DNA from: Nitrospirota bacterium
Lineage (GTDB): Bacteria; Nitrospirota; Nitrospiria; 2-01-FULL-66-17
NCBI GenBank assembly: GCA_049325295.1
Contig: JBMOMD010000033.1
Span: 11,588-75,587 of the forward strand
DNA length: 64,000 nt
Reading direction: 5' to 3'
A model generated the notes under the pieces. It worked only from the letters and a program-made list of their open reading frames with translations, made no database searches and was not told the origin of the DNA. The translations under genes and the position numbers were made by a program. This document shows positions 1-64,000 of the stretch, piece after piece. How positions within the stretch are numbered: position 1 is the first letter of the stretch; every line of letters starts with the position of its first letter.

Positions 1-10
1 CATCAAGAAA

Positions 11-496
11 ATGGTATTCCCATCCGAGATCCTGCCGATCGTGAAAGTAGCGGCTGCGGTCGTCACTCATCTGATCGGGTTGGCGCTTCTACTCTGCCTA
101 TTGGGGGTTGTCGGGGATGGGATCTCGTGGCGGGTTGCGCTGATCGTGCCGTATCTGATCACTATCGTGTTCTTCGCATTGGGGATCTCGTGGGCGCTGT
201 CTGCGGTGAATGTCTTCGTGCGTGATATCGGGCAGGTGATTGGTGTCTTCGTCAACATTTGGTTCTTCTTGACGCCGATCGTTTATAGCCAAACGCTTGT
301 TCCGAATCCGCTGCAAGGTTTGTATGCTCTCAATCCGATGATATACGCCGTGGACGGATACCGATCCGCCATCCTGGGGACGGGAGCCGTTGACGTCAAT
401 GGGGTTGCCTATCTGGGGCTGCTGGGGCTGGCTGCATTCGCAATCGGGGGAGTGGTCTTCAAGAGGCTAAAGCCACAGTTTGTGGACGTTCTATAA
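11..496 (+). CDS. ABC-2 type polysaccharide exporter permease (Wzm/TagG-like), 5'-truncated at window edge
   Basis: Hydrophobic multi-TM translation; C-terminal 'LNPMIYAVDGYRSAILG' ABC-2 permease signature; immediately upstream of a Wzt-like ATPase. Confidence 0.75.
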   Translation: MVFPSEILPIVKVAAAVVTHLIGLALLLCLLGVVGDGISWRVALIVPYLITIVFFALGISWALSAVNVFVRDIGQVIGVFVNIWFFLTPIVYSQTLVPNPLQGLYALNPMIYAVDGYRSAILGTGAVDVNGVAYLGLLGLAAFAIGGVVFKRLKPQFVDVL

Positions 497-501
497 CGGG
501 T

Positions 502-1722
502 ATGCCTAAAGCGCTGGACGTTCAAGATCTCAGAAAGGTCTATCGGCTCTATCGTTCGCCGAAAGATCGCCTGCTGGAGCTTATCAGCCTGAAAGGTGGT
601 GGCCATCACAGGGAGTTTCCCGCCCTCGACGGGGCGTCATTCACTCTCGATCGAGGCGAAACCCTCGGAGTCATCGGACGAAATGGAAGCGGGAAGAGCA
701 CGTTGTTGAAGATTTTATGCGGCGTCACCCGCCCGACAAGTGGGACGGTTGAGGTGAGCGGACGGGTGGCTTCGTTGCTTGAATTGGGCGCCGGGTTTCA
801 CCCTGAATTCAGTGGGCGCGACAATGTGTATATGAATGGCTCGCTGATGGGGTTCAATAAGTCCGCGATGGACCGCCGACTCCCTGAAATCGAAGCGTTT
901 GCCGAGATCGGAGAGTTTATCGACCAACCGGTGAAGCGGTACTCCAGTGGCATGTTCGTTCGCCTGGCGTTCTCCGCCGCCATTAGCGTGGAGCCGGACA
1001 TTCTGATCATCGACGAGGCTTTGGGTGTTGGAGACCTCGGATTTCAGTTGAAATGCATTGAGAAACTCAAGGCGTTTCAACGGGAGGGACGCACGATCAT
1101 TTTGGTGACGCACCAGTTCCAAGCGTTGCGGAACTTCTGCACGCGCGTCCTTTGGTTGGATCAAGGAAAGATTCGGGGCGACGGTGATGTGATTACGGTG
1201 ACCGACGCATACCGAGATTTCATGAGTTGGGGCCAAGGTGCGGGGCAAGAAGCCGCGACGGAGGACGAGGACTCCGGAGGCTCCGTCTTGTCGATAAGTA
1301 GCGTGGATATCTTGGATAGGAACGTTCGCAAGGCAGAGGCGATCGAGTTCGGCGCTCCATTCTCGGTTGCGGTTTCCTATCGGCTGCATAAGCCATATGA
1401 GGGCCTCGTTGGGGGTGTGGCTATCGTGGGTAGAGAGGGAGTTACGGTCTGCGGCCTCACAACGAAGCGTGATGGTATTTCGCTCCCATCGGTGGCGGGG
1501 TCTTATACGCTGAACGTTTCCTTTCCTGAGCCCAAATTGCTTCCAGGAGCGTATCGAATCCGAGTCGTATTTCTCGAAAGTTCCGGGGTTGGTCGCATCG
1601 CCGTACAATACGATGCTGCTTCATTCACGGTGCGATCAACGGGGTACAAAGCGGAGGGTTTGTATTTACTTGCGCATCATTGGACCGTGAATGCTCTCTC
1701 CGACGCTGACGTGAAGAGGTGA
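502..1722 (+). CDS. ABC transporter ATP-binding protein, Wzt/TagH-like, with C-terminal ~150-aa extension (putative glycan-cap binding domain)
   Basis: Walker A 'GRNGSGKST', ABC signature 'YSSGMFVRLAFS', Walker B 'ILIIDEAL'; 406 aa versus ~250 for a bare NBD. Confidence 0.85.
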   Translation: MPKALDVQDLRKVYRLYRSPKDRLLELISLKGGGHHREFPALDGASFTLDRGETLGVIGRNGSGKSTLLKILCGVTRPTSGTVEVSGRVASLLELGAGFHPEFSGRDNVYMNGSLMGFNKSAMDRRLPEIEAFAEIGEFIDQPVKRYSSGMFVRLAFSAAISVEPDILIIDEALGVGDLGFQLKCIEKLKAFQREGRTIILVTHQFQALRNFCTRVLWLDQGKIRGDGDVITVTDAYRDFMSWGQGAGQEAATEDEDSGGSVLSISSVDILDRNVRKAEAIEFGAPFSVAVSYRLHKPYEGLVGGVAIVGREGVTVCGLTTKRDGISLPSVAGSYTLNVSFPEPKLLPGAYRIRVVFLESSGVGRIAVQYDAASFTVRSTGYKAEGLYLLAHHWTVNALSDADVKR

Positions 1723-1798
1723 CATGTCTAGCGGCGTTATTCCAGGGCGATCCGAGCGTGCCCCACGGAGAGCGGGATGATCGGGACTGCGTGGGGTC

Positions 1799-4618
1799 AT
1801 GAGGGGTGTGGTGGACGCTGAGAACTCGCCGCGAGCCGTGTGTATTCTCGGCATGCACCGCAGCGGCACGTCGGTGGTGTCGCGGGCCGTGAATCTGCTC
1901 GGTGCCTACATCGGCGAGGAGCGACAGTTGTTGCCTCCGGCGCCCGACAACCAAGAAGGGGTGTTCGAACGGCGCGATGTAGTCGAGTTCCATGACCGGC
2001 TGCTGTCGCGGCTTTTACGGCAGTGGCATTCGGTCGGGCTGCTGCCGGATGAGTGGGAGGGTCGCCCGGAGATTCGACCGTTCCGGGAGGAGCTCAGGAA
2101 GCTGGTCGTGACGCAGTTCGGGAAACACCCGTTGTGGGCGTGGAAGGATCCTCGGACGACCTTGCTGCTCCCGCTCTGGAAGGATGTGTTGGCCGAGTTG
2201 GGCATCTTGTTGTCCTGCGTGTACGTGGTGCGCAATCCGCTCGACGTCGCGCGGTCGCTCAAGAAACGCGACGGCTTTTCGTTCGAAAAATCGTGGGCCA
2301 TGTGGTTGACGGCGAATCTGTCCGCGCTGGATGCGGTTCACGATGTTCCGACCGTGTTCGTGTCGTACGACCGCCTGTTGAGCGATTGGGAGCCGGAGTT
2401 GCGGCGCTGTGCAACGGCGCTCGGGATTTCGTGGCCTGCCGACGACACGAGCATTCGCGAGGGCCTGCAGGGCTTTCTTCGCCCGGAGCTGCGGCACAGT
2501 GCGTCCCAGGCTGTCGAGTTATCGTCCGAACGCGCCCCTGACGGCGTCATTGAACTGTACCGGCTGCTGTGTGATGCCGCCAACGACGCGAAGCCGTTTT
2601 TGGATCCAGGGGTTCGCGCTGAGGTCGCCCGTGTTCGTCGGGGATTCTGCGATGCAGCGGGATTTTTTCGTCATGACATCGAGCGGCTGCTGGGGGCGGT
2701 GCGCGGACTTGAGCGGCAGGTCGAAAAACTTACCGTCGCGGCGAAGGAGCGAGAGGATGAGTTCAACCGCATCCATTATAAGTTCGCACGGCATCTCCTA
2801 ATAAAGTACCAGCGGGTGCGGGACATTCTGTGTCCCCTCCAATCCCGTCGACGCGCGGCTTACAGTTGGCTGGACATGCAGGCCAGGAAGATTATCGAGC
2901 ACGGCCCAGTGAATCTCCTCTACATGAAGTACTGGCCCTACCGGTTTTGGATCGCCAAGAACGAGCCGAAGGCCGCCCGGTTCCCGGCGATGCGGGCGGA
3001 GGCCAATGCCTGGTCATATCGGCCGCTGGTCAGCCTGGTGACGCCGGTGTTCAATCCCACGCGTTATGCCCTGACACGCTGTCTCGAGTCCGTGGCCAAT
3101 CAGCTCTACGACCGCTGGGAGCTGTGTATCGTCGACGGGAGATCAGATCAGCCGTACGTAAGGGAGATCATCGAGGAGTTCGCGCGCAAGGACCCAAGAT
3201 TCAAATTCGCACGGCTGGAATCGAATCGCGGGATCGCCGGCAACGCGAACGAGGCATTGCGGCTGGCGTCAGGAGAGTTTGTAGGGTTTCTGGACCACGA
3301 CGATACGCTCGCGCCCTTTGCGTTGTACGAAGTCGTGAAGGTGCTCAATCAGGGCGCGCGCGCGGACTTCATCTACTCCGATGAAGACAAGGTGCCGGCC
3401 ACCGGCGCAAGGCGATATGCCCCCGAGTTCAAGTCGGGGTGGGCGCCAGACACGTTCCTGTCCTACAACTACCTGTGCCACTTTGCGGTGGTGAGGAAGC
3501 GGATACTGGATGATCTGGGCGGGTTTCGCGAGGGGTACGACGGAGCGCAGGATTACGATCTGCTGTTGCGCGTCGTCGAGAAGACACAGGCGATTCGGCA
3601 CATTCCCAAGGTACTGTATCACTGGCGGGCCGCAGCCGAGTCGACTGCGGCCGGGGTGAAGCTGAAGCCGTATGCCGTCTCAGCCGCAAAGAAGGCCATC
3701 GGGGAATATTTAACTCGCCGCGGCCTGGACGCGGAGGTCATGGACGGCGACGCGCTGGGAAGTTACCGCGTCAAGTATCGCGTGCGGCCGGGTCAGCGCG
3801 TCAGCATCATCGTGCCCACCAGAGACAAGGTGCATCTGCTGGAACGTTGCGTGTCGTCCATCCTCGCCAAGACGAGTCACGAGGCCCTCACGATCCTGAT
3901 CGTCGACAACGGGAGTCGGGAGCCGGAGACGTTGGCGTACTTTGACCGCATTAAGGATCACGCCAAGGTCCGGGTGGAGCGGTACGACGAGCCCTTCAAT
4001 TTTTCCGCCATCAATAACTTTGCGGTTCGCGGCACGGACTCGGACTATCTGGTTTTTCTGAACAATGACACCGAGGTGATCAGCCCCGAGTGGCTCGACG
4101 CCATGTTGGAGTTCGCGCAGCGCGATGACGTGGGCGCGGTCGGCGCCAAGCTGTACTACCCTGATGACACCATCCAGCACGCCGGGACCATCGTAGGCTA
4201 TTGGGGCGTGGCGGACCACGCGCACAAGCATTATCCCCGGTCGGCCCGCGGGTACATGGGACGGATCAATATCATTCAGAATCTGAGCGCCGTCACGGCC
4301 GCGTGTATGATGATGCGCCGAAAGGTGTTCGACGAAGTGGGCGGGTACGACGAGGCGTTCTCGCATTCGTTCAACGACGTGGATCTCTGCCTGAGAATTC
4401 GGGACAAGGGCTATCTTGTCGTCTATACCCCGTACGCCGAGCTCTATCACCATGAATCCGTGAGTCGGGGCCATGACGAAAAACCGGAGGAGCGAGCGCG
4501 GCTGGACCGGGAGATCGCATTGATGAAGACGCGCTGGAAGCGCGTCTTCGATGCCGGCGATCCGTATTACAGTCCAAATCTCACGCTCGAGAAGACGGAT
4601 TTTAGCTTCAGAATTTAA
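1799..4618 (+). CDS. Tri-domain glycan biosynthesis enzyme: N-terminal sulfotransferase + two GT2 glycosyltransferase domains
   Basis: aa 15-155: 'ILGMHRSGTSV' (5'-PSB) and 'VVRNPLDVARS' (3'-PB) sulfotransferase motifs. Two GT2 cores ('VSLVTPVFNP..FLDHDD' and 'VSIIVPTRDK..IVDNGS..FLNNDT'). Confidence 0.8.
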   Translation: MRGVVDAENSPRAVCILGMHRSGTSVVSRAVNLLGAYIGEERQLLPPAPDNQEGVFERRDVVEFHDRLLSRLLRQWHSVGLLPDEWEGRPEIRPFREELRKLVVTQFGKHPLWAWKDPRTTLLLPLWKDVLAELGILLSCVYVVRNPLDVARSLKKRDGFSFEKSWAMWLTANLSALDAVHDVPTVFVSYDRLLSDWEPELRRCATALGISWPADDTSIREGLQGFLRPELRHSASQAVELSSERAPDGVIELYRLLCDAANDAKPFLDPGVRAEVARVRRGFCDAAGFFRHDIERLLGAVRGLERQVEKLTVAAKEREDEFNRIHYKFARHLLIKYQRVRDILCPLQSRRRAAYSWLDMQARKIIEHGPVNLLYMKYWPYRFWIAKNEPKAARFPAMRAEANAWSYRPLVSLVTPVFNPTRYALTRCLESVANQLYDRWELCIVDGRSDQPYVREIIEEFARKDPRFKFARLESNRGIAGNANEALRLASGEFVGFLDHDDTLAPFALYEVVKVLNQGARADFIYSDEDKVPATGARRYAPEFKSGWAPDTFLSYNYLCHFAVVRKRILDDLGGFREGYDGAQDYDLLLRVVEKTQAIRHIPKVLYHWRAAAESTAAGVKLKPYAVSAAKKAIGEYLTRRGLDAEVMDGDALGSYRVKYRVRPGQRVSIIVPTRDKVHLLERCVSSILAKTSHEALTILIVDNGSREPETLAYFDRIKDHAKVRVERYDEPFNFSAINNFAVRGTDSDYLVFLNNDTEVISPEWLDAMLEFAQRDDVGAVGAKLYYPDDTIQHAGTIVGYWGVADHAHKHYPRSARGYMGRINIIQNLSAVTAACMMMRRKVFDEVGGYDEAFSHSFNDVDLCLRIRDKGYLVVYTPYAELYHHESVSRGHDEKPEERARLDREIALMKTRWKRVFDAGDPYYSPNLTLEKTDFSFRI

Positions 4619-4658
4619 GAGGGTGGCCGTAGCCGAGCAGGCTATTCAGGGCGGGCGC

Positions 4659-5711
4659 GTGTCCGTCGCTCTGGCCACGTACAACGGCGGCTGGTACCTC
4701 GGGAAGCAACTTGAGAGCCTGGCGTCGCAAACGCTCAAGCCTCGCGAGCTGGTGGTCTGCGACGACGGTTCAACCGACGACACGGTCGCGATTCTTAAGG
4801 CATTTGCGTCCCGCGCCGCGTTCCCGGTACGGGTTCACGTCAATGACGTGAATCTCGGTTCCACCAAAAATTTCGAGCAGGCGATCCAGCGTTGCCAAGG
4901 CGATTTCATCGCGTTGTGCGATCAGGACGACGTGTGGCGTCCCCACAAGCTGGAGCGGGTGGTCGCGGCGTTCGGGGCTTCCCCGGATCTTGACGCCGTA
5001 TTCAGCGACGGCGAGGTCGTGGATGAGGACCTGCGGCCGTTGGGCTACGGACTATGGGATGCGGCGGGGTTTGGTGCGGTGCGTCGCCAGCGTATGGCGC
5101 AGGGGCGCGCGCTCGAGGTCTTGCTGAAAAACGACGTGGTCACCGGCGCCACCCTGGTGTTTCGCCGAGCGTTTCGCGACACGATCGTCCCGATTCCAGA
5201 GGTTTGGGTGCACGACGCGTGGATCGCGCTGGTGATCGTGGCGCTCGGAGGAAAACTGGGGGCCATCGACGACCCGCTGATTCTGTATCGCAAGCATCGC
5301 CGGCAACAAGTCGGTGTGGTCTCGCGTTCGGATGACGGCGCGCTGGCGTGGGTCTGGTCGTCGTTGGGAGACGTGCGGCGTGACGTGGACGGCTACGTGG
5401 CGACCGGCGACGAGCTATACGCCTTGTTCGCGGAGCGGTACCAGGCCGCGGGCGAGCGGCTGGCGGCTCTCGGCGACCGCGTGGATCCGCGCGCGGTCGC
5501 GGGATGCCGGGCCAAGGTCGCGCACTTTCGCGCCCGGATCGCGATGACGGCCCATCCCTGGTTGAGGTTTCCATTGGTTCTCGGCGAGTTGGCGCGCCTT
5601 CGCTATTTCCGGTATTCGAGCGGGGCCAAGAGTCTGGCCAGAGATCTGGTCCGCGCGGCCATGTTTTGGACTCCGCCGGGTCATCGGAGTCCTCGGGTGT
5701 CGGTGTGGTGA
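4659..5711 (+). CDS. Family 2 glycosyltransferase (track ORF starts 4551; GTG 4659 likely true start)
   Basis: 'VSVALATYNGGWYL..LVVCDDGSTDDT..ALCDQDDVW' GT2 fold; ORF 4551 overlaps upstream gene so an internal GTG start is favoured. Confidence 0.7.
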   Translation: MSVALATYNGGWYLGKQLESLASQTLKPRELVVCDDGSTDDTVAILKAFASRAAFPVRVHVNDVNLGSTKNFEQAIQRCQGDFIALCDQDDVWRPHKLERVVAAFGASPDLDAVFSDGEVVDEDLRPLGYGLWDAAGFGAVRRQRMAQGRALEVLLKNDVVTGATLVFRRAFRDTIVPIPEVWVHDAWIALVIVALGGKLGAIDDPLILYRKHRRQQVGVVSRSDDGALAWVWSSLGDVRRDVDGYVATGDELYALFAERYQAAGERLAALGDRVDPRAVAGCRAKVAHFRARIAMTAHPWLRFPLVLGELARLRYFRYSSGAKSLARDLVRAAMFWTPPGHRSPRVSVW

Positions 5712-6676
5712 CCCCTCACACGAACATCCCCTTGGTGGTGATCATCGTGCTGAACTGGAACGGGCGCGACGACACCGTGGCGTGCGTCGAGTCGGTCCGC
5801 GGGTTGCGGTATCGCAAGGCCAATGTGTTGATCGTGGACAACGGGTCAACGGATGATTCGGTCGCGACGTTCTCTCGGCGATTTCCGGATATCCGCTGCA
5901 TTCAGACCGGTGAGAATCTTGGGTTCGCCGAGGGCAACAACGTGGGCATGCGCGCGGCATTGGCGGAGGGCGCGGACTACGTGTTCCTGCTGAACAATGA
6001 TGCGACGATCGAACCGGATGCGCTCGATCGGTTGGTCGATGCGGCGGAATCACACCCCGATGTCGGCATCGTCGGGCCCAAAATCTATTACGCGGCTGAG
6101 CCCAAGCGAATCTGGTACGCGGGCGGCACGATTAGTCCGCTGGGACGGCTTGGCCACGAGGGGTGGAACCGGATCGACGACGGGCAATGGGACACGCCGC
6201 GCGAGACCGGGTACGTGACGGGCTGCGCCTTCCTGGTCAAGCGTGCGGTGTTGGAGAAGGCCGGCTTGTTCGCGCCGGAGTACTTTCTGCTGTTTGAAGA
6301 AGCCGACCTCTGCGTGCGCGGGCGGCGCGAGGGTTTTCGGTCTTGGGTGGAGCCTCGGGCAACCGTGTATCACAAGGTCTCGGCGTCATTCGGCGGTTTT
6401 TCGCCGCGGTATTACTACTACTTTCTGCGAAACTACCTGCTCTTTCAGCGCCGTCACGTGATTCCGGTGAAGGGATGGGCGGCGCGGCTCGCCATCGCGT
6501 TCTATGTGGTTCGCGTGTTCGCATATTTGACCCTGACGCCGCATCGCGGCGGCTGGCGGAACCTGGCCGCGGCGTGGGAGGGAGTCGGGGATTACCTGCG
6601 CGGGCGATGGTTCGAGCGCGGCGTACACCGTCGCCTGGGCGAGGACGCAGCATGGCGGGTATCAGCTCGAATATGA
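5705..6676 (+). CDS. Family 2 glycosyltransferase (rhamnosyltransferase-like); start GTG 5705/5708 overlapping upstream stop
   Basis: '[53 protein letters not shown]' GT2 motifs; GTGA overlap with preceding gene. Confidence 0.75.
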
Positions 6677-7236
6677 GAGAAAGGGGAGCCTCAGTGGGAA
6701 AGACAGCGAGTGGTTTTACGATCTGGTTCACCGGCCTGTCCGGCGCGGGCAAGACCACGGTCGCTCATCGATTGGCGGAGATGTTGCAGCAGCGCATGGG
6801 CCGCGAGGTCGAGATCCTGGACGGGGACGTGGTGCGCACGCACCTGAGCAAGGGGCTTGGGTTCAGCCGCGAGGATCGCGACACCAATATCCGGCGCATC
6901 GGCTGGGTCTGCCACGTGTTGACCAAACACGGGGTGCCAAACATCGCGGCCGCGATTTCCCCGTACCGCGGGGTGCGCGATGAGGTGCGCAAGATGGTGG
7001 GGCGGTTCGTGGAGGTCTACGCCGACTGTCCGCTCGATGTGTGCGAGCAGCGCGACGTGAAGGGGCTGTATCGCAAGGCGCGGGCCGGCGAGCTCAAGCA
7101 ATTCACGGGGATCGACGATCCGTACGAAGCGCCGCTTAATCCCGAGGTCACGCTGCACACGGACCGGGAGAGCGTGGAGCAGAGCGCGATGAAGGTCGTT
7201 CGGAAGCTGGAGGAGATGGGCTGGTTGGGGCGGTAG
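6673..7236 (+). CDS. cysC: Adenylyl-sulfate (APS) kinase, stand-alone
   Basis: '[15 protein letters not shown]' P-loop, '[10 protein letters not shown]', 'SPYRGVRDE' typical of CysC; ATG 6673 overlaps upstream TGA (ATGA). Alternative starts 6652 / 6694. Confidence 0.85.
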
Positions 7237-7383
7237 GGGTCAGGGCGCGTCGTGGGTCGCCGGCTCGGTGAGAAATGGGGCAATTCGCTGGGTGCGCAAT
7301 GGGTTGTTGGTCGTACGGGCCATCCAAACTGCTGGGTTCGCGAAAGGCACCTTTGGTGCGAGCCGTGCGGCAGATGTGGTGTG

Positions 7384-7680
7384 TTACGCGGCGCTGCGGG
7401 ACCAGGTCTGAGCCCTGGTGATGAGTTCCTCCCGGAAACGCGGCCAGTCGTGTAGAGTGGCAGGGTCGAAATCAGCGCCGTTCGGCCACGCTATTGTCCG
7501 GACTTCGTGATCAATGCGGACCTGCTGAAACAGGGACGAATCTCGTAACGGCCCGTAGAGTTCTCCCGCCAGCACCGGTTCAAAGTCGATTACCTGGACA
7601 CTGCGGTCGTCGAACGTGAGTCGCAGGGTATATGCGCCCACGATCTCAACGTGTGTCACACTGTGAATTGGGTGTTCCAT
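7384..7680 (-). CDS. DUF2442-family small protein (putative antitoxin partner of DUF4160)
   Basis: ~98-aa translation from 'MEHPIHSVTHVEIVG..' matches DUF2442 pattern; directly downstream of a DUF4160 gene on the same strand. Confidence 0.65.
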   Translation of the reverse strand: MEHPIHSVTHVEIVGAYTLRLTFDDRSVQVIDFEPVLAGELYGPLRDSSLFQQVRIDHEVRTIAWPNGADFDPATLHDWPRFREELITRAQTWSRSAA

Positions 7681-7691
7681 GTCTCGTCTCC

Positions 7692-7961
7692 TCACGAGAG
7701 CGGTCTGATCGGCACCGCTTTCCGACCATCTTGCAAGAGGCGCCAATCGTTGAGCAACTCGGCCTGGTGAAGTTCTGCCCAGGCTTCGACCAGGCGCTGC
7801 TGGCGTGTCGGGAGCGCCCCCGCAATCTGTGCAACCGGCTCGATACTGTAGATGCCGACCTTGTCCTGATAGTACGCGTGGAAATGGGGAAGGTGATGCG
7901 GTCCACCGATTTCCACGTACATACGAATGATGATCCCAAAAAATCGGCTGATCTCGGGCAT
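7692..7961 (-). CDS. DUF4160-family small protein (putative toxin-like partner)
   Basis: '[31 protein letters not shown]' is the characteristic DUF4160 N-terminus; start trimmed from track ORF 8036 to the conserved Met. Confidence 0.65.
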
Positions 7962-8046
7962 GAGACCGTACCAGTGGTGGCAGCCTACCAGGAGGAATAG
8001 GACGGTGTCAAACGACGGGCGATCTGGTACGCCCACGCCACTCCGT

Positions 8047-8223
8047 GATTTCCAAGGCCTCTACCGCAAGGCGCGGGCCGGCGAGCTCAAGCAATTCACG
8101 GGGATCGACGATCCCTACGAAGCCCCGCTTGACCCTGAAGTTACACTGCACACGGACCGGGAGAGCGTGGAGCAGAGCGCGTTGAAGGTCGTGCGGAAGC
8201 TGGAAGAGCTGGGGTGGTGCTGA
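8047..8223 (+). pseudogene. Diverged duplicate of the 3' end of cysC (APS kinase C-terminal 57 codons), not a complete gene
   Basis: Encodes '[53 protein letters not shown]', near-identical to cysC residues at 7063-7236 with many synonymous differences. Confidence 0.7.
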
Positions 8224-8355
8224 CGCGTCGCGCATCTGGTTGTGTTCATCGACTCACGGTATGCGATACGAGTAAGAAGAAAATGAACATGGTCATAGTC
8301 GGCGCCTGAATCCGTCGCGTTGACATGGTGTAGCCAATAGGATACACTTCCCTCC

Positions 8356-8646
8356 GTGATGGAAATTCGCAAGACCGACGTGTTCGCCAAATGGCTCGAC
8401 CGGCTGCGCGACATTCGGGCCAGGGCGCGCGTTCAGGCCAGGATCGAGCGGCTGGCGTTTGGAAACGCGGGGGACGTCAAGCCGGTTGGCGAAGGCGTCT
8501 CGGAGCTGCGGATCAACTACGGGCCGGGATACCGGGTGTACTTTACCAAGCGTGGGCGCGACGTGGTAATTCTCCTGGCGGGAGGGGACAAGAGCACTCA
8601 AGCCGGCGATGTCGAACTCGCCTTGCGCCTGGCACGCAACCTATAG
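8356..8646 (+). CDS. Type II toxin, RelE/ParE superfamily (HigB-like addiction-module killer protein)
   Basis: 96 aa; 'FAKWLDRLRD..RARVQARIERL..GDVKPVGEGVSELRINYGPGYRVYF' typical of HigB-like toxins; antitoxin immediately downstream. Confidence 0.8.
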   Translation: MMEIRKTDVFAKWLDRLRDIRARARVQARIERLAFGNAGDVKPVGEGVSELRINYGPGYRVYFTKRGRDVVILLAGGDKSTQAGDVELALRLARNL

Positions 8647-8655
8647 GAGTGTACA

Positions 8656-8955
8656 ATGCGAAAAACTACAACCAGTCGCTACGATGTCGCCGAGCACCTC
8701 CGAACTCCCAAGGAGATGGCCGCCTACTTTGAAGCGTGCCTCGAAGAGGCCAACGGCGACGCGGCGTTTATTGCCAAGGCTCTGGGGGACATTGCCCGTG
8801 CGAGGGGCATGGCACAGGTCGCTCGCGATGCGGGCCTTTCCCGAGAAAGCCTTTACAAGGCGCTCTCCGGTCGACGCAGCCCGGGCTTCGACACGATCCT
8901 CAAGGTCATCGCAGCGCTGGGATTGAAGTTGCACGCGGAAGCGATTCGGAACTAA
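8656..8955 (+). CDS. HigA-family antitoxin (XRE-type HTH addiction-module antidote protein)
   Basis: 99 aa; 'YDVAEHLRTPKEMAAYFEACLEE..AFIAKALGDIARARGMAQVARDAGLSRESLYKALS' matches HigA-type antidote proteins. Confidence 0.8.
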   Translation: MRKTTTSRYDVAEHLRTPKEMAAYFEACLEEANGDAAFIAKALGDIARARGMAQVARDAGLSRESLYKALSGRRSPGFDTILKVIAALGLKLHAEAIRN

Positions 8956-9365
8956 CGACGTTCGCCCACCTCGTGATGACGATCAGGGGCGGCACGAGCC
9001 GGCGCCGGATTGTAGAGGCGTGCGTTCCAACGGAACAATGGACAGCCCGCCCCGTTCGCCTTCCTGCTGACGGAGGACAAGCTCCGCGAGTGCCGTGCGA
9101 TGACGGCCGAAGAAACGCTGCGCTGGCTTGAAGAGGTCAAGGCCTTCGTGAGGAATCGTGCTCCCGGAGCGGTTGGCGCGATGGACGCGACTTCTTCAAG
9201 AACGTGACGGGCCGGCCCGCGCCGGCGACGATCGTCCGTAGTCATTGATCAGGTTGTCGCGGCCGACGCCCCACGCCTCGCCACGAACCAACACCGAACA
9301 CCGAACAACGCCTCTACCGGCTAACCGGCCCACCGGCTAACCGGCGAACCGCACTGTCATCAAAA

Positions 9366-9977
9366 TCAGTTCAACCCCGGGTCCCGCGGCATATTCGCGT
9401 ATTTGGCGTGGCGCGGGCCCAGCGAACGCATCAACTCCGGCCACACCACTTTGGGGTCCGCGTCGAAAATCCATTTGGAGTCGGCGGGCACCACGATCCA
9501 GGAGTCCGTTTCCATTTCCGTGTCGAGTTGGCCCTGCGACCAGCCGGCGTATCCGGCGTAGCCGCGAAACGCGGCTTCCTGCGGCATGGGCGGGATCTCG
9601 GCGGCGCCCGGCGCGGCTTCGCGCTCCGCGGTCGGGTCGAGCAGGGATTTGAGGGTCGGGAGGTCCGTGCCGAGGTACACGTCGCCGAACACGTGGTGGG
9701 ACGAGGGCGGCGTCAACTCGGAGCGGATCAGAATCAACAGGTGATCGGGCTGCACTGGGCCGCCGGAATAGATGACGTCGTCGCGCTCGGTGCCGGCGAG
9801 CTGGTGCACGGCTTCGGTGAGCACGAGTTCGGTCGGTCGGTTGATCACCAACCCCATGCTGCCGCGATCGTTGTGCTCGCAGAGCAGGATCACCGCCTGC
9901 CGAAAATTCGGGTCGTACATGCCGGGACCCGCGATGAGAAAGGTCCCTTTGTCGAGCGTGGGGGTCACGAAATCCAT
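9366..9977 (-). CDS. YqgE/AlgH family protein (UPF0301)
   Basis: 'LIAGPGMYDPNFRQAVILLCEHNDRGSMGLVINRP' signature; start trimmed to the conserved Met. Confidence 0.8.
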   Translation of the reverse strand: MDFVTPTLDKGTFLIAGPGMYDPNFRQAVILLCEHNDRGSMGLVINRPTELVLTEAVHQLAGTERDDVIYSGGPVQPDHLLILIRSELTPPSSHHVFGDVYLGTDLPTLKSLLDPTAEREAAPGAAEIPPMPQEAAFRGYAGYAGWSQGQLDTEMETDSWIVVPADSKWIFDADPKVVWPELMRSLGPRHAKYANMPRDPGLN

Positions 9978-10255
9978 CGTATAACCGGCTCGATGGAAAG
10001 TCCAGCGCGGCCGTAACGGCGCGCGCGTGGTCGGGGCGCGATTTCTTGACAAGGGGTACCCCCTGGGCTAGAGTCAGCTCCGCACGGCGAGTATAGTAAC
10101 TATAGTCGGCGGATCGCCGCGCCGTGCGCCGCACCATCAGTCCCGGGTCGGGGAAGACCAACAAGGATGACTGGGAACCATAGGGACGTGATGCGCAGCC
10201 TCCGTATGGCCCGACTGGGCGTCCAAGCCGTCGGTTCACAACGCGGGATGGTCGC

Positions 10256-11938
10256 GTGACCCCGCGCTGGGTCAACTCGTACGAGCCCGGGATCTCCCCC
10301 GCGCTCCGGTATCCCGCCGTTCCCCTGCATCAACTGCTCGCCGCCACGGCCGCGAAGTATCCGGAGAATCCCGCGTTGGATTTCTACGGGCGTCGCGTGA
10401 CCTACCGGGAGTTGGACCGCGCCGCGAACCGGTTCGCCAACGCCCTCGCCGGCTTGGGCGTTCGCAAGGGGGATCGGGTGGCGGTGATGTTGCCCAACGC
10501 GCCGCAGGCCGTGATCGCGTATTACGGCGCGCTCAAGCTCGGGGCGGTGGTGGTCGAGGTCAATCCGCTGTACGTTGAACGGGAAATCGAACAGCAGGTG
10601 CGCGACGCCGAGGCGCGCGTGCTGGTGGCGCTCGATCTGTTCTATCCGCGGATCGAGCCCATCCGGGCGCGCGCGGGGCTGGAGGCCGTGATCATCACCT
10701 CGGTGCGGGACGCGTTGCCGTGGCATCTGGCCTTGTTGTACCCGATCAAGGCGTGGCGCGAAGGCACGCGCGTGTCCGTGCCCAACACTCCGCCCGTGTA
10801 CGAGTACCGATCGCTCGTGGCCGCGGCGTCGGAGACGGCCCCGGCCGTCGAGGTGGCGCCGGACGATCTGGCGCTCCTGCAATACACCGGCGGCACCACC
10901 GGGATTCCCAAGGGCGTGATGCTCACCCACCGGAACCTGGTCGCCAATACCCTGCAATGCCGCGCGTGGATGCCGTCCTTGCGCGACGGCGCGGAGGTCT
11001 TTCTGGGCGTGGTCCCGTTTTTCCACGTGTACGGGATGACCGCCTGCATGAATCTGGCGATTTACACCGGCGGGTTGATCGTGTTGCTCCCGCGCTTCGG
11101 GACCAAGGACGTGTTGCGCGCCATCGTGAAGTCGCGCGCCACGATCTTCATGGGCGTGCAGGCGATGTACGTGGCGATCAATAATTTCCCGGACGTGCGC
11201 CGATACGATCTCTCGACCATTCGCATCTGCATCAGCGGCGCGGGTCCGTTGCACGTGGAGGTCCAGGAGCGGTTCGAGGCGTTGACCGGCGGCAAGGTGG
11301 TGGAAGGGTTCGGGTTGAGCGAGGCCTCGCCGGTCACGCACGTCAATCCGATCTTCGGGCGACGGATCAAGGGCACCATCGGGTTGCCGTTGCCGGACAC
11401 CGAGGCTAAAGTAATGGACGTGGAGTCGGGAACGCGCGAGATGCCCCTGGGCGAGGCCGGTGAATTGGTGATCCGCGGGCCTCAAGTCATGAAGGGGTAT
11501 TGGCGGCGTGCCGATGAAACCGCCGGGGTCTTGCGCAACGGCTGGCTGCACACCGGGGACATCGCGACCGTTGACGCCGACGGGTATTTCACGATCGTGG
11601 ACCGCAAGAAGGACATGATCAAGACCAAGGGCGAAAACGTCTATCCGCGCGACATCGAGGAAGTCCTGTTCCGGCATCCCAAGATCAAGGACGCGGTCGT
11701 GGTCGGGGTGCCGGAAGAGTTCATGGGCGAGATGATCAAGGCGTACGTGGTGCTCCGGGACGGCGAAACCGCGACCGAAAACGAGATCGTCGAATATTGC
11801 GGACGGGAATTGGCCAAATTCAAGGTGCCCAAAGCCGTGGAATTCCGTCAGGAACTGCCGCGGACCATCGTGGGGAAAGTGCTGCGCCGCGTCCTGTTGG
11901 ACGAGGAGCTGAAGAAACGTCATGCCATGGCAGGATGA
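10256..11938 (+). CDS. fadD: Long-chain fatty acid-CoA ligase
   Basis: AMP-binding motif 'LQYTGGTTGIPKGVMLTHRNL', 'GYGMTA', C-terminal 'GKVLRR'. Confidence 0.85.
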   Translation: MTPRWVNSYEPGISPALRYPAVPLHQLLAATAAKYPENPALDFYGRRVTYRELDRAANRFANALAGLGVRKGDRVAVMLPNAPQAVIAYYGALKLGAVVVEVNPLYVEREIEQQVRDAEARVLVALDLFYPRIEPIRARAGLEAVIITSVRDALPWHLALLYPIKAWREGTRVSVPNTPPVYEYRSLVAAASETAPAVEVAPDDLALLQYTGGTTGIPKGVMLTHRNLVANTLQCRAWMPSLRDGAEVFLGVVPFFHVYGMTACMNLAIYTGGLIVLLPRFGTKDVLRAIVKSRATIFMGVQAMYVAINNFPDVRRYDLSTIRICISGAGPLHVEVQERFEALTGGKVVEGFGLSEASPVTHVNPIFGRRIKGTIGLPLPDTEAKVMDVESGTREMPLGEAGELVIRGPQVMKGYWRRADETAGVLRNGWLHTGDIATVDADGYFTIVDRKKDMIKTKGENVYPRDIEEVLFRHPKIKDAVVVGVPEEFMGEMIKAYVVLRDGETATENEIVEYCGRELAKFKVPKAVEFRQELPRTIVGKVLRRVLLDEELKKRHAMAG

Positions 11939-11977
11939 AGTGGATACGAGAAACCACAGGTGGAGTCGGGAGCGCGT

Positions 11978-13168
11978 ATGAAAGACGTGGTGATCGTTGA
12001 CGGAGTTCGCACCCCGATCGGGAACTTCGGCGGGGCCTTGAAGGACGTGACCGCCCATGCCATGGGCGCGGCCGTGGTCAAGGCGGTGGTGGAGCGCACC
12101 AAAATCGCGCCCGACGCGGTGGACGAGGTGATTTTCGGCTGCGTGGGCCAACACTCCGACGCGACCAACATGGCCCGCAACATCGCGCTCTACGCGGGCC
12201 TGCCGATCACGGTGCCGGCGTACACGGTCCAGCGCAATTGCTCCTCCGGGTTGCAGTCGCTGGTCAACGCGTACCAGAACATCCAGGCCGGCGACGCGGA
12301 CGTGCAGATCGTGGGCGGCACCGAGAGCATGAGCCAGGCCCCGTTCGTGTCGCGCGACATGCGGTGGGGCAAACGCCTCAAACACGGCTCGTTCATCGAC
12401 AGCATCTGGGAAGGGTTGACCGACGGGTTCTGCGGCCAGATCATGGGGTACACCGCGGAGACGTTGGCCGAGGAGTTCAAGATCGGCCGCGAAGAGCAGG
12501 ACAAGTTCGCCCTGCTCTCGCACAAGCGGGCGTTTCGCGCGGTGCGGGAGGGTAAGTTCAAGGACGAACTCATGACGGTGATGGTGCCCAAGAAGATGGC
12601 CGGCAAGGAGGTCACGCCCGAGCCGTTCGCGCAGGACGAAGGGCCGAACGCCGCGCTCACCGAACAGCAGCTCGCGCTCTATCCCACCGTGTTCAAGGAG
12701 GGCGGAACCGTCACCCCCGGCAACTCCTGTTCGCTCAACGACGGCGCCGCGGCCGCGCTCGTGATGTCGGCGGAGCGGGCCCGCGCGCTCGGGTACGAGC
12801 CGCTGGGATACATTCGGTCGTACGCGTTCGTCGGGGTCGAGCCGCAGCGCATGGGGATCGGGCCGGCCGAGGCGATTCCGATCGCGCTCAAGAAGGGCAA
12901 GCTGTCGCTGGCCGACATCCAACTGTTCGAGATCAACGAGGCGTTCGCGGCCCAATATCTGGCCGTGGAGCGCAAGTTGGGCCTGAATCGCGACATCGTG
13001 AACGTGAACGGCGGCGCGATCGCGTTGGGCCACCCGGTGGGCATGACCGGCACCCGGCTCGCGATCACGGTGCTCCGCGAGATGAAACGCCGGAACCTGA
13101 ATCTCGGGATCGCGAGCATGTGCGTGGGCGGGGGCATCGGCGCCGCCATGGTGCTGGAGAGAAAATAA
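11978..13168 (+). CDS. Acetyl-CoA acetyltransferase (thiolase)
   Basis: 'VVIVDGVRTPIG', active-site 'NRNCSSGLQ', C-terminal 'NVNGGAIALGHPVGMTG'. Confidence 0.9.
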   Translation: MKDVVIVDGVRTPIGNFGGALKDVTAHAMGAAVVKAVVERTKIAPDAVDEVIFGCVGQHSDATNMARNIALYAGLPITVPAYTVQRNCSSGLQSLVNAYQNIQAGDADVQIVGGTESMSQAPFVSRDMRWGKRLKHGSFIDSIWEGLTDGFCGQIMGYTAETLAEEFKIGREEQDKFALLSHKRAFRAVREGKFKDELMTVMVPKKMAGKEVTPEPFAQDEGPNAALTEQQLALYPTVFKEGGTVTPGNSCSLNDGAAAALVMSAERARALGYEPLGYIRSYAFVGVEPQRMGIGPAEAIPIALKKGKLSLADIQLFEINEAFAAQYLAVERKLGLNRDIVNVNGGAIALGHPVGMTGTRLAITVLREMKRRNLNLGIASMCVGGGIGAAMVLERK

Positions 13169-13242
13169 GATCGAAACGGCGTGGGCCGGTTTGCCGGTTT
13201 GCCGGTGCGCCGGTTTGCGTGCAACTCAGATGAGGAGGCGAT

Positions 13243-14475
13243 ATGTACATTTATAAGGCGGCGGTGATCGGCGCGGGGACCATGGGGGCGCAAATTGCGC
13301 AGACGATCTCGTATTCGGGGTTGCCCGTGATCCTGAAGGACATCAAACCCGATTCGGTCGAGCGCGGGTTGTCGATGGTCCGCAAGATCTATCAGGGCCG
13401 CGTGGACAAGGGGAAAATGACCGCGCACGAGATGGAGCAGAAAATGGCGCTCGTCTCGGGGGCCGTGGACTATTCCGGGTTCAGCGACGTGGACCTGGTC
13501 ATCGAAGCGGTGTTCGAGGACATGGCCATCAAGCGGCGCGTGTTCGCGGAGGCCGAAGCCGCCTGTCCGGAGAACACGATCCTCGCCACCAACACGTCGT
13601 CGTTGCCCATTTCCGCGCTCGCGGCGGGCCGCAAACACCCGGAAAAGGTGGTGGGCATCCATTTCTTCAACCCGGCGCACGTGATGAAGCTGGTCGAAGT
13701 CATCCCCGGGATGGCCACGTCGTCGGAAACCGTGGACGACGCGGTCGCGTTCGCGGAGAGTCTGCGCAAGATTCCGGTGCGCGTGCAGGAGTGCGCGGGG
13801 TTTCTGGTGAACCGCCTGTTGATGCCGTATCTGAACGAAGCGGCCATGGCGCTGCAGGAGATCGAGAAGCCCGAGGCCGCGCTCGACGAAGCCAAACGCC
13901 TGGACGCGGCCTTGGTCGCGTTGGGCATGCCCATGGGGCCGTTCGCGCTGACCGACATGATCGGCCTCGACGTGGCGGCCAAGGTCGCGGACGTGTTATA
14001 CGATTCGTTCGGGCCCCGGATGACGCCCGCCGCGATGCTGGCGGCGATGGTGAAGGCCGGGCGAATGGGCGCCAAGTCCGGCGCGGGCATCTTCGCGTAC
14101 GATGAGCGACACGACGCCGGCGCGTTGGCGCGGCTCCTCGCGGACGTGCAAAAGCAGACCGGGATTCGCGGCACCGAGTGCACGCCCAACCGCGTGTTGT
14201 TGCCGCTGATCAACGAAGCCGTGATCTGCCTCCAGGAGGGCGTGGCCACGGCCGCGGACATCGACGTGGCCATGATGGCGGGGACCGGGTTCCCGCAGGA
14301 CAAGGGCGGACCGCTGCACTACGCCGACCAACTGGGCCTGGACGTGGTGCTCAACGAAATGGAGCGATTGACCCGCGCCGTCGGCCCGCGGTTCTGGCCG
14401 GCCCCGATGCTCAAGCGCATGGTGGCCGCCGGATTCTTGGGCGTCAAAGCCAAGCGCGGATTCTTTAGTTACTGA
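13243..14475 (+). CDS. 3-hydroxyacyl-CoA dehydrogenase
   Basis: NAD-binding 'AAVIGAGTMGAQIAQ'; HADH C-terminal domains. Confidence 0.85.
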   Translation: MYIYKAAVIGAGTMGAQIAQTISYSGLPVILKDIKPDSVERGLSMVRKIYQGRVDKGKMTAHEMEQKMALVSGAVDYSGFSDVDLVIEAVFEDMAIKRRVFAEAEAACPENTILATNTSSLPISALAAGRKHPEKVVGIHFFNPAHVMKLVEVIPGMATSSETVDDAVAFAESLRKIPVRVQECAGFLVNRLLMPYLNEAAMALQEIEKPEAALDEAKRLDAALVALGMPMGPFALTDMIGLDVAAKVADVLYDSFGPRMTPAAMLAAMVKAGRMGAKSGAGIFAYDERHDAGALARLLADVQKQTGIRGTECTPNRVLLPLINEAVICLQEGVATAADIDVAMMAGTGFPQDKGGPLHYADQLGLDVVLNEMERLTRAVGPRFWPAPMLKRMVAAGFLGVKAKRGFFSY

Positions 14476-14495
14476 GGGACTCAAGGAGGAGTCGC

Positions 14496-15278
14496 ATGCC
14501 ACGGCAGTATCTGACGGTGACCACCGAGGATCGCGTCGCGACGGTGACGTTCAGCAACCCGCCGGCCAACGCGCTGAGCAGTCCGGTGATGACGGAAATC
14601 GAAGAGGTGTTCCGCGAACTGGCCGCCGATCAGGCGGTGAAGGCCGTGGTGTTCACGGGGGCGGGGCAACTCTTCATTTCCGGCGCGGACATCCAGGAAG
14701 TGGCGGGGATCGCGGACGCGGCGAAAGGCCGCGAACTCACGGCGCGCGGCCAGCGGATCTTCGATCAGATCGAACGGATGGACAAGCCGGTCATCGCCGC
14801 GATCAACGGCCTCTTTTGCCTGGGCGGGGGGATGGAGTTGGCCATGGCGTGCCACCTGCGCGTGGCGGGCGAGCGCGTGCGCATGGGACAGCCTGAAATC
14901 GACCTCGGCATCATTCCCGGGTTCGGCGGGACCCAGCGACTGGTGCGTCTGGTGGGACAGGCCAAGGCGATCGAGCTGATCCTCACCGGGGACAAAATCC
15001 CCGGGACCGAGGCCAAGGCGATCGGCTTGGTGAACAAGGTGGTGCCGGACGGCGAGGTGGTCAAGCAGGCGCAGGGGCTCGCCAAAAAAATCGCGGGCAA
15101 GAGCGCGGTGGCGGTCCGCGCCGCGATGCGCGCGATCCGCGAGGGCATCGGGCGACCCCTGGCCGACGGCCAGGCGCTCGAGTCCGAGTTGTTCGGCCAG
15201 GTGTGCGAGAGCGCGGACAAACGCGAGGGCGTGACCGCGTTCCTCGAAAAACGGCAGCCCAAGTTTCAAGACCGGTGA
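14496..15278 (+). CDS. Enoyl-CoA hydratase (crotonase family)
   Basis: 'AINGLFCLGGGMELAMACHLRVA' crotonase signature. Confidence 0.85.
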   Translation: MPRQYLTVTTEDRVATVTFSNPPANALSSPVMTEIEEVFRELAADQAVKAVVFTGAGQLFISGADIQEVAGIADAAKGRELTARGQRIFDQIERMDKPVIAAINGLFCLGGGMELAMACHLRVAGERVRMGQPEIDLGIIPGFGGTQRLVRLVGQAKAIELILTGDKIPGTEAKAIGLVNKVVPDGEVVKQAQGLAKKIAGKSAVAVRAAMRAIREGIGRPLADGQALESELFGQVCESADKREGVTAFLEKRQPKFQDR

Positions 15279-16678
15279 CCCAGCCGAAACGACCGCGCGC
15301 CGCGTCCCGCGGCCGATCATCGACGTCCGACCGCACGCGAACGATTGCGGCGCCGACCGCGAAGACCGGCCGCGTCGCTCGGGTCAAACCGCCGAATCTC
15401 TCCGCCGCGCTCGCGATCGTCCAGCGGTTGGCGCGAACGCTCTCCGGAGTCTTTGATGTAACCTCGATCGGGAAGGGAGTGGTCACGGTGCTGACCGAGG
15501 AGCTCGGTCTGCACTCGTGCTCCGTGATGCTGCTGGACGCCGACGGGCGGCGACTGGTCAACGTGTCCGGCGCAGGCGCGGCCGCGGGCGCGCCGGGGGA
15601 ACCGCGGCGGTCGTTCGCGCTCGGCGAAGGGATCGCGGGCACGGTGGCGCGCGACGCCCGCGCGGTGAGGGTCAACGACGCCGGCCGCGACGCGCGGTTT
15701 CTGGATCAATCCTCCGCGATCCGCTCGTTGTTGTGTTTCCCGCTGTTTTCCGGCGATCAGGTGATCGGGGTGCTGAATTTGAGCCATCCGGACAAGGGAT
15801 TTTTCACCGAGGACCACGAGGCGGTCTTCGCCGTGCTCGCGACCGCGGTGGGGCACCTGCTGGCGTTCGCGCGCGTGCGGGCCGAACTGGCGGATCTGAA
15901 TCAATCGCTCGAGTCCAAGGTGGAGGCCAAAACCCGTGAAATCGAGGCCGCGCAACGGCGAGCGTTCCAACAGGAAAAGTTGGCCGCGCTCGGAACCCTG
16001 GTGGCGGGAGTCGCGCACGAGCTCAACAACAAGTTGGTCCCCTTGGTCGCCTACTCGCACCTCATGAAAGACGCGTTGCGCGATGAGGAGGAGCGACGCC
16101 TGATGACCGCGATGGCCGAGGGCGCCGACGCGGCCAAGACGATCGTCGAGAGCCTGTTGCGATTCGCCAGGCCGCAGCCGTTGAATCTGTCCGTGGTGGA
16201 CTGCAACCGAATCGTCTCCGACGTGACCGCGGTGCTGCCCCAACGCGTGACGCGCCCCGACATCGAGGTCCGGACCGAGGTCGCCCCCGCCCCCCAGTTG
16301 GTGTTCGGAGACGCCGGGCAACTCGGACAAGTGCTCGTGAATCTGATCAACAACGGGTATGACGCGATGAGCGAGCACGGGACGCTGGAAGTGCGAACCC
16401 GGACCAGCGGGCGAAGCGTCGAGGTGGAGGTGGCGGACTCGGGGCACGGGATTCCGAACGAACATCTCTCGAAGATTTTCGATCCGTTTTTTACGACCAA
16501 GAACGTGGGCCGCGGCACGGGGTTGGGCCTGTCGCTCTGTTACGGCATGATCCGCGCGCATCGGGGCGAGATCGACGTGCAGACGCGTCCGGGACGGACC
16601 GTGTTCACCGTGCGTCTGCCGGCCGTCGACGCGGCCGGCGGGTTCGAGGGTTCGCAAGCGAGGGAACATGGCGCCTGA
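15275..16678 (+). CDS. GAF-domain sensor histidine kinase (track ORF 15203; GTG 15275 overlaps upstream stop)
   Basis: GAF region '[17 protein letters not shown]..', H-box '[16 protein letters not shown]', '[10 protein letters not shown]', 'GTGLGLSL'. Confidence 0.7.
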
Positions 16679-17153
16679 AGAAGACAAGCGGCTCTATCGC
16701 CGCATCGACGTCCTCATTCCATTCGGATTCCGGCCGGTGGGACGGGGCGGCGTCCAGTCGATCATGCAGACCGAACGCGAGGCGTTTCAACTCTCGGATG
16801 ACCCGGTTCGCGCGGCGTTGGATCGGATCGAGCGCAAGGTGGATCGGCTGCTGGCGCGTCTGGAATCGGGCGAACAGGCGCCCGTCCTCACGCCGCAACG
16901 GATCAACCTGAGCGGGTCGGGCGTGCGGTTCGCGAGCGACGATCCCATGGAAGAAGGCCAATACCTGGACCTCGCCATGGTGTTACCGGGGGAATCCCCG
17001 GTCTCCATCCACGCGGTCGGCGAAGTGGTGCGCCAGCGCCTGTTGGCGCGCCCGTCCGGCGCGGTGTACGAGATCGCGGTGGCGTTCGCCGATATCGCTC
17101 CCGCGGATCGGGAGGCGATCATCCGTTATACGTTCCAGGCCAACGGCCGATAG
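16668..17153 (+). CDS. PilZ-domain c-di-GMP-binding protein
   Basis: 'RRIDV' (RxxxR) and 'NLSGSGVRF' (D/NxSxGG) PilZ motifs; overlaps the kinase stop by 11 nt. Confidence 0.65.
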   Translation: MAPEEDKRLYRRIDVLIPFGFRPVGRGGVQSIMQTEREAFQLSDDPVRAALDRIERKVDRLLARLESGEQAPVLTPQRINLSGSGVRFASDDPMEEGQYLDLAMVLPGESPVSIHAVGEVVRQRLLARPSGAVYEIAVAFADIAPADREAIIRYTFQANGR

Positions 17154-17554
17154 GAGCCTGTCCATGCAAGGCCATCTGCGGCGTTGTCACTAAGGAGCCT
17201 CGGCCGCCTCACCGTCTCGGCGGCGCTCGTGACTCGGCGCCACTTCATCGTGGCGCCACTCGCCTCACGTACGACCCAGTACGCTCCACCTCAAAGCGAA
17301 GTCGTCTTGCGACCCACCTTCAAGAAATCAAATGCGGGAGTCCCCGAAGGGGGCATCTGACCACTCCTGAACAGGCTCCCAACTCGGATCACTCAGACAG
17401 ACATCTGGCACGATGCTGAAAAAATCTTGAGCGTGGTTCGACAAGCTCACCACGAACGGATATTTTCTTGCAGTATCAATTGCTCTTCCGTTCGTCCTGA
17501 GCCCGTCGAAGGACCTCCACGGGGTTTTTCAGCAGCCTGCTAAGTCAGTGGCGA

Positions 17555-18337
17555 TCAAGTTCGTCGTGACCTAGGACGTTTGTGGCGGGGGCGGGGGTAG
17601 TAGACTTCCACCAGCGTTAATCCGTGCGCCGGGGCGGTGATGCCCGCCAGGCGCCGGTCTCCCGAGGCCAATACCTCAGCCATCCCGCCGGCCGGTCGCC
17701 GGCCGAGCCCGATCTCCACGAGCGTGCCCACGATGTTGCGCACCATGTACTTGAGGAATCGATCGCCCTCGAACTCGAGGGCCACGATCTGGTCCTGGCG
17801 GCGAATCGCGCACCGCGCGAGGGTGCAGACCGTGTCGCGCGCGTCGCCGTGGGTCGGGTCGGCGCCTTCGAACGCGCGGAAGTCATGGCGGCCGAGCAGC
17901 GCCGCGGCGGCGCGCCGCATCGCGGCGAGGTTCAGCGGCCGCGGCACGTGCCACGACGTGCGCCGTTCCAGCGGGGAGGGCGTCGGGCGGTTCAGCAGGC
18001 GATAGCGGTACCGTTTGCCGACCGCGGAAAACCGGGCGTGAAATCCGGCCGGCGCGTGCTCGACCGCGAGGATTTTCACGTCCTCGGGCAGCACCGCGTT
18101 GAGCGCGCGGTGCCAGGTGTGGGGATCGAGCGCGGATCGGATTTCTACGTGCGCCACCTGGGCTTCGGCGTGCACGCCGGCGTCGGTCCGACCCGCGCCC
18201 GAGACCGCGGCGCGTTCCCCGCTGATGCGGGTGATCGCCGCCTCGAGGACGCCTTGGATCGTCGCGGCGGAGGCCTGGCGCTGCCACCCGTGGTAGTCGG
18301 TCCCGTCGTATTCGAGCGTCAAACGGAGGCGCGGCAT
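17555..18337 (-). CDS. truA: tRNA pseudouridine(38-40) synthase
   Basis: 260-aa C-terminal part of track ORF 17555..19408: 'RLRLTLEYDGTDYHGWQRQ..GAGRTDAGVHA..' TruA signature. Split from the fused ORF. Confidence 0.85.
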   Translation of the reverse strand: MPRLRLTLEYDGTDYHGWQRQASAATIQGVLEAAITRISGERAAVSGAGRTDAGVHAEAQVAHVEIRSALDPHTWHRALNAVLPEDVKILAVEHAPAGFHARFSAVGKRYRYRLLNRPTPSPLERRTSWHVPRPLNLAAMRRAAAALLGRHDFRAFEGADPTHGDARDTVCTLARCAIRRQDQIVALEFEGDRFLKYMVRNIVGTLVEIGLGRRPAGGMAEVLASGDRRLAGITAPAHGLTLVEVYYPRPRHKRPRSRRT

Positions 18338-18354
18338 GCGGGACGGCGAATCGG

Positions 18355-19434
18355 TCAGTTCGACTGGGCGAGCAACGGGGACGAGGTGAACTGGAGAATG
18401 CCGGCCGCGAGGGCTTCGGCGAGCCGTTGGCGGAACGTCGGCTGCCCGAGCCGCGTCGCGTCGCCCGGGTTGCTCAGGAACGCCAACTCGGACAGGATAC
18501 TCGGCATGCCGGAGTTGAGGAGCACGTAAAACGGGGCCCGCTTGATCCCGAGATCCACGATCTCGTATTGGCTGCCCACCCCGCGCATCACGGCCTGTTG
18601 CAGCGTGTGCGCCAGTTCGAGCGAGCGTTCGTCGCGTTTGCTGTTCGACAAATCTCCCAGCATGTCTTGAACCAGGGCCCCGACGTCCACGGCGTCTTGT
18701 CCGGGCACGTCGTTTTCCCTCGCCGCGGTGGCGCCGGCGTCGGCGTCGCTCGCTTCGCCCACCACGTACACCTCGACGCCCCGGGCGTCGCGCCGCGGAC
18801 TGGAGTTCGCGTGGATCGACACGAAGAGATCGGCCGCCTGCGTCCGCGCGTACGTGGTGCGGGCCTCCAGCGACACGAATTCGTCGTTCCGTCGGGTCAA
18901 GAACGGCGTGATCCGGTCCTGCCGATTGAGGAGCTTTTCGAGGCGAACCGCGACGTCGAGGACGACGTCCTTTTCTTGAATCCCGCTCGCGCTGACCGTG
19001 CCGGGGTCTTTGCCGCCGTGGCCGGGATCGATCACCACGCGAATCGGCTGCGAATCGTCCGCGGGCGCACGCGTGGCCGGTTTTTCGGTCCGAGCCAGAA
19101 GTTCGCGAAGTCGTTCCGCGTCCCGGGCGTCGTCGCGTCGTCCGGAGCGGCGCGCGAGTTGCTCCGCCAGTTCCGCTTGCCGTTTGAGCGCGGTGAGTCC
19201 CATCGTGCTCTGAGGGGCGGAGGCCACGACGTCGGCGTACCGCGTGATGCAGCGTTGCCAGCTTGAGCGAAGACGCTTGAGTTTGTCGGAGGCGTGGAGA
19301 CGCTGGTCGCAGGCCGCGGCTTCCTGCATCAACGCCGCGGTGGTGGGGGCGGACGAGGCGTGCGAAACCAGGGTCAACACGCCGAGCCACACCAGCGATG
19401 CCAGGCATCGTCGCACAAGAATTCGGCGCGACAT
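18355..19434 (-). CDS. N-acetylmuramoyl-L-alanine amidase (AmiC-like), secreted
   Basis: Signal peptide; Amidase_3 core 'VVIDPGHGGKDPGTVSASGIQEKDVVLDVAVRL'. Confidence 0.8.
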   Translation of the reverse strand: MSRRILVRRCLASLVWLGVLTLVSHASSAPTTAALMQEAAACDQRLHASDKLKRLRSSWQRCITRYADVVASAPQSTMGLTALKRQAELAEQLARRSGRRDDARDAERLRELLARTEKPATRAPADDSQPIRVVIDPGHGGKDPGTVSASGIQEKDVVLDVAVRLEKLLNRQDRITPFLTRRNDEFVSLEARTTYARTQAADLFVSIHANSSPRRDARGVEVYVVGEASDADAGATAARENDVPGQDAVDVGALVQDMLGDLSNSKRDERSLELAHTLQQAVMRGVGSQYEIVDLGIKRAPFYVLLNSGMPSILSELAFLSNPGDATRLGQPTFRQRLAEALAAGILQFTSSPLLAQSN

Positions 19435-19571
19435 TTGGCCCGAACAGTAACGTAGGGCATGGCCGATGTCAATCGTCGCCGGACCGTTTCGTCTTGATTT
19501 TGCGCCGGGGTTCTCGTATAAACGTCAGCACACTCCGGCGCCGTATCCTCGCGCGCCGCGATGGGAGAGGA

Positions 19572-21521
19572 TTGAAGACCCCTGTCGTGACGGTTTTGTA
19601 CCGTCGGGCTGCGGCTGGCCTGGGCTTTTTCGGCCTGCTGGCGGCCCTCCATCTCATCACCAGTCTTTCGATCTCGGCGCAAGGCGTCGAGCCCGCCGCG
19701 ACCCCTCAAGAGCGCGCCGCGTTCGCGCGCGCCAAGACGGCCGTGGTCGCGGGAGATCTGACCGAGGCCGCCGATCTGCTGGATCACTTCGTCCAGACCT
19801 ATCCGGTCAGCGGGTATCGGGCGGAAGCCTTGACGTTGTTGGGCCACATTCGCCTCGAAAACAACGCGTACCAACAGGCGATTACGCTGCTGACCGAGGT
19901 CGTGGACAAGTCGCCGGACAGCGAATTCGCGGATCGCGCGCAGTTGGATCTCGGGTTGGCGTACCTGGGCGCGGAGAATCGGGCGAAGGCCGAGAACGTG
20001 CTCAGCGCGGTCGCGACCGCGGACGCGTCCCCCGCCATTCGGAGCGTGGCCTACGATGCGTTGAGTCGCCTGGCGGCCGAGGCCAAGGACCTGGTCCGCG
20101 CGGTGACGTGGCTGATGGAGGCGCGCGCGCTCGTCGGTGACGACGAAGAGCGGGTCGCGCTCAACGAGCGCATCCGAGACCTGTTGGCGAAGGCCGAGGA
20201 TCCGCGCGACGCGGAGGCGGTGGCCGCGGCGTTCGCGGGACGGTTTCCGGCCGATCTGTCGCTCGCGCGGGCGGGGCAACTGTACGGCGCGTCCGGCGAT
20301 CTGTTCGATCAGGATCGGGTGCTGCAGGCGTTTTTGGCCGCGTTCGGCACCCACGGATTGGCGGCGGACGCGCGTAAAACCGTCGAGGCGAACCGCGCCC
20401 GCGTTCGTGCCGCCAAATACGTGATCGTGGCGCCGCTTCCGTATCAGGGGGACCTCCAGCCGTACGCGAAAAGCATTCTTCGCGGCGCGCAATTGGCGGT
20501 TGACGTGGAACGCGCCGGATCGGATCTCCCGGTGGTCTTGGCCGCTCGGGACTACGGCGGCGACATCGCGCGGTTGGGGGCGGTGTTGGACGAGACCTGT
20601 CGCGAGGCCCGGTGCGTGGGCATCCTCGGCCCGGTGCTCAGCCGGGAAGGCGCGGTCGTGGCGCCGCGCGCCGCGTCGTGGAAAATTCCGGCGATCAGTC
20701 CCACCGCGACCGGCGTGATGCCTCCGAATCGATACGTGTTCCGAACCGCGCTGACCGCGAAGACCGAAGGCGCGGCCGCGGCCCAATACGCGGTCGAACA
20801 TCTGGGGCTGAAGCGGTTCGTGGTGTTGGCGCCCCACGATCGCTATTCGCAGGACGTCGCGGCGGTGTTCGCCGACGAGGTCGCGCGGCTGGGCGGGCGC
20901 GTGGTCTTTTCCTCCACGTACGAGCCCGGGGCCGTGGATTTCGGCCGCGAGATCAAGGCGCTCAAGGAAGCCGATCTCAAGCAAGAGGGCGTGATGGAGA
21001 CCTTGCCGGCGGAAACCGGCGCGCCCGACGCGCCGCCCCAGGAGCCCCTGTACGTGCCGGGATTCGACGCCGCGTTTCTCCCCGGAGACGCCGAGTCCGT
21101 GGGGTTGATCGCCGCGCAACTGCGGTTTCACGACGTCGTGGTCCCGCTCTTGGGCGCCAGCGGATGGAACGATCGTTCGGTGATCAAAATCGGCGGGAAG
21201 TACGTCGAGGACGCGATCTTCGCGGACGCGTTTTTCCTCGACTCGCAAGACGCGGCGGCGCAGCAGTTCGTGAAACAGTATCGCGCGCGGTATCGGGTCG
21301 CGCCCGACGTGTTCGCGGCGCTCGCGTACGACGCCACGGCGACCTTGGTGCGGGGGCTCAAGAACGGAGCCACGAGCGGCGATCGCCTGCGCGAGGAATT
21401 GGCCCGCATGGTCGGGTACGCCGGCGTCAGCGGGTTGATCGGATTCGGCGCGGACGGCGACGCGCAACGGCGATTCTCGTGGATCCAGATCCGCAACGGC
21501 CGGTTCGTCCCCGCGTTGTGA
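19572..21521 (+). CDS. TPR-repeat + periplasmic-binding-protein (type I) domain protein, LpoA-like architecture
   Basis: Signal peptide 'VLYRRAAAGLGFFGLLAAL'; N-terminal TPR-like helices; C-terminal LivK/LppC-like fold. Start TTG/GTG ~19572-19587 (track ORF 19398 overlaps amidase). Confidence 0.6.
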   Translation: MKTPVVTVLYRRAAAGLGFFGLLAALHLITSLSISAQGVEPAATPQERAAFARAKTAVVAGDLTEAADLLDHFVQTYPVSGYRAEALTLLGHIRLENNAYQQAITLLTEVVDKSPDSEFADRAQLDLGLAYLGAENRAKAENVLSAVATADASPAIRSVAYDALSRLAAEAKDLVRAVTWLMEARALVGDDEERVALNERIRDLLAKAEDPRDAEAVAAAFAGRFPADLSLARAGQLYGASGDLFDQDRVLQAFLAAFGTHGLAADARKTVEANRARVRAAKYVIVAPLPYQGDLQPYAKSILRGAQLAVDVERAGSDLPVVLAARDYGGDIARLGAVLDETCREARCVGILGPVLSREGAVVAPRAASWKIPAISPTATGVMPPNRYVFRTALTAKTEGAAAAQYAVEHLGLKRFVVLAPHDRYSQDVAAVFADEVARLGGRVVFSSTYEPGAVDFGREIKALKEADLKQEGVMETLPAETGAPDAPPQEPLYVPGFDAAFLPGDAESVGLIAAQLRFHDVVVPLLGASGWNDRSVIKIGGKYVEDAIFADAFFLDSQDAAAQQFVKQYRARYRVAPDVFAALAYDATATLVRGLKNGATSGDRLREELARMVGYAGVSGLIGFGADGDAQRRFSWIQIRNGRFVPAL

Positions 21522-21525
21522 CGCC

Positions 21526-22203
21526 GTGCCGTTGACCGAGTTCCTCCATACGCTGTCGATCGCGGCGCTTCCGATCCTGCTGGCCATTACGTTGCACGAA
21601 GCGGCCCACGGCTTCGTGGCGGACCGCAAAGGCGATCCGACCGCCCGCTACCTCGGGCGGTTGACCCTCAATCCCCTGGCTCACATCGACTGGTTCGGCA
21701 CGGTGCTCTTGCCGCTGGTGCTTTTGTACGCCGGCGGGATCATGTTCGGGTACGCGAAACCCGTTCCGGTGAATTTCATGAACCTCCGGCGTCCCAAGGC
21801 GGACATGGTGTGGGTGGCGGCCGCGGGGCCGCTTGCGAACCTTGGTCTCGCGGTGATGTTCGGCCTCGTGCTTCGGGCGCTGGGCGCGTTCTCCGGCGCC
21901 TCGAACACCGTGTCGGCGGGAGGCGAACCGGGGTTCCAAATCCTGGAGCCGGTCGTCCAAATGTTGATCTTCGGGGTGGTGGTCAATGTGTTCCTCATGC
22001 TGTTTAATCTCCTCCCGATCCCGCCGCTCGACGGCGGTCGCGTGCTCGTTGGGCTGCTGCCGGAGGCGGCGTCGCGGCGGGTCGCGGGTCTTGAACCGTA
22101 TGGAATGTTGATCGTAATATTGCTCGTTTTTTTGGATCCGTTACATCTGATTTTTCGCGTCTTGAACCCGCTACGCGCGGCGTTGGTGAATCTGATTCTG
22201 TAG
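21526..22203 (+). CDS. Site-2 protease family zinc metalloprotease (peptidase M50)
   Basis: 'ITLHEAAHGFVA' HExxH and 'NLLPIPPLDGGRV' LDG motif in a multi-TM protein. Confidence 0.8.
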   Translation: MPLTEFLHTLSIAALPILLAITLHEAAHGFVADRKGDPTARYLGRLTLNPLAHIDWFGTVLLPLVLLYAGGIMFGYAKPVPVNFMNLRRPKADMVWVAAAGPLANLGLAVMFGLVLRALGAFSGASNTVSAGGEPGFQILEPVVQMLIFGVVVNVFLMLFNLLPIPPLDGGRVLVGLLPEAASRRVAGLEPYGMLIVILLVFLDPLHLIFRVLNPLRAALVNLIL

Positions 22204-22303
22204 GCAACCTTGACCACGCGGCGACGGACGAGTGGCCGGCCGGTTCCGGTCCACGCGACGATCGGCAACCGTCGGGCGGAGACTTGGCGGAAAAGGAGTG
22301 AAC

Positions 22304-23317
22304 ATGGCTGGTAAGCCTCGAATCCTGAGCGGGATGCAGCCCAGCGGTCGGTTGCACCTCGGCAACTATATGGGGGCGCTCGCGAACTGGGTCTCGCTCC
22401 AGGACACCCACGACTGTTTCTTCATGGTCGCGGATTGGCACGCGGTGTCCACCAACTACGCCGAGACCAAGCGCATTCGATCATTCACCCGAGAGATGCT
22501 CATTGACTGGCTCGCGTCGGGCCTGGATCCGAGCCGGTCCGCGATTTTCGTGCAGTCGTCCGTGCCGGAGCACGCGGTCCTCCATCTCTTGTTGTCCATG
22601 ATCGTGCCGGTCCCGTGGCTCGAACGCAATCCGACGTACAAGGAACAACAGGAGCAGTTGGCCGACCGCGACATGACGAGTTACGGATTCATGGGCTATC
22701 CGGTTCTCCAATCCGCGGATATCCTGCTGTATCGGGCCGACGCGGTGCCGGTGGGGCAAGACCAACTGCCGCACCTGGAGATTACCCGCGAGATCGCGCG
22801 CCGATTCAATCACATCTACGGGGAGGTCTTTCCCGAGCCCAAGGCGTTGCTGACCCCGGCGGCCAAACTGCCGGGAACCGACGGTCGCAAAATGAGCAAG
22901 AGCTACAACAACGCGATCTACCTGTCGGACCCGGAGCCGACCGTTCGGGAGAAGCTCAAGACCATGGTGACCGATCCCGCGCGCAAGCGGCGGAGCGATC
23001 CCGGGAACCCGGACGTGTGTCCGGTCTTCGACCTGCACAAGATCTTTTCGCCGGCTCCCGCGATCGAACGCGTCAACGCCGAGTGTCGAACCGCCGCGAT
23101 CGGGTGCATCGACTGCAAGGCCGTGCTGGCCGACGGGGTGGTGGCGCGCATGCGGCCGATTTGGGAGCGGCGCGCGGCGCTGGAGCAGGACACGTCTCAG
23201 CTCGATCGCGCGATCAAATCAGGCGCGGAAAAGGCGCGCGCGGTGGCGGCCGAGACGTTGACCGCGGTGAACGCCGCGATGCACCTGGGCGGGGAACCCC
23301 CGTCGGCCTCCCCGTAG
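22304..23317 (+). CDS. trpS: Tryptophan--tRNA ligase
   Basis: 'GMQPSGRLHLGNYMGAL' HIGH region and 'KMSKS'; RBS AAGGAG upstream of ATG 22304. Confidence 0.9.
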   Translation: MAGKPRILSGMQPSGRLHLGNYMGALANWVSLQDTHDCFFMVADWHAVSTNYAETKRIRSFTREMLIDWLASGLDPSRSAIFVQSSVPEHAVLHLLLSMIVPVPWLERNPTYKEQQEQLADRDMTSYGFMGYPVLQSADILLYRADAVPVGQDQLPHLEITREIARRFNHIYGEVFPEPKALLTPAAKLPGTDGRKMSKSYNNAIYLSDPEPTVREKLKTMVTDPARKRRSDPGNPDVCPVFDLHKIFSPAPAIERVNAECRTAAIGCIDCKAVLADGVVARMRPIWERRAALEQDTSQLDRAIKSGAEKARAVAAETLTAVNAAMHLGGEPPSASP

Positions 23318-23321
23318 GCCG

Positions 23322-24331
23322 TTAGTTGTCCGCGTCAGCCAGAATACACGCCACCACGTGGCCGTCGGCGATCTGCGTCAACGGGGGATCGACCTTCAGG
23401 CATTCAGGGACCCGTTTCGGACAGCGGGAATAGAATCGACACCCGGTCGGCAGGTTGATGGGGCTCGGCGGGTCGCCGTCGAGGAGCGTGGCGCGGGGCG
23501 CGACGCCGGGGTCCGTGGTCGGGATCGCCGCGATGAGCGCCTGGGTGTAGGGATGGCGCGGGCGCGCGAACAACGCGTCGGAGGACGCGAGTTCCACGAT
23601 GCGGCCGAGATACATCACGGCCACGCGGTCGCTGATGTGGCGGACCATCACCAGGTCGTGCGCGATGAACAGCAGCGACAATCGGTATTCGCGCTGAAGG
23701 TCTTGGAGCAGGTTGATGATCTGGGCTTGAATCGACACGTCCAGCGAGGAGACGGGTTCGTCCGCGACCACCAGTTGCGGATTGAGGATCAGGGCGCGGG
23801 CGATGCCGACGCGTTGGCGTTGGCCGCCGCTGAATTCGTGGGGATATCGAGTCAGCGCGTCGGCGGACAGTCCGACCTTTTCGAGGATGACGCGAACCGT
23901 GTCGGCGCGTTCGGTTCGCGAGCCCAAACCGTGCACCACGAGCGGCTCTTCCAGGATCGTTCCGATCCGCATCCGCGGATTCAGCGATGAAAACGGATCC
24001 TGAAACACGATTTGCAGGTGCCGGCGCAGCGCCTTCATCCGCGCCGCGGACGCGGTCAACAGGTCTTCGCCGAGAAATGTGATCGACCCGGCCGACGGGT
24101 CGATCAATCGCAGGATGAGGCGGCCGGTGGTGGATTTCCCGCAGCCGGATTCGCCGACCAAACCCAACACCTCGCCCCGGTTGATGTGAAACGACACGCC
24201 GTCCACCGCGTGCACGCGCTGCGCCCGGCTCAGGCCGAGCGCTCCGGATCGCACCGGGAAATATTTGGCGAGTCCGTGGACGTCCAACAACGCGTCGCCG
24301 TCGGGTGTCGGCGACCGATCCGGCGCGGGCG

Positions 24332-24335
<4 letters not shown>
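23322..24335 (-). CDS. Oligopeptide/dipeptide-type ABC transporter ATP-binding protein (OppF/DppF-like)
   Basis: 'GESGCGKSTTGR', 'LSGGQRQRV', C-terminal oligopeptide-ABC domain; GTG 24335 overlaps upstream stop (GTGA). Confidence 0.8.
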
Positions 24336-25333
<998 letters not shown>

Positions 25334-25359
25334 GGAGGCGGGTTGTCCGCGCACGTGGC

Positions 25360-26172
25360 CTACGGGGCGACCCCGGGATCCAAGCAGTCTTTTTGCGCCA
25401 GCGCCAGATACAGCGCGGTGTGATCGCCGTCGATCGCGTCGGCGGGAATCGACTCCCACTCTTCGCGCGCGAGGTCGGGGAACCCGCTCATGTAATAGGT
25501 GATGCCGAGATGGATCGTCGCGGGCACGTATTCCGGAGAAATTTCCTTGGCGCGGAGAAACACGCGGATGGCTTCGTCGTACGCGCCTTGTTCCCGGAGG
25601 ACCATCCCGACCTTGGTGATGACGTCGGGAAAGGTGGGACACAGGCCGAGCGCCTTGCGGTACTCGTCCAGCGCTTCGTCGAGCAACCCGAGGTTGACGT
25701 ATCGATCGCCGAGCGCGACGTGTTCGTTCGCCAGCCGTCCCCGCACGTAGAAGTCGGTGGCACGCGGGGCGTCCTTGACCAGCTTGGCGGCGTCGGAATA
25801 GGCCTGCTGCGCGTCCTCGTACCGGCTGAGGTCGGCGTAAGTGACCGCGAGGTTCAAGCAGGCTTCGGTGTACCGCGGGTTGGCTTGCACCGCCTTGAGG
25901 AACCACTCGGCCGCGGTTTCGATCTGGCCCTGAAACGCGGTGATGAGACCGAGACGGTTGTAGATATCCGCGTAGCCGCTTCCGCCGGCCTCGATTAATT
26001 TGAGGTATAAATCTTCGGCTTCGGGGTAGCGACCCGCCTCGAACAGTCGTGAGGCTTTCTCGTACTTGGCGTCAAATTCGATCGACACGGCGGGCTCCCT
26101 CGCGCGGAAAAACTCTACACCAAACGAAAAAATGAAGTCAATCACGGACCGCGTCGCGGCGTTGTTTGACAC
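25360..26172 (-). CDS. Tetratricopeptide-repeat protein
   Basis: Repeated 34-aa TPR units ('AEDLYLKLIEAGG..YNRLGLITAFQGQIETAAEWFLKAVQANP..'). Confidence 0.7.
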   Translation of the reverse strand: MSNNAATRSVIDFIFSFGVEFFRAREPAVSIEFDAKYEKASRLFEAGRYPEAEDLYLKLIEAGGSGYADIYNRLGLITAFQGQIETAAEWFLKAVQANPRYTEACLNLAVTYADLSRYEDAQQAYSDAAKLVKDAPRATDFYVRGRLANEHVALGDRYVNLGLLDEALDEYRKALGLCPTFPDVITKVGMVLREQGAYDEAIRVFLRAKEISPEYVPATIHLGITYYMSGFPDLAREEWESIPADAIDGDHTALYLALAQKDCLDPGVAP

Positions 26173-26239
26173 GCCGCGGGACGCTCCGCTAGAGTGCGCT
26201 GCTCATTTCATCCGGTCGAAGTCGGAGTAGAGGCCCTAC

Positions 26240-26839
26240 GTGTTGGTTCGTGACGCGGAGTTCATCCGAGCGTGCGTGCATCCCAAGGATTTTCCCAGGA
26301 CGGGATGGCCCGAGATCGCGTTCGTCGGCCGGTCGAACGTGGGCAAGTCGTCGCTGCTCAACGCGCTGTTGGGGCGCAAACGATTGGCCAAGATCAGCGC
26401 GACGCCCGGGAAAACGCAAACCGTCAACTTTTTCGCCGTCAACAAGTCCGTCTTCTTCGTCGATCTTCCGGGATACGGGTACGCCAAGGTTCCCCAGGCG
26501 GTCCAACGCGCGTGGCGGTCATTCATCGAGGCGTATTTGTCCGAACGGGACACGCTGCGCGCGGTGGTGTTGCTCGTGGACGCCCGGCATCCGCCGACCG
26601 AATTGGACGCCGCGATGCATCACTGGCTCGCGTCGTACCGGGTGCCGGAGATCGTGGTCGCGACCAAGGCCGACCAGGTCCCGCGCGGCCGTCGCCGCGA
26701 CGCGCAGGAACGGATCGCTGCGACGCTCGGCCTCGCCGAACGCGAATCCGTGGTCTTCGTGTCGTCGCAGACCGGTGAAGGCCGCCCGTCATTGTGGGCC
26801 CGGATCGACGAGGCCGTCGCCGACCGCCGTCGCGGCTGA
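26240..26839 (+). CDS. engB: Ribosome biogenesis GTP-binding protein YihA/EngB
   Basis: 'IAFVGRSNVGKSSLLNAL' G1, 'DLPGYGYAKV' G3, 'TKADQV' G4. Confidence 0.85.
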   Translation: MLVRDAEFIRACVHPKDFPRTGWPEIAFVGRSNVGKSSLLNALLGRKRLAKISATPGKTQTVNFFAVNKSVFFVDLPGYGYAKVPQAVQRAWRSFIEAYLSERDTLRAVVLLVDARHPPTELDAAMHHWLASYRVPEIVVATKADQVPRGRRRDAQERIAATLGLAERESVVFVSSQTGEGRPSLWARIDEAVADRRRG

Positions 26840-26968
26840 CGAGTTTCCGTCCGTCCCCCCCGTTGGTCCCCCGATCCGTCCGTTGATTCCTTGACAGCGA
26901 TCCGACGGCTGTTATCTTTAGCGCCCGTTGGGTCGGCGACTGGTCCGTCATCCATGGAGGAGGGAGTT

Positions 26969-28075
26969 ATGAAGGCACGAACGGTGGGGAAGTGGCTCGT
27001 CGGAGTCGCGGCGCTGATTGCGTCCGTTGGGGCGATGTCCTCGGTGCTTCAGGCGGAATCGGTGGGGGACGCCAAGGTTCAGAAGGCGCGTCGCACGCTG
27101 ATTTCGCTGTCGACCCTGGATAAGATGACCGTGCTTCCAGGGGACTTGGGACCGTTGCCGGCCGTTCCGATTCCGGCGAACAATCCGCAAACGCCCGAGA
27201 AAATCGAGTTGGGGAAGATGCTGTTCTTCGATCCGCGCCTGTCGGCGAACGACCATTGGGCGTGTTCGACTTGCCACAGCCCGAGCTTCGGATACGGCGA
27301 CGGGTTGCCGCGGTCGCTCGGATTCGGGGACGAGAAGGAACTCAATCGCCATTCGCCGACCGTGATCAACATCGCGTACAACTCGGCGCAGTTCTGGGAC
27401 GGCCGGGCGGCCACCATGGAGGACCAAGCCACCGGACCGATCGTGGCGGCACGGGAGATGAACTCGAATCCCCAGCAAATGATCGAAGAGATCTCGGACA
27501 TCCCGTATTACAATGAAAAGTTCAAGGAAGTCTTCGGCGGACCTCCGTCGATGAAGAACGTGGGCATGGCGATCGCGTCGTTTGAGCGGACGCTGGTCAC
27601 GGGTGAGACCCGATTCGACAAATACGAAAAAGGGGACAAGAAGGCGCTCACCGAGCAGGAAAAACGCGGATTGGTCATGTTCGTCAGCAAGGCCGCGTGC
27701 ACGCAGTGCCACAATGGCCCGAACTTCACCGACAGCAGCTTCCACAATATCGGCGTGCCGCAGGAAGGCCCCGCCAAGGAAGACGTCGGACGGTTCGCGG
27801 TGACCAAGGATGAGAAAGACATGGGCGCGTTTAAGGTGCCGTCCTTGCGCAATATCGCGATGACCGCCCCGTACATGCACACCGGCGTGTTCGATACGCT
27901 GGACGAGGTCGTGGATTTCTACAATAAGGGCGGCGGCTCACATCCGAACAAGAGCCCCAAGATGCTTCCGCTGAACTTGACCGACGTGGAGAAGAAGGAC
28001 CTGGTGGCGTTCCTCAAGACACTCACGGGCGATCTGCCGCAGATCGTTCCTCCGCAACTTCCGCCACGGTCGTAA
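26969..28075 (+). CDS. Di-haem cytochrome c peroxidase (CCP/MauG family), secreted
   Basis: Signal peptide; two haem motifs 'CSTCHSP' and 'CTQCHNGPNFTD'; start trimmed to ATG 26969 with GGAGG RBS. Confidence 0.85.
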   Translation: MKARTVGKWLVGVAALIASVGAMSSVLQAESVGDAKVQKARRTLISLSTLDKMTVLPGDLGPLPAVPIPANNPQTPEKIELGKMLFFDPRLSANDHWACSTCHSPSFGYGDGLPRSLGFGDEKELNRHSPTVINIAYNSAQFWDGRAATMEDQATGPIVAAREMNSNPQQMIEEISDIPYYNEKFKEVFGGPPSMKNVGMAIASFERTLVTGETRFDKYEKGDKKALTEQEKRGLVMFVSKAACTQCHNGPNFTDSSFHNIGVPQEGPAKEDVGRFAVTKDEKDMGAFKVPSLRNIAMTAPYMHTGVFDTLDEVVDFYNKGGGSHPNKSPKMLPLNLTDVEKKDLVAFLKTLTGDLPQIVPPQLPPRS

Positions 28076-28108
28076 CGGGACACCATAGACAAGACAAGGA
28101 GGCCATGT

Positions 28109-28738
28109 ATGGTACGCGGGTATCGAATCGTAGGAGTGTTGGCGGCGGGCGTGTTGGCGTTGGCGCAGGTGGCTGAAGCCGGCACGGTGAGCGGGAAGGC
28201 CCGCGTGGCCGGCAAGGAGAACGCGGCGAACATCGTGGTCTATCTGGAAGGCGTGAACGGGGCGTTCACGGCGCCGCAGAAACGGCCCGAAATGAACCAC
28301 ATCAACCTTCAATTTCAGCCGTCCGTGATGGCCGTGTTGAAGGGCACCACGGTGGATTTCCCCAACAGCGACTCCGTGTTCCACAGCGCGTTCTCGATTT
28401 CTCCGTCCAACCCCTTTGATCTCGGGCTGTATCAGAAGGGCCGTGAGAAATTCGTGGTGTTCAAGAACCCCGGCGTGGTGGAGCTGTTCTGTCACATTCA
28501 CAGCCACATGCACGGATTCATCCTGGTCTTGGAGAATCCGTATTTCGCGACGACCGGTCCGGACGGCGGGTTCTCCATCCCGAACGTTCCGGATGGGAAC
28601 TACACGGTCAAGGCGTGGGCCAGCCCCACGGCGACCATGACGAAGACCGTGAGCCTGAGCGGCGATAAGAACGTGAACATGGACTTTACCTTGACGGCCG
28701 ACACGGATGCCGGCCTCACGGTGACGGCGGCTCGCTAA
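28109..28738 (+). CDS. Secreted cupredoxin-like protein (type-1 Cu motif) with carboxypeptidase-regulatory-like beta-sandwich
   Basis: Signal peptide; 'FQPSVMAVLKGTTVDFPNSDSVFHSAF' (cupredoxin His region) and 'FCHIHSHMHGFILV' (C-x2-H-x2-M); 'GGFSIPNVPDGNYTVKAW' CarboxypepD_reg-like. Confidence 0.6.
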   Translation: MVRGYRIVGVLAAGVLALAQVAEAGTVSGKARVAGKENAANIVVYLEGVNGAFTAPQKRPEMNHINLQFQPSVMAVLKGTTVDFPNSDSVFHSAFSISPSNPFDLGLYQKGREKFVVFKNPGVVELFCHIHSHMHGFILVLENPYFATTGPDGGFSIPNVPDGNYTVKAWASPTATMTKTVSLSGDKNVNMDFTLTADTDAGLTVTAAR

Positions 28739-28762
28739 CGCACCGCCTGTTTGACGACGGAT

Positions 28763-28802
28763 CGGCGTAGATCGGGGACCCGATCTACGCCGATCGTTTT
28801 TT
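28763..28802 (+). terminator. Rho-independent terminator after the CCP-cupredoxin pair
   Basis: 13-bp perfect stem 'cggcgtagatcgg/ccgatctacgccg' with 3-nt loop, followed by TTTTTT. Confidence 0.7.
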
Positions 28803-28962
28803 CGGCGAACGCCTCCTCATTCGGCCGTTCCCGCGGCGCGGCTGCCTTGACTTTGGGAGGCGGCGCAAGGCAACATACCGTCGCTAACTGCCGACCACGC
28901 AGCCCTGAGCCCGGCATTCAGGGCTCGTTTTGTTTTCGCCGCGAGTGAGACGTGAGGATGGT

Positions 28963-30258
28963 ATGCCCGCTGTCGTCGTGATTGGAACCCAATGGGGAGA
29001 CGAGGGGAAGGGGAAGATCGTGGACCTGCTCTCTCCGGAGGCGGACGTGATCGTGAGGTTTCAGGGCGGACACAACGCGGGGCACACCGTGGTCGTGGAC
29101 AATGAGCAGTTCGTGCTCCATTTGGTGCCCTCGGGAATCCTCCACGCCGGCCGGACGTGCGTCATCGGCAACGGCGTGGTCATCGATCCCGCGGCGCTGT
29201 TGGAAGAAGTCGACGGTCTGGTCGGGCGAGGCGTGGATCTGACCGGGCGGTTGTTCGTCAGCGACCGGGCGCACTTGATCATGCCGTACCACAAAGCCAT
29301 CGACAAAGAGAGCGAGAAACATAAAGGCGCCAGGAAGATCGGCACGACCGGTCGGGGCATCGGTCCCGCCTACGCCGACAAGATGGCGCGCGTCGGGCTG
29401 CGCATCGCGGATCTCTCCGACGCGGACGTTTTTCGCCAGAAATTGACGCGCAGCTTGACCGATATGAACTATCTGTTGGGTCGCTTGTACGGGGTGAAGG
29501 GGTTTGAACTCGACGCGGTGTGCGAGGCCTATCTCGGCTACGCGGAGCGCTTGCGACCGTATATCGTCGATACGTCGGAGTTGATTCACGACGCGATCGC
29601 GTCGGGGCAACGGGTGTTATTCGAAGGCGCGCAGGGCACATTGCTCGACGTCGACCACGGCACGTACCCCTTTGTCACGTCATCAAGCGCCACGGTGGGC
29701 GGAGCGGTCATCGGAAGCGGGGTGGGACCCGCCGGGATCACTCGGGTGCTCGGCGTGGCCAAAGCGTATTCGACCCGCGTGGGCGAAGGACCGTTTCCCA
29801 CCGAACTCCATGATGACCGCGGGGGCGCGGAGCTGCGGGCGCGCGGCCAGGAATTCGGCGCGACCACCGGGCGGCCGCGCCGATGCGGCTGGTTCGACGC
29901 CGTGGTGGTGCGGTACGCCGTCCGGTTGAACGGGCTCTCGGGGTTGGCGATCACCAAGTTGGACGTGTTGGACGACTGCGGCGACCTCAAGGTGTGCACC
30001 GGGTACCGTCTGAACGGCCGAACGGTGACCAATGTGCCCGCGGTGCCGGAACATTACGAACAGTGCGAGCCGATCTACGAAACCCTTTCCGGGTGGAAAG
30101 AACCGACCGTCGGGGTCACGCGGTACGACGACTTGCCCGTGAACGCGAAGCGGTACCTGGAGCGATTGTCCGATCTGGTGAAGTGTCCGGTCGACATCGT
30201 CTCCACGGGGTCGAAACGGGATCAGACGATCATCCGTCGGCGCGCGTTCACGGCTTGA
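28963..30258 (+). CDS. purA: Adenylosuccinate synthetase
   Basis: 'VVIGTQWGDEGKGKIVD', 'GGHNAGHTV', 'TTGRGIGP'. Confidence 0.9.
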   Translation: MPAVVVIGTQWGDEGKGKIVDLLSPEADVIVRFQGGHNAGHTVVVDNEQFVLHLVPSGILHAGRTCVIGNGVVIDPAALLEEVDGLVGRGVDLTGRLFVSDRAHLIMPYHKAIDKESEKHKGARKIGTTGRGIGPAYADKMARVGLRIADLSDADVFRQKLTRSLTDMNYLLGRLYGVKGFELDAVCEAYLGYAERLRPYIVDTSELIHDAIASGQRVLFEGAQGTLLDVDHGTYPFVTSSSATVGGAVIGSGVGPAGITRVLGVAKAYSTRVGEGPFPTELHDDRGGAELRARGQEFGATTGRPRRCGWFDAVVVRYAVRLNGLSGLAITKLDVLDDCGDLKVCTGYRLNGRTVTNVPAVPEHYEQCEPIYETLSGWKEPTVGVTRYDDLPVNAKRYLERLSDLVKCPVDIVSTGSKRDQTIIRRRAFTA

Positions 30259-30304
30259 CAGCGCGAACGCGCCTCTGATACGATCCGCCGCCTTTACGGA
30301 GTGT

Positions 30305-30380
30305 GAGCCGCTAGCTCAGTTGGTAGAGCACCGCCCTTTTAAGGCGGGTGTCCTGGGTTCGAGGCCCAGGCGGCTCACCA
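30305..30380 (+). tRNA. tRNA-Lys (anticodon TTT)
   Basis: Acceptor stem GAGCCGC/GCGGCTC, D-arm GCTCAGTTGGTAGAGC, anticodon loop CTTTTAA, T-arm GGTTCGAGG, 3' CCA. Confidence 0.85.
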
Positions 30381-30470
30381 AATTTACAGCAGGACAAGAT
30401 CCTCTCCGAGCCTCGCGCCGGGAAATCGGGCGCTACGTTTGGCTCCGCAAGCGAGGTTGCGTCCCCATCG

Positions 30471-30548
30471 TCTAGCCCGGCCTAGGACACCGCCCTTTCA
30501 CGGCGATAACACGGGTTCAAATCCCGTTGGGGACACCACGTCTCTCCG
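30471..30548 (+). tRNA. tRNA-Glu (anticodon TTC)
   Basis: Acceptor GTCCCCA/TGGGGAC, anticodon loop CTTTCAC, T-arm ACGGGTTCAAATCCCGT, 3' CCA; resembles bacterial tRNA-Glu. Confidence 0.8.
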
Positions 30549-30647
30549 AGACCCCGCCAGCGTTCCTCCACGCCACGCGCCTCCCCCATACGAGGGATAG
30601 CCTTTCCCCCGTCGATGTGGTCAAAGTAAGATCAATGGAAAGTGAAG

Positions 30648-31325
30648 TTATTCGCCCGGCGTTGACGCGTTGGCCAACACCGCGGACACCACGGCGGAGC
30701 GGGTGTGGACGCCCATTTTTTGGTAGATCTGTTTGAGATATCCTTTCACCGTGAGGTCGCTGATCAACAAACGCGCGGCGATTTCCTTGTTGGTGTCGCC
30801 GCGGCACAGGCATTTGATCACGTCCATCTCCCGGTCGGACAGGTTGAGGTGTTCCTTGATGAGGTGTATGTCCACGACGCGCTCATGCCCGCCGGTGGAC
30901 GGGACGGTCAATCGGGTTTGCGCGCGGAGGGCGCGTTTCTTCAGCGCCAGATGAACGGCTTCCACCAGGTTGGGAAGATCGTCTTTGGATTTTTCGACGT
31001 AGTCGAACGCCCCCGCGTGACGAAGGGATTGCACCGCGGTGTCAAACGAGGCTTTGCCGGTGAGCATGATCACGACCAGTTCGGGGTCAAGGCGTTTGGC
31101 TTCTTTCAGGACGTCGAGTCCGCCGACTTTGGGGAGGTGGATGTCGAGGATCGCGACTCCGAATCGGGCGGCCGGTTCGCGCAAATGATCCAAGGCCGCT
31201 TGGCCGTCCCGTGCGACCACGAGCGGGTTAGGCACCGCGCCGTGCGCAAGCGACCGGCGAATAATTTCAACGTCCGCCGGGTTGTCTTCAGCGAGCAGGA
31301 TACCGATTGTGGCGTCGTCCATCAA
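30648..31325 (-). CDS. Response regulator, NarL/FixJ (LuxR) family
   Basis: REC domain ('IGILLAEDN..VAILDIHLPKVGG') plus LuxR HTH ('DREMDVIKCLCRGDTNKEIAARLLISDLTVKGYLKQIYQKMGV'). Confidence 0.85.
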   Translation of the reverse strand: MMDDATIGILLAEDNPADVEIIRRSLAHGAVPNPLVVARDGQAALDHLREPAARFGVAILDIHLPKVGGLDVLKEAKRLDPELVVIMLTGKASFDTAVQSLRHAGAFDYVEKSKDDLPNLVEAVHLALKKRALRAQTRLTVPSTGGHERVVDIHLIKEHLNLSDREMDVIKCLCRGDTNKEIAARLLISDLTVKGYLKQIYQKMGVHTRSAVVSAVLANASTPGE

Positions 31326-31388
31326 TGGATGTCGAGGGGAGGATGTGATCCCACAATGGTGAGGCCATTATAACGAGGAGATTTTGGG

Positions 31389-32546
31389 TTGGTCAATGAA
31401 CCATCGAAAACGGGGGCGTCCGACGCGGCCGGGGCGATGCAGGCGGCGCACGCCGACGCCTTGTTCCGCGGGTTGCTCGAAGCCGCGCCGGACGCGATTG
31501 TGTTGGTGGACGGAACGGGACGGATCACGTTGGTCAACGCCCAAACCGAAGCATTGTTCGGGTATCGGCGGGACGAACTGGTGGGACAACCGGTTGAACG
31601 GTTGGTCCCGGACCGCGCGCGTGAACGGCACATCACGCAGCGCGGCCGATACCAGTCGAAACCCGCGACCCGCCCGATGGGCGCGGGCCTCGAACTCGCG
31701 GGTCGCCGCAAGGACGGCAGCGAGTTTCCGGTGGAGATCAGCTTGAGTCCGATGCCGACGCCCGAGGGCACGCTGGTCATCAGCATCATCAGGGACGTGA
31801 CGGAGCAGCGGCGGGTGGCGGAAGCGCTCCGCTTGCAGAGCCGGCGTCTCGAAGAGAAGGTCCGGGAAATGGACGACTTCACCCACGTGGTGTCGCACGA
31901 TCTGAAGGAGCCGCTGCGGGGCATCGAGGCCTTTGCCGGATTTCTGTTGGAAGACTACAGCGATCGATTGGATGAGCAGGGCAAGCGGTATCTGGGATTT
32001 CTCAAACAGTCCGCGGTTCGGATGAAGGATCTCATCCACGACCTCCTGACGTTGGCGTCGCTGTCGCGCAAAGCGCCGGCGCTGCAGCCGGTCGATTTGA
32101 ATCAGGTCGTCAGCCGGGTGGTGCGTGACCTGGAGTACTCGATCAGGAGTAAACATGCCGAGGTCAGGACCGTCGGGACGCTGCCGACCGTGACCGGCGA
32201 TCCCACGCAGCTCGGCGAACTGTTCAAGAACCTGGTGTCGAACGGGGTGAAATTCAACGTCAGCGAGCGGCCCGCCGTGACGATTTCCGCGTCGGAGGAC
32301 GGCGGGTTCGCGCGCATCAAAGTGGCGGACAACGGCATCGGCATCGACCCGCGGTACCACGACCGCATCTTCGACCTGTTCGAGCGGTTGCACCCGCAGG
32401 AGGAGTTCGAGGGGACCGGAGCGGGGCTGGCGATCTGCAAGAAGATCGTCGAGGGATACGGCGGGAAGATGTGGGTGGAGTCCGAACGCGGCAAAGGCAG
32501 CACGTTCGTCTTGACGCTTCCCACGGCGGAGAAAGGTCGTTCATGA
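31389..32546 (+). CDS. PAS-domain sensor histidine kinase
   Basis: PAS ('ALFRGLLEAAPDAIVLVDGTGRI'), HisKA 'VVSHDLKEPLRGI', HATPase 'GTGAGLAICKKIVEGYGG'. Confidence 0.8.
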   Translation: MVNEPSKTGASDAAGAMQAAHADALFRGLLEAAPDAIVLVDGTGRITLVNAQTEALFGYRRDELVGQPVERLVPDRARERHITQRGRYQSKPATRPMGAGLELAGRRKDGSEFPVEISLSPMPTPEGTLVISIIRDVTEQRRVAEALRLQSRRLEEKVREMDDFTHVVSHDLKEPLRGIEAFAGFLLEDYSDRLDEQGKRYLGFLKQSAVRMKDLIHDLLTLASLSRKAPALQPVDLNQVVSRVVRDLEYSIRSKHAEVRTVGTLPTVTGDPTQLGELFKNLVSNGVKFNVSERPAVTISASEDGGFARIKVADNGIGIDPRYHDRIFDLFERLHPQEEFEGTGAGLAICKKIVEGYGGKMWVESERGKGSTFVLTLPTAEKGRS

Positions 32547-32998
32547 CCACGGATGTTCGTCCGGTCACGATCCTCCTGGTGGAGGACAATCTTCAGGACA
32601 TCGAGATCACCAAACGCGCGTTTGCCAAGGGACGGGTTCGCAACGACTTGCTCGTGGTGCGCGACGGCGAAGAGGCGCTCGATTACCTCTACCGTCGCGG
32701 AAAGTTTCAGGACCCGGCGTCGTCCCCGCGTCCGGGCATGATCCTACTGGACCTCAATCTGCCCAAGGTGGGCGGGTTGGAGGTGCTGCAGCGGATCAAG
32801 CAGGACGACTCGCTCAAGAGCATTCCGGTCATCGTGCTCACGGTGTCCCAGCGGGAGCAGGATGTCGTCCGGAGCTATGATCTGGGCGTGAACACCTACA
32901 TCCAGAAGCCCGTGGAGTTCGAAAACTTCATGCGCGTCGTCAACACTGTGCACGAGTACTGGGTGCTCATCGCCACGCTTCCGCCTCCCGTGAACTGA
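32543..32998 (+). CDS. Single-domain response regulator (CheY-like)
   Basis: 'VTILLVEDNLQDIEI..PGMILLDLNLPKVGGLEVL'; ATG overlaps kinase stop (ATGA). Confidence 0.8.
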   Translation: MTTDVRPVTILLVEDNLQDIEITKRAFAKGRVRNDLLVVRDGEEALDYLYRRGKFQDPASSPRPGMILLDLNLPKVGGLEVLQRIKQDDSLKSIPVIVLTVSQREQDVVRSYDLGVNTYIQKPVEFENFMRVVNTVHEYWVLIATLPPPVN

Positions 32999-33124
32999 CC
33001 GCGCCGTCGCCGCTCCCGCTCAAGGGTCGCTCGTTGCGATCAGTCCATCTCATCCGTCCGGCTGGGCTCCGATGACCCGCGCGGGTCATGGCTGTTTGAC
33101 CGCCAGGTGTGATACATAACTCGG

Positions 33125-34501
33125 GTGATGCCGTCAGATGCCATACGGGTCACGTTCCTGGGAGCCACGGGAACCGTCACGGGCTCCAAGTTCCTGGTCC
33201 AGGCGGCTCGCCGCCGGATCCTGGTGGACTGCGGACTCTTCCAAGGGTTCAAACAACTCAGACTGCGCAACTGGACGCCGCTGCCGGTCAATCCCGCGTC
33301 GATTCACGCGGTGGTCTTGACGCACGCGCACCTGGACCACAGCGGCTATTTGCCGGTGTTGATCAAACAGGGCTTCGCGGGCCCGGTGTTCTGCACCGAG
33401 GGCACGCGGGATCTGTGCCGGATTCTGCTCCCGGACAGCGGTTTTCTTCAGGAGGAAGAGGCCGAGTACGCGGCCCGACACGGGTATTCCAAGCACGAGA
33501 AGCCGCTCCCGCTCTACACGCGCCTGGAAGCGGAGCGCGCGTTGACCCGTTTGGTGCCGATCGAGTCCGGCAAGGCGCACGACGCGGGGAGCGGCCTGAC
33601 CGTGCGGCTCGACCCTTCCGGGCATTTGTTGGGGGCCTCCTTCGTATCCATGCACGTCGGCGAAACCTCGCTCACCTTCACCGGAGACTTGGGTCGGCCT
33701 CACGACCCGATCATGCGGCCGCCGGTCGCGATCGAGACCGCGGACTACCTGGTATTGGAGTCGACGTACGGCGACCGGCGCCACGATCCCGCCGATCCCG
33801 AGGACGTGTTGGCCGAGGTCATCACGCGGACCGCGGCGCGCGGCGGGGTGCTCATCATTCCCGCGTTCGCGGTGGGGCGCGCCCAGACGGTCCTCTATTA
33901 CATCGAGCGGCTGAAAACCGCCAAGCGAATTCCCGACATCCCGGTGTTTTTGAACAGCCCGATGGCCGTGGACGCCACGACCATTTACCTGGCCGCGCAT
34001 CGTGAACACCGTCTGACCGAGGAGCAGTGCCGGGCCGTCGGTCGGGCCGCGCGGTTCGTGACCGACGTGGACGCGTCCAAACGCCTCAATACCATGGACG
34101 GCCCCATGATCATCGTGTCGGCCAGCGGCATGGCCACCGGCGGGCGCGTGATCCACCACCTCAAGGCGTTCGCGCCCGATCCCAAGAACACCATCCTGTT
34201 CGTCGGCTACCAGGTTCCGGGGACGCGCGGCGCGACCCTGGTCGCGGGCGCGCGATCGGTCAAGATCCACGGGGAGTACGTGTCGGTCAACGCGGAGGTG
34301 GTGGCGATGAACAACGTCTCGGCGCACGCCGACGCGGACGAGATCATGGCCTGGCTCACGCAGTTTCGTCGTCCGCCGCGCCGCACGTTCCTGACGCACG
34401 GGGAACCCGGGGCCGCCGACGCGTTGCGCCATCGCATCGAAGAGACCCTCGGCTGGGACGTGCGGGTGCCCGAGTACCGCGAGGTGGCGCGCCTGACATG
34501 A
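33125..34501 (+). CDS. MBL-fold metallo-hydrolase, beta-CASP ribonuclease family (RNase J / CPSF-like)
   Basis: 'VVLTHAHLDHSGYLP', 'ESTYGDRRH', beta-CASP motifs 'IIPAFAVGRAQ' and 'AHAD'. Confidence 0.8.
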   Translation: MMPSDAIRVTFLGATGTVTGSKFLVQAARRRILVDCGLFQGFKQLRLRNWTPLPVNPASIHAVVLTHAHLDHSGYLPVLIKQGFAGPVFCTEGTRDLCRILLPDSGFLQEEEAEYAARHGYSKHEKPLPLYTRLEAERALTRLVPIESGKAHDAGSGLTVRLDPSGHLLGASFVSMHVGETSLTFTGDLGRPHDPIMRPPVAIETADYLVLESTYGDRRHDPADPEDVLAEVITRTAARGGVLIIPAFAVGRAQTVLYYIERLKTAKRIPDIPVFLNSPMAVDATTIYLAAHREHRLTEEQCRAVGRAARFVTDVDASKRLNTMDGPMIIVSASGMATGGRVIHHLKAFAPDPKNTILFVGYQVPGTRGATLVAGARSVKIHGEYVSVNAEVVAMNNVSAHADADEIMAWLTQFRRPPRRTFLTHGEPGAADALRHRIEETLGWDVRVPEYREVARLT

Positions 34502-36027
34502 TCCACATCGATCGGCCGCCGACGCCGGAACGCCGGTTGCGGATCAAGCGCATGGGCATCGACACGTACCAGGAGCCGGTGATCTACATGCGCCAGGACT
34601 GCGAGGTGTGCCGATCCGAGGGGTTCGAAGCGCAGTCGCGCGTGGAGATTCGTCGCGACGGCCGTCCCATCGTGGCGACGTTGAACGTGGTGACGTCGGA
34701 TCTCTTGGCGCCGGACGAGGCCGGCTTGTCCGAATCCGCCTGGCGTCTGCTGGGCGCGGTGCCCGGGGATTCGATCTCCGTGCGGCACCCGCCGCCGCTC
34801 GAATCGCTCGGCTACGTGCGCGCCAAGGTGCACGGGAAACGGTTGGACGCGGCCGCCATCACCGCCATCGTGCGCGATATCGCGGCGGGCCGTTACGCGG
34901 ACGTGGAGCTGGCCGCGTTCCTGACCGCGGGCGCGGGGGCCGGGCTCGATCTCGATGAAAGCGTCGCGCTGACGCGGGCCATGATCGACGTGGGACGCCG
35001 GATCGACTGGGGTCAACGGCCGATCGCGGACAAACACAGCGTGGGGGGGATCCCCGGCAACCGCACCTCCCTGATCATCGTTCCGATCGTGGCGGCGTGC
35101 GGATTGATCATGCCCAAGACCTCGTCGCGCGCGATCACGTCGCCGGCCGGCACCGCGGACACGATGGAGACGCTGGCGCCGGTGACCCTGGATATCGCGA
35201 CCATGCGCAAGGTGGTGGCCAAGGAGGGCGGGTGCCTGGTGTGGGGCGGGTCGGTGCTGTTGAGCCCGGCCGACGACGTCCTCATCCGCGTGTCGCGGCC
35301 GCTCGACGTGGACGGCGAGGGCCAATTGGTGGCGTCGATCTTGTCGAAAAAAGCGGCCGCCGGGTCCACGCACGTGGTGGTGGATCTGCCGGTGGGGCCC
35401 ACCGCCAAGGTGCGGACCGCGGAGGGGGCGTACGCGCTCAGCGAACGCCTGACCCAGGTGGGCCGGGCGGTGGGGTTGGAGGTGCGGGTGGTCATCACCG
35501 ACGGCTCGCAGCCCGTGGGGCGCGGCCTCGGCCCCGCGCTCGAGGCGCGCGACGCGGTGGCGGTCCTGCGCGGCGAACTCGGCGCGCCGTCCTTCTTGCG
35601 TGATCGCGCGCTGGCGTTGTCCGGGTACGTGCTGGAATTGGCGGGCAAGGCCGAAGGGGGATCCGGGTACGCGATGGCCCGTGCCGCGCTGGACGACGGC
35701 CGCGCGTGGCGCAAGTTCGCCGCCATCTGCGAGGCCCAGGGCGGCATGCGCGAACCGCCCCGCGCGGGCCACACCTCGGTGGTGGCGGCGCGCCGGGCCG
35801 GGCGCGTGGCGGAAATCGACAACCGGCGCCTCGCGCGCATCGCCAAACTGTCGGGCGCGCCGCAAGCGCCGGCCGCGGGCATCGAACTGCACGTCTCGCT
35901 CGGCGCGCCGGTTGAGGTCGGTCAGCCGCTGCTGACGATCCACGCCGAAACCCCGGGTGAACTGGTGTATGCCTTGTCCTACGTGGCTGTACAAGCCGAC
36001 GTGATTCGCATCGAGGAGCCGGCGTGA
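34498..36027 (+). CDS. Thymidine phosphorylase family protein (AMP-phosphorylase-like 'putative thymidine phosphorylase')
   Basis: 'DKHSVGGIPGNRTSLIIVPIVAACG', 'SRAITSPAGTADTME'; ATG overlaps upstream stop (ATGA); remainder of track ORF 34027 is read-through. Confidence 0.8.
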   Translation: MIHIDRPPTPERRLRIKRMGIDTYQEPVIYMRQDCEVCRSEGFEAQSRVEIRRDGRPIVATLNVVTSDLLAPDEAGLSESAWRLLGAVPGDSISVRHPPPLESLGYVRAKVHGKRLDAAAITAIVRDIAAGRYADVELAAFLTAGAGAGLDLDESVALTRAMIDVGRRIDWGQRPIADKHSVGGIPGNRTSLIIVPIVAACGLIMPKTSSRAITSPAGTADTMETLAPVTLDIATMRKVVAKEGGCLVWGGSVLLSPADDVLIRVSRPLDVDGEGQLVASILSKKAAAGSTHVVVDLPVGPTAKVRTAEGAYALSERLTQVGRAVGLEVRVVITDGSQPVGRGLGPALEARDAVAVLRGELGAPSFLRDRALALSGYVLELAGKAEGGSGYAMARAALDDGRAWRKFAAICEAQGGMREPPRAGHTSVVAARRAGRVAEIDNRRLARIAKLSGAPQAPAAGIELHVSLGAPVEVGQPLLTIHAETPGELVYALSYVAVQADVIRIEEPA

Positions 36028-36920
36028 ATCCGGTGGTGGTGTCGCTCGGCCTGCCGGACATGGGGGCGCGCGTGGCGTCGGCGGTCGCCGGCGAAGACGC
36101 CAAGACCGTGGTCCGCCGGTTTCCGGACGGCGAAACGTACGTGCGATTCGAAACCGAGGTGCGGGATCGCGACGTGGTCATCGTGGCGGACCTCGCAGTG
36201 CCGGACGACAAGATCATCCCGTTGCTGTGGGTCGCGGCCACGGCCAAGGACCTGGGCGCGGCGCGCGTCGGATTGACGGCGCCGTATCTGCCGTACATGC
36301 GCCAAGACGCGCGGTTCCAGCCGGGAGAAGGCGTGACCTCGCGGTATTTTGCGCGCGTCATGTCTTCCCACGTGGATTGGCTGGTGACCGTGGATCCTCA
36401 TTTGCACCGGTATCGGTCGCTGGACGAGGTGTACGCGATTCCGAGCCGCGTGGTCAGCGCCGCGCCGGTGCTGGCCCGCTGGATCGAAGGCAACGTCCAG
36501 GAGCCCCTCTTGATCGGGCCGGATGCCGAGAGCGGCCAGTGGGTGCGGGCCGTGGCGGACGCGGTGGGCGCGCCCCACGTGGTGTTGACCAAGACGCGCG
36601 CGGGCGACCACGACGTCCGCGTGGAGGCGCCGAACCTGCGCGAGTACCGAAATCGCTCGCCGGTGATCATCGACGACGTCATTTCCACGGGATCAACCTT
36701 GGCGGAAGCCGCGCGGTTGGTTCGCGGCCAAGGTCTGGCCGCGCCCGTGTGTGTGGCGGTTCACGCGGTGTGTTCGGGAAACGCGTATGATCGGGTGATG
36801 GCGGCGGGGTGCCGGGCCGTGGCCACGTGCAACACCGTGCCCCATGCCAGCAACGCCATCGACGTGTCGGGGCCGCTGAGCGACGGCATCCGGAGTCTGT
36901 TGTCGGCGCCGCCTCGATGA
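36024..36920 (+). CDS. Ribose-phosphate pyrophosphokinase (Prs)-like phosphoribosyltransferase
   Basis: 'VRRFPDGETYVRF' and PRPP-binding 'VIIDDVISTGSTL'; GTG overlaps upstream stop (GTGA). Confidence 0.7.
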   Translation: MNPVVVSLGLPDMGARVASAVAGEDAKTVVRRFPDGETYVRFETEVRDRDVVIVADLAVPDDKIIPLLWVAATAKDLGAARVGLTAPYLPYMRQDARFQPGEGVTSRYFARVMSSHVDWLVTVDPHLHRYRSLDEVYAIPSRVVSAAPVLARWIEGNVQEPLLIGPDAESGQWVRAVADAVGAPHVVLTKTRAGDHDVRVEAPNLREYRNRSPVIIDDVISTGSTLAEAARLVRGQGLAAPVCVAVHAVCSGNAYDRVMAAGCRAVATCNTVPHASNAIDVSGPLSDGIRSLLSAPPR

Positions 36921-36953
36921 CTCGGTGACGCGGACGCGACGATCGACGTCAAC

Positions 36954-37412
36954 ATGGGAGGATCAACGGTGACCAAAGCGGTGTACGTCGTCGTGGCCGC
37001 GGCGATCATGCTCCTCGGGGCCTGTGATGCCAGAAAAGCGATTCGAAGCGTGACGTATCCACCGGACTTCCGTTACCTGGAAGAGGGGGACGTGACGTCC
37101 GCGATGTGGAGGCTGGCGCGTGACGTCCGGGCTCTCAAGGGGCTGCTGGGCGGGGCGAACGGATTGACACCGGACGCCCACCAGGAAGTGGTGCGCCTCC
37201 TTCGGGATATGGAATCAACCGCGGCGCGGCTCGACCCCGCGGGCCGCCGCAGCAACCACCCCCGCATCGACCGCAACATCGAAGCGTTCCGGCGCGATCT
37301 GTCCATGGCGCGCCAGGCCGCGGAGCGCGACCCGCCGAACTATTTTCTGGCCGGCAACGTGGCCGGCTCGTGCAGCTACTGCCACGAGGGACAGCGCGAG
37401 GACGCGCCGTAA
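36954..37412 (+). CDS. Lipoprotein cytochrome c (cytochrome c'-like, C-terminal CxxCH)
   Basis: Lipobox 'LLGAC'; helical body; single haem motif 'CSYCHEG' near the C-terminus as in class II cytochromes c. Confidence 0.5.
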   Translation: MGGSTVTKAVYVVVAAAIMLLGACDARKAIRSVTYPPDFRYLEEGDVTSAMWRLARDVRALKGLLGGANGLTPDAHQEVVRLLRDMESTAARLDPAGRRSNHPRIDRNIEAFRRDLSMARQAAERDPPNYFLAGNVAGSCSYCHEGQREDAP

Positions 37413-37432
37413 TAGCCGGTCAGGGCGGGGAG

Positions 37433-37765
37433 CTATGTCGCCATGCTGAACCGAGCCGACGAGAGGCGCTCGCCGCGGCACACCGGGCAGCGGCTGGGCC
37501 GGCTTAGGCGCTCGCGCTTGCGAAACACGAACCCGCAGCCCAGGCAGGCCGGCGGATCGACAACCAGTTTTGCGCCGGACTCCTTGAGCGTTCGCTCCAG
37601 ATGTTCGAGGTGCTGGAGCACCTCGCGCTCGGACACGCCAATCTCCCGCGACAAGTCCCTTGCGCTGTGAGGTCCTCGGGCCAACGCCTCGCGGATCAAC
37701 GACGGGATCGTCGCGGTCCGCTCGGGCGGGATGGGTTCGTGTTTGTCACGCGTCTGGTCGCGCAA
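37433..37765 (-). CDS. HTH transcriptional regulator with C-terminal zinc ribbon
   Basis: 'ARDLSREIGVSEREVLQHLEHL' HTH; 'CLGCG..CPVC' C-x2-C..C-x2-C ribbon. Confidence 0.5.
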   Translation of the reverse strand: MRDQTRDKHEPIPPERTATIPSLIREALARGPHSARDLSREIGVSEREVLQHLEHLERTLKESGAKLVVDPPACLGCGFVFRKRERLSRPSRCPVCRGERLSSARFSMAT

Positions 37766-38650
37766 TCAGACCCCGAGTCGAGACAAGTCGAGCCGACCTC
37801 CGGCGACGGGCGGGCACCAATAGTAGCCGCCGCTCACCGGCCGGGAGAACGAAAAGAGCGCGTCAACGATTCCGTCATCGAGGCCGACCATCCGGCGCAG
37901 CACGCGTTCATACCGGTCGAGGGACTCCACGTAGGCGATGAACTCCAGCCCCTGCTCGCGCGCCGTGGCCCACGGCATGGAGCGCCGCACCATGAACGCC
38001 GGCGGATCGTAGCTTTCCTGCGCGCTGCGCTTCACGTGCGCCGAGGGCGGTGCGTCGGCGATTTCGGCGTTCGTGTCGGCTCGCCGCCCCATCACTGCGT
38101 CGCGCGTGTCCGATGGAAACGAGCGAAACCGCCGTAAGTCGTGGGCCCACCGCTGAACCGCAACAAAACTCGAACCCTCCAGACCCTTTCCGGCCGGGAC
38201 GAGCGCCGCGCCAATGGCCGCCTCATCACGAGGATTCTCGGTGCCGTCCTCGTAGCCGGTAAGATCCTTCCCGCCCGCATAGGTAAAGGTGTCCAGTGCG
38301 TCATCGAGGATGAACGCCTCGTGGAGGAAGGACTGGATCCGTTCGGTCATATCGAATATCACGCCGCGATCGTGTCCCCGAAGCAAGACCCAGAGTCCCT
38401 GCTGCGTCGAGGGTACGCTGCAGCCGGATCCGGCGAGCCCGGGAAACACGCGGAGCCCCGGCACGTCCCGACCGAGCGCGCGCGCAACCGGCTCGCCCAC
38501 GCCGACAACGCCCCATTCAACGTCGAAGCCGTCGCGCAAGCGCTTCAACGCGGAACGCAGGTCACCGCCGGATGTCATTCGAAACGTCAGCGACCGCCCC
38601 AGGATCGGCGGGGCTGCAAGAATGCCGGGTTGCGCGAGGTCGATCTTCAT
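37766..38650 (-). CDS. Dyp-type peroxidase
   Basis: GxxDG motif 'TGYEDGTENP', 'FVAVQRWAHDL', DyP-like C-terminal half. Confidence 0.75.
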   Translation of the reverse strand: MKIDLAQPGILAAPPILGRSLTFRMTSGGDLRSALKRLRDGFDVEWGVVGVGEPVARALGRDVPGLRVFPGLAGSGCSVPSTQQGLWVLLRGHDRGVIFDMTERIQSFLHEAFILDDALDTFTYAGGKDLTGYEDGTENPRDEAAIGAALVPAGKGLEGSSFVAVQRWAHDLRRFRSFPSDTRDAVMGRRADTNAEIADAPPSAHVKRSAQESYDPPAFMVRRSMPWATAREQGLEFIAYVESLDRYERVLRRMVGLDDGIVDALFSFSRPVSGGYYWCPPVAGGRLDLSRLGV

Positions 38651-38773
38651 GGCGGTCTGTTCCTCGTCGTGTCCGAGTGATGACCCAGAGTACGGGTGCT
38701 CTCGTCAGGAATTCAAGCATCCAGAGACGTCGCTGCGCCTCGAATGTCCGCAGTCGACCGCGAGAGGATGACG

Positions 38774-39169
38774 TTATCTTCGCGCCACCAGTAGCGGCAT
38801 GACGGCGTATACCACGAGCATCAGAATATAGACCGTTCCCGCAACCGGGTCCCGGTTGGAGACGTATTGACTCAGCGTCAAACCCTGGAACCAAAGTACG
38901 ACGGTGAACTCCGGCACAAGGAGGAACATGAGCGCGACAACCCCCATCATGAGCCGGCGAGTCGGTACGGGTGGCACGCTGAGCCGCCGGCATGTCCATT
39001 GCGCCGCGAGCACGATCACCACGAACATGATGGGCATCTCCATCAGCTCGGCCGTTCGCTCGCCGAACCGCGGGACGACCCACAGGACGCGAATGGGCCC
39101 GAGCACGAATCCGGCGCCGAAGACAAGAACGAAGTAGAGGGCGGCGGCTTTTAGTCTAAGCAGAGGCAA
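38774..39169 (-). CDS. Hypothetical membrane protein (4 predicted TM helices)
   Basis: Hydrophobic 131-aa translation; no recognisable motif. Confidence 0.4.
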   Translation of the reverse strand: MPLLRLKAAALYFVLVFGAGFVLGPIRVLWVVPRFGERTAELMEMPIMFVVIVLAAQWTCRRLSVPPVPTRRLMMGVVALMFLLVPEFTVVLWFQGLTLSQYVSNRDPVAGTVYILMLVVYAVMPLLVARR

Positions 39170-39550
39170 ATCCCCCCTCGCCCCCCTTTTTCAAAGGGGG
39201 GGAATAACGATGCCTGAATGGATCTGAAGAGTGAATATCAACGTGCCTGCTTTGTTCCAAATCCCCCCCCTTTTTCAAAGGGGGGGATAACGATGCCTGA
39301 ATGGATCCGAAGAGTGAACATCAACGTGCCTGCTTTGTTCCAAATCCCCCCCTTTTTCAAAGGGGGGGGATAACGATGCCTGAATGGATCCGAAGAGTGA
39401 ACATCAACGTGCCTGCTTTGTTCCAAATCCCCCCCCCTTTTTCAAAGGGGGGGGATAACGATGCCTGAATGGATCTGAAGAGTGAATATCAACGTGCCTG
39501 CTTTGTTCCAAATCCCCCCTTTGGAAAAGGGGGGCTGGGGGGGATTTCGC
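39168..39550. repeat. Tandem array, ~4.4 copies of an 85-89-bp unit, each with a C7-TTTTTCAAA-G7 hairpin
   Basis: Unit 'aaatcccccccctttttcaaagggggggataacgatgcctgaatggatcYgaagagtgaaYatcaacgtgcctgctttgttcc' repeated head-to-tail; last copy degenerate. Confidence 0.85.
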
Positions 39551-39900
39551 TCCACTATGGTCCTATAAATCATCTCGACGACTACGGTCGTTTCCCGCAG
39601 CACCTGCGCATTATCGAATCGAAGCACACACAACCCCTGCCCCAAGCAATACTGATCGCGTTCGACATCGCGCGCTGCGTGACCAGCATCCATGTGTTGC
39701 GATCCGTCAACCTCTACAACGATGTGCGCCTCAGGCGCATAGAAGTCCACAATAATGGGTCCGAGTGGTTTCTGTCGATAGAACTGCACGCCCAGGATCT
39801 GTTTCCGGCGTAGGCGTGACCAGAGGAGGTGTTCGGCGTCGGTCAGAACTCGCCGAAGACGTCGGGCGGGCTGTTTGAGGTTGCGATTATAGGGGAGCAT
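39442..39900 (-). CDS. DUF559 endonuclease-domain protein (Vsr-like fold); C-terminus runs into the repeat array
   Basis: 'MLPYNRNLKQPARRLRRVLTDAEHLLWSRLRRKQILGVQFYRQKPLGPIIVDFYAPEAHIVVEVDGSQH' typical DUF559; the last ~25 codons are encoded by repeat units. Confidence 0.6.
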   Translation of the reverse strand: MLPYNRNLKQPARRLRRVLTDAEHLLWSRLRRKQILGVQFYRQKPLGPIIVDFYAPEAHIVVEVDGSQHMDAGHAARDVERDQYCLGQGLCVLRFDNAQVLRETTVVVEMIYRTIVERNPPQPPFSKGGIWNKAGTLIFTLQIHSGIVIPPL

Positions 39901-40004
39901 ATGGAAACCCTGTAGGGCGGAATCCCCGCTCACTCCTTTTTCAAGGGGGTATTGATTGGGAGTGTCGGCATTATGACGAATCGCGACAGAGAACACCAAT
40001 GCCG

Positions 40005-41045
40005 TCACTTTACGGTGATGCGTCCTTTCTCACCCAAGACTCCATCCACCGTAAGATCTCGGTCGATGAAGTGTCGAATGACCCAGCGGTTGGTCAGCAA
40101 GTGGGTGGTGACGGCTTCGGTGGTGATGGTCGATGGTCCGTGGGCCAGGGCCAGGTAGGGGAGGAGTTGGTCGGCGAGGTGGCGGTCCACGTTGGCGCCG
40201 CTCGTGACGAAGGTCAGGCAGGCGTCGGCGGTTTCGCGGCCCACGGCTTCGGCGCGTTTGCCGACGGCGCCGAGCGCGCCGAACCCTCCGGCGACATGGT
40301 GTGACTGAGCGTTGAGGAAGCAGAACGTGCCGCGGCCAACCGCCGGGGCGTCGATCAGTCGGACGTCGGTCCGGATGCCGGCGGCCGCGAGCGTTTGTGC
40401 GGCGGCCTCGCGCTGCCGCTCCGCGATGTGCAGCGGGAGGTTGGCGACCGCTGAGATCCCCGACGTGCGCGCGATGCGTCCGGCGTGGTCCCAGTCGAGT
40501 CCTCGGAGGTCGGGGCTGGGCTCGATCCGAGCAATGACTTCGCCCTTGCCGATGGGATAGAAGCCCCAGCGGATCAATTCGATGACGGCGTTGACTCCGA
40601 TCAGTCGCAGCGCGGGCAAAAAGACGTCGGAAAGGTACTGAATGGACGGCGAAAGCGGGACATGGGTGCCTCCGTGTAACACGATCCGACTTGGCGCGTC
40701 CGCGCGCGAGAGGGGGAGGAGGATCGCCTGCAGGATGAGCGAGACCGAGCCGGCCGAGCCCTTGCCCGCGGTCTGCTCCACGTCGAACGTGTAGTCGCCT
40801 CCGGTGATGCGGCCCGGGGTGAACACGAGGCGGTTCGATCCCAGCGCGGCGCCCTCGACCTTGGCGCGGCTGATCAGCGCACAGGCAAGGACTCCGGTCA
40901 GGTGCTGGGGTTGGAGGCCGGGCTTACTCCGGTTCTTGCGGACGTTGGTGATCCGGACGGCCTTACCTGTCACGCAGGAGAGCGCGAGCGCGGTTCGGAC
41001 GATTTGTCCGCCGCCTTCGCCGTATGAACCGTCGATGGTGATCAT
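40005..41045 (-). CDS. rtcA: RNA 3'-terminal phosphate cyclase
   Basis: 'IDGSYGEGGGQIVRTALALS', 'LHGGTHVPLSPS'; trimmed to the conserved Met (track ORF 41195 reads through upstream hairpin motif). Confidence 0.85.
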   Translation of the reverse strand: MITIDGSYGEGGGQIVRTALALSCVTGKAVRITNVRKNRSKPGLQPQHLTGVLACALISRAKVEGAALGSNRLVFTPGRITGGDYTFDVEQTAGKGSAGSVSLILQAILLPLSRADAPSRIVLHGGTHVPLSPSIQYLSDVFLPALRLIGVNAVIELIRWGFYPIGKGEVIARIEPSPDLRGLDWDHAGRIARTSGISAVANLPLHIAERQREAAAQTLAAAGIRTDVRLIDAPAVGRGTFCFLNAQSHHVAGGFGALGAVGKRAEAVGRETADACLTFVTSGANVDRHLADQLLPYLALAHGPSTITTEAVTTHLLTNRWVIRHFIDRDLTVDGVLGEKGRITVK

Positions 41046-41178
41046 GCCGTCGAGGCAAATCCCCCCACCCCCCCCTTTTTCAAAGGGGGGATAAAGATGC
41101 GGTTCCAGGTGTCCAGCGGGGCTCATTGTAACCCAGCGGCTGATTGGATATGCTGCGGCTGTTGTCGCGAGCCATGAC

Positions 41179-42744
41179 ATGACCGACGCGCTCATCCGAT
41201 CTCTTCAAGACCCCGCGTTGTACGACCATCCGGTGGACCGGTTCGAGGTGATCGAGACGCACATTTCCTGGGTGTTGCTGACCGGGGTCTACGCGTACAA
41301 GCTCAAGAAGCCGGTGGACTTCGGGTTCGTGAATTTCACGACCTTGGCGCGGCGCAAGTTCTTCTGCGAGGAGGAACTGCGGTTGAATCGACGCTTGGCG
41401 CCGGCCTGGTATCTCGGCGTGGTGGCCGTCACCGGGACGGTCGATCGTCCTCGGTTGGGCGGGCCGGGACCGGCCATCGAGTACGCGGTGAAGATGAAAC
41501 AATTTCCGCACGACGCGCGTCTTGATTTGGTGCTGGCGCGCGGAGAACTCACGCCCGAGCGGTTGGATGCCGAGGTGACGGCCATCGCGGAGTTTCATCG
41601 CCGCGCCGCGGTCGCGACCGCGGACTCACCCTTCGGGACCCCGGAGCGCGTGGCCAACCGGGTCCAGGAGAATCTCACCACCATTCGCGAGCATTCGGCT
41701 GACGCCGGTGATCTGCCGGTGCTCGAACGCCTGGATCGCCGGAGTCGCGCCGAGCACGCGGCGTTGGCCGAGACGTTCGGGGCGCGCAAACGCGACGGCT
41801 TCATTCGCGAATGCCACGGCGATCTGCACCTGGGCAATATGGCCTGGGTCGGCGTCGAGCCGGTGATTTTCGATTGCATCGAGTTCAACGACGATCTGCG
41901 GTGGATCGACGTGATGAGCGAAATCGCGTTCCTGGTGATGGATCTGAACCACCGCGGCGCCCCGGCCTTGGCCCGTCGAGCCCTCAATGCGTATCTGGAG
42001 GCGACCGGGGATTACGCGGGCCTGCGCGTGTTGCCGTACTACTTCGCGTATCGCTCCTTGGTTCGAGCCAAGGTGGCGTGCCTCCGGTTGTCACAGGGCA
42101 ATCTCGGCGCGTCGGAGCGAGCCGCGACCGCTCGGGAGGTTCGCCAGTATCTGGACCTGGCGGCCAGGCCTCCGAGGTCGGAGCGTCCGGTGCTCGTCAT
42201 CACCCATGGAGCCTCGGGTTCGGGCAAGTCCCACCTGGCGCAGGGCGTGGTCGAAACGATCGGGGCGATTCGGGTGCGAAGCGACGTGGAGCGTAAGCGT
42301 TTGGTCGGCCTGTCCTCGCACAGCCGGGCCGCGGCCGAGCCCGGCGCCGGGATCTATACGACCGATCTCACGGCGCGGACGTACGCGCGACTCGGTGAAT
42401 TGGCGGCCCTGTCCTTGGACGCGGGGTTTTCGGTGGTGGCGGACGCCACGTTTCTTAAACGCGCCCAACGCGACCAACTCCGCGCGGTGGCGCGGTCACG
42501 GTCCTCGCCGTGCGTCATCCTGGCGTCGCAGGCGCCGGAATCCGTTTTGCGGGAACGGATCGTGTCGCGCGCGCGCGCCGGGCGAGACGCGTCGGACGCG
42601 GACTTGGCGGTGCTGGCCGAGCAACTGCGCGGGATCGAACCCTTAACCGACGACGAACGTCGCGCGAGCGTGACCGTGGATACCGCGCGCCCGTTGGATC
42701 CGGCCGCGCTGGCCGACGCGATTCGCTCGGTCTTGGGGGGCTGA
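41179..42744 (+). CDS. Two-domain kinase: N-terminal phosphotransferase (APH-like) + C-terminal P-loop kinase ('bifunctional aminoglycoside phosphotransferase/ATP-binding protein' family)
   Basis: N-terminal 'CHGDLHLGNM' Brenner-like motif; C-terminal Walker A 'ITHGASGSGKSHLAQ'. Confidence 0.7.
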   Translation: MTDALIRSLQDPALYDHPVDRFEVIETHISWVLLTGVYAYKLKKPVDFGFVNFTTLARRKFFCEEELRLNRRLAPAWYLGVVAVTGTVDRPRLGGPGPAIEYAVKMKQFPHDARLDLVLARGELTPERLDAEVTAIAEFHRRAAVATADSPFGTPERVANRVQENLTTIREHSADAGDLPVLERLDRRSRAEHAALAETFGARKRDGFIRECHGDLHLGNMAWVGVEPVIFDCIEFNDDLRWIDVMSEIAFLVMDLNHRGAPALARRALNAYLEATGDYAGLRVLPYYFAYRSLVRAKVACLRLSQGNLGASERAATAREVRQYLDLAARPPRSERPVLVITHGASGSGKSHLAQGVVETIGAIRVRSDVERKRLVGLSSHSRAAAEPGAGIYTTDLTARTYARLGELAALSLDAGFSVVADATFLKRAQRDQLRAVARSRSSPCVILASQAPESVLRERIVSRARAGRDASDADLAVLAEQLRGIEPLTDDERRASVTVDTARPLDPAALADAIRSVLGG

Positions 42745-42759
42745 ATCAACCTTCGGGCA

Positions 42760-45700
42760 TCAGCCGACGCCGCCCTGAGACATCAGGGACTCGACGGCGT
42801 CCGCCGGGAGCGGCCGGCTGTAGAAGTAGCCTTGAGCGAAGTCGCAGCCCAACGAACGCAAAAATTCGGCTTGGGTCGCCGTCTCCACGCCTTCCGCGAT
42901 CACCTGAAGCCGAAGGCTGTGGGCCAATGAGACGATCGCCGAGGCGATCGCCGAATGATCGGGGTCGGCCGGCAGGTTGGCGACAAAGGATCGATCAATC
43001 TTGAGCGTGTCGATCGGGAACCGCTTGAGATAACTCAGCGAGGAGTAGCCGGTTCCGAAATCATCGATTGAAAACCTGATGCCGAGTTCACGCAACTCGG
43101 TGAACCGGGCGAGCACGGTCGGCTCGTGCTCGAGTAACAGGCTCTCCGTGACCTCGATTTCCAGCCAGTGGGCCGGGATGTTGGCGTCGAGGAGCATCCT
43201 CGCGACGCTGGCGGGGAAATCCGGCTGTCGAAACTGCCGCGGCGACACGTTGACCGAGACGCGTGCAAGCGACAAACCGGCGTCCCGCCAGGTCTTGGTT
43301 TGCGTGAGCGCGGCGCGGAGGACCCACTGACCGATCGACGTGATCAACCCGGTTTCCTCAGCCACGGGGATGAACTCCACCGGTGGGACCATCCCCCGGT
43401 CCGGGCGCGACCAGCGAATGAGCGCCTCGACGCCGACGATTCGGCCCGTGGATAGATCGATCTGCGGCTGGTAGTGGAGGCGGAACTCGTCGCGCTCCTG
43501 CGCCCGGCGAAGGTTGGTCTCCAGGTCGAGGCGTTCGATGGCCTTGGCGTTCATGTCGGCCGTGTAGAACTGGTAGGTGTTTCGTCCGGTCTCCTTGGCG
43601 CGATACATCGCGGTGTCGGCGTTCTTCAGCAAATGTTCCACTCGGTCGTCGTCCGTCGGATACAGGGTGATGCCGATGCTCGCCGTCGCGTACAACTCAT
43701 GTCGTCCGAATCGGACGGGCTGCGAGAACTCGTCGAGGATTCGGCGCGCGACGTTGGCGGCGTCCTCGGCGTGAGCCATGTCGGCCAACACGATCGCGTA
43801 TTCATCGCCGCCCAACCTGGCCACCGAGTCTCCCTCCCTGACGCAGCGGTTCAGGCGCTCCGCCACGGTTTTGAGGACGTCGTCGCCCACTTCGTGGCCC
43901 AAGGTGTCGTTGATGGTCTTGAAGCGGTCGAGATCGAGGAACATCACGCCCACGACCCGCTGGTGGCGCGTCGCGTTGATCACGGCGTGGGTCAATCGGT
44001 CTTGGAGCAGCAGCCGATTCGGCAGGCCGGTGAGCGCGTCGTAATGCGCGAGATGATCGAGCCGCTCTTGAGCCCGTTTTCGTTCCGTGATATCGCGGAC
44101 GATGCCCACGAACCGCGGTCCGTCGTCGAGGCGCATCTCGCTGATCGCCAGGTCCATGGGAAACGTCGAGCCGTCTTTCCGCAGGCCGATGACCTCACGG
44201 GGGCCGACGCCGATAATTCGGCCTTGGCCCGTGGCGGCGTAACGCCGGATGTATTCGTCATGCGCGCTGCGGTCGGGCTCAATCATCAACATGGAGACGT
44301 TGCGGCCCACGACCTCCGACGCGGGGTACCCGAAGAGGCGCTCGGCGGCGGGGTTGAACGAATCGACGATTCCGCGTTCGTCGATCGTCACGATCCCGTC
44401 GGCGCTGCTGGTCACGATTGAGCGCAATCGGTATTCGCTCGTCCGCAGGCTCTCCTCGGCGCGCGTCCGCTCGATGGCGATGCCGGCCATTTGAGCCGCC
44501 GTGGCGAGCAATTTCAAGTCCGCTTCGGTGGGGGTGTAACGGGAGCCCGCGTACATGGCGAACGTGCCCAGTACGCGGCGGTCCGACGACAGGATCGGGT
44601 GCGACCAACACGCGCGCAACCCGTGAGAGAGCGCCAGATGGCGGAAATCTTCCCACAGCGGGTCGGTTTCGATATCGTCGACCGCCACGAGTTCTTTTCG
44701 ATACGCGGCGGTCCCGCACGAACCGACGCCGGGGCCGATCGCGATGCCGTCGATGGCCCGGTTGTAGGCGGCGGGGAGGCTCGGCCCCGCCCCCAAGCGC
44801 AACCGAGTACCGGTCGGGTCCACGACAAGCGCCGAGCAGGGGCCCGCGGTGTATTGGTGTTCAATCGCCTGCACCAGGGCCAGGAGGACGTTCGGGAGCG
44901 CGGCCCCGGTCGCCAGCAGCTCAAGCGTGCGGTTGTAGCCCGCCATGGTCCGCTCGTGTTGCTTGCGCTCGGCTTGCGCGCGCGCGTTAGCCATCACGAG
45001 GGCCAGCGATTCCGCAAAACTCGTGGCCAACAGTTCATCGTGGTCGCTGAATGGTTGGTCGGTCGTTTTGTCGCACAAGTACACTCGACCGAACACTTGT
45101 CCGCGATAGGAAATCGGCACCGCGAGCAGCGACCGCATCACCGGGTGGTTCGGAGGAAAGCCCGCCGCGCGGGGATCACGCGTGAGGTCATCGATCCGGA
45201 GAGGACGGTTCTCGCGGAGCACGGCGCCCAAGAGCCCGCGGCCCTGGGGGAGTTGGCCGATGCGGTCCGCGTCCTCGGGGCTGAGTCCCGTGTAAAAGAA
45301 GCGGGCGAGGCCGCTCGTGTCATCAAAAATGCCCACCGCGCCGTACCGTGCTTGGACGAGCGCGGTCAGGGCGTCGATGCCGCGTTGCAAAAGGTCGCCT
45401 TCCAACGACTGCATCGCGAGGAGCCCCAACAAGTTGGTCGATGCCGCGTGCAGTTCTTCCAGTCGCGCCGACCAGGCGAGCAACCGTTTTCGGTCGTCTT
45501 CGGCCTGGTGGCGCAGGCGCTGCGACTCATCCCGCAGGATCCGCTCGTGGTTGAGGAGCGAAGCGAACAGACTGGTTCGGGTGACCGCGCCCGCAAACCG
45601 TCCGTCCGTACCGAGCACCGCCACGGCTTCCCCGCCGTCCATTTTGGCGAGCACGTCTTCCAGCGAGGTGTCGAGAGCGATGGGCTGCGGCGAGTGCGGA

Positions 45701-45915
45701 GGAATCAGGTCGGCGAAGATGCGGTGTGGAAAGCGGGCAACGTCGTCGGACGCGACCAGGCCCAGAAACGACCCGTCATCACCGCGCGCGTCGGTCTCCG
45801 CGAACACGGCGTACAGGAGGGAGACCCCTTGCTCCCGGCAGTCCGCCGGGCGCATTTCGCCGCTCACGCGCAGCACCGGCTGATGGAGCGCGTCGGCGGC
45901 GATCAACACCTTCAC
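42760..45915 (-). CDS. Multidomain c-di-GMP turnover protein: CBS pair - GAF - GAF - PAS - GGDEF - EAL
   Basis: 'RLGGDEYAIVL' (GGDEF), 'EALIRW' and 'DDFGTGYSSLSYL' (EAL), PAS 'LRSIVTSSADGIVTID', N-terminal CBS pair. Confidence 0.85.
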   Translation of the reverse strand: MKVLIAADALHQPVLRVSGEMRPADCREQGVSLLYAVFAETDARGDDGSFLGLVASDDVARFPHRIFADLIPPHSPQPIALDTSLEDVLAKMDGGEAVAVLGTDGRFAGAVTRTSLFASLLNHERILRDESQRLRHQAEDDRKRLLAWSARLEELHAASTNLLGLLAMQSLEGDLLQRGIDALTALVQARYGAVGIFDDTSGLARFFYTGLSPEDADRIGQLPQGRGLLGAVLRENRPLRIDDLTRDPRAAGFPPNHPVMRSLLAVPISYRGQVFGRVYLCDKTTDQPFSDHDELLATSFAESLALVMANARAQAERKQHERTMAGYNRTLELLATGAALPNVLLALVQAIEHQYTAGPCSALVVDPTGTRLRLGAGPSLPAAYNRAIDGIAIGPGVGSCGTAAYRKELVAVDDIETDPLWEDFRHLALSHGLRACWSHPILSSDRRVLGTFAMYAGSRYTPTEADLKLLATAAQMAGIAIERTRAEESLRTSEYRLRSIVTSSADGIVTIDERGIVDSFNPAAERLFGYPASEVVGRNVSMLMIEPDRSAHDEYIRRYAATGQGRIIGVGPREVIGLRKDGSTFPMDLAISEMRLDDGPRFVGIVRDITERKRAQERLDHLAHYDALTGLPNRLLLQDRLTHAVINATRHQRVVGVMFLDLDRFKTINDTLGHEVGDDVLKTVAERLNRCVREGDSVARLGGDEYAIVLADMAHAEDAANVARRILDEFSQPVRFGRHELYATASIGITLYPTDDDRVEHLLKNADTAMYRAKETGRNTYQFYTADMNAKAIERLDLETNLRRAQERDEFRLHYQPQIDLSTGRIVGVEALIRWSRPDRGMVPPVEFIPVAEETGLITSIGQWVLRAALTQTKTWRDAGLSLARVSVNVSPRQFRQPDFPASVARMLLDANIPAHWLEIEVTESLLLEHEPTVLARFTELRELGIRFSIDDFGTGYSSLSYLKRFPIDTLKIDRSFVANLPADPDHSAIASAIVSLAHSLRLQVIAEGVETATQAEFLRSLGCDFAQGYFYSRPLPADAVESLMSQGGVG

Positions 45916-46256
45916 AGGTTTTGCGGCTCCATGGACACCTCGATGTCGACATCCATATGCAGCACCTCGTCAGGCTCCATCATCGGTTTGACCTGTTGGA
46001 TCACGAATGCGACCAACTTCTCCTTCGGGAGGCGTCGCAACAGGTTTGCACGCACGAGGATATCGGAGACCACGGGATCGTCAACCTCAATGTGTTCGAA
46101 CGGCGAGGAAACCAGGAGGCTGATCGCCTTGCGGATCGCCGCGCAACCGATTGGCGACTGCCTGCCGAGGACGAGGCCGTCATGGATGGGGGGAATGCTG
46201 AATTCCTTGATCCGAGCTCTGAGGGTGTGTTGCCGCTGATGCGCTGATTTGGTCAC
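45912..46256 (-). CDS. Hypothetical small protein (GTG start with AAGGAGGG RBS); stop codon overlaps the start of the 1051-aa GGDEF-EAL gene
   Basis: RBS 'aaggaggg' 6 nt upstream of GTG 46256; no family recognised. Confidence 0.4.
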   Translation of the reverse strand: MTKSAHQRQHTLRARIKEFSIPPIHDGLVLGRQSPIGCAAIRKAISLLVSSPFEHIEVDDPVVSDILVRANLLRRLPKEKLVAFVIQQVKPMMEPDEVLHMDVDIEVSMEPQNL

Positions 46257-46593
46257 GTCGAACCCTCCTTGTTCGAGGTGAACTGCGTCGCGTAAGGGCC
46301 GTTGAGCGAGTTGAGCGGCTCTGGGACGCGCCGCCAGCGGTTTATACCGGAATGCACTGTCCATAGCAAGCGGTCGGTTCAAGAGGTCCCGGAAGAACTG
46401 TTTTGATCGCATGAACTATAGAAAAAGTGGGCAAGCATCGGCTATGACGAGTGTCAGGGTGCGAACTGCGGGCCATCACGACGGACAGGCTGGAGTATGG
46501 ATGGTTCGTTGCCGTGTCGTGGTCGAGCATTCACCCCTGGCGGACGCGATTCGGTCTGGCGGGATTGCGTGGTGGTGAGGCGGCAACGAGAGG

Positions 46594-47301
46594 TTACGCC
46601 TCCGTGAGACCGCGGAGCTGGTCGGGACGGAGGAGCACGATCTGTTTGGCGTGATCTTTGAGCACGCCGAGTTTGCGAAACGCGCTCAATGCCCGGATCA
46701 CGCTTTCCGGCGTGGCCCCGATCATCTCCGCGAGGTTCTCGCGGGTCAACGGCACGTCGATCACGCGGCCGTCGGGCACCGTGGCGCCGTGGCGGTCGGC
46801 CAGTTCCAACAACAGGGCGGCGAGACGGCGTTTGACGTCGAGCGAGGTCAGCGCGAACGATCGATCTTCCGACCTGGCGAGTTCCTGCGAGAGGTGTTGG
46901 ATGATCCGCAACGCCACCGACGGGTTGGCGCTCAAGAACGCGAGGAACTGCTCTTTTTTCACGAAACACACGGTCGAGTCTTCGAGCGCTTCCGCGCTGA
47001 CCGTGTGGCGATCCGACAGGAACAGGTCCTTTTCTTCCAGGAGACCGCAGGGGCCGACGAGGTTCAGGATCTGGGTCTTGCCGGTTGACGAGGAGCGACT
47101 CAGCTTGACCTTGCCCGAACAGACGATCGAGATCCCCAGGTTCGGTTCGCCTTGGTAAAAAATTCGCTGGTGTTTCCGGTAGCGGCTGGTGAGTTTGAGA
47201 TTGCAGAACTCGTTGAGCCGGGGCTCGGGAAGCTCGCCGAACACGCTCTGTTCGCGGTACGGACAGAGTCGGCACACGCTGTCTGTGACGGACGTCATCA
47301 A
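46594..47301 (-). CDS. Crp/Fnr family transcriptional regulator with N-terminal Cys cluster
   Basis: cNMP-binding fold ('IFYQGEPNLGISIVCSGKVKL') and C-terminal HTH ('RENLAEMIGATPESVIRALSAF'); N-terminal 'CRLCPYRE..C'. Confidence 0.8.
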   Translation of the reverse strand: MMTSVTDSVCRLCPYREQSVFGELPEPRLNEFCNLKLTSRYRKHQRIFYQGEPNLGISIVCSGKVKLSRSSSTGKTQILNLVGPCGLLEEKDLFLSDRHTVSAEALEDSTVCFVKKEQFLAFLSANPSVALRIIQHLSQELARSEDRSFALTSLDVKRRLAALLLELADRHGATVPDGRVIDVPLTRENLAEMIGATPESVIRALSAFRKLGVLKDHAKQIVLLRPDQLRGLTEA

Positions 47302-47536
47302 GTGGGATCGCGTGACACAGTCGAACTCATGATCCCCGGGTGGCGATCAAAAGTCAATGGTTCCCGCGCCCGGAGCACGTGGCATTCGGACGCTCTCCGC
47401 CTTCGGCGGACCGGCATGGCCCTGTTCGGGGAAGGCAAAACACTCCCTTCGAGGGATAGGGTTTTCGGTAGCCGCGGGACACAATACCAGCTGCGTCATC
47501 GCGCCGTTGATCAACCCAAGCCGGAGAGGAGGAGAC

Positions 47537-47800
47537 ATGCCGATACCGGGACATCTCGAAGAGGCGGCCGCGCGGCTCAGCGAGGCGTCGTGGCGGATCG
47601 ACCAGGCCAAGGCCAAGCCGTTCAACGCCGAGACGGAGCGGGAGTGGCTGTCCGCGCTCACGGATTATTCCTTGGCGCTGTCGGACATCCAGCGGTTCAA
47701 CAACGAGTCCATCCATGAGAAGCTTCATGCGCTGACCGGGCGGGTGGAACGGTTGAGCCGGGCAGGATCGTCCGCGGAGTTGTCCGTGGAGCCTGATTAG
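47537..47800 (+). CDS. Hypothetical small helical protein
   Basis: Strong RBS 'ggagaggaggagac' before ATG 47537; 87 aa, no motif. Confidence 0.4.
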   Translation: MPIPGHLEEAAARLSEASWRIDQAKAKPFNAETEREWLSALTDYSLALSDIQRFNNESIHEKLHALTGRVERLSRAGSSAELSVEPD

Positions 47801-48312
47801 CGGCTCCAGGCAACGCGGACGAGATACGCCTGTTTTTCGTGTTCGATCGTCAACTCGCCGTCGTGCGCGCGCCGAAGCGCTTCGCCGATGCGGCGGGGCA
47901 GGTGGAGGTCCGTGGTCGTGATCGTCACGCGATCGGGCTTGTCCTCGATGGCCATGACGCGGGAGAGCGGGTGGTCCGCGCGTTGGGCGGATTCTTCATT
48001 GCGCGCCAGGCCGAGCAGCTCGTCCCGATGGGCGGCCAGATACGGGCCGCTGAGGGTGATCCAGCCCGCGGGAAACTTGTCGCGGACGCGGCTGCACGCC
48101 GGGCAGGGGTGCTCGTGCGCGTCCGCCGGACGGTTCCCCCAGGTCCATCGGCCCTTGTGGAAGACCGCGGTACACTCGGGGCAGACCGTCGGCTCCTGAA
48201 GTTTCCCGCGAAGGCGGTAGGTGTCCTGACGGGAGTCCTGGGAGAGAACCACGTGAAGGCCCTTCCGAGGGGTCCTGGGTTTTGCCGCCTGCGTCCGTCC
48301 TTTGCTGGTCAT
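47797..48312 (-). CDS. Hypothetical protein with N-terminal double CxxC zinc ribbon
   Basis: 'CPECTAVFHKGRWTWGNRPADAHEHPCPAC'; start trimmed to Met27 so it does not overlap the downstream PRTase. Confidence 0.4.
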   Translation of the reverse strand: MTSKGRTQAAKPRTPRKGLHVVLSQDSRQDTYRLRGKLQEPTVCPECTAVFHKGRWTWGNRPADAHEHPCPACSRVRDKFPAGWITLSGPYLAAHRDELLGLARNEESAQRADHPLSRVMAIEDKPDRVTITTTDLHLPRRIGEALRRAHDGELTIEHEKQAYLVRVAWSR

Positions 48313-48322
48313 GGTTCCATCC

Positions 48323-48994
48323 TCACGGGTGAATATCCGCGCCACGGGTGCCGGTTTTGACCGGGGCCCGGCGCTGTTTGAGAATCTCAACCACTTCGTC
48401 GTCCGCGACCGAGGAAAACTCCCGGTAAAATTCGCCGACCGCGAACATGACCTCCGGCGTTTCCAGGCATACCACCCGATCCGCGAGGTCCTGGATGCGT
48501 TGGATCACGTCGGCCGGAGCCACGCCCATGGCCGCCACCAGCGTGGCGGGGCGGCGCGCGCGAACCTCGGCCAGCGCGGCCAGCATGGTGGCGCCGGTGG
48601 CGATCCCGTCGTCCACCACGATCACGATCCTGCCCGCCGGCTCGATCGGCGGATGCACCGGGGTATACAGCGCCCGGCGCGCGCGGATCGTCTTGGTCTG
48701 GGCCTCGACCTCGCGCGCGACATATTCCCCGCTCACGCCGAGTTCCTTGGCCGTGTGCACCAGCGAGACGTGCCCGGTTTCATCCACCGCGCCGATGGCC
48801 AGCTCGGGTTGTCCCGGAGCGCCGAGCTTGCGGACCAAGACCACGTCCACCTCGCCGCCCAGGGCGTCGGCGATGATCGCGGCCATGGGCGCCGCTCCGC
48901 GCGGGATCGCCAACACCAACGGGTTGCGGCCTCGGTACTCGCCCAATCGGTCGGCCAGCAATCGAGCCGCGTGTTCGCGATTTCGAAACGGCAT
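48323..48994 (-). CDS. Phosphoribosyltransferase (type I PRTase fold)
   Basis: PRPP-binding 'VIVVDDGIATGATMLAAL'; N-terminal 'RNREHAARLLADRL'. Confidence 0.75.
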   Translation of the reverse strand: MPFRNREHAARLLADRLGEYRGRNPLVLAIPRGAAPMAAIIADALGGEVDVVLVRKLGAPGQPELAIGAVDETGHVSLVHTAKELGVSGEYVAREVEAQTKTIRARRALYTPVHPPIEPAGRIVIVVDDGIATGATMLAALAEVRARRPATLVAAMGVAPADVIQRIQDLADRVVCLETPEVMFAVGEFYREFSSVADDEVVEILKQRRAPVKTGTRGADIHP

Positions 48995-49216
48995 ACCTCA
49001 CCTCGTGTCGCGGCATTGTAGCGTGACGCCCCGCCAATCCGCTACCCCTCGATGGGAGTAGCTTGCTAGCGCAACCGACTGAGGCGCATCATGACGCTGG
49101 AGGGATGGGCGTCGCCCATTTTCTCCGCTGCGCGTACCCGTTCGATGGATGGGATTATTACGGGCGGCTTGACACAATACCGCCCGCCGAGTGAGGAGAC
49201 CGAGGAGCATGGTGCC

Positions 49217-49675
49217 ATGACCGCGCCGTCGTTCAGCCTACTGGTGGTACCGACCGACTTTTCCGCGGGTTCGTCCGCGGCCGCGGAGTACGCGTTGTGG
49301 TTGGCGGGCAAAACCGGCGCACGGATCCTGTACCTTCACGTGATGGAGCCGACCGCGTATTCAGTGGATTTTGCGTTAACCCGGCCGGACCTGTCCGCCG
49401 AAGTCCGGGAGCGCGCGGGTGAAGCGTTGCGTCAGCTGGTGGAGGAGGCGCGCTCGCGCGGGGTGTCCGCGGAACAGGCATTGGCGGTCGGCTCGCCGTT
49501 CGCCGAGATTCAACAGACCGCGGTGGACCGCAAGGCCGACTTGATCGTGATGGGCACGCACGGACGCACCGGGTTGGCGCATGTGATGTTGGGCAGCACC
49601 GCGGAGCGCGTGGTGCGCCTCGCGACCTGTCCGGTGCTGACGGTGAAGGCGTCGCCCCCGGTCGACGGGACGTAG
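49217..49675 (+). CDS. Universal stress protein (UspA family)
   Basis: 'LLVVPTDFSAGSSAAAEYA', 'ADLIVMGTHGRTGLAHVMLGSTAERVVRLATCPVLTV'. Confidence 0.8.
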   Translation: MTAPSFSLLVVPTDFSAGSSAAAEYALWLAGKTGARILYLHVMEPTAYSVDFALTRPDLSAEVRERAGEALRQLVEEARSRGVSAEQALAVGSPFAEIQQTAVDRKADLIVMGTHGRTGLAHVMLGSTAERVVRLATCPVLTVKASPPVDGT

Positions 49676-49813
49676 TATGGCGGCGCGCCGGTGCGTAGGT
49701 TGGCCGATGCGCCCGTTAAGGGCGGTCGAACCACGCTGCCGGCCGTCATCACCGGTGAACCGGCGTACCGGAGAACCGGCCAACGCGTTGTTCTTGTGAG
49801 GAGGACATTCGTC

Positions 49814-50782
49814 ATGGCGGACGAGAGTCGGTCTCACCCGGTTCGTTGTGGGATCGTGCTGGCGGGCGGCGCGGGCCGGCGGTTGCGGTCGTTCGTGTAT
49901 CGGCTCAGGGGCGACACCCTGCCCAAACAATACGTGCGGTTCGCGGGATCGCGGTCGCTCTTGGACCAGACGCTGGATCGCGTCGAACGGATCATTCCGG
50001 CCGAGCGCGTGTGGACCGTGGCCACGGAGTCGCATCTGCAGTTTCCGGAGGCCAAGGACCAACTCGGCAACCGTCCGCCCGGCACCGTGATTCTGCAGCC
50101 CGAGAATCGCGAGACCGCTCCCGGCGTGTTGCTCCCGCTCGTCCACCTGGAGGCGCGATATCCGAACGCGGTGGTCGGCTTGTTCCCGTCGGACCATTTC
50201 ATCGATCCCGAGGGCCTGTTCATGGGATACGTGGATCTGGCGTTTCGCGCGGTCGAATCCGACCCCCACGTCGCGGTGCTCCTGGGGGCGGAGCCGGACC
50301 GGGTGGAGTCCGAGTACGGCTATATCGTCCCGTCGGCGTACGACTCGGTCCGCGCGGTGCCCGGCATTCGCCGCGTGGCGTCGTTCGTCGAGAAGCCGAC
50401 GCCCGCGCACGCCGCGGACTTGGCCGCGCGCGGCGCGGTGTGGAACACGATGGTCATGGTGTGCCGGCCGCGAACGTTGATGAAGGCGGTGGCGCGCGTG
50501 GCGCCCGCGTTGCGCCGCGCGTTCGAGCGCGTGCGCGCCGCGCTCGGAACCCGGGACGAGGCGCGCGTGGTGGAAGACGTCTATCGCGATCTGGCGCCGA
50601 TGAACTTCTCGCGGGGGGTGTTGGAGGCGATGCCGTCGCGGCGATCGCCGACATTGCTCGTGTTGCCGGTTCGCGGCGTGGACTGGAGCGATTGGGGGTC
50701 GGAACAACGCATCACCGGTTCGCTGGAACGACGGCGCGACCGGAATCCGTCGGCCCCCGACCTCCGGGTGGACGCGGTCTGA
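49814..50782 (+). CDS. Sugar-phosphate nucleotidyltransferase (mannose-1-phosphate guanylyltransferase-like)
   Basis: 'GIVLAGGAGRRLRSF' nucleotidyltransferase G-rich loop; RBS GAGGAGG before ATG 49814. Confidence 0.7.
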   Translation: MADESRSHPVRCGIVLAGGAGRRLRSFVYRLRGDTLPKQYVRFAGSRSLLDQTLDRVERIIPAERVWTVATESHLQFPEAKDQLGNRPPGTVILQPENRETAPGVLLPLVHLEARYPNAVVGLFPSDHFIDPEGLFMGYVDLAFRAVESDPHVAVLLGAEPDRVESEYGYIVPSAYDSVRAVPGIRRVASFVEKPTPAHAADLAARGAVWNTMVMVCRPRTLMKAVARVAPALRRAFERVRAALGTRDEARVVEDVYRDLAPMNFSRGVLEAMPSRRSPTLLVLPVRGVDWSDWGSEQRITGSLERRRDRNPSAPDLRVDAV

Positions 50783-50787
50783 CCCGC

Positions 50788-51804
50788 GTGACCGGGGGTG
50801 ACGCCGCGGACGCGCCGCTTCGCCTGGTGTTGGGCGGGGACGTGATGCTGGGGCGTCTGGTCAAGGAAGAAATCCTGACCCAAGGTTCCACCTATCCGCT
50901 CGGTCCGGTGGCGCGGTTCATGCGGGCCGCGGATCTTACGATCGTCAATTTAGAATGCGCGATCACGGATCGCGAGACGGCGTGGGAGGGCGCGCCCAAA
51001 ACGTTCTATTTCGGCGCGCCGTCGGCCGCGGTCGAATCGCTCGCGGACGCCGGCGTGGACCTGGTGAGCCTGGCCAACAACCACAGCCTCGACTTCGGCC
51101 GCCAAGGGTTGCTCGACACGCTGGAGGCGCTGAACGCGCGCGGCATCGCCGCGGCGGGCGCCGGACGCACGTTGGACGAGGCCTTGGAGCCGGCGGTGGT
51201 CGAGCGCGGCGGGGTGCGATTCGGGATGGCCGCGTTCTGCGATCACCAAGAAGATTTCGCCGCTCGATCCGACGCGCCGGGCATCGCGTTTCTCGATCTG
51301 GACGACGAGGGGGCGGCGCGCGCGGGGTTCCAAGCGAGCTTCGATCGCATGCGCGCTCTCGGGGTGGACTGGCCGATCCTGTCGCTGCACTGGGGGCCCA
51401 ACATGGTGTGGCGGCCGTCCCGGCGCTTTGTCCGGCTGGCGCACGCCGCGATCGACATGGGGTACGCAACGCTGTTCGGGCACAGCGCGCACGTGTTCCA
51501 CGGGGTCGAACTGTACAAGGGGCGTCCGATCTTCTACTCGGCGGGCGACCTGGTCGACGACTATGCGGTGGATCCGGAATTCGAGAACGATCACCAACTC
51601 CTGTTCGAAGTCTCGCTCAGACGACTCGCGGTGGACGAAATCGCGGCGTACCCGGTGTTCATCGAGGCGTGCCGCGTTGAGTTCGCGACCGGACCGCGGT
51701 TCGACCGGATCGCCGAACGCGCGGCGCGTCTGTCCGACGAGATGGGCACGTCATTCGCGCGGGACGGCGATCGTCGCCTGATCGCGACCGTCACGGGAGG
51801 CTGA
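50788..51804 (+). CDS. CapA family protein (PGA_cap metallophosphatase-like)
   Basis: 'LVLGGDVMLGR', 'DLTIVNLECAIT', 'DLVSLANNHSLDFG', 'GHSAHVFHGVELYKGRPIFYSAGDLV'; GTG start 6 nt after upstream stop. Confidence 0.7.
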   Translation: MTGGDAADAPLRLVLGGDVMLGRLVKEEILTQGSTYPLGPVARFMRAADLTIVNLECAITDRETAWEGAPKTFYFGAPSAAVESLADAGVDLVSLANNHSLDFGRQGLLDTLEALNARGIAAAGAGRTLDEALEPAVVERGGVRFGMAAFCDHQEDFAARSDAPGIAFLDLDDEGAARAGFQASFDRMRALGVDWPILSLHWGPNMVWRPSRRFVRLAHAAIDMGYATLFGHSAHVFHGVELYKGRPIFYSAGDLVDDYAVDPEFENDHQLLFEVSLRRLAVDEIAAYPVFIEACRVEFATGPRFDRIAERAARLSDEMGTSFARDGDRRLIATVTGG

Positions 51805-51805
51805 T

Positions 51806-52468
51806 ATGGGACGCGCGGGGACGGATAAGGGGATCACGACGGTTCTCGTCGACGGCGGGCCGGGCATTGCGCTCGAAGGGGACCTCGCCGTGCCGGAGCG
51901 CGCGCGGGGGATCGTGCTGTTCGCCCACGGAAGCGGCAGCAGCCGGCGCAGTCCGCGCAATCAGTTCGTGGCGCGCGTGCTGCGAGAGGCCGGGCTCGGC
52001 ACGCTCCTGTTCGATCTGTTGACCCCGCGCGAAGACGCGGTGTATGAGACGCGGTTCAACATCGATCTGTTGGCGCAACGCCTCGCGGCGGCGACGGAGT
52101 GGATGACGCGACAACCAATCGCCGCGTCGTTGGGCGTGGGCTACTTCGGCGCCAGCACCGGCGCGGCCGCGGCCTTGATCGCGGCGGCGGACCTCGGCCC
52201 GGCGATCGGCGCGGTGGTCTCGCGCGGCGGACGGCCCGACCTGGCTGAGGCCGCCTTGGACCGGGTCACCGCGCCCACGTTGTTGATCGTGGGCGGCTTG
52301 GACGACGTGGTAATCGACCTCAATCGCCAAGCCTACGCGGGGCTGCGGTACGAGAAACGACTCGTGATCGTGCCCGGCGCGACCCATTTATTTGAGGAGC
52401 CCGGCACGCTCGAAGAGGTGGCGCGGCTGGCGGCGGACTGGTTTCTTCAGCGGTTGAAGAACCGGTAG
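51806..52468 (+). CDS. Alpha/beta hydrolase (dienelactone-hydrolase-like)
   Basis: 'GIVLFAHGSGSSRRSPRN', nucleophile-elbow-like 'GYFGASTGAAAAL'. Confidence 0.65.
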   Translation: MGRAGTDKGITTVLVDGGPGIALEGDLAVPERARGIVLFAHGSGSSRRSPRNQFVARVLREAGLGTLLFDLLTPREDAVYETRFNIDLLAQRLAAATEWMTRQPIAASLGVGYFGASTGAAAALIAAADLGPAIGAVVSRGGRPDLAEAALDRVTAPTLLIVGGLDDVVIDLNRQAYAGLRYEKRLVIVPGATHLFEEPGTLEEVARLAADWFLQRLKNR

Positions 52469-52669
52469 GGGCACGGCATGCCGTGCCCCTACAAACGGGC
52501 GGTTCAAAAATGAACATGAGGCATCGCGTGTCGTTCGTGAGAGTACCGGACGGGAATATTGTCTCCGGGGCGCGGGTCGTGCGACTAGGGCTTGCGGCCC
52601 CTCGTGAACGAGTGTCCGCGGCCGATCGCGCGGCGCGAAATCGCCGCCAGTCGAACCGGAGGACCCGTT

Positions 52670-53038
52670 ATGAAAACACGCTACATGGTGTTGGTGGGGG
52701 TGCTGGTCGCGTCGGGCTTCTTACAATTGTCGGCTGTTCAGCCCGCATCCGCGGCCGACCGCGAGATCATCATGGAGTCCCAGGCGTTTTCCCCTCAGTT
52801 GATGACGATCAGAGTCGGCGACCGTGTGCGGTGGATGAACGTCGACAAACAGGATCATTACCTGACGTCGTCGGGTCCCGAAACGAGAACCGTGGCGACG
52901 CAGGTCGCGGATTTGGAGTTCCACCAACTGATGGCTCCGGGGAGCAATTTCTACCACTCGTTCAAGGAGCCGGGCGTGTACGCCTATTTCTGCGCGATTC
53001 ACATGGGGATGGGGGGCACGGTGGTGGTCGAACCGTAA
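52670..53038 (+). CDS. Small secreted cupredoxin (plastocyanin/amicyanin-like blue copper protein)
   Basis: Signal peptide; 'VRWMNVDKQDHYL' (N-x-D-x3-H) and 'YFCAIHMGMGGTVVV' (C-x2-H-x2-M); RBS GGAGGA before ATG 52670. Confidence 0.75.
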   Translation: MKTRYMVLVGVLVASGFLQLSAVQPASAADREIIMESQAFSPQLMTIRVGDRVRWMNVDKQDHYLTSSGPETRTVATQVADLEFHQLMAPGSNFYHSFKEPGVYAYFCAIHMGMGGTVVVEP

Positions 53039-53058
53039 CCCTGTCCTGATCGAATTTA

Positions 53059-53093
53059 AAGCCGCGGCGTCCGATGACGCCGCGGCTTTTTTT
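53059..53093. terminator. Bidirectional rho-independent terminator between convergent cupredoxin genes
   Basis: 13-bp stem 'aagccgcggcgtc/gacgccgcggctt', 4-nt loop, flanked by AAA on one side and TTTTTTT on the other. Confidence 0.7.
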
Positions 53094-53106
53094 GCGTTCG
53101 CCGTTC

Positions 53107-54111
53107 TCAATGCGACCGCGACAAGCGGTCGGCGTCCAGCCGTAATTCGTTCGCGATCTCGTCCGCCGCGCGCGTCAACGTCGACTCCGTGTCGGTCGCG
53201 TCGGTCAGGCCTTGAATGCGCTTTCGGAATTGGTCCAGGCGTCGCTCGTGGTCGGCCGCCCGCTCCGGACTGATACGCTTCGCGACGGCGTCGCGGAGCC
53301 CGGACTCTCCGTAGAGGCGCGACTGCGCGGCGGTCGCTCGGATGGTCGCGGCCGTGATCGCGCCGTTTTTCCACAGCGCCACGGCTTTGAGTAATTGCTC
53401 GCGGATTTGGTCGACAACGGCCCCCCAGTCCTGATCGATCGTGTCGGTCAGATCAACGCCGGGGGCGGCCGACGCGCGCAATTGCAGCGCGACCGTCACC
53501 GGAGCCGCGGCCACCGTCACCGTCGCGCGGGCCTGCGCCTGCTCATCGGGCGAGACCCGCGAATGCCAAGCTTCCACGTGGTACGCGCCCTCGGGAACGC
53601 CGGTGATCCGAAACGCGCCCCGCTCGTCAGTGACGGCAAAATACGGGGAGGGTGCCACGTACACGAGCCCGCGCATGGTTTCGTGGGTGCGGCAGCGCAG
53701 GGGCACCGCGCCCGGGTTCTTCACGGTGACACGGGTGATCGTATCCGGCATGTGGGCGCCGGTGTCGAAGCGGTTGGTCTTGGATCGGGAGTGGATGTTG
53801 TGAATCTCCTGGTCCAGATTTTCGAAGGCGATCGTCGTCCCCACCGGGACCACGACAAAGTCCGGGTCAAATCGCAGGTCCTTCTGGCGGATGCGTTGCT
53901 CCACGGGTGCCGCTGCGAGCGGCTGTCCGTCGGCGCGCTGGAGGTAGACCACGGCTCGCGACGCGGTATCCCCATTGATCGTGACGCGGCCGGTGACCAC
54001 GCCCTCTCCGGCGGCGAGCGCGCTGCCGGAGAGGCCCATGAGCGCGAGGCCCAACAACGCAAGGATGCGGGTGGCGAGAGGAAAGCGGGGAAGGCTCCGC
54101 GTCGTGTTCAT
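53107..54111 (-). CDS. Secreted cupredoxin-like protein (same subfamily as 28109..28738) with C-terminal helical extension
   Basis: 334-aa C-terminal part of track ORF 53107..55218; signal peptide; 'FDPDFVVVPVGTTIAFENLDQEIHNIHS', 'LRCRTHETMRGLVYV' (C-x2-H-x2-M), 'GAFRITGVPEGAYHVEAWH'. Confidence 0.6.
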   Translation of the reverse strand: MNTTRSLPRFPLATRILALLGLALMGLSGSALAAGEGVVTGRVTINGDTASRAVVYLQRADGQPLAAAPVEQRIRQKDLRFDPDFVVVPVGTTIAFENLDQEIHNIHSRSKTNRFDTGAHMPDTITRVTVKNPGAVPLRCRTHETMRGLVYVAPSPYFAVTDERGAFRITGVPEGAYHVEAWHSRVSPDEQAQARATVTVAAAPVTVALQLRASAAPGVDLTDTIDQDWGAVVDQIREQLLKAVALWKNGAITAATIRATAAQSRLYGESGLRDAVAKRISPERAADHERRLDQFRKRIQGLTDATDTESTLTRAADEIANELRLDADRLSRSH

Positions 54112-54192
54112 AAACACGGATCTTACCACGGGCCGATCGCGCTGCGATCGATAACGGCTCGGTTGAAATTTCACCGCGACCGGGGTAGTTTT

Positions 54193-55161
54193 ATGGAAGA
54201 GGTTAAACCCGGGAGCTGGCCGATGACGCGTCTCGTGCATTCCTCGCTGGTTCTCGTGGTCCTGTTCTGGACCACGTCCGTTGCCTGGTCGTATCAGATT
54301 TCGGAACCGACGAACGGCGGCAGAATCACCGGAATCGTGACGCTGCGAGGCCAAATTCCGCAGCCGCGCGCGTTTCCCATGGTGCTGTATCCGCACGGGG
54401 AGTTCTGCAAAAAGCTCTCCGATGGGAACGGCCACGTCCTGCTCAAGGAGTTCAACGTCGACTCGTCCGGGGCGCTCCAAGACGTGGTGGTGGCGGTGCA
54501 GAACGTGTCTCACGGCAAGGCGTTTCGTTCCCGGGATACGGATCTCGAAACCGTGAACTGCATGTTCCACCCCGCGGACGTGCCGGAGAGCGAACAGTTC
54601 GCCCATCGCGAGGGACACCTGGTCCACATCCATCCGCTCGTGACCGTGATGCGCGACCCGAGCCTGCTGACCGTGGCCAACCGCGACCCGATCGTGCACG
54701 CGGCGCAGGTGTATCAGGCGGAGAAGGGCAATCGGGTCCTGAGTTTTCCGATTCCGGTGTCCTACAGACCGAACAGCGGGTACGTGGACCTGGAAAAAGG
54801 TAAACGGATCGTGCAGATCATTTGCGGCATGCACGAGTACATGCAGACGTGGGCGTGGGTGGTGGACAACCCGTACTTTGCCAAGACCCACGCGGGCGGC
54901 GGGTTCGCGATCGACAAGCTGCCGCCGGGAACCTACCGCGTGCTGGCGTGGCATCCGCACATGAAGCCGATCGTCAAAGAGGTCGTGGTTCCGGCCGACG
55001 GTGCGGTGACGCTGGACTTTGAGTTCGACGCGAGCCAGGTGGTCCGGCCGATCTATGAGACGCAGGAACAGTTCCGCATCCCGCCGACCCGCGATCCCGC
55101 GGTCGACCTGAGCGGGTGCGAAGGGCCGTATTGCGTGAAACGGGAACACGACCACCACTGA
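54193..55161 (+). CDS. Secreted CarboxypepD_reg-like + cupredoxin-like protein (paralog of 62500..63465)
   Basis: Signal peptide; 'NRDPIVHAAQVY' and 'ICGMHEYMQTWAWVV' (C-x2-H-x2-M); C-terminal 'CEGPYC'. Confidence 0.6.
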   Translation: MEEVKPGSWPMTRLVHSSLVLVVLFWTTSVAWSYQISEPTNGGRITGIVTLRGQIPQPRAFPMVLYPHGEFCKKLSDGNGHVLLKEFNVDSSGALQDVVVAVQNVSHGKAFRSRDTDLETVNCMFHPADVPESEQFAHREGHLVHIHPLVTVMRDPSLLTVANRDPIVHAAQVYQAEKGNRVLSFPIPVSYRPNSGYVDLEKGKRIVQIICGMHEYMQTWAWVVDNPYFAKTHAGGGFAIDKLPPGTYRVLAWHPHMKPIVKEVVVPADGAVTLDFEFDASQVVRPIYETQEQFRIPPTRDPAVDLSGCEGPYCVKREHDHH

Positions 55162-55327
55162 TCCCCGGTTCCCGGCACGGCCGCGCGCAGCGCGGTCGTG
55201 CCGTTTCTTCCAGCGCACGCCTCATCCGAACGGGGGATGAACTTCCCCCGACAAATCCGTCTCCGTACTTACCTCGAAGCATGGATCACCCATGACTCGC
55301 GCAGTAATCTCGTTCACAGGAGGAAAC

Positions 55328-56299
55328 ATGCGACGTATCGGTGTGTTGACCAGCGGGGGCGACGCCCCCGGCATGAACGCGGCGATCCGGGCGGTGACCC
55401 GGACCGGGATCGCGGCCGGGCTTGAAGTCGTGGGCATCCGTCGCGGGTTCGCGGGACTGATCGCGGGCGATCAGATCGTGCTGACCTCGCGATCGGTGAG
55501 CGGGATCATCGACCGGGGCGGCACGATGCTGGGCAGCGCGCGCTGTCCGGAATTCACGACCGAGGACGGCCAGCGTCGGGCGTTGGACGCGATCCGGGCC
55601 GCGGCCCTGGACGCGCTGATCGTGATCGGCGGGAACGGATCCCAGGCCGGCGCGTTCACCCTCGACAAACTGGGGGTGCCGGTGGTGGGCGTGGCCTCCA
55701 CCATCGACAACGACCTCGAGGGCAGCGACATCACCATCGGCGTGGACACCGCGCTCAACGTCGCGTTGGGAGCGATCGATCGGATCAAAACCACCGCGGC
55801 ATCGCACCGGCGGGCGTTCCTGGTGGAAGTGATGGGACGCGACTGCGGGTATCTGGCGCTGATGACCGGGATCGCGGGCGGGGCCGAGGTGGTGGCGATT
55901 CCCGAGCAGGCGTGCGACCCCGAAGCCATGGCCGCGCAATTCCGCGCGGCGTACGACGGGGGCAAGGCGCACGCGATCGGGGTGATCGCCGAAGGCGCCA
56001 AGTTTCGCGCCGCGGACATCGTGGAGTATTTTCGCGCACACCATGAACGCATCGGTTTTGACCTGCGCGTGACGTGTTTGGGCCACATCCAGCGCGGGGG
56101 CGCGCCCGGGGCGTTCGATCGGTTGCTCGCCACCCGTCTCGGAGCCGGCGCGGTCGACGCGCTGTCGCGGGGAGCGCATGGGGTGTTGGTGGGACTGGTC
56201 CGCGGCGACGTGGCCGCCACGCCGCTATCGGAGGTGGTCGCGTCCTGTAAGCCGCTCGACATGCGGCTGTGGGAGCTGGCCAAGGTCCTGGCGAGGTGA
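55328..56299 (+). CDS. pfkA: ATP-dependent 6-phosphofructokinase
   Basis: 'RIGVLTSGGDAPGMNAAIRAV', 'GGNGS', 'STIDNDL', 'MGRDCG'. Confidence 0.85.
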   Translation: MRRIGVLTSGGDAPGMNAAIRAVTRTGIAAGLEVVGIRRGFAGLIAGDQIVLTSRSVSGIIDRGGTMLGSARCPEFTTEDGQRRALDAIRAAALDALIVIGGNGSQAGAFTLDKLGVPVVGVASTIDNDLEGSDITIGVDTALNVALGAIDRIKTTAASHRRAFLVEVMGRDCGYLALMTGIAGGAEVVAIPEQACDPEAMAAQFRAAYDGGKAHAIGVIAEGAKFRAADIVEYFRAHHERIGFDLRVTCLGHIQRGGAPGAFDRLLATRLGAGAVDALSRGAHGVLVGLVRGDVAATPLSEVVASCKPLDMRLWELAKVLAR

Positions 56300-56330
56300 C
56301 GAGTCGAACCGGTGAAAGGAGGACGCGGCG

Positions 56331-56537
56331 ATGAATCATAACGTCGGCAACATCGATCGGGTGGTGCGCGGGGCGGTGGGGATCGTATTGGCGGTGGGCG
56401 CGCTCAGCGCCGGGGCGCCGGTTGTCCGCGGGGTCCTGGGCGTGGCCGCGCTGATCATGGTGGGCACCGCCCTCCTGGGATTCTGCCCCCTGTACCGCGT
56501 GTTCGGATTAAACACCTGTCGGCGGGGAACCCGATAG
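56331..56537 (+). CDS. DUF2892 (YgaP-like) small membrane protein
   Basis: 'DRVVRGAVGIVLAVGAL..GFCPLYRVFGLNTC' typical DUF2892. Confidence 0.7.
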   Translation: MNHNVGNIDRVVRGAVGIVLAVGALSAGAPVVRGVLGVAALIMVGTALLGFCPLYRVFGLNTCRRGTR

Positions 56538-56947
56538 TGGAACCTTCCGCGGTGGTGACGTGGCAAGGCGGTGTTCGGTTCGCCGCGGACGTCCGCGGCC
56601 ACCGGATGGTCATTGATCAGCCCAAGGACGAGGGCGGGAGCGACGAAGGCATGACCCCATTGGAGTGTCTGGCCGTGTCATTGGGGAGTTGCGTGGCGTA
56701 CTTTGCGGCCCGGTTCGCGCAGCGGCACGGGGCGGCGCTCGAGGCGCTGCGCGTGGACGTGGCGTGGGACTACGCGGAGCGGCCGCATCGGGTCGGGCGC
56801 TTTGACGTGCGATTGACCTATCGCGGCGCGATCGACCGCACCATGTGCGAGCGCCTGCTGGCCGTGGCGCGGGGATGCACCGTGCACCATACCCTGACGC
56901 ACCCGCCGGAGATCAGCGTGACACTCCATGAAGATTCAAACGCGTAA
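56537..56947 (+). CDS. OsmC/Ohr family peroxiredoxin-like protein
   Basis: 'PLECLAVSLGSCVAYFAA' and C-terminal 'GCTVHHTL' OsmC-type Cys pair. Confidence 0.7.
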   Translation: MEPSAVVTWQGGVRFAADVRGHRMVIDQPKDEGGSDEGMTPLECLAVSLGSCVAYFAARFAQRHGAALEALRVDVAWDYAERPHRVGRFDVRLTYRGAIDRTMCERLLAVARGCTVHHTLTHPPEISVTLHEDSNA

Positions 56948-57130
56948 CCCCACAACGCGGCGCACGGCCCCGTGCGCCGGGGACGATGGATCACCCTTTC
57001 GAGGCATCATCGGCTACACGGCCCTGCGGTACGCGGAATTCATCTACCCCCATCCACCCAAAAGGCCCAGGAAAATACCTATTCTGACCAATCGACGCCA
57101 TAGGGTGCAACAGGATAGAACGGAACCAAC

Positions 57131-57538
57131 ATGGTCGGGAAAACTTTCGTGACGGCGAAACGGAGGGTTTTGGTGGTGGGCAGCGCATCGCTGTTCGGGT
57201 CGGCGATGGAGGGGCTGTTGGGCGCGGAGTGCGGCGATCGCGTGGACGTGGAGTCGGTCGCGACAGTGGACGCGGCGATCGAAGCCGCACCGAAGTTCCG
57301 ACCGGACGTGATCGTGTTCTGTTTGGAGCGCGACGATGCCCGCGATCAGAGTGCACTCCATCGACTGAGCCTGCTGGACGCGTATCCGGCCCGGATCGTT
57401 CGCTGCACCCTGGAGCACAACCACCTGACCGTGTATGACACGAGACGGATCACCGATGCCACGCCGGAGGACCTCATCGAGGCGGTGTGTCAGGTCGGTG
57501 AGAATCCGCTCGACTACGAGAAAGGGGGAGGCGAATGA
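57131..57538 (+). CDS. Hypothetical pseudo-receiver-like protein; stop codon overlaps start of the giant oxidase (ATGA)
   Basis: Flavodoxin/REC-like alternation ('RVLVVGSASLFGSAMEGLL', 'PDVIVFCLERDD') without an obvious phospho-Asp; stop overlaps downstream ATG. Confidence 0.4.
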   Translation: MVGKTFVTAKRRVLVVGSASLFGSAMEGLLGAECGDRVDVESVATVDAAIEAAPKFRPDVIVFCLERDDARDQSALHRLSLLDAYPARIVRCTLEHNHLTVYDTRRITDATPEDLIEAVCQVGENPLDYEKGGGE

Positions 57539-60500
57539 CGAGGACGAAGTGGATGCGGGTGGCAGTGGGGGGGCTGGCACTGGGTGCGTGGCTATCCGGC
57601 GGCCCACCTGCGGTGCGCGCCGCGGATGAACACGGCGCGCACGAGGCGGGATCTGGAACGACCGTGGTCGCGGCCGCTCAGGAACCGGCGTCGTGGGAAC
57701 AGAAATTCAAGGAGCAGTTGGAACGGGAGGATGTGGCGGAAGGCCGCATGGGTCACCGGGAACAGGTGCAGGCCGCAATGAACAAGCTGATGGAGGAAAT
57801 CGCGCGTGGCACCAACGCGCACGGCGCCCATACCGCGGCGCAAGGTCCGTACAGCGACGCGGCCATGGCTCAGCAGATGGACGGCAGCTATTTTCTGGGC
57901 GTGGCCTCCACGGCCGAGAGCGTGACCCAGGGCGGCCGCTGTCCCGCGAACGTGCCGACCAAAACCTACGACGTATCGGCCATCAACGTGGAGATCACGC
58001 TGAACCAATGGTTGGACTATCACCCCGGCTACATGTACGCGCTCACCGAGGATCTCCCCAGGGTCCGGGAGGAAGAGAAGGTTAACCGGGAAGCGCGCAA
58101 ATCAACGGGATACAACCCCGGTGCCGTGACCCTCGGCATGCAGACCGACGCGATTCAGCCGATCGTGCTCCGAGGGAATCAGGGCGATTGCGTGGTCATT
58201 ACCCTGCGGAATCAGCTCGACGGCGAGGACGTGGGGATTCACGTCCACGGCTCCAGTATGATCATCAAGTCTACCGGAGCCGCGGCCACCGCGGCGAACG
58301 CCGACTCCACGGTCAAACCGGGCAAGAGCCAGACGTTCGAATGGTATATCCTGCCGTCAGAGCAGGAAGGCTCGCACATGCTCCACAGCCACGTGGGTCG
58401 CGAGCAGGCGAGCTTGGGCATGATCGGCGCGTTCATCGTCGAGCCGATGGGGTCCCGGTACCTGGATCCGATCTCCGGGAAAGAGGTCAAGAACGGGTGG
58501 CAAATGATGATCGACGACCCGAAGGGGCCGGACTTCCGGGAGTATGCGATCTTCTACCACGAGATCGGCGACGAGTCGTTCCGGCCGTTGAACAAACAGG
58601 GCGATACGGTTCCGCAACGCGACCCGAACACGGACGCGTACCGACCGTCGGCGCGGGCGCTGAACTATCGCAGCGAGCCGTTCGGCATCAACAATCTGGC
58701 GCTCCAAGAGAAGTATTTCCACTTTGAAGATGAGTCCATGTCCTACAGTTCGTACACCTTCGGCGACGTGCCGACGCCGATTCCGAGGGGCTATATGGGC
58801 GATCCGAACAAGTGGCGCTTGATTCACGGCGGAGGCGAGGTGTTTCACTCGCACCACCCCCACGGGGGATCGATCCGCTGGCTGCGTCAGCCCAAGGCCG
58901 ACGGCAAGGGGCAGTTCCTGTTGACCGCGGCCGGCAACGGACCGGTGAAGTATCCTGAAGTCAGGACCACGTCGGATCGGGTGGACGTAGAAGTGATCGG
59001 ACCATCCGAAGTGCTCGATCTTCAGACCGAATGCGGTTGGGGATTGTGTCAGCAGGTGGCGTCCGAGTATCTGTTCCACTGCCACGTCGCGCACCACTAC
59101 GTCGCGGGCATGTGGTCCTACGGCCGAGGGTACAACACGCTGCAGACCGGCAACTACCCGTTAGGCAGCACCGACCCGATGCCGCCGTTACAGGAACTTC
59201 CGGACCGCAAGGGGCGGATGAAGGCCGCGGTGACGTCGGATCAGTTGGTGGGCAAGACCATGGACTGGTACGACAAGAAGTGGAACATCACCGCGAACAA
59301 GACGGACTTCTCCAAGCCCATTCCGGACGTGTCGATCAAGGATTGGGTCAAGATGATGCTCCCGCCGGCCGGACAGCCGGGCCATACCGCGGATGAGAAA
59401 GGCCAGATCATGGCCTACGACGCGACCGTGTTCGACTGGATCTGGGACGGGAACAAGGCCATGGGCGAGGCCGAGGCGACTCAGAAGTTCGACAACCCGA
59501 AGTACAAGTCGCCGATACCCGGGAAACGGCCGCCGATCCTGTTTGACGCCAAGACCGGCAAGCTGGCCCATCCGTTTATGAAGCCGCATTTCGGCAAACG
59601 GAATCCCTTCGGCAGGCATCATGGACCGGCGCCGTGGTTGGAACCGATCCATATGGACAAGAGCACCGGGTCGTTGGCCACCGAGCCCGGCGGTCTGGGC
59701 GTTGCCGGAGGCGAGACGAATCAGCCAGCGCGTCCGGGCGAGCAGGGCAAGTGGAGTCTTTGCCCTGAAAAAGCCGGTCGCAAGCAATACACGATCCACT
59801 TTATCGAAACCCCGATTACCATGAATCAGGCCATCGGGAAACAGAAGCCGGTGGTGGATCAGCACGGGACCATCTATGTGCTGCATGAGGAGGAGGCCGC
59901 GGTCCGTGCCAACTCCGACTTGGCCCGTCCGCTGGTCTATCGATCCAACGTGTACGACTGCGTGGACGTCATCTTGAAGAGCGAGTGGGAGGACAACGAC
60001 ACCACGAACTTCCAGATGTCCAAGATCAACATCCATCCGCACTTCATGCAGTTCGACAACAACGCGAGCGACGGCGTGATCACCGGATTTGCCTATGAGA
60101 TGTCGGTCCGGCCGTTCACGCAGTTCAAGAAGGACAAGCACAAGGGGTTGCCGGTGCCGATGAACGCCCGCCTGACGGAGGACGTCAAGGCTGGCGCCAC
60201 GTCGATCAAGATCCAGATGCCGGAAGGCGCGACGAAATACCACGTCGGCACCGACATCATGATCGGGATGGACGAGGTCAACACCTCGGAGGTTCGCTGG
60301 ATCACGGACATCAAGGGCGACACGCTGGTGTTCGGCGAGCCGCTCAAACACGCCCACAAGAAGGGCGAGATCGCGTCGGTGGAATTCATCCGGTATCGCT
60401 ACTGGGTGGACGTGGATCTCGGCACCGTGTTCTGGCACGACCACGCGCTCGGCGGCACCACGTGGCCGCACGGCGCGGTGGGCGGCAACATCGTCGAGCC

Positions 60501-62439
60501 ATACGGTTCGACGTATCATGACCCTGTGACCGGAAAAGAGATCCGGAGCGGGCCGATCGCGGATATTCATACGACGGAGCCGGTGGGCTATGGCGTGAAC
60601 GGCAGTTTCCGTGAAATGGTGCAATACCTGCACGATACCGTGCCGTACACCGCGCAGGTCGTCACCGCGGGCAATCCGCCGGGACAGACGGTGCAGGCGG
60701 CGATCGACGCGGGGCAGGCGTTGTTCTTCCAGATGCCGTACGACCTGGATCTGGTGTCGGTGCCCATGATCAACGGCGGGACCCACACCACCGGAGGCGG
60801 GTTTTTCTTCAAGGCGGAATCCATCGCCAAACGCCTCAAGAACAATCCGGACCCGTCGCAGGTTTTCTCCACCAAAGTCCACGGGATCGATCCGGGAACG
60901 CCGATGTTGCGCGCCTACGTGGGCGACCCGGTGGTGTTTCGCGTGCTGCACGTGATGATGAACGAATCGCACACGTGGCATATGGCCGGGCACGCGTTCC
61001 GCACCGAACGGTACGCGGAGCATTCGGATTTCCGAAACGCGTACCACGTGGGCATCGCGGAACGGTACGACCTGGTGACCAAGGCCGGCGGACCGCAGCG
61101 GATGGCCGGGGACTACCTGCACTACGACGGGCGTCCCTCCCATTTGTCGGAAGGAAGCTGGGGGATCTTCCGGGTCTTGGATAAAGAAGTGCCTGATCTC
61201 AAGAAGCTGCCGGGTTACGAGGAGATTCCGGCGTCCGCGAAGGCGGTGTGTCCGTCGGATGCGCCGGTCAAGACCTTCAACGTGATCGCGGCGGATCGGG
61301 CGTTGAAGTACAACGTCAACGCGCCGGACGCGATCGAGGTGGATTTCGACCGCACGATCCAAGTGGCGAACCCGCAGGGCAAGATCTACATACTCGAAGG
61401 GGAAAAGTCGAAAGTGGCGGAAGGCGGAGCGCAGCCCATGCCGCTGACCCTGCACGTGAACGTGGGGGACTGCATCAAGGTCAACTTGAAGAATGAAATG
61501 AAGGCGAGCCGCGCGTCGTTCAGCGCGGACATGCTGGCGTTCGATCCCAAGGATTCGCAAGGGGTCAACGTGGGCAACAACCCCGGCGACCAGACGGTGG
61601 GGCCGGGCCAGAGCCGGACCTACACCTACTACGCGCCTCCGCAGTACGGGGAGACCGCGGCGCTGGTGTGGGACTGGGGGAACTTCGTCAACAACGTCCG
61701 GGACGGGTTGTTCGGGGCGATCATCGTCGGGCCGAAGGGATCGAAGTACCGGGATCCCAAGACCGGCGAGGACGTCGGCCTGAAGAACGCGTGGCAGGTG
61801 GACGTGGTCGTGGACCGGACGATTCCGGAGAATGCGACCAAGTCCGATTACCGCGATGCCTCGTTGTTCTTCCAGGACGAGGACAATATCATCGGGACCG
61901 CGTTCATGCCCTATATCCAACAGATCGGCGGATTGACGGGCGTGAATTACCGGACCGAGCCGTGGTTGTATCGTGAGGAGAAGGGCTGCGACATGGGCAG
62001 TATGTTCACGCCCTGCGTGGCCGGGGAATCCGATCCGGTCACCCCGACCATCATGTCCCATGCGGGCGATCCGGTGAAGATCCACGTGTTCGGCGCGTTC
62101 AACGAGCAGAACCAGGTCTTCAGCTTGGAGGGTCATGAATGGCCGCTCAAAGTCAACATGGAAGGCGCTGATATGCTCAGTTCGGAAGAGTTCGGCTCCT
62201 CCGAGAACTTGAATGTCTTCTTGAGAACAGCGGGTGGGCCGTTCAATCTTCCGGGGGACTACCTCTGGCAGAACCATCGGATGCCGTATGCCCAAGCTGG
62301 GCAGTGGGGGTATCTGCGGGTGCTGCCGGCCGGGGATCGACGGATCCTTCCGCTGAACAGCGGAGGGCCTGGCGGTCGGACCGCGGAGTTGCCGCGGGAA
62401 GACGGGCTGGCTGTCTCGATGTTGCAGCCGGAGAAGTAA
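57535..62439 (+). CDS. Giant secreted multicopper oxidase (1634 aa, MofA/MnxG-like, >=6 cupredoxin domains in three tandem pseudo-repeats)
   Basis: Signal peptide; MCO copper motifs 'IHVHG', 'MLHSH', 'HSHHPHG', perfect type-1/trinuclear signature 'HCHVAHHYVAGM' (H515-C516-H517..H521..M526); second unit 'IHPHF', 'WHDHALGGTTWPHG', 'HTWHMAGHAF'; third unit degenerate. Confidence 0.8.
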   Translation: MTRTKWMRVAVGGLALGAWLSGGPPAVRAADEHGAHEAGSGTTVVAAAQEPASWEQKFKEQLEREDVAEGRMGHREQVQAAMNKLMEEIARGTNAHGAHTAAQGPYSDAAMAQQMDGSYFLGVASTAESVTQGGRCPANVPTKTYDVSAINVEITLNQWLDYHPGYMYALTEDLPRVREEEKVNREARKSTGYNPGAVTLGMQTDAIQPIVLRGNQGDCVVITLRNQLDGEDVGIHVHGSSMIIKSTGAAATAANADSTVKPGKSQTFEWYILPSEQEGSHMLHSHVGREQASLGMIGAFIVEPMGSRYLDPISGKEVKNGWQMMIDDPKGPDFREYAIFYHEIGDESFRPLNKQGDTVPQRDPNTDAYRPSARALNYRSEPFGINNLALQEKYFHFEDESMSYSSYTFGDVPTPIPRGYMGDPNKWRLIHGGGEVFHSHHPHGGSIRWLRQPKADGKGQFLLTAAGNGPVKYPEVRTTSDRVDVEVIGPSEVLDLQTECGWGLCQQVASEYLFHCHVAHHYVAGMWSYGRGYNTLQTGNYPLGSTDPMPPLQELPDRKGRMKAAVTSDQLVGKTMDWYDKKWNITANKTDFSKPIPDVSIKDWVKMMLPPAGQPGHTADEKGQIMAYDATVFDWIWDGNKAMGEAEATQKFDNPKYKSPIPGKRPPILFDAKTGKLAHPFMKPHFGKRNPFGRHHGPAPWLEPIHMDKSTGSLATEPGGLGVAGGETNQPARPGEQGKWSLCPEKAGRKQYTIHFIETPITMNQAIGKQKPVVDQHGTIYVLHEEEAAVRANSDLARPLVYRSNVYDCVDVILKSEWEDNDTTNFQMSKINIHPHFMQFDNNASDGVITGFAYEMSVRPFTQFKKDKHKGLPVPMNARLTEDVKAGATSIKIQMPEGATKYHVGTDIMIGMDEVNTSEVRWITDIKGDTLVFGEPLKHAHKKGEIASVEFIRYRYWVDVDLGTVFWHDHALGGTTWPHGAVGGNIVEPYGSTYHDPVTGKEIRSGPIADIHTTEPVGYGVNGSFREMVQYLHDTVPYTAQVVTAGNPPGQTVQAAIDAGQALFFQMPYDLDLVSVPMINGGTHTTGGGFFFKAESIAKRLKNNPDPSQVFSTKVHGIDPGTPMLRAYVGDPVVFRVLHVMMNESHTWHMAGHAFRTERYAEHSDFRNAYHVGIAERYDLVTKAGGPQRMAGDYLHYDGRPSHLSEGSWGIFRVLDKEVPDLKKLPGYEEIPASAKAVCPSDAPVKTFNVIAADRALKYNVNAPDAIEVDFDRTIQVANPQGKIYILEGEKSKVAEGGAQPMPLTLHVNVGDCIKVNLKNEMKASRASFSADMLAFDPKDSQGVNVGNNPGDQTVGPGQSRTYTYYAPPQYGETAALVWDWGNFVNNVRDGLFGAIIVGPKGSKYRDPKTGEDVGLKNAWQVDVVVDRTIPENATKSDYRDASLFFQDEDNIIGTAFMPYIQQIGGLTGVNYRTEPWLYREEKGCDMGSMFTPCVAGESDPVTPTIMSHAGDPVKIHVFGAFNEQNQVFSLEGHEWPLKVNMEGADMLSSEEFGSSENLNVFLRTAGGPFNLPGDYLWQNHRMPYAQAGQWGYLRVLPAGDRRILPLNSGGPGGRTAELPREDGLAVSMLQPEK

Positions 62440-62499
62440 TGGCATTCGGACAACGGTAGTCGGGAGGGGCAGGGAACCGCGGATGTTCCCTGCCCCTTC

Positions 62500-63465
62500 A
62501 TGTCGAGCAAGGGGAACGCAATGCGGCGTGTCACTGGTGTACGAGGTGTCTTAACAGGATTGGTCGTGGCGGCAGTGGCCGGGGGCTCGCTGGCCTGGGC
62601 CGTTCCTGATTATGAGGAGACGACGGTGAGCAACGCCGGCAGCATTACCGGCACCGTGAGCTTAACCGGGCCGATTCCCGAACCCAGGGTGTTCCCCTTG
62701 GTCCTGTATCCATTCGGTCCATTCTGCAAAAAGATTTCGGACGGCCGCGGCCATATTCAGGTGGACGAGTTCCTCGTGTCATCGGACCGTGGACTGCAAG
62801 ATACGATCGTCGCGGTCCAGCAGGTCAGGAAGGGCAAGCCGTTTCCGCCCCTCAAACAGGAGCTGGTGGCGGTAGACTGCATGTTCCATCCCGCGGAGAC
62901 CGCGGAGGACGAACTGTTTGCGATCGACGCCAAGGGCAAGTTGCACCACGAGCACCCCTTGGTCATGGTGCTGAGAAATCACCAGCCGATCTGGGTGGTC
63001 AACCGCGACCCGATCATCCACAACGGGCAGGTCTTTCAGAACGAAAAGGGCAATATCATTCTCAACTTCCCATTGCCGGTGGCCGAGGAACCGCGCGGCG
63101 GCATGCTGGATTTCGATCCGGGAAAACGCGTCTCCCAGATGATTTGCGGCATGCACGAATTTATGCAGGCGTGGGGATTCGTCGTGGACAATCCGTACTA
63201 CGCGCGAACCAAGAAAGACGGGAAATTCACGATCGACGGACTGCCGCCCGGCACCTATCGCGTGGCCGCGTGGCATCCGCACTTGCCGATCATCGAGCGG
63301 GAAGTAACGGTGCCGGCCGACGGCACGGCGTCATTCGATGTGGTATTCGACGGGTCGCGGGTCGTGCGTCCTGCGTACGAAAGCCAGGAGAAGTTTCGGA
63401 TCGGGCCGGAGGCGCGTCCCCATGAACACCTGGAAGAATGCGTGCCTCCCTATTGCGAGGAGTAG
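62500..63465 (+). CDS. Secreted CarboxypepD_reg-like + cupredoxin-like protein
   Basis: Signal peptide; 'NRDPIIHNGQVF', 'ICGMHEFMQAWGFVV' (C-x2-H-x2-M), 'GTYRVAAWHPH', C-terminal 'CVPPYCEE'; ~55% identical to 54193..55161. Confidence 0.6.
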   Translation: MSSKGNAMRRVTGVRGVLTGLVVAAVAGGSLAWAVPDYEETTVSNAGSITGTVSLTGPIPEPRVFPLVLYPFGPFCKKISDGRGHIQVDEFLVSSDRGLQDTIVAVQQVRKGKPFPPLKQELVAVDCMFHPAETAEDELFAIDAKGKLHHEHPLVMVLRNHQPIWVVNRDPIIHNGQVFQNEKGNIILNFPLPVAEEPRGGMLDFDPGKRVSQMICGMHEFMQAWGFVVDNPYYARTKKDGKFTIDGLPPGTYRVAAWHPHLPIIEREVTVPADGTASFDVVFDGSRVVRPAYESQEKFRIGPEARPHEHLEECVPPYCEE

Positions 63466-63467
63466 CG

Positions 63468-64000
63468 TATGAACACGCGAGCGGTGATCGGGCGACTGGT
63501 CGCGGCCGGATGGGCGGGTCTGGTGATCCTGACCGGGGCATCGGTGAGCTGGGGGTACGAAGAGGTCTCGGTGCGTGACGGCGGCACCATCACCGGCCGG
63601 GTGGTGCTCAATGGGCCGCCGCCGCCGGCCAGGATCTACCACATGGTGTTCTCGCCGAACATCGACTTCTGTACTCGGATCTCCGACGGCAACGGGAACC
63701 GGCTGCTTCCGGAGTTTCGGGTCTCGGACGCCGGGGACTTTCAAGACGTGGTGGTGGCCGTGGTCGGCGTGGAGCGGGGCAAGCCGTTCGACTACACGCC
63801 GTCGTTGACGTTGGAAAACTGCCGCATGGGGCCGTTCGTCACCGCGGTCAGGAACGGCCACCCCTTGGCGATCGTCAACAAGGATCCCGTGGTTCACGAC
63901 GTGCAAGGCTACACCAGCGGTGATCCGTATACGTTCATGATGTTCAACAAGCCGATGCTGCCGGAAAGCAGCGTGTCGAAGGACATTCGTCTCAGAAACG
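63468..64000 (+). CDS. Secreted CarboxypepD_reg-like + cupredoxin-like protein, 3'-truncated at window edge
   Basis: Signal peptide; 'ITGRVVLNGPPPPARIYHMVFSPNIDFCTRISDGNGN' aligns with N-termini of the two paralogs above; 'NKDPVVHDVQGY' His-region. Confidence 0.55.

Follow-up and report, generated by a model that had tools for sequence, protein, structure and literature searches.

What does a PAPS-type sulfotransferase do in a locus that builds a glycan and exports it through an ABC transporter, and does its sulfate lie along the polymer or at its end? The locus in question occupies positions 1-7236 of a 64-kb stretch of DNA from a diderm Nitrospirota bacterium (64,000 nucleotides, hereafter the window) and carries six genes on the forward strand: a partial wzm, wzt, a gene for a 939-aa fusion protein, two GT2 genes and cysC. 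We determined gene content, domain identities, fold and cofactor motifs, the helix and its heptads, the exchange of heads with a methyltransferase and the family-wide association with wzt in silico. Pfam and NCBIfam profile searches, together with the ORF coordinates, bore out the six same-strand genes and the identities that a first-pass annotation had given them, and the cluster is a real locus for an ABC-transporter-dependent (Wzm/Wzt) cell-surface glycan. All six genes were found, but the window edge cuts the locus inside wzm, so that only the 3' part of this ABC-2 permease gene is present (1..496; ABC2_membrane, E 6e-12) and its start lies to the left. The product weakly matches the galactan export permease Wzm/RfbD in a profile search, and its orthologs in three related loci (L001, the closest relative, L002 and L003) are 261-275 aa long.

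The gene calls held for identities and stops, but the fourth and fifth genes probably start further downstream than annotated. The fourth gene (4623..5711) encodes a stand-alone GT2 enzyme (Glycos_transf_2, 91.6 bits), a candidate adaptor enzyme or third polymerase activity. Its ORF opens at ATG 4551, and GTG 4623 or GTG 4659 better fits the 352-aa ortholog in L001. The fifth gene (5705..6676) encodes another stand-alone GT2 enzyme (Glycos_transf_2, 71.9 bits), with a weak match to the rhamnosyltransferase model TIGR01556 (68 bits, below the cut-off); it more likely starts at GTG 5705 or 5708 than at the ORF-opening ATG 5504, with a GTGA overlap with the preceding stop (5709-5711).

The fusion gene (1799..4618) is the candidate polymerase-terminator of the locus, and its product consists of a head, a long helix and two GT2 modules. 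The head (aa ~11-265; 1829..2593) is a bona fide PAPS-type sulfotransferase, as judged from its sequence and its predicted structure. The first-pass annotation had called it a sulfotransferase, and the call stood, narrowly by profile (Sulfotransfer_3 on aa 14-213, a marginal 28.0 bits against a Pfam cut-off of 27) and with the agreement of motifs and fold. The 5'-PSB residues G18/H20/R21/S22/G23/T24/S25, the 3'-PB residues R145/P147/S153 and also E57 are invariant in 25 homologs. The AlphaFold2 (AF2) model (pLDDT 87) matched sulfotransferases exclusively in Foldseek at E <= 0.001, among them TPST, CurM ST, OLS ST and SULTs. It could be argued that the head has a sulfotransferase-like fold but is degenerate or non-catalytic, transfers no sulfate and serves, for instance, as a scaffold or nucleotide-binding regulator. 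The Pfam score is indeed merely 1 bit above the cut-off, and a PDB sequence search found no sulfotransferase. However, both PAPS-binding motifs and E57 are invariant, the fold matches PAPS-bound sulfotransferases, and a search at E <= 1e-10 counted 14,804 cluster representatives in this large, conserved family. We thus consider a non-catalytic head highly improbable; by motif and model, the domain looks catalytically competent.

The overall architecture had been overlooked in the first-pass annotation, namely sulfotransferase head, coiled-coil helix, two-GT polymerase and Wzt binding domain. AF2 predicted a single helix of 75 residues over aa 270-344 (2606..2830), a candidate coiled-coil spacer or ruler. 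The heptad score reached 0.70-0.74 in this helix (strongest at aa ~281-330), compared with a maximum of 0.50 in the catalytic domains; this score is home-made, and the coiled-coil state rests on it and on monomer AF2 models, with pLDDT low over aa 291-331 in the full-length model. Across homologs, the spacer between the sulfotransferase head and the GT2 modules varies from 95 to 552 aa, and in 89 homologous fusions heptad-positive residues make up 28% of the spacer but 1.2% elsewhere, a 23-fold enrichment. Variable length together with heptad enrichment is as expected of a variable ruler. The two GT2 modules (aa ~411-611 and ~667-885; 3029..4453), a candidate polymerase, were recognized by Glycos_transf_2 (164 bits in two stretches, the best at aa 412-573) and Glyco_tranf_2_3 (94.6 bits, aa 667-885). 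AF2 was confident over both domains in the full-length model, and among solved structures the two-domain chondroitin polymerase K4CP (2z86; E 1.3e-26) is closest to them.

The preceding gene, wzt (502..1722), encodes an ABC ATPase (aa 1-245; ABC_tran, 79.5 bits in Pfam) with a C-terminal carbohydrate-binding domain (aa ~261-388; nt ~1282-1665) that matches Wzt_C as a complete domain (59.5 bits, cut-off 30.4). In characterised systems, such a domain accompanies a terminal cap that is needed for export (PMC9445017; PMC11231755). The closest solved relative of our Wzt is WzmWzt of A. aeolicus (8dku, E 8e-69 over aa 6-357; also 7k2t), whose export likewise depends on recognition of a cap (PMC9445017). 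There, however, a small hydrophobic pocket accommodates the cap, which is 3-O-methyl mannose or rhamnose. R352 and R354 of our Wzt align with the pocket residues T344 and T346 of the A. aeolicus protein in a pairwise alignment, which is suggestive only. Among 26 other Wzt proteins compared, the two arginines recur in L001 and L031 only, and the binding domains of sulfotransferase-adjacent Wzt proteins did not reveal a shared basic pocket.

The closest parallels in layout are ORF6 of K. pneumoniae O7 and WbbB of O12, in which a terminating enzyme at the N-terminus is followed, on one polypeptide, by a coiled-coil spacer and a C-terminal pair of GT modules (GT2 modules in ORF6). The coiled-coil protein always houses the terminator, at the distal end (PMC11231755). 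Their genes also adjoin wzm and a wzt with a carbohydrate-binding module, and further stand-alone GTs provide the other linkages. In our protein the head is a PAPS-dependent sulfotransferase, whereas it is a methyltransferase-kinase in O7 and a beta-Kdo transferase in O12; our helix is shorter, and the likeness to ORF6 is one of layout. The trifunctional WsaE of Geobacillus stearothermophilus NRS 2004/3a similarly joins an N-terminal capping domain (2-O-methyl) to two rhamnosyltransferase domains (PMC2943079). Its gene comes immediately after wzm and wzt, the start and stop codons overlapping, but WsaE has a methyltransferase head and a Gram-positive host, and its glycan ends up on an S-layer protein. 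In E. coli O9a/O8, WbdD is also encoded directly after wzt, carries its catalytic head on a coiled coil that serves as a molecular ruler, and makes a cap that is read by the binding module of Wzt. It has no sequence relationship to our protein, and it is a kinase and/or methyltransferase that recruits a separate polymerase, WbdA, whereas the polymerase is fused here.

We also surveyed homologs of the fusion and the loci around them. This sulfotransferase head was present in 90 of the 120 best homologs, and some homologs have another enzyme in its place or in addition to it. P0004 is 78% identical to our protein over everything from aa 279 onward, a position within the long helix, but begins with a Methyltransf_24 domain (104 bits) that takes up its first ~217 aa; P0016 carries the same head ahead of its GT2 modules. 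Two further polymerase homologs have a SAM-methyltransferase head (P0030) and both methyltransferase and sulfotransferase heads (P0084). In GTDB species genomes, a Wzt was encoded in 29 of 79 related sulfotransferase loci and was extended at its C-terminus by 110 aa or more in 23 of these 29, and the sulfotransferase domain started within 400 nt of the wzt stop in 15 loci, counts that have no formal null model behind them. The gene order is wzm, wzt, terminator-polymerase, GT, GT, and many stand-alone sulfotransferases of the family (about 480-650 aa) also sit directly after wzt. The Wzt ATPase itself is fused to a sulfotransferase domain in L021 of Paenibacillus (Sulfotransfer_1, 72.6 bits; the Wzt proteins of L025 and L033 align with the same C-terminal region) and to a methyltransferase in L003, which suggests that modification is tied to export. 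In Effusibacillus dendaii (L089), a sulfotransferase-headed fusion adjoins rml genes and a gene for an SLH protein.

The combination of sulfotransferase head, coiled-coil helix, two-GT polymerase and Wzt binding domain speaks for a cap at the chain end more than for a polymer sulfated throughout. We accordingly lean, on sequence, models and analogy, towards a Wzm/Wzt assembly line of the polymerase-terminator type in which sulfate would be the chain-terminating cap, a reading that we hold to be somewhat better than an even bet. Sulfate is not among the described caps, and we infer it here. The following scheme, from the acceptor and the terminal position of the sulfate to the ruler and the nature and destination of the glycan, is likewise what we infer. 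The glycan, most likely an LPS O-polysaccharide in this diderm host, would be assembled on a polyprenol carrier in the cytoplasm. The task of the two stand-alone GT2 enzymes would probably be adaptor synthesis or a third linkage, and the two C-terminal GT2 modules of the fusion would polymerise the repeat. The helix of ~75 residues, probably a coiled coil in an oligomer, would keep the PAPS-dependent sulfotransferase away from the polymerase, so that only a chain grown to sufficient length would reach the head and be sulfated on its non-reducing terminal sugar. Terminal sulfation would stop elongation, and the binding domain of Wzt would recognise the sulfated end and license export through Wzm/Wzt. 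The co-translated APS kinase may raise the supply of PAPS, using APS from an ATP sulfurylase encoded elsewhere.

Several observations speak for this model: the complete Wzt_C domain, the head-helix-two-GT layout matching WbbB, O7 ORF6 and WsaE, the clean head swap at aa 279, a family with variable heptad-rich spacers and a frequent position beside wzt, and an apparently competent sulfotransferase in a cluster whose cysC is co-translated with the last GT2. In addition, profile searches between wzm and cysC found no other candidate terminator (methyltransferase, kinase or Kdo transferase). On the other side stand the short helix (about 50-75 residues) compared with that of WbdD, and the sulfotransferase-adjacent Wzt binding domains without a common basic pocket. 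Upstream of wzm, the closest relatives have an HTH regulator, and L001 has two Sulfotransfer_2 genes and a small methyltransferase, which means that the terminator could be another enzyme and that in-chain sulfation could also occur.

The sulfotransferase might instead decorate every or many repeat units, with the sulfated polysaccharide exported by Wzm/Wzt, cysC as a dedicated PAPS booster and the fusion to the polymerase only ensuring co-synthetic modification. The sulfotransferase and cysC are real and co-translated with GTs, and extra stand-alone sulfotransferases in L001, L002 and V. vulnificus (in the last, between wzt and the fusion gene) suggest more than one sulfation event per chain. 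Sulfate-activation genes accompany a sulfotransferase in nodPQ/nodH of rhizobia, where ATP sulfurylase is included (nodP/nodQ). A published precedent is Vibrio sp. KMM 8419, whose ABC-exporter glycan cluster of the Kps type contains sulfotransferases and copies of cysC/N/D and yields a stoichiometrically sulfated capsule (PMC11641403). That cluster, however, has the full activation set including ATP sulfurylase (cysD/cysN) and places sulfate on every repeat unit, whereas our locus, in contrast to both systems, has cysC as its sole activation gene and combines a terminator-like architecture with a Wzm/Wzt exporter that carries a binding domain. In-chain sulfation also leaves unexplained the heptad helix of highly variable length between head and polymerase, the exchange with methyltransferase heads at the helix boundary, the frequent position right after a wzt with a binding-domain-sized extension and the source of the cap that such a Wzt requires; moreover, cysC also occurs in clusters without a sulfotransferase. 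We regard it as rather unlikely, although the choice between terminal and in-chain sulfation is beyond what sequence can decide. The sulfated-polysaccharide pathway proposed initially is thus retained for its genuine sulfotransferase, but the layout favours the terminal cap over a generally sulfated polymer.

The remaining question is whether cysC (6673..7236; APS_kinase, 210 bits; NCBIfam PRK00889, 283 bits, cut-off 244) serves this sulfotransferase. Its ATG at 6673 overlaps the TGA of the last GT2 (6674-6676) in an ATGA, as reported earlier; other possible starts in the same frame are ATG 6652 and GTG 6694, and AAAGGGGAG precedes the GTG. The gene was rightly described as free-standing: toxin-antitoxin, DUF179 and beta-oxidation genes follow it rather than an assimilatory operon, and ~40 ORFs scanned in the rest of the 64-kb window gave no match to ATP sulfurylase, CysD, CysN, CysH or sulfite reductase. 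The locus holds only half of a PAPS supply, and APS must come from an ATP sulfurylase encoded elsewhere.

It is also quite conceivable, at a little under even chances, that cysC is a housekeeping APS kinase for PAPS-dependent sulfate assimilation whose place beside a hypervariable glycan locus is fortuitous, comparable to that of gnd or galF at enterobacterial O-antigen loci, and that the sulfotransferase takes its PAPS from the common pool. The proposal bears on cysC alone and is compatible with either a terminal cap or in-chain sulfation. Orthologs 81-90% identical hold the same position in L085, L086 and L087, beside GT/methyltransferase clusters (with a Wzm permease in L085) and with no sulfotransferase homolog within 10 kb on either side. 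Nucleotide identity to L001 is 89% for cysC, close to the 86% of the housekeeping flank, whereas the glycan genes reach 76% or show no detectable similarity. Only 10 of the 79 related sulfotransferase loci have a cysC nearby, and the cysC fragments and toxin-antitoxin modules that recur at the junction are expected of a recombination boundary. Against a chance neighbour, the ATGA overlap couples cysC translationally to the last GT2, no other sulfate-assimilation gene lies nearby, and cysC sits between GT genes inside the glycan locus in L002, L085 and L087. Its linkage to the fusion gene also persists in L001, L002 and L003 and survived rearrangement in L003, where the order differs and cysC lies directly upstream. 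The dedicated PAPS source suggested in the first-pass annotation keeps this coupling and linkage, but the locus has no ATP sulfurylase, and a dedicated supply is not supported because close cysC orthologs flank methyltransferase-type clusters without a sulfotransferase. We conclude that cysC is a conserved locus-edge gene that adds little to the argument for a terminal cap.

Just beyond it, an inserted toxin-antitoxin pair on the reverse strand (7384..8036; DUF4160/DhiT toxin at 7692..8036, DUF2442 partner at 7384..7746), missing from the syntenic L001, is outside the pathway and marks the edge of the locus. It is followed on the forward strand by a relic of the 3' end of a second cysC (8056..8223), in which 163 nt are 90% identical to 7063-7225 and the Pfam APS_kinase match is confined to profile positions 117-151. 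The relic shares 82.7% nucleotide identity with the cysC of L001, compared with 89% for the intact copy.

All six plus-strand genes claimed for the glycan locus by the first-pass annotation were present where it had placed them. The first is the 3' part of wzm (ending at 496), an ORF that runs off the left window edge and encodes the C-terminal part of an ABC-2 permease (ABC2_membrane, E 6e-12). It is followed by wzt (502..1722), whose product matched ABC_tran (79.5 bits) and contains a complete Wzt_C domain (Pfam; 59.5 bits, cut-off 30.4; positions 8-141 of the 143-position profile). Wzm and Wzt are encoded together, the best solved relative of Wzt is A. aeolicus WzmWzt, and, with its binding domain, the transporter belongs to the Wzm/Wzt family. 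The third gene (1799..4618) encodes a 939-aa protein that matched Sulfotransfer_3 at aa 14-213, Glycos_transf_2 in two stretches (the best at aa 412-573) and Glyco_tranf_2_3 at aa 667-885. The fourth and fifth genes, which encode GT2 enzymes, end at 5711 and 6676. The start codons originally assigned to these two genes are probably too early; GTG at 4623 or 4659 for the fourth gene and GTG at 5705 or 5708 for the fifth are preferred, and they fit the ortholog lengths in L001, the closest related locus from another genome. With its GTG start, the fifth gene overlaps the stop before it (GTGA), and the ATG of the sixth gene, cysC (start at 6673), overlaps the TGA (6674-6676) of the last GT2 gene. 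Both the fourth-fifth and the fifth-cysC junctions are therefore 4-nt overlaps, an arrangement typical of translational coupling. A promoter and terminator scan of 1-9400 stayed at chance level (3 promoter-like sites vs 2.2 expected, 7 terminator-like sites vs 8.7) and thus says nothing about operon boundaries. Among the window ORFs scanned with Pfam, we found no polyprenyl-phosphate glycosyl-phosphate transferase, ligase (WaaL) or other acceptor step. Given that genes for the initiating transferase and the ligase are often encoded elsewhere, their absence from 64 kb is weak evidence.

The N-terminal domain of the 939-aa protein, hereafter the head, had been called a sulfotransferase. Its Pfam match was marginal, since it passed the Sulfotransfer_3 cut-off narrowly (28.0 bits vs 27) and stayed below that of Sulfotransfer_1 (16.9 vs 22). 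A PDB sequence search with aa 1-400 returned no sulfotransferase and only a chance prefoldin match (E 0.81), so that a fold search was needed. The head contains GMHRSGTS (aa 18-25) and RNPLDVARS (aa 145-153), and G18, H20, R21, S22, G23, T24, S25, R145, P147 and S153 were invariant in an alignment of 25 full-length homologs. We take the G18-S25 stretch to be the 5'-phosphosulfate-binding loop and R145-S153 to be the R-x7-S 3'-phosphate-binding motif. E57 was likewise invariant in this alignment and is a candidate catalytic base. The AlphaFold2 model of aa 1-400 had a mean pLDDT of 87, and all of its 18 Foldseek matches in the PDB at E <= 0.001 were PAPS sulfotransferases (probability 1.00), including TPST, the CurM ST, the olefin synthase ST and SULTs; StaL, Teg12, Stf0 and 3-OST fell just short of this threshold. 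Judged by the invariant motifs, the predicted model and the Foldseek matches, which settle the matter despite the marginal Pfam score, the domain is a sulfotransferase, in agreement with the original call. An identical-sequence look-up for the 939-aa protein gave no record, so its context was drawn from homologs.

In the AlphaFold models, a single long helix of 75 residues (aa 270-344) separates the head from the first GT2 module. The heptad score at this helix was 0.70-0.74, and no more than 0.50 in the catalytic domains; the score is a simple, home-made one, and the coiled-coil call rests on it and on monomer AlphaFold2 models. In the full-length AlphaFold2 model, pLDDT is low over aa 291-331, within the helix. 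Among 89 fusions analyzed, 28% of the residues in the spacer between the head and the polymerase modules were heptad-positive, vs 1.2% elsewhere, and the spacer ranged from 95 to 552 residues among the homologs. The closest solved relative of the two GT2 modules is the two-domain polymerase K4CP, and the GT2 pair is a candidate polymerase of predicted activity. The same sulfotransferase head stood N-terminal to the GT2 pair in 90 of the 120 best homologs of the whole protein.

In some homologs the head is replaced. One is P0004: from aa 279, a position within the long helix, down to the C-terminus it shares 78% identity with the window protein, but where the latter has the sulfotransferase it begins with a Methyltransf_24 domain (104 bits) of ~217 residues. 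P0016 likewise has a Methyltransf_24 head followed by the GT2 modules, and the more distant polymerase homologs include a SAM-methyltransferase head (P0030) and a methyltransferase followed by a sulfotransferase (P0084). Given that terminal O-methylation is the archetypal cap, this exchange of methyltransferase and sulfotransferase on one helix-polymerase chassis is the strongest comparative evidence that the two heads do an equivalent job. Three homologs of ~1280 aa (P0079, P0084 and P0089) carry, in order, a SAM-methyltransferase, a sulfotransferase, a ~215-aa spacer and the GT2 pair. These double heads recall two-enzyme methyl-phosphate terminators, and combined methyltransferase and sulfotransferase heads may produce compound caps.

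The head-helix-two-GT architecture resembles the design described for chain termination in ABC-transporter-dependent synthesis (PMC11231755, PMC9445017), in which the terminator always lies distally on a coiled-coil 'molecular ruler' (PMC11231755) and a carbohydrate-binding module of Wzt reads the cap (PMC11231755, PMC9445017). As here, K. pneumoniae O12 WbbB and O7 ORF6 are each one polypeptide with two GT modules at the C-terminus (PMC11231755), and WsaE of G. stearothermophilus, encoded directly after wzm and wzt, joins a methyltransferase to two rhamnosyltransferase domains (PMC2943079). The window system would work like WbbB, O7 ORF6, WsaE and WbdD, whereas its head family differs: the head is a member of the PAPS-sulfotransferase superfamily, outside the head families of these four proteins. 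The caps named in PMC9445017 and PMC11231755 are methyl, (methyl)phosphate and Kdo, and sulfate is not mentioned in either. The full-text literature that we searched, with incomplete coverage (most subscription journals lie outside it), held no publication linking a sulfotransferase to chain termination, or WbdD with a sulfotransferase.

We put the probability slightly above even that the locus is a sulfate-capping polymerase-terminator Wzm/Wzt system. What we observed in silico are the identities of the domains, the fold and motifs of the head, the helix, the exchange of heads and the genomic associations. The catalytic and recognition steps, all of which we infer, would run as follows. The glycan would be built on a lipid carrier in the cytoplasm, polymerized by the GT2 pair together with the two separate GT2 enzymes, and cysC would raise PAPS. 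Elongation would stop once the growing non-reducing end arrives at the sulfotransferase head, on the far side of the helix; after sulfation, this end would be bound by the C-terminal domain of Wzt, and the chain exported. The main alternative is that the head sulfates residues within the chain and thereby yields a sulfated polymer, as in the capsule of Vibrio sp. KMM 8419, whose sulfation has been chemically proven (PMC11641403). We consider this clearly the less likely of the two. Relatives of the locus hold extra stand-alone sulfotransferases, so that capping and in-chain sulfation are not mutually exclusive. The locus of Aeromonas salmonicida contains an unexplained sulfotransferase ORF directly after wzt, and the O-antigen repeat is free of sulfate (PMC4483657); a cap added once per chain would leave just this pattern. 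Since the window is cut inside wzm, another terminator could be encoded upstream, where L001 has a small methyltransferase. If sulfation is in-chain, the locus would simply join the sulfated-polysaccharide clusters known from earlier work.

A pattern scan with the two head motifs found at least 586 confirmed relatives in GTDB species genomes. Among the 79 analyzable related loci, for which the counts come with no null model, 29 contained a Wzt-like ATPase (23 of these extend C-terminally by 110 residues or more), 24 had the head fused to GT2 homologs, and in 15 the sulfotransferase domain began within 400 nt of the wzt stop. The last is also the position of wbdD in E. coli O9a. An exhaustive HMMER search of cluster representatives (50% identity) gave 20,854 matches at E <= 1e-3, 14,804 at 1e-10 and 3,332 at 1e-30, with the head domain nearly always N-terminal. 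The family spans Nitrospirota, Proteobacteria including Vibrio vulnificus, Firmicutes, Chloroflexota and other phyla. It is systematically under-annotated: four proteins of 540-640 aa encoded directly after wzt (in loci L015, L032, L066 and L075) have no Pfam domain, yet matched the head by phmmer at E 1e-40 to 2e-65, and the precomputed Pfam lists of the homologs P0001 and P0002 also contain no sulfotransferase. Tentatively, and at somewhat less than an even chance, we suggest that sulfate is a fourth chemical class of export-licensing, chain-terminating cap, added by a large family of N-terminal sulfotransferase heads that would occur on coiled-coil rulers fused to polymerases.

Cultivated organisms carrying both a wzt with the binding domain and a sulfotransferase-spacer-GT2-GT2 gene include Vibrio vulnificus and Effusibacillus dendaii; in the latter these genes adjoin dTDP-rhamnose genes and an SLH protein gene. 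In one Vibrio vulnificus locus (L088, 7904-19623), a wzt with the binding domain is accompanied by a stand-alone sulfotransferase and a sulfotransferase-spacer-GT2-GT2 gene; the glycan genes lie ~1.7 kb from a cysD/Na-sulfate-symporter-like/cysC/cysN cluster, with an opposite-strand beta-CASP gene between them. Some Wzt proteins carry a modifying domain themselves. In L021 from Paenibacillus, the gene at 15788-17764 encodes a Wzt ATPase joined by a TPR to a C-terminal Sulfotransfer_1 domain (72.6 bits), of another type than the window head, that replaces or supplements the binding domain, and the Wzt proteins of L025 and L033 align with this C-terminal region and have the same cofactor motifs. 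A cysC gene lies immediately downstream of the Wzt fusion gene in L021 and of wzt in L033. The Wzt of L003 (5869-7866) consists of ABC_tran, Wzt_C and a C-terminal Methyltransf_11 domain, and this locus also holds a sulfotransferase-GT2-GT2 fusion. We also considered R352 and R354 of the window Wzt, which align with T344 and T346 of the A. aeolicus protein, as a sulfate-binding signature of the binding domain. This was dropped, since among the Wzt proteins compared the two residues were shared only by those of L001 and L031; the majority of Wzt proteins encoded next to a sulfotransferase belong to a different subfamily (Y-F-L-N-A-G-V).

In ABC-dependent synthesis of O-antigens, S-layer glycans and cell-wall glycans, termination coupled to export serves as quality control. 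If sulfate capping is true, then this control would include an anionic, PAPS-dependent cap, so that the length of a surface glycan would be tied to sulfur metabolism, and the binding domains of Wzt would have a new specificity. It would also account for the unassigned sulfotransferase genes found beside wzt in published loci, a once-per-chain substituent being easily missed, and would give a function to thousands of proteins that, as Pfam often fails to detect the head, are labelled only 'glycosyltransferase'. Tractable test organisms would then be Vibrio vulnificus, V. metschnikovii, Effusibacillus dendaii, Paenibacillus, Dyella and Lamprocystis.

The gene proposed to supply PAPS, cysC, is an unambiguous APS kinase gene (APS_kinase in Pfam, 210 bits; in NCBIfam, PRK00889, 283 vs 244, and TIGR00455, 231 vs 139) whose product has an intact P-loop, GLSGAGKTT. 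It had been interpreted as a dedicated PAPS source, unless it belonged to an assimilatory operon continuing downstream. No such operon was found: the downstream genes are toxin-antitoxin modules, a DUF179 gene on the opposite strand and beta-oxidation genes. A Pfam scan of ~40 further ORFs across the 64 kb detected no ATP sulfurylase, CysD/CysN, CysH or sulfite reductase, and ATP-sulfurylase, CysD and CysN domains were likewise not found in L001-L003. The kinase is thus real and free of a downstream assimilatory operon, but the case for a dedicated PAPS source is weaker than first proposed: alone, the kinase is half of such a supply, and it is not specific to clusters with a sulfotransferase. 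In the related loci L085, L086 and L087, cysC orthologs with 81-90% identity occupy the same locus position next to clusters of GT and methyltransferase genes (in L085 together with a Wzm permease), and phmmer found no relative of the window sulfotransferase or of the L001 Sulfotransfer_2 genes within 10 kb on either side of them. Furthermore, cysC was within the fetched region in only 10 of the 79 related sulfotransferase loci (GTDB species genomes). On the other hand, in L003 cysC has moved directly upstream of the fusion gene, and this relocation, together with the ATGA overlap in the window, favors cysC as a functional partner. Literature on PAPS-route sulfate assimilation in Nitrospirota was not decisive.

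The last 163 nt of cysC occur twice at 90% identity (7063-7225 and 8056-8218), with a minus-strand DUF4160 (DhiT-like toxin)/DUF2442 pair (7384-8036) between the copies. The second copy is a fragment that covers only APS_kinase profile positions 117-151, and its identity to the L001 cysC is 82.7% vs 89% for the intact copy; it appears to be what survives of an older cysC after a replacement or insertion event at the edge of the glycan locus. A promoter-like TTGACA-17-TACACT lies at 8320-8348, and a second toxin-antitoxin module follows at 8356-8955, with a RelE/ParE-family toxin gene (8356-8646; TIGR02683, 132 bits) and a 99-aa ORF (8656-8955). L001 contains neither of the two modules nor the second cysC 3' copy (window 7384-8955). 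Partial extra cysC copies are also found in L086 (11999-12601, aa 71-186) and L085 (8537-9022, aa 11-55), where they adjoin inserted toxin-antitoxin genes (DUF433/DUF5615, HicB-like, DUF2442 and PemK). The cysC junction appears to be a recurrent hot spot of insertion or recombination. Given these partial copies and the conserved position of cysC beside clusters in which no sulfotransferase was found, the gene behaves like a conserved anchor that lies at the border of a hypervariable glycan locus or within it.

The closest homologs of the 939-aa protein come from Nitrospirota MAGs, and that of L001 is 81% identical. L001 is syntenic with the window from wzm to cysC and then through genes for DUF179, acyl-CoA synthetase, thiolase, 3-hydroxyacyl-CoA dehydrogenase and enoyl-CoA hydratase (window 9366-15278). 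In L001, wzm is preceded by genes for an HTH regulator and a methyltransferase and by two Sulfotransfer_2 genes, and in L002 and L003 the HTH regulator likewise lies upstream of wzm, which indicates that the window edge truncates the locus. Nucleotide identity to L001 is 76% or undetectable in the glycan genes, 89% in cysC and 86% in the housekeeping flank. Third-position GC is 0.68-0.77 in the glycan genes vs 0.80-0.90 in the rest of the window, and GC is 56.7% in the first 2 kb vs about 62-70% elsewhere in the window. Such low GC and divergence are typical of laterally exchanged surface-glycan loci. Elsewhere in the window, a 1634-aa ORF (57535-62439) has a multicopper-oxidase domain near aa 200-304, the rest having no Pfam match at E <= 1e-6. 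In addition, a 521-aa protein (41179-42744) has an aminoglycoside-phosphotransferase-like (APH) domain and, at its C-terminus, a kinase-like AAA_33 domain; a neighboring gene, on the opposite strand, encodes an RNA 3'-phosphate cyclase.

What the first reader, a model, noticed from the sequence alone, without database searches (positions are those of the whole stretch)
1799..4618. Single polypeptide fusing a sulfotransferase to two GT2 polymerase-type domains
Residues 15-155 carry both canonical PAPS-binding motifs (5'-PSB 'HRSGTS' at ~1856-1873; 3'-PB 'RNPLDVARS' at ~2231-2257), followed by two complete GT2 domains with DxD-type motifs 'FLDHDD' (~3290) and 'FLNNDT' (~4060). In E. coli O8/O9a the terminator WbdD (kinase/methyltransferase) is a separate protein from the polymerase WbdA. 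Here a modifying activity is fused to the serotype-type GTs, which suggests sulfation as the chain-terminating cap.
Basis: partly seen in the sequence, partly recalled or inferred. Interest (0 to 1): 0.7.

Follow-up and report, generated by a model that had tools for sequence, protein, structure and literature searches.

The report
Sulfotransferase fused to glycan polymerase
One 939-residue protein in a Wzm/Wzt surface-polysaccharide export locus joins a sulfotransferase, through a long helix, to two sugar-adding domains. It most likely caps finished chains with sulfate; capping by a fused domain is known with other chemical groups, but I found no demonstration of it with sulfate.

Summary
Window 1799-4618(+) is one intact 939-aa ORF, and all four quoted motifs sit at the stated coordinates.

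The gene sits in wzm - wzt (with a carbohydrate-binding module) - ST/GT2/GT2 - GT2 - GT2 - cysC, an ABC-transporter-dependent glycan locus with its own PAPS supply.

The fusion itself is not new. WsaE, WbbB and K. pneumoniae O7 ORF6 are all fused terminator-polymerases. Homologues of this same GT2-GT2 module carry a methyltransferase, or methyltransferase plus sulfotransferase, in the same N-terminal position.

Sulfate as the chain-terminating cap is therefore a well-supported inference (about 0.55) but it is not shown. Sulfation of every repeat unit is the main rival.

The sulfotransferase family is very large (about 20,900 cluster representatives) and has no characterised close relative. A 2019 census that may already predict this chemistry could not be read.

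Verdict: new variant of a known kind, moderate interest.

The parts
11..496 (+). 3' part of wzm (ABC-2 permease). The gene runs off the window's 5' end.
   Evidence: Pfam ABC2_membrane E 1.4e-11; 62% identical to the Wzm of relative L001
502..1722 (+). wzt: ABC ATPase (NBD aa 42-174) with a C-terminal Wzt_C carbohydrate-binding module (aa 261-388 = nt 1282-1665)
   Evidence: Pfam ABC_tran 4.8e-22 and Wzt_C 4.7e-16. Best PDB match is full-length Aquifex Wzt 8dku/7k2t over aa 6-357.
1799..4618 (+). The finding: a single 939-aa ST - helical linker - GT2a - GT2b protein
1799..2584 (+). Sulfotransferase domain (aa 1-262). 5'-PSB loop HRSGTS at nt 1856-1873; 3'-PB RNPLDVARS at nt 2231-2257; invariant E57; near-invariant K116-D-P-R119.
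2606..2830 (+). Long helix aa 270-344 (about 110 A if straight), a candidate coiled-coil spacer. It is followed by a small helical bundle, aa 350-404 (nt 2846-3010).
   Evidence: AF2 secondary structure. Heptad a/d score 0.74 against 0.41 +/- 0.09 in shuffles, reached by 1 of 1000. The linker is the longest heptad-compatible segment in nearly all homologues. Its length varies from 90 to 192 aa among 25 homologues.
3011..3778 (+). GT2a (GT-A fold) with DGRSD and DHDD (aa 499-502) motifs and YSDEDK
   Evidence: Pfam Glycos_transf_2; conserved columns; pLDDT above 90
3779..4615 (+). GT2b (GT-A fold) with VDNGS and an NNDT (aa 755-758) DxD variant
   Evidence: Pfam Glyco_tranf_2_3. N755, D757 and Q793-H794-x-G796 are invariant. 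The tandem aligns to the dual-GT-A polymerases PmHS2 and K4CP at E about 1e-20.
4623..5711 (+). GT2c: single-domain GT2. Start refined to GTG 4623, with AAGAGG upstream.
   Evidence: Pfam; tblastn to the L001 orthologue and start-codon scan
5705..6676 (+). GT2d: single-domain GT2. Its start overlaps the GT2c stop. Weak rhamnosyltransferase-subfamily similarity.
6652..7236 (+). cysC, adenylyl-sulfate (APS) kinase: the PAPS supply for the sulfotransferase(s)
   Evidence: Pfam APS_kinase 7.4e-62 and NCBIfam PRK00889 at 281 bits, above its cutoff; start refined

Best explanation
The protein is a fused terminator - spacer - polymerase for an ABC-transporter-dependent, lipid-linked surface glycan of O-antigen type. 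The host is a Nitrospirota-like bacterium. Proposed mechanism: (1) GT2a and GT2b, helped by the two neighbouring single GT2 enzymes, extend the chain at the cytoplasmic face of the membrane. (2) The N-terminal sulfotransferase uses PAPS, made with the operon's own CysC, to put a sulfate ester on the non-reducing terminal sugar. That blocks further extension. (3) The helical linker holds the sulfotransferase away from the polymerase sites, so that only chains of some minimum length are capped. (4) The carbohydrate-binding module of Wzt recognises the capped end and Wzm/Wzt exports the chain. Shown here: the three folds, the conserved catalytic motifs, the operon, and the interchange of methyltransferase and sulfotransferase heads on the same polymerase module. 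Inferred: that sulfation is terminal only, that it stops growth, that the CBM reads it, and that the helix acts as a ruler.
Against: There is no biochemical or structural evidence for a terminal sulfate in any member. The helix is short (about 75 residues), its hydrophobic periodicity peaks at 3.6 rather than 3.5 residues, and no oligomer was modelled. Some related loci have a Wzt without a CBM (L004, L087), and one has no transporter within 10 kb (L002). In the closest relative, two Sulfotransfer_2 genes and a standalone methyltransferase lie just upstream of wzm, so sulfation may be extensive and another enzyme could be the terminator. The Wzt CBM is barely conserved between the window and L001 although their ST domains are 68% identical. 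The Pfam sulfotransferase score is only just above its cutoff.
Confidence: 0.55

Rival explanations
1. Decoration, not termination. The fused sulfotransferase sulfates an internal position of every (or many) repeat units as the chain grows, giving a sulfated polyanionic O-antigen or exopolysaccharide. Chain length and export are then set by something else, for example a methyl cap from the standalone methyltransferase, or transporter/polymerase stoichiometry as in K. pneumoniae O2a.
For: The locus carries its own cysC. In the closest relative there are two further sulfotransferases and a methyltransferase upstream, which suggests heavy PAPS use. Some related ST-GT2-GT2 loci have a Wzt without a CBM. 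Terminal modifications that do not control length are known, such as the K. pneumoniae O1 pyruvate (PMC11231755). The linker is short and not proven to be a coiled coil.
Against: A per-repeat decorating enzyme has no obvious need to be held about 100 A from the polymerase by a long helix of variable length. The head position is interchangeable with methyltransferase domains, and in WsaE the domain in the same position and gene order is the capping enzyme; direct homology of the methyltransferase-headed homologues to WsaE was not tested. The association with CBM-bearing Wzt is strong, 21 of 30.
Confidence: 0.3
2. The N-terminal domain is a catalytically dead or repurposed sulfotransferase-fold module. 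It would serve only as a scaffold, oligomerisation head or nucleotide/PAP sensor for the dual-GT2 polymerase.
For: The Pfam score is marginal (28.0 against 27). No sequence-level match to any solved sulfotransferase was found with the single sequence.
Against: The 5'-PSB loop, the 3'-PB motif and E57 are invariant across 60 relatives from many phyla. That pattern indicates purifying selection on catalysis. cysC is co-encoded. The profile aligns the RNPxDxAxS motif to the functional motif of cytosolic sulfotransferases.
Confidence: 0.05
3. The locus makes a glycan other than LPS O-antigen, such as a capsule-like polymer, a protein-linked glycan or a secreted sulfated exopolysaccharide. The protein's enzymology would be the same as in the best explanation.
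For: The same ST heads occur in Firmicutes (Paenibacillus, Alicyclobacillus, Cohnella), which have no LPS. WsaE itself makes an S-layer glycan. No ligase or lipid A-core genes are seen in the window.
Against: Nothing in the data argues against it. This rival concerns only the final acceptor, not the mechanism of the fused protein.
Confidence: 0.1

Closest known systems
WsaE of Geobacillus stearothermophilus NRS 2004/3a (S-layer glycan)
   Same: Same gene order (wzm-wzt-wsaE) and same domain order: an N-terminal small-group transferase that caps the chain, followed by two glycosyltransferase domains that build the repeat. A Wzt is proposed to bind the capped end (PMC2943079). Homologues of the window's GT2-GT2 module with an N-terminal methyltransferase exist (P0030, P0091).
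   Different: The head domain is a SAM methyltransferase (2-O-methyl cap), not a sulfotransferase.
K. pneumoniae O12 WbbB and O7 ORF6 (single-protein terminator - coiled coil - polymerase)
   Same: Terminator at the N-terminus, a coiled-coil spacer, and two polymerase GT modules at the C-terminus (GT2 modules in O7 ORF6). Both work with a Wzm/Wzt transporter (PMC11231755).
   Different: Their caps are beta-Kdo (WbbB, a GT99 glycosyltransferase) and methyl-phosphate (ORF6, methyltransferase plus kinase). Their coiled coils are described as extended, whereas the helix here is only about 75 residues and is unproven as a coiled coil.
E. coli O9a/O8 WbdD + WbdA
   Same: The same logic: a capping enzyme on a coiled-coil ruler, a multi-GT polymerase, and a Wzt CBM that reads the cap (PMC11231755).
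   Different: The terminator and polymerase are separate proteins. The GTs are mannosyltransferases of another family, and the cap is methyl or methyl-phosphate.
LpsS of Sinorhizobium meliloti (LPS sulfotransferase)
   Same: It is a precedent that bacterial LPS can be sulfated by a PAPS-dependent enzyme (PMC12445080, citing Cronan & Keating 2004).
Unexplained sulfotransferase-domain gene after wzt in the Aeromonas salmonicida O-antigen locus
   Same: A sulfotransferase-domain ORF lies directly downstream of a 438-aa Wzt in an ABC-transporter-dependent O-antigen cluster, next to a WbbB homologue. The authors note that no sulfate is known in the repeat-unit structure (PMC4483657). In my reading a single terminal sulfate per chain could have gone unnoticed, which would reconcile the two.
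   Different: It is a small standalone protein (216 aa), and its relationship to this ST family was not tested.

Membership tests
PAPS-dependent sulfotransferase superfamily (Pfam Sulfotransfer_3-like) | 5'-phosphosulfate-binding P-loop (xRSGTS/T) | tested here: met
   HRSGTS at aa 20-25; invariant in 25 and in 60 relatives
PAPS-dependent sulfotransferase superfamily (Pfam Sulfotransfer_3-like) | 3'-phosphate-binding motif (RNPxDxxxS) | tested here: met
   RNPLDVARS at aa 145-153. R145 and S153 are invariant in all three alignments; P147 is invariant and at least 90% conserved. The profile aligns it to IVRNPKDTAVS of SULT7A1.
PAPS-dependent sulfotransferase superfamily (Pfam Sulfotransfer_3-like) | Sulfotransferase alpha/beta fold | tested here: met
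PAPS-dependent sulfotransferase superfamily (Pfam Sulfotransfer_3-like) | Score above the curated family threshold | tested here: met
   PF13469 scores 28.0 bits against a cutoff of 27, which is only marginal. Sulfotransfer_1 is below its cutoff.
PAPS-dependent sulfotransferase superfamily (Pfam Sulfotransfer_3-like) | Catalytic base near the PSB loop | tested here: inconclusive
   E57 is invariant in 60 relatives, but it was not superposed on the catalytic Glu/His of a solved enzyme
PAPS-dependent sulfotransferase superfamily (Pfam Sulfotransfer_3-like) | PAPS-dependent sulfate transfer | not testable with these tools
   Requires an enzyme assay
GT2 (GT-A fold) glycosyltransferases, two tandem modules | Pfam GT2 domain above threshold, twice | tested here: met
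   PF00535 at 164 bits with 2 stretches (412-573, and 667-885 via PF13641)
GT2 (GT-A fold) glycosyltransferases, two tandem modules | DxD-type metal/nucleotide motif in each module | tested here: met
   DHDD at aa 499-502. NNDT at aa 755-758 is a variant with N755 and D757 invariant.
GT2 (GT-A fold) glycosyltransferases, two tandem modules | Dual GT-A arrangement like bifunctional polymerases | tested here: met
   Foldseek aligns about 550 columns to PmHS2 (8vh8) and K4CP (2z86) at E about 1e-20. This is fold-level only, at 13-17% identity.
Fused terminator - coiled coil - polymerase proteins of ABC-transporter-dependent glycan assembly (WsaE / WbbB / KpO7 ORF6 type) | Encoded in a wzm/wzt locus | tested here: met
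   wzm and wzt lie immediately upstream. This is conserved in L085, L001, L003 and L005.
Fused terminator - coiled coil - polymerase proteins of ABC-transporter-dependent glycan assembly (WsaE / WbbB / KpO7 ORF6 type) | Wzt carries a carbohydrate-binding module | tested here: met
   Wzt_C E 4.7e-16. 21 of 30 Wzt next to ST genes have it, but it is absent in L004 and L087.
Fused terminator - coiled coil - polymerase proteins of ABC-transporter-dependent glycan assembly (WsaE / WbbB / KpO7 ORF6 type) | Non-GT or capping domain N-terminal, polymerase GT modules C-terminal | tested here: met
   ST 1-262, GT2a 405-660, GT2b 661-939
Fused terminator - coiled coil - polymerase proteins of ABC-transporter-dependent glycan assembly (WsaE / WbbB / KpO7 ORF6 type) | Extended coiled-coil spacer between the two | tested here: inconclusive
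   There is a single 75-residue helix. The heptad score is beaten by 1 of 1000 shuffles, but periodicity peaks at 3.6, not 3.5. No oligomer model was made. The linker length varies widely among relatives.
Fused terminator - coiled coil - polymerase proteins of ABC-transporter-dependent glycan assembly (WsaE / WbbB / KpO7 ORF6 type) | Modification confined to the non-reducing terminus and required for chain-length control or export | not testable with these tools
   Needs glycan structure determination and mutants
Fused terminator - coiled coil - polymerase proteins of ABC-transporter-dependent glycan assembly (WsaE / WbbB / KpO7 ORF6 type) | Sequence homology to WsaE or KpO7 ORF6 | not tested
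Only methyltransferase-headed homologues of the GT2-GT2 module were examined.
Stf0 / LpsS-type sulfotransferases | Closest structural and sequence match is Stf0 | tested here: not met

The most novel reading that the evidence does not exclude
Sulfate esters are a genuine and very widespread additional chemistry for terminating ABC-transporter-exported glycans, alongside methyl, methyl-phosphate and Kdo. The writer would be an uncharacterised sulfotransferase family of thousands of members across many phyla, Gram-positives included. That family is fused interchangeably to GT2, GT1/GT4 and RgpF polymerase modules, and in some Paenibacillus to the Wzt ATPase itself. Writer, spacer and reader (wzm-wzt-ST-linker) would be exchanged between strains as one cassette, with a recombination junction at the linker/GT2a boundary. 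That would change cap and chain length without changing the polymer backbone.
Probability: 0.4. Interest if true: 0.65.

Novelty: new variant of a known kind. Interest (0 to 1): 0.5.

Why it matters
Chain-terminating caps set the length of O-antigens and related glycans and act as the export signal read by the transporter. The cap chemistries mentioned in the papers I could read are methyl, methyl-phosphate, Kdo, and a pyruvate that does not control length.

A sulfate cap would add a charged, easily overlooked terminal epitope. One sulfate per chain could be missed by NMR of the repeat unit, which may explain unexplained sulfotransferase genes such as the one in the Aeromonas salmonicida locus.

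It would also define a new ligand class for Wzt carbohydrate-binding modules. And it would assign a function to a very large unannotated sulfotransferase family, whose members are currently labelled only 'glycosyltransferase'. Cultured carriers exist in which this could be tested directly: Paenibacillus, Alicyclobacillus, Dyella, Lamprocystis and Nitrosospira.

Tried and rejected
1. The exact-sequence look-up of the window protein found it is not on record, so context came from relatives instead.
3. tblastn with the window's Wzt CBM found no CBM in relatives because the module is too divergent. I replaced it with a Pfam scan of 30 Wzt proteins.
4. The hidden-frameshift (two genes) idea is rejected.
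5. P0001 looked N-terminally truncated (840 aa), but that is only a gene-call start choice; the ST domain is intact in the DNA.
6. My first shuffle control for heptads was biased by prolines, so I redid it on the helix itself. The helix is significantly amphipathic, but coiled coil and simple amphipathic helix cannot be told apart.
7. Literature: five searches combining sulfotransferase or sulfate with O-antigen, Wzt or terminator terms found no description of a sulfate cap. The JBC 2020 review and the key census (Mann, Kimber & Whitfield, Glycobiology 2019, doi 10.1093/glycob/cwz066) are not held. From memory that census 'predicted new chemistries', and it may already list sulfotransferase terminators. 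One guessed PMC id turned out to be an unrelated paper.
8. The AFDB Foldseek library was unavailable.
9. The context of the methyltransferase-headed homologue P0030 was uninformative because the contig is only 7 kb.
10. A GAG-like reading (heparosan or chondroitin synthase similarity plus a sulfotransferase) is rejected. The Foldseek match is generic for tandem GT-A domains at 13-17% identity.
Full report
**1. Observation**

Window 1799-4618(+) is a single 939-codon ORF with no internal stop. GC by codon position (0.63/0.42/0.77) is that of a real gene.

Pfam reports Sulfotransfer_3 over aa 14-213. By sequence this is marginal, at 28.0 bits against a cutoff of 27. It also reports two GT2 domains, at 412-573 and 667-885.

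More than 20 homologues align over 97-100% of the length at 33-67% identity. The closest relative's DNA aligns to residues 4-939 in one frame at 80%. The fusion is therefore real and not a frameshift artefact.

**2. Anatomy**

An AlphaFold model of aa 1-400 was built from 25 homologues (pLDDT 87). It shows an alpha/beta domain at aa 12-262, followed by one uninterrupted helix at aa 270-344 and a small helical bundle at aa 350-399.

- **Sequence.** No solved structure is within reach of the single sequence. A family profile hits only sulfotransferases, weakly, aligned on the 3'-phosphate-binding motif RNPxDxAxS.
- **Conservation.** Across 60 diverse ORFs carrying this domain, G18, H20-R-S-G-T-S25, G35, N51, G54, E57, R145 and S153 are invariant and K116-D-P-R119 nearly so. 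I read this as a catalytically active PAPS-dependent enzyme. E57 as the catalytic base is an inference.
- **Full-length model.** The model (pLDDT 85.5) has three confident globular domains. The long helix drops to pLDDT about 45 in the monomer.
- **GT tandem.** The tandem GT-A domains align as a pair to the bifunctional polymerases PmHS2 and K4CP at E about 1e-20, a fold-level similarity only.
- **Helix.** It has a heptad-like hydrophobic pattern: score 0.74 against 0.41 +/- 0.09 in shuffles, reached by 1 of 1000. Its periodicity peaks at 3.6 rather than 3.5 residues. A coiled coil is plausible but not shown.

**3. Locus**

Upstream are the 3' part of wzm (cut by the window edge) and wzt. Wzt has an ABC ATPase domain and a Wzt_C carbohydrate-binding module. 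Its best PDB match is full-length Aquifex Wzt.

Downstream, tightly packed or overlapping, are two single-domain GT2 genes (4623-5711 and 5705-6676) and cysC, APS kinase (6652-7236). The locus has lower GC (0.56-0.61) than the DNA that follows (0.64-0.70).

After cysC the locus ends. What follows is a duplicated cysC 3' fragment, small inserted genes, and then AlgH and fatty-acid beta-oxidation genes. The rest of the window is housekeeping.

**4. Relatives**

The closest relatives are Nitrospirota MAGs.

- **L085** (80% identity) is syntenic through both flanks. Upstream of wzm it shows a MarR-like regulator, a methyltransferase, two Sulfotransfer_2 genes and a radical-SAM gene.
- **L001** has wzm - wzt (Wzt_C) - unknown - ST/GT2/GT2 - GT2 - GT2 - cysC - three more GT genes.
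- **L003** has wzm - wzt (Wzt_C plus methyltransferase) - unknown - cysC - ST/GT2/GT2.
- **L004** has sat/cysC, wzm, a wzt without a CBM, and rml-type genes.
- **L002** has no transporter within 10 kb.

The ST domain family is very large:

- 20,867 cluster representatives match at E <= 1e-3 and 3,268 at E <= 1e-30, out of 1.84 billion. The domain is almost always N-terminal.
- At least 586 loci were found in species-representative genomes from many phyla, including Firmicutes.
- Of 60 ST ORFs, 26 are fused to GT2 modules, 7 to GT1/GT4, and single cases to RgpF or WbsX.
- Long ST proteins have Wzm nearby more often than short ones: 20 of 43 against 3 of 18, p = 0.04.
- Of 30 neighbouring Wzt, 21 have Wzt_C.
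- In many loci the ST gene begins within a few dozen bases of the wzt stop.

Homologues of this very GT2-GT2 module carry different heads:

| Proteins | Architecture |
|---|---|
| P0030, P0091 | methyltransferase - GT2 - GT2 |
| P0079, P0084 | methyltransferase - sulfotransferase - GT2 - GT2 |
| P0042, P0054 | sulfotransferase - long linker - GT2 - GT2 |

Linker length ranges from 90 to 192 aa among close homologues, and to roughly 500 aa in 1,300-aa members.

**5. Mosaic structure**

Against L085, the flanking housekeeping genes are 83-99% identical, CysC 92%, GT2a 88% and GT2b 94%. In contrast, Wzm is 68%, the Wzt NBD 73%, the Wzt CBM 58%, the ST domain 74%, the linker 55%, GT2c 58% and GT2d 45%. 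GT2d is 81-87% identical to L001 and L005 instead.

A sliding nucleotide-identity profile places the transitions at about nt 3000, about 4750 and about 6750. The first falls at the linker/GT2a domain boundary inside the gene. The block wzm-wzt-ST-linker has therefore been exchanged, or has diverged, separately from the polymerase core. That fits a functional export-plus-capping unit, although physical linkage alone could also produce it.

**6. Mechanism and rivals**

*Best explanation (0.55).* This is a fused terminator - spacer - polymerase. GT2a and GT2b, with GT2c and GT2d, build the chain. The ST domain uses PAPS, supplied through CysC, to sulfate the non-reducing terminus and stop growth. 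The helix spaces the two activities. The Wzt CBM reads the cap for export.

- Shown: the folds, the motifs, the operon and the head-domain modularity.
- Inferred: terminal specificity, termination, CBM recognition and the ruler function.

*Main rival (0.3).* The ST domain sulfates every repeat. This is supported by the extra sulfotransferases and the methyltransferase upstream in L085, and by related loci whose Wzt lacks a CBM.

*Minor rivals.* An inactive scaffold domain (0.05) is contradicted by the invariant catalytic motifs. A non-LPS destination for the glycan (0.1) would not change the enzymology.

**7. Comparison with what is known**

- **WsaE.** This is the closest described architecture: gene order wzm-wzt-wsaE, with an N-terminal capping methyltransferase and two rhamnosyltransferase domains (PMC2943079).
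- **K. pneumoniae O12 WbbB and O7 ORF6.** These are single proteins with an N-terminal terminator, a coiled coil and C-terminal polymerase GT modules. The coiled coil and a CBM-bearing Wzt are called hallmarks of capped systems (PMC11231755).
- **LpsS.** LPS sulfation has a precedent in LpsS, a standalone Stf0-family enzyme (PMC12445080). It is not related beyond the superfamily fold.
- **Aeromonas salmonicida.** An unexplained sulfotransferase-domain gene follows wzt in its O-antigen locus (PMC4483657).

The sulfotransferase head, and so a sulfate cap, is the new element.

**8. Novelty and caveats**

I found no open-access paper describing a sulfate terminator. The 2019 bioinformatic census of termination chemistries could not be read, and it may already predict this. 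I rate the finding a new variant of a known kind, with interest 0.5. A specialist would find it plausible rather than startling. It is widespread, uncharacterised and directly testable in cultured carriers.

Noticed in passing
window 7063-7225 and 8056-8218 (and 7384-8955): A 163-nt direct repeat (90% identical) duplicates the 3' end of cysC. It brackets an insertion of about 830 nt carrying two small minus-strand ORFs (7384-7746 and 7692-8036; by eye DUF2442-like and DUF4160-like). A Gp49/HigB-like toxin (8356-8646) and a probable HTH antitoxin (8656-8955) follow. The syntenic relative L085 goes straight from cysC to AlgH, so all of this is an insertion at the 3' edge of the glycan locus.
   Followed up: partly
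L021:15968-17764, L025:16018-17808, L033:15960-17753 (Paenibacillus spp.): The Wzt ATPase (about 598 aa) is itself fused to Sulfotransfer_1/3 and TPR domains instead of a Wzt_C module. This puts a sulfotransferase on the transporter, in loci that also encode a roughly 1,030-aa N-terminal-ST protein and CysC.
   Followed up: partly
L003:5869-7866: A 665-aa Wzt carries NBD + Wzt_C + a methyltransferase domain, next to cysC and an ST-GT2-GT2 gene.
   Followed up: no
L085:3153-6714 (region upstream of wzm, missing from the window): In the closest relative, a radical-SAM gene, two 237-aa Sulfotransfer_2 genes and a 224-aa methyltransferase precede the MarR-like regulator and wzm. The locus therefore encodes at least three sulfotransferases of two families.
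   Followed up: no
window 1-7236 versus L085: The locus is a recombination mosaic. GT2a/GT2b and cysC are 88-94% identical to L085. wzm, wzt, ST, linker, GT2c and GT2d are 45-74%, and GT2d is closer to L001 and L005 (81-87%). One junction lies at the linker/GT2a boundary inside the gene, near nt 3000.
   Followed up: yes
window 1-4500 versus 9500-19500: The glycan locus has lower GC (0.56-0.61) and lower GC3 (0.72-0.77) than the neighbouring housekeeping DNA (GC 0.64-0.70, GC3 0.80-0.90). This is typical of horizontally exchanged surface-glycan loci.
   Followed up: partly
window 57535-62439 (+): A 1,634-aa ORF with strong coding bias (GC3 0.83) has only a small multicopper-oxidase match at aa 201-304. 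The rest has no Pfam assignment.
   Followed up: no
L085:10001-12523 (protein P0001): The public gene call for the closest homologue starts about 96 codons too late and omits the PAPS-binding loop. The public record names the protein only 'glycosyltransferase' and its precomputed Pfam hits are GT2 families only. The full ST domain is present in frame upstream.
   Followed up: yes
Aeromonas salmonicida wb locus (literature, PMC4483657): A 216-aa sulfotransferase-domain ORF sits between wzt and a wbbB homologue. The authors could not explain it, because the known O-antigen repeat has no sulfate. A single terminal sulfate per chain would reconcile this.
   Followed up: no

Follow-up and report, generated by a model that had tools for sequence, protein, structure and literature searches.

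A cysC fragment lodged between two toxin–antitoxin modules of a Nitrospirota genome is most likely a scar of recombination

Why does the 3′ part of an adenylyl-sulfate kinase gene recur, in the same orientation, on the far side of a pair of small genes that follow the intact gene? We analyzed this locus in a 64,000-nt stretch (the window) of a metagenome-assembled Nitrospirota genome. The intact gene, cysC (6673–7236, plus strand), encodes a 187-residue protein (Pfam APS_kinase, E = 2e-62) that exactly matches NCBI entry MFZ5876670.1 from a Nitrospirota MAG and ends in the WLGR* C-terminus common to close relatives. It is the final gene of a cluster whose upstream members were assigned by Pfam to Wzm/Wzt, sulfotransferase, and glycosyltransferase functions. 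The initial annotation took the repeat to flank a DUF4160/DUF2442 insert integrated at the cysC 3′ end. We find the second copy 1 kb past the intact gene, with a toxin–antitoxin (TA) module on either side; it is most likely a recombination scar rather than a mobile-element boundary.

A repeat search and in-register alignment define a direct repeat of 163 nt, 90% identical and with a spacing of 993, whose copies lie on the plus strand at 7063–7225 (R1, within cysC) and 8056–8218 (R2). It is the sole such cysC repeat within the 64-kb window. A Logan contig overlapping the repeat aligns to the window with E = 6e-45 over 126 nt (blastn), far beyond chance. The repeat had been placed at 7063–7236 and 8047–8223 and read as a recurrence of the last 57 codons of cysC; it is real, but its extents are narrower. 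Homology starts at 8056 (GGC, Gly131) rather than at 8047, the preceding 8023–8055 not being cysC, and ends at 8218, one base into codon 185, so that 54 codons (131–184 of 187) are duplicated. R1 ends 11 nt short of the cysC stop codon, and the duplication excludes the last three codons (LGR) and the stop. The endings of the two copies do differ, as had been noted (..EEMGWLGR* vs ..EELGWC*), but the GWC* of the R2 frame is the point at which homology stops and unrelated sequence starts, not the end of a cysC. R2 covers only positions 117–151 of the APS_kinase profile (Pfam), reads without frameshift or stop, and does not continue upstream into a full second cysC; from its sequence, it is a predicted inert pseudogene fragment.

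The differences between the copies bear on where R2 came from. Across 162 nt, R1 and R2 differ at 16 positions, 13 of them synonymous and three non-synonymous (N to D and, twice, M to L), which gives dS = 0.454, dN = 0.025, and a dN/dS of about 0.05. Under neutrality, ~76% of changes would be non-synonymous, against the 19% observed (3/16), and the binomial probability of at least 13 synonymous changes among 16 is 1.8e-6. This strong synonymous bias argues that R2 evolved within a working cysC of another, closely related lineage. On this signature, the donor of R2 is a related but distinct lineage and R2 is not an in-situ duplicate, an origin that had already been suspected from the predominance of silent changes and that the dN/dS calculation bears out. 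R1 and R2 are closer to each other than to any other sequence in the 54-codon (162-nt) comparison, and within this stretch they have residues in common that are absent from L082, L086, and L087. The longest identical runs between the copies span 50 nt and 36 nt. We considered whether gene conversion between the copies had produced them and dropped the idea because these stretches are nearly invariant in other relatives.

Downstream of cysC, a spacer (7237–7338) that aligns weakly (about 60%) with the corresponding spacer of relative L089 leads into a cassette that, with its upstream region, extends to 8022 (7339–8022, minus strand) and is common to L089 and L090. It comprises a DUF4160 toxin-like gene (7692–7961; Pfam E = 6e-20) and a DUF2442 antitoxin-like gene (7384–7680; E = 2e-9), both on the minus strand and both above the gathering score; the 89-residue DUF4160 protein (ATG start) has an exact match in a protein look-up. 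This pair is all that the segment bounded by the repeat contains, on the strand opposite to cysC and with no integrase by Pfam, just as the initial annotation stated. The two genes are adjacent with the toxin gene first, the same order as in dhiTA, a type II TA system of Dickeya whose DUF4160/DUF2442 pair has been validated (PMC8198452). The pair is thus predicted to be a dhiTA-type TA module, not a repeat-bounded insert.

Beyond this module lie 33 nt (8023–8055) that belong neither to cysC nor to the L089/L090 backbone, then R2, and then a 91-nt spacer (8219–8309) that comparison with relatives shows to be unique to this strain. The spacer leads to a second TA cassette (8310–8968, plus strand), with a promoter-like site at 8320–8348 (promoter scan), a RelE/ParE-family (Gp49) toxin gene at 8356–8646 (PF05973, E = 2e-6), and an HI1420-type HTH antitoxin gene at 8656–8955 (PF21716, E = 7e-29). 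A toxin followed by an HI1420-type HTH antidote fits the RelE/ParE–HTH type II layout, and the identical toxin protein is named RelE/ParE family toxin at NCBI. This cassette is mobile: it recurs at ~83.6% nucleotide identity in unrelated contexts (L091–L097), where homology is confined to about 8310/8320–8968, the close homologues of its toxin (91% and 89% identical; L097, L091–L096) all lie in other contexts, and a 70% identical homologue resides on a Methylomonas plasmid. A further 80 nt unique to the strain (8969–9048) form the right end of the window-specific segment 8023–9048. Homology with relatives resumes at 9049 in a backbone segment, B (9049–9192), common to L082, L089, and L090. The first conserved core gene on the right, by Pfam and synteny, is algH (DUF179; 9366–10052, minus strand), from which onward the window is 87–89% identical to relatives. 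The composition profile shows a mild GC dip over the TA genes. Rfam and terminator scans of 6500–10300 returned nothing relevant, and a Pfam scan of the 21 predicted proteins at positions 1–21,500 found no integrase or transposase.

Comparison with relatives at the same locus reveals which DNA is extra in the window. L089 and L090 carry cysC–DUF2442–DUF4160 at 82–86% nucleotide identity (84.8% and 86.0%, respectively, for 7339–8022) and have neither a second cysC tail nor the RelE/ParE cassette. Homology to them stops at 8022; after the DUF pair come 217 bp or 365 bp of backbone with homology to what follows cysC in L082, and then the homologue of 9049–9192. What they lack is therefore 8023–9048, that is, the cysC fragment plus the RelE/ParE–HTH cassette, and they keep beside cysC the very pair that the duplication was thought to flank as an insert. 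Integration at the cysC 3′ end is also at odds with the fragment itself, which is cut at both ends by non-homologous junctions, and with relative L086, in which a separate, 5′-truncated and frameshifted cysC fragment (dS 0.51, dN 0.008) begins at codon ~79 instead of codon 131, arguing against a fixed attachment site.

The gap between cysC and algH holds different TA content in every relative examined: AbiEii in L082, HigB/HTH in L087, and DUF433/DUF5615 together with HicB and DUF2442 in L086. The L086 fragment is followed by DUF433/DUF5615; it is 94% identical to the cysC of L087, slightly more than to the intact copy in L086 itself (91%). L002 has a 5′ cysC fragment (codons 12–47). Each of three cysC fragments in this Nitrospirota clade (window, L086, and L002) adjoins a TA module; no relative shows identical repeats. 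In a CysC scan of genome representatives, L002 was the best among the matches listed and, at 81% identity, is too distant to be used as an empty site. A DNA-pattern scan with a clade-specific 47-mer, in a metagenome collection without the JGI samples of L082 and L086, retrieved only L087 and two unrelated cysC genes.

These observations make it very probable that R2 is the scar of recombination, in one direction or the other, between related lineages whose downstream alleles differed. Two closely related Nitrospirota lineages would have carried different TA "alleles" in the fast-turning-over cysC–algH gap: one, resembling L089 and L090, with cysC, the dhiTA-type pair, and backbone, and the other with the RelE/ParE–HTH cassette directly 3′ of its own cysC. 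A linear DNA segment from one of them would have recombined into the genome of the other through one crossover in shared sequence and a second, illegitimate joint inside cysC (8022/8023 to 8055/8056, with 33 nt of filler). Since the illegitimate joint would lie inside cysC, both TA modules would have been kept in tandem, with 54 codons of the second cysC trapped between them. Such an outcome matches the expectation for homology-facilitated illegitimate recombination (HFIR). The left junction is non-homologous, and on the right homology with relatives resumes at 9049. We consider an HFIR-type scar with 8023–9048 as incoming DNA to be the probable form of the event; the right anchor of the incoming segment of ~1 kb would lie at or beyond 9049, and 0.2–0.4 kb of backbone would have given way to it. 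Taken by itself, the assignment of the fragment and the RelE/ParE cassette to the incoming rather than the recipient side is little better than an even call. The predicted parental allele, a full cysC ending in ...LGWC* followed by 8219–8309 and the RelE/ParE cassette, was not found in the collections searched, including via the close homologues of the RelE/ParE toxin.

The transfer could have run the other way, which we regard as a possible though less probable course of events. The resident arrangement would then have been cysC (now R2)–RelE/ParE–algH, and the incoming DNA, similar to L089, would have brought part of the glycan cluster, the full cysC (R1), and the dhiTA-type pair; its left anchor would be homologous and its illegitimate joint would fall in the resident cysC at codon 131, truncating the resident gene while its TA module was kept. 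This, too, would be an HFIR-type scar. It comes close to the original proposal of a homologous tail acquired at cysC, minus the discrete repeat-bounded element, and it predicts the same final structure as the preferred direction. Glycan clusters are classic targets of allelic switching, and cysC ends one (Wzm/Wzt, sulfotransferase, GT2) whose content varies among relatives; methyltransferases lie upstream of cysC in L082 and L086 and not here. An illegitimate joint in the resident cysC would, moreover, be tolerable only if the incoming DNA carried an intact cysC. L086 provides a parallel, as its fragment and right flank are 94–96% identical to L087 versus 90–93% for its intact copy, which suggests that the intact copy is the incomer there.

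Other measures lean toward 8023–9048 as the incoming DNA. To polarize the transfer, we compared R1 and R2 with L082, L086, L087, and L089 by dS, counted derived states, and used the dS of the DUF genes. R1 and the 5′ part of cysC are equally diverged from L082 (dS 0.484 each), both window flanks are 88–89% identical to it, and R2 is the outlier at 82%, compared with 86% for R1, which weakly favors R2 as the foreign piece; this contrast between R1 and R2 comes from 162 nt and is a weak signal, as is the somewhat larger number of derived changes in R2 than in R1 over the same stretch. The cysC–DUF arrangement is also common to three lineages, including L089 and L090, at region-typical divergence. 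With just 38 synonymous sites, the polarization signals are weak and partly conflicting.

A site-specific mini-element is very improbable. A 993-bp unit of cysC tail plus DUF4160/DUF2442 would in that case have integrated at the cysC 3′ end through att sites, with a recombinase acting in trans. Direct repeats of the 3′ region of a target gene do bound the segment, and they contain the identical runs of 50 nt and 36 nt; these runs need not be att cores, because they are largely conserved in the cysC of other relatives as well. The synonymous changes are spread over the full repeat and leave no defined core with diverged arms, and unrelated sequence cuts R2 at both ends. The breakpoints differ between loci (codon 131 in the window, codon ~79 in L086, and a 5′ fragment of codons 12–47 in L002), L089 and L090 have the DUF pair beside cysC without a second repeat, no precise empty site for the repeat-bounded segment exists among them, and the proteins scanned at positions 1–21,500 include no recombinase of the integrase or transposase type. 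Logan contig L001 has the same 30-mer at its two ends, an observation formally consistent with a circle; however, a k = 31 de Bruijn graph produces this kind of end-overlap whenever a repeat contains an identical core of 36 nt, and contig L098 runs linearly into the chromosome. Looking for the element elsewhere as a cassette had been suggested as a check. Searches of plasmid and phage DNA with 7237–9048 did not recover the unit; plasmids gave nothing beyond distant TA homologues, and phages gave no match.

Tandem duplication of the cysC 3′ region in situ followed by divergence, or decay of a second functional cysC, would account for the finding that, over the 54 codons (162 nt) compared, R1 and R2 are nearest to one another. 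We nevertheless judge such an origin highly unlikely. A fragment drifting neutrally would not have produced the observed excess of synonymous changes, a dS of 0.45 would require a long time as a second intact gene, yet the fragment carries neither frameshift nor stop, and the sequence to either side of it is not cysC and is shared with relatives or replaced in them. An assembly chimera of two co-existing strain variants, conceivable for a metagenome-assembled genome at a strain-variable locus, is the least credible explanation, given that both fragment junctions lie in unique sequence, that Logan contigs of run SRR32167792, 100% identical to the window, cover the two (L001, 7159–8181; L098, 8152–10498), and that the longest identical R1/R2 stretches of 50 nt and 36 nt are short compared with typical reads and with the large k-mers used in assembly.

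Recombination between related lineages makes R2 a neat but ordinary feature; it would be a clean, datable sequence fossil of the movement of an integrase-less TA islet between related genomes, in which a trapped piece of the neighboring core gene bears the selective signature of the other lineage. The locus reveals no new mechanism or function and is of modest interest. It lends single-locus support to the idea that such islets spread via recombination in flanking core genes instead of by mobility machinery of their own, and it holds a caution for annotation: when small genes are enclosed by copies of a gene's 3′ region, that alone is no evidence of an integrative element. More speculatively, and with little expectation that it will hold, addictive TA modules may tilt allelic exchange at spots between core genes toward additive illegitimate joints and so grow tandem TA islets: recombinants that replace the resident module would die, and the survivors would be those resolved additively. 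Trapped core-gene fragments would then be recurrent markers. As a corollary, the 163-nt repeat with its identical runs would allow RecA to delete or excise the dhiTA-type cassette, which addiction would nonetheless retain.

Integrative islands duplicate the 3′ end of their target gene, at att sites in tRNA, tmRNA, or protein genes. As in such islands, foreign DNA here lies between direct copies of the target 3′ region and the intact gene is preserved. In contrast to them, the proteins scanned here at positions 1–21,500 include no integrase, the repeat consists of diverged coding sequence rather than an att core and excludes the real 3′ end of the gene, the breakpoint varies between loci, and relatives have the "cargo" without a second repeat.

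C-terminal displacement and orphan arrays in Rhs/CdiA and T6SS effector–immunity clusters (PMC2935791; PMC5361080) also resemble the locus. There, a 3′ fragment is kept downstream with an adjacent small module, tandem accretion occurs, and HFIR-type displacement leaving 3′ remnants has been proposed for T6SS and Rhs loci (PMC5361080). The arrangement of a displaced fragment with its own module is found here twice, with R2 followed by RelE/ParE–HTH and the L086 fragment by DUF433/DUF5615. Retention also has a rationale in both cases, immunity in those arrays and antitoxin or addiction here. The differences are that cysC encodes a metabolic kinase, whereas those genes encode polymorphic toxins whose C-termini vary, that the two cysC tails are near-identical as protein (3/54 residues differ), and that the fragments are single rather than in long arrays.

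TA islets of Photorhabdus (PMC13617665) likewise are small TA-only islets between conserved genes, with content that differs between relatives and no mobile-element genes; the proposal there is that islets of this kind, located in high-turnover spots, spread when the core genes beside them undergo homologous recombination. Here a piece of the flanking core gene is preserved beside the TA cassette, a feature not described in the passages of that study searched and one that gives direct sequence evidence for flanking core DNA having traveled with the cassette or been cut by the exchange. HFIR itself is known from Acinetobacter, Streptococcus pneumoniae, Pseudomonas stutzeri, and E. coli conjugation (PMC3240628 and references cited in PMC5361080). 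One end of the incoming DNA lies in homologous sequence and the other is joined illegitimately, foreign DNA is added, short filler is possible, and mobile-element genes are not needed, as would be the case at cysC. The process is reconstructed here from comparative anatomy only, and the locus departs from those systems in that the gene interrupted by the joint also has an intact copy, so that a diverged direct repeat results.

The 3' end of cysC recurs downstream of the gene as a direct repeat of 163 nt at 90% identity, with a spacing of 993 bp (family D2 in a repeat scan of the whole window). The first copy, R1 (7063–7225), lies inside the intact gene; the second, R2 (8056–8218), is a fragment. 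In-register comparison and translation place the start of the repeat at Gly131 (GGG at 7063, GGC at 8056) and the end of homology at the first base of codon 185; the duplicated portion is 54 codons of the 187-codon cysC (6673–7236). R2 lacks the last three codons (LGR) as well as the stop. The initial annotation, in which the last 57 codons recur at 8047–8223 with a different ending, was right about the repeat and the differing tails but not about the extent, which is codons 131–184; the "GWC*" ending merely marks the point where homology stops. A tblastn search with CysC returned only 6673–7233 and 8044–8217 in the window, and the sequence 5' of R2 (8023–8055) is non-cysC; R2 thus has no full second cysC upstream of it. 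Two Logan contigs of run SRR32167792 match the arrangement at 100% identity (L001, 7159–8181; L098, 8152–10498) and jointly cross both R2 junctions.

R1 and R2 differ at 16 positions, 13 of them synonymous and 3 non-synonymous (Nei-Gojobori dS = 0.454, dN = 0.025; P = 1.8e-6 for at least 13 of 16 under neutrality). With divergence so biased by codon position, R2 cannot be a decayed in-situ duplicate; it was once part of a functional cysC in a sister lineage. An origin in another lineage is what the initial annotation had proposed from the mostly synonymous differences. Because only three changes are non-synonymous and there is no frameshift, we estimate, by hand from dS and dN, that R2 has been a pseudogene for a small part of the divergence, about a tenth or less. 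R2 has no evident function: the 98-codon ORF containing it (7927–8223) runs antisense into the start of DUF4160 and, in Pfam, matches nothing of the APS kinase profile but its final 35 positions.

Pfam assigns CysC to the APS kinases (E = 2e-62), and its sequence is that of NCBI MFZ5876670.1, a protein of a Nitrospirota MAG. Its gene is the terminal one in a cluster (1–7236) with a Wzm/Wzt ABC exporter, a sulfotransferase–GT2 glycosyltransferase fusion (1799–4618), and two GT2 enzymes; in relatives, the genes directly upstream of cysC encode methyltransferases instead. The established role of APS kinase is PAPS supply, so the PAPS made through CysC probably goes into a sulfated glycan; the make-up of the cluster points to a surface glycan of this kind and away from assimilatory sulfate reduction. 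Between the repeat copies, Pfam identifies DUF2442 (7384–7680) and DUF4160 (7692–7961), both on the minus strand, in the pairing and order of the dhiTA type II toxin–antitoxin (TA) module validated experimentally in Dickeya dadantii (PMC8198452). R2 is followed by a promoter-like site (8320–8348), a RelE/ParE-family (Gp49) toxin (8356–8646), an HI1420-type HTH antitoxin (8656–8955), algH (9366–10052, minus strand), and then conserved beta-oxidation genes. No recombinase or transposase was found by Pfam among the 21 predicted proteins at positions 1–21,500.

The DUF4160 protein of the window has a 92% identical counterpart in two Logan contigs from relatives, L089 and L090, which match 7339–8022, the DUF2442/DUF4160 region, at 84.8% and 86.0% nucleotide identity. 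In window orientation, they run from the cysC tail through DUF2442, DUF4160, and backbone (217 bp in L089, 365 bp in L090; homologous to the post-cysC sequence of another relative, L082) to a homologue of 9049–9192. Neither has a second cysC piece or the RelE/ParE cassette, and their homology to the window ends exactly at 8022 and is back at 9049. The two repeat copies therefore do not bound the dhiTA-type pair as an insert; the initial reading of the segment's content (this pair on the opposite strand, no integrase) holds, but its reading of the boundaries does not. Window-specific DNA relative to L089 and L090 is 8023–9048: 33 nt of filler (8023–8055), R2, a 91-nt spacer (8219–8309), the RelE/ParE–HTH cassette (~8310–8968), and an 80-nt strain-unique stretch (8969–9048). 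Past the DUF cassette, the L090 backbone (reverse complement, ~630–719) is ~90–150 nt longer than that of L089; the additional stretch, which has a short direct repeat at its edges (CGTGTCGGGCTG / CACGTCGGGCTG), is a further small indel polymorphism at the same spot.

The RelE/ParE–HTH cassette recurs at ~84% nucleotide identity in at least seven unrelated contexts (L091–L097), where homology is confined to the stretch from promoter to stop codon; past its ends, the aligned flanks have no evident sequence in common and no evident repeats. A homologue, 70% identical, resides on a Methylomonas plasmid. The operon at 8310–8968 acts like a compact mobile cassette.

The nearest CysC proteins are 91% identical. 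Their contigs keep cysC (85–88% nucleotide identity) and the algH–fadD–thiolase side (87–89%), and the content of the cysC–algH gap is completely variable: an AbiEii-like gene in L082, HigB/HTH in L087 and L088, and, in L086 (JGI Ga0483989_0000622), 4 kb with DUF433/DUF5615, HicB, DUF2442, a second cysC fragment, and a further DUF433/DUF5615 pair. The L086 fragment (10872–11203) is independent, 5'-truncated from codon ~79, and frameshifted; it follows the intact cysC at a distance of 2.3 kb, with the lone DUF2442 gene on one side and a DUF433/DUF5615 pair on the other. It repeats the pattern of the window (dS 0.51, dN 0.008 against the intact L086 copy) and is slightly nearer the L087 cysC (94%) than its own intact copy (91%). 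L086 also carries a duplicated 390-bp segment (9847–10236 / 11988–12378, 87% identity). L002 (CAZMYW010000027.1), the nearest GTDB representative among the matches listed (81% amino acid identity), has a mirror-image scar: a 5' cysC fragment (4798–4902; codons 12–47, P-loop region) ~1.1 kb upstream of the intact gene, with an NAD-dependent epimerase gene in between. By eye, this fragment adjoins what looks like a putative MazF/PemK-type TA pair. None of 79 other cysC loci from other clades among the matches listed has a second cysC piece.

We propose that lineages with different downstream alleles recombined, with one illegitimate joint inside cysC. As judged from sequence, the R2 arrangement is a signature of homology-facilitated illegitimate recombination. 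As to direction, we lean slightly toward R2 and the RelE/ParE segment having been the incoming DNA; the comparison with L089 and L090 points this way, as does the slightly longer R2 branch (82% identity to L082 for R2, 86% for R1, and 88–89% for both flanks). The opposite direction, in which an incoming cysC with the DUF pair displaced the resident cysC, is consistent with the variable glycan cluster upstream and with the L086 pattern, and we consider it somewhat less likely. A site-specific element is disfavored, and a recombination scar supported, by the non-homologous sequence at both R2 ends, breakpoints that differ in L086 and L002, the absence of a recombinase in the scan of positions 1–21,500, and the presence of one parental allele (L089/L090 type) in relatives.

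The repeat contains identical runs of 50 and 36 nt. Runs of this length suffice for RecA recombination, which could therefore delete the 993-bp unit and leave a hybrid cysC ending in GWC*. Such a C-terminus would plausibly be tolerated, since CysC of close relatives ends in WLGR, WLP, GWL, or GLLAP. The deletion would take out the dhiTA-type module, and addiction may oppose it. That TA addiction enforces additive recombination, building TA islets with core-gene fragments trapped at their flanks, is a speculative extension that we think improbable, its basis being three fragments from one clade.

The window contains other repeats. An 83-bp unit is repeated in tandem four times (39181–39519, 95% matches), each copy with a palindromic CCCCCCTTTTTCAAAGGGGGGGG hairpin motif, and a related copy is found inverted 1.5 kb away (39512–39555 / 41049–41092). 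The array resembles REP/MITE-like or regulatory repeats. A 58-nt segment occurs three times (54467–54524, 62786–62843, and 63731–63788; 62–72% identity), probably because genes toward the right end of the window are paralogous.

A formal parallel to the R2 scar is the C-terminal displacement that has been put forward for effector-immunity loci of the Rhs and T6SS kinds (PMC5361080; PMC2935791). For TA islets that lack an integrase and occupy high-turnover spots, spread via recombination in flanking core genes has recently been proposed (PMC13617665), and the R2 scar fits this proposal. The scar is well documented and exemplifies a known type of event, not a new system.
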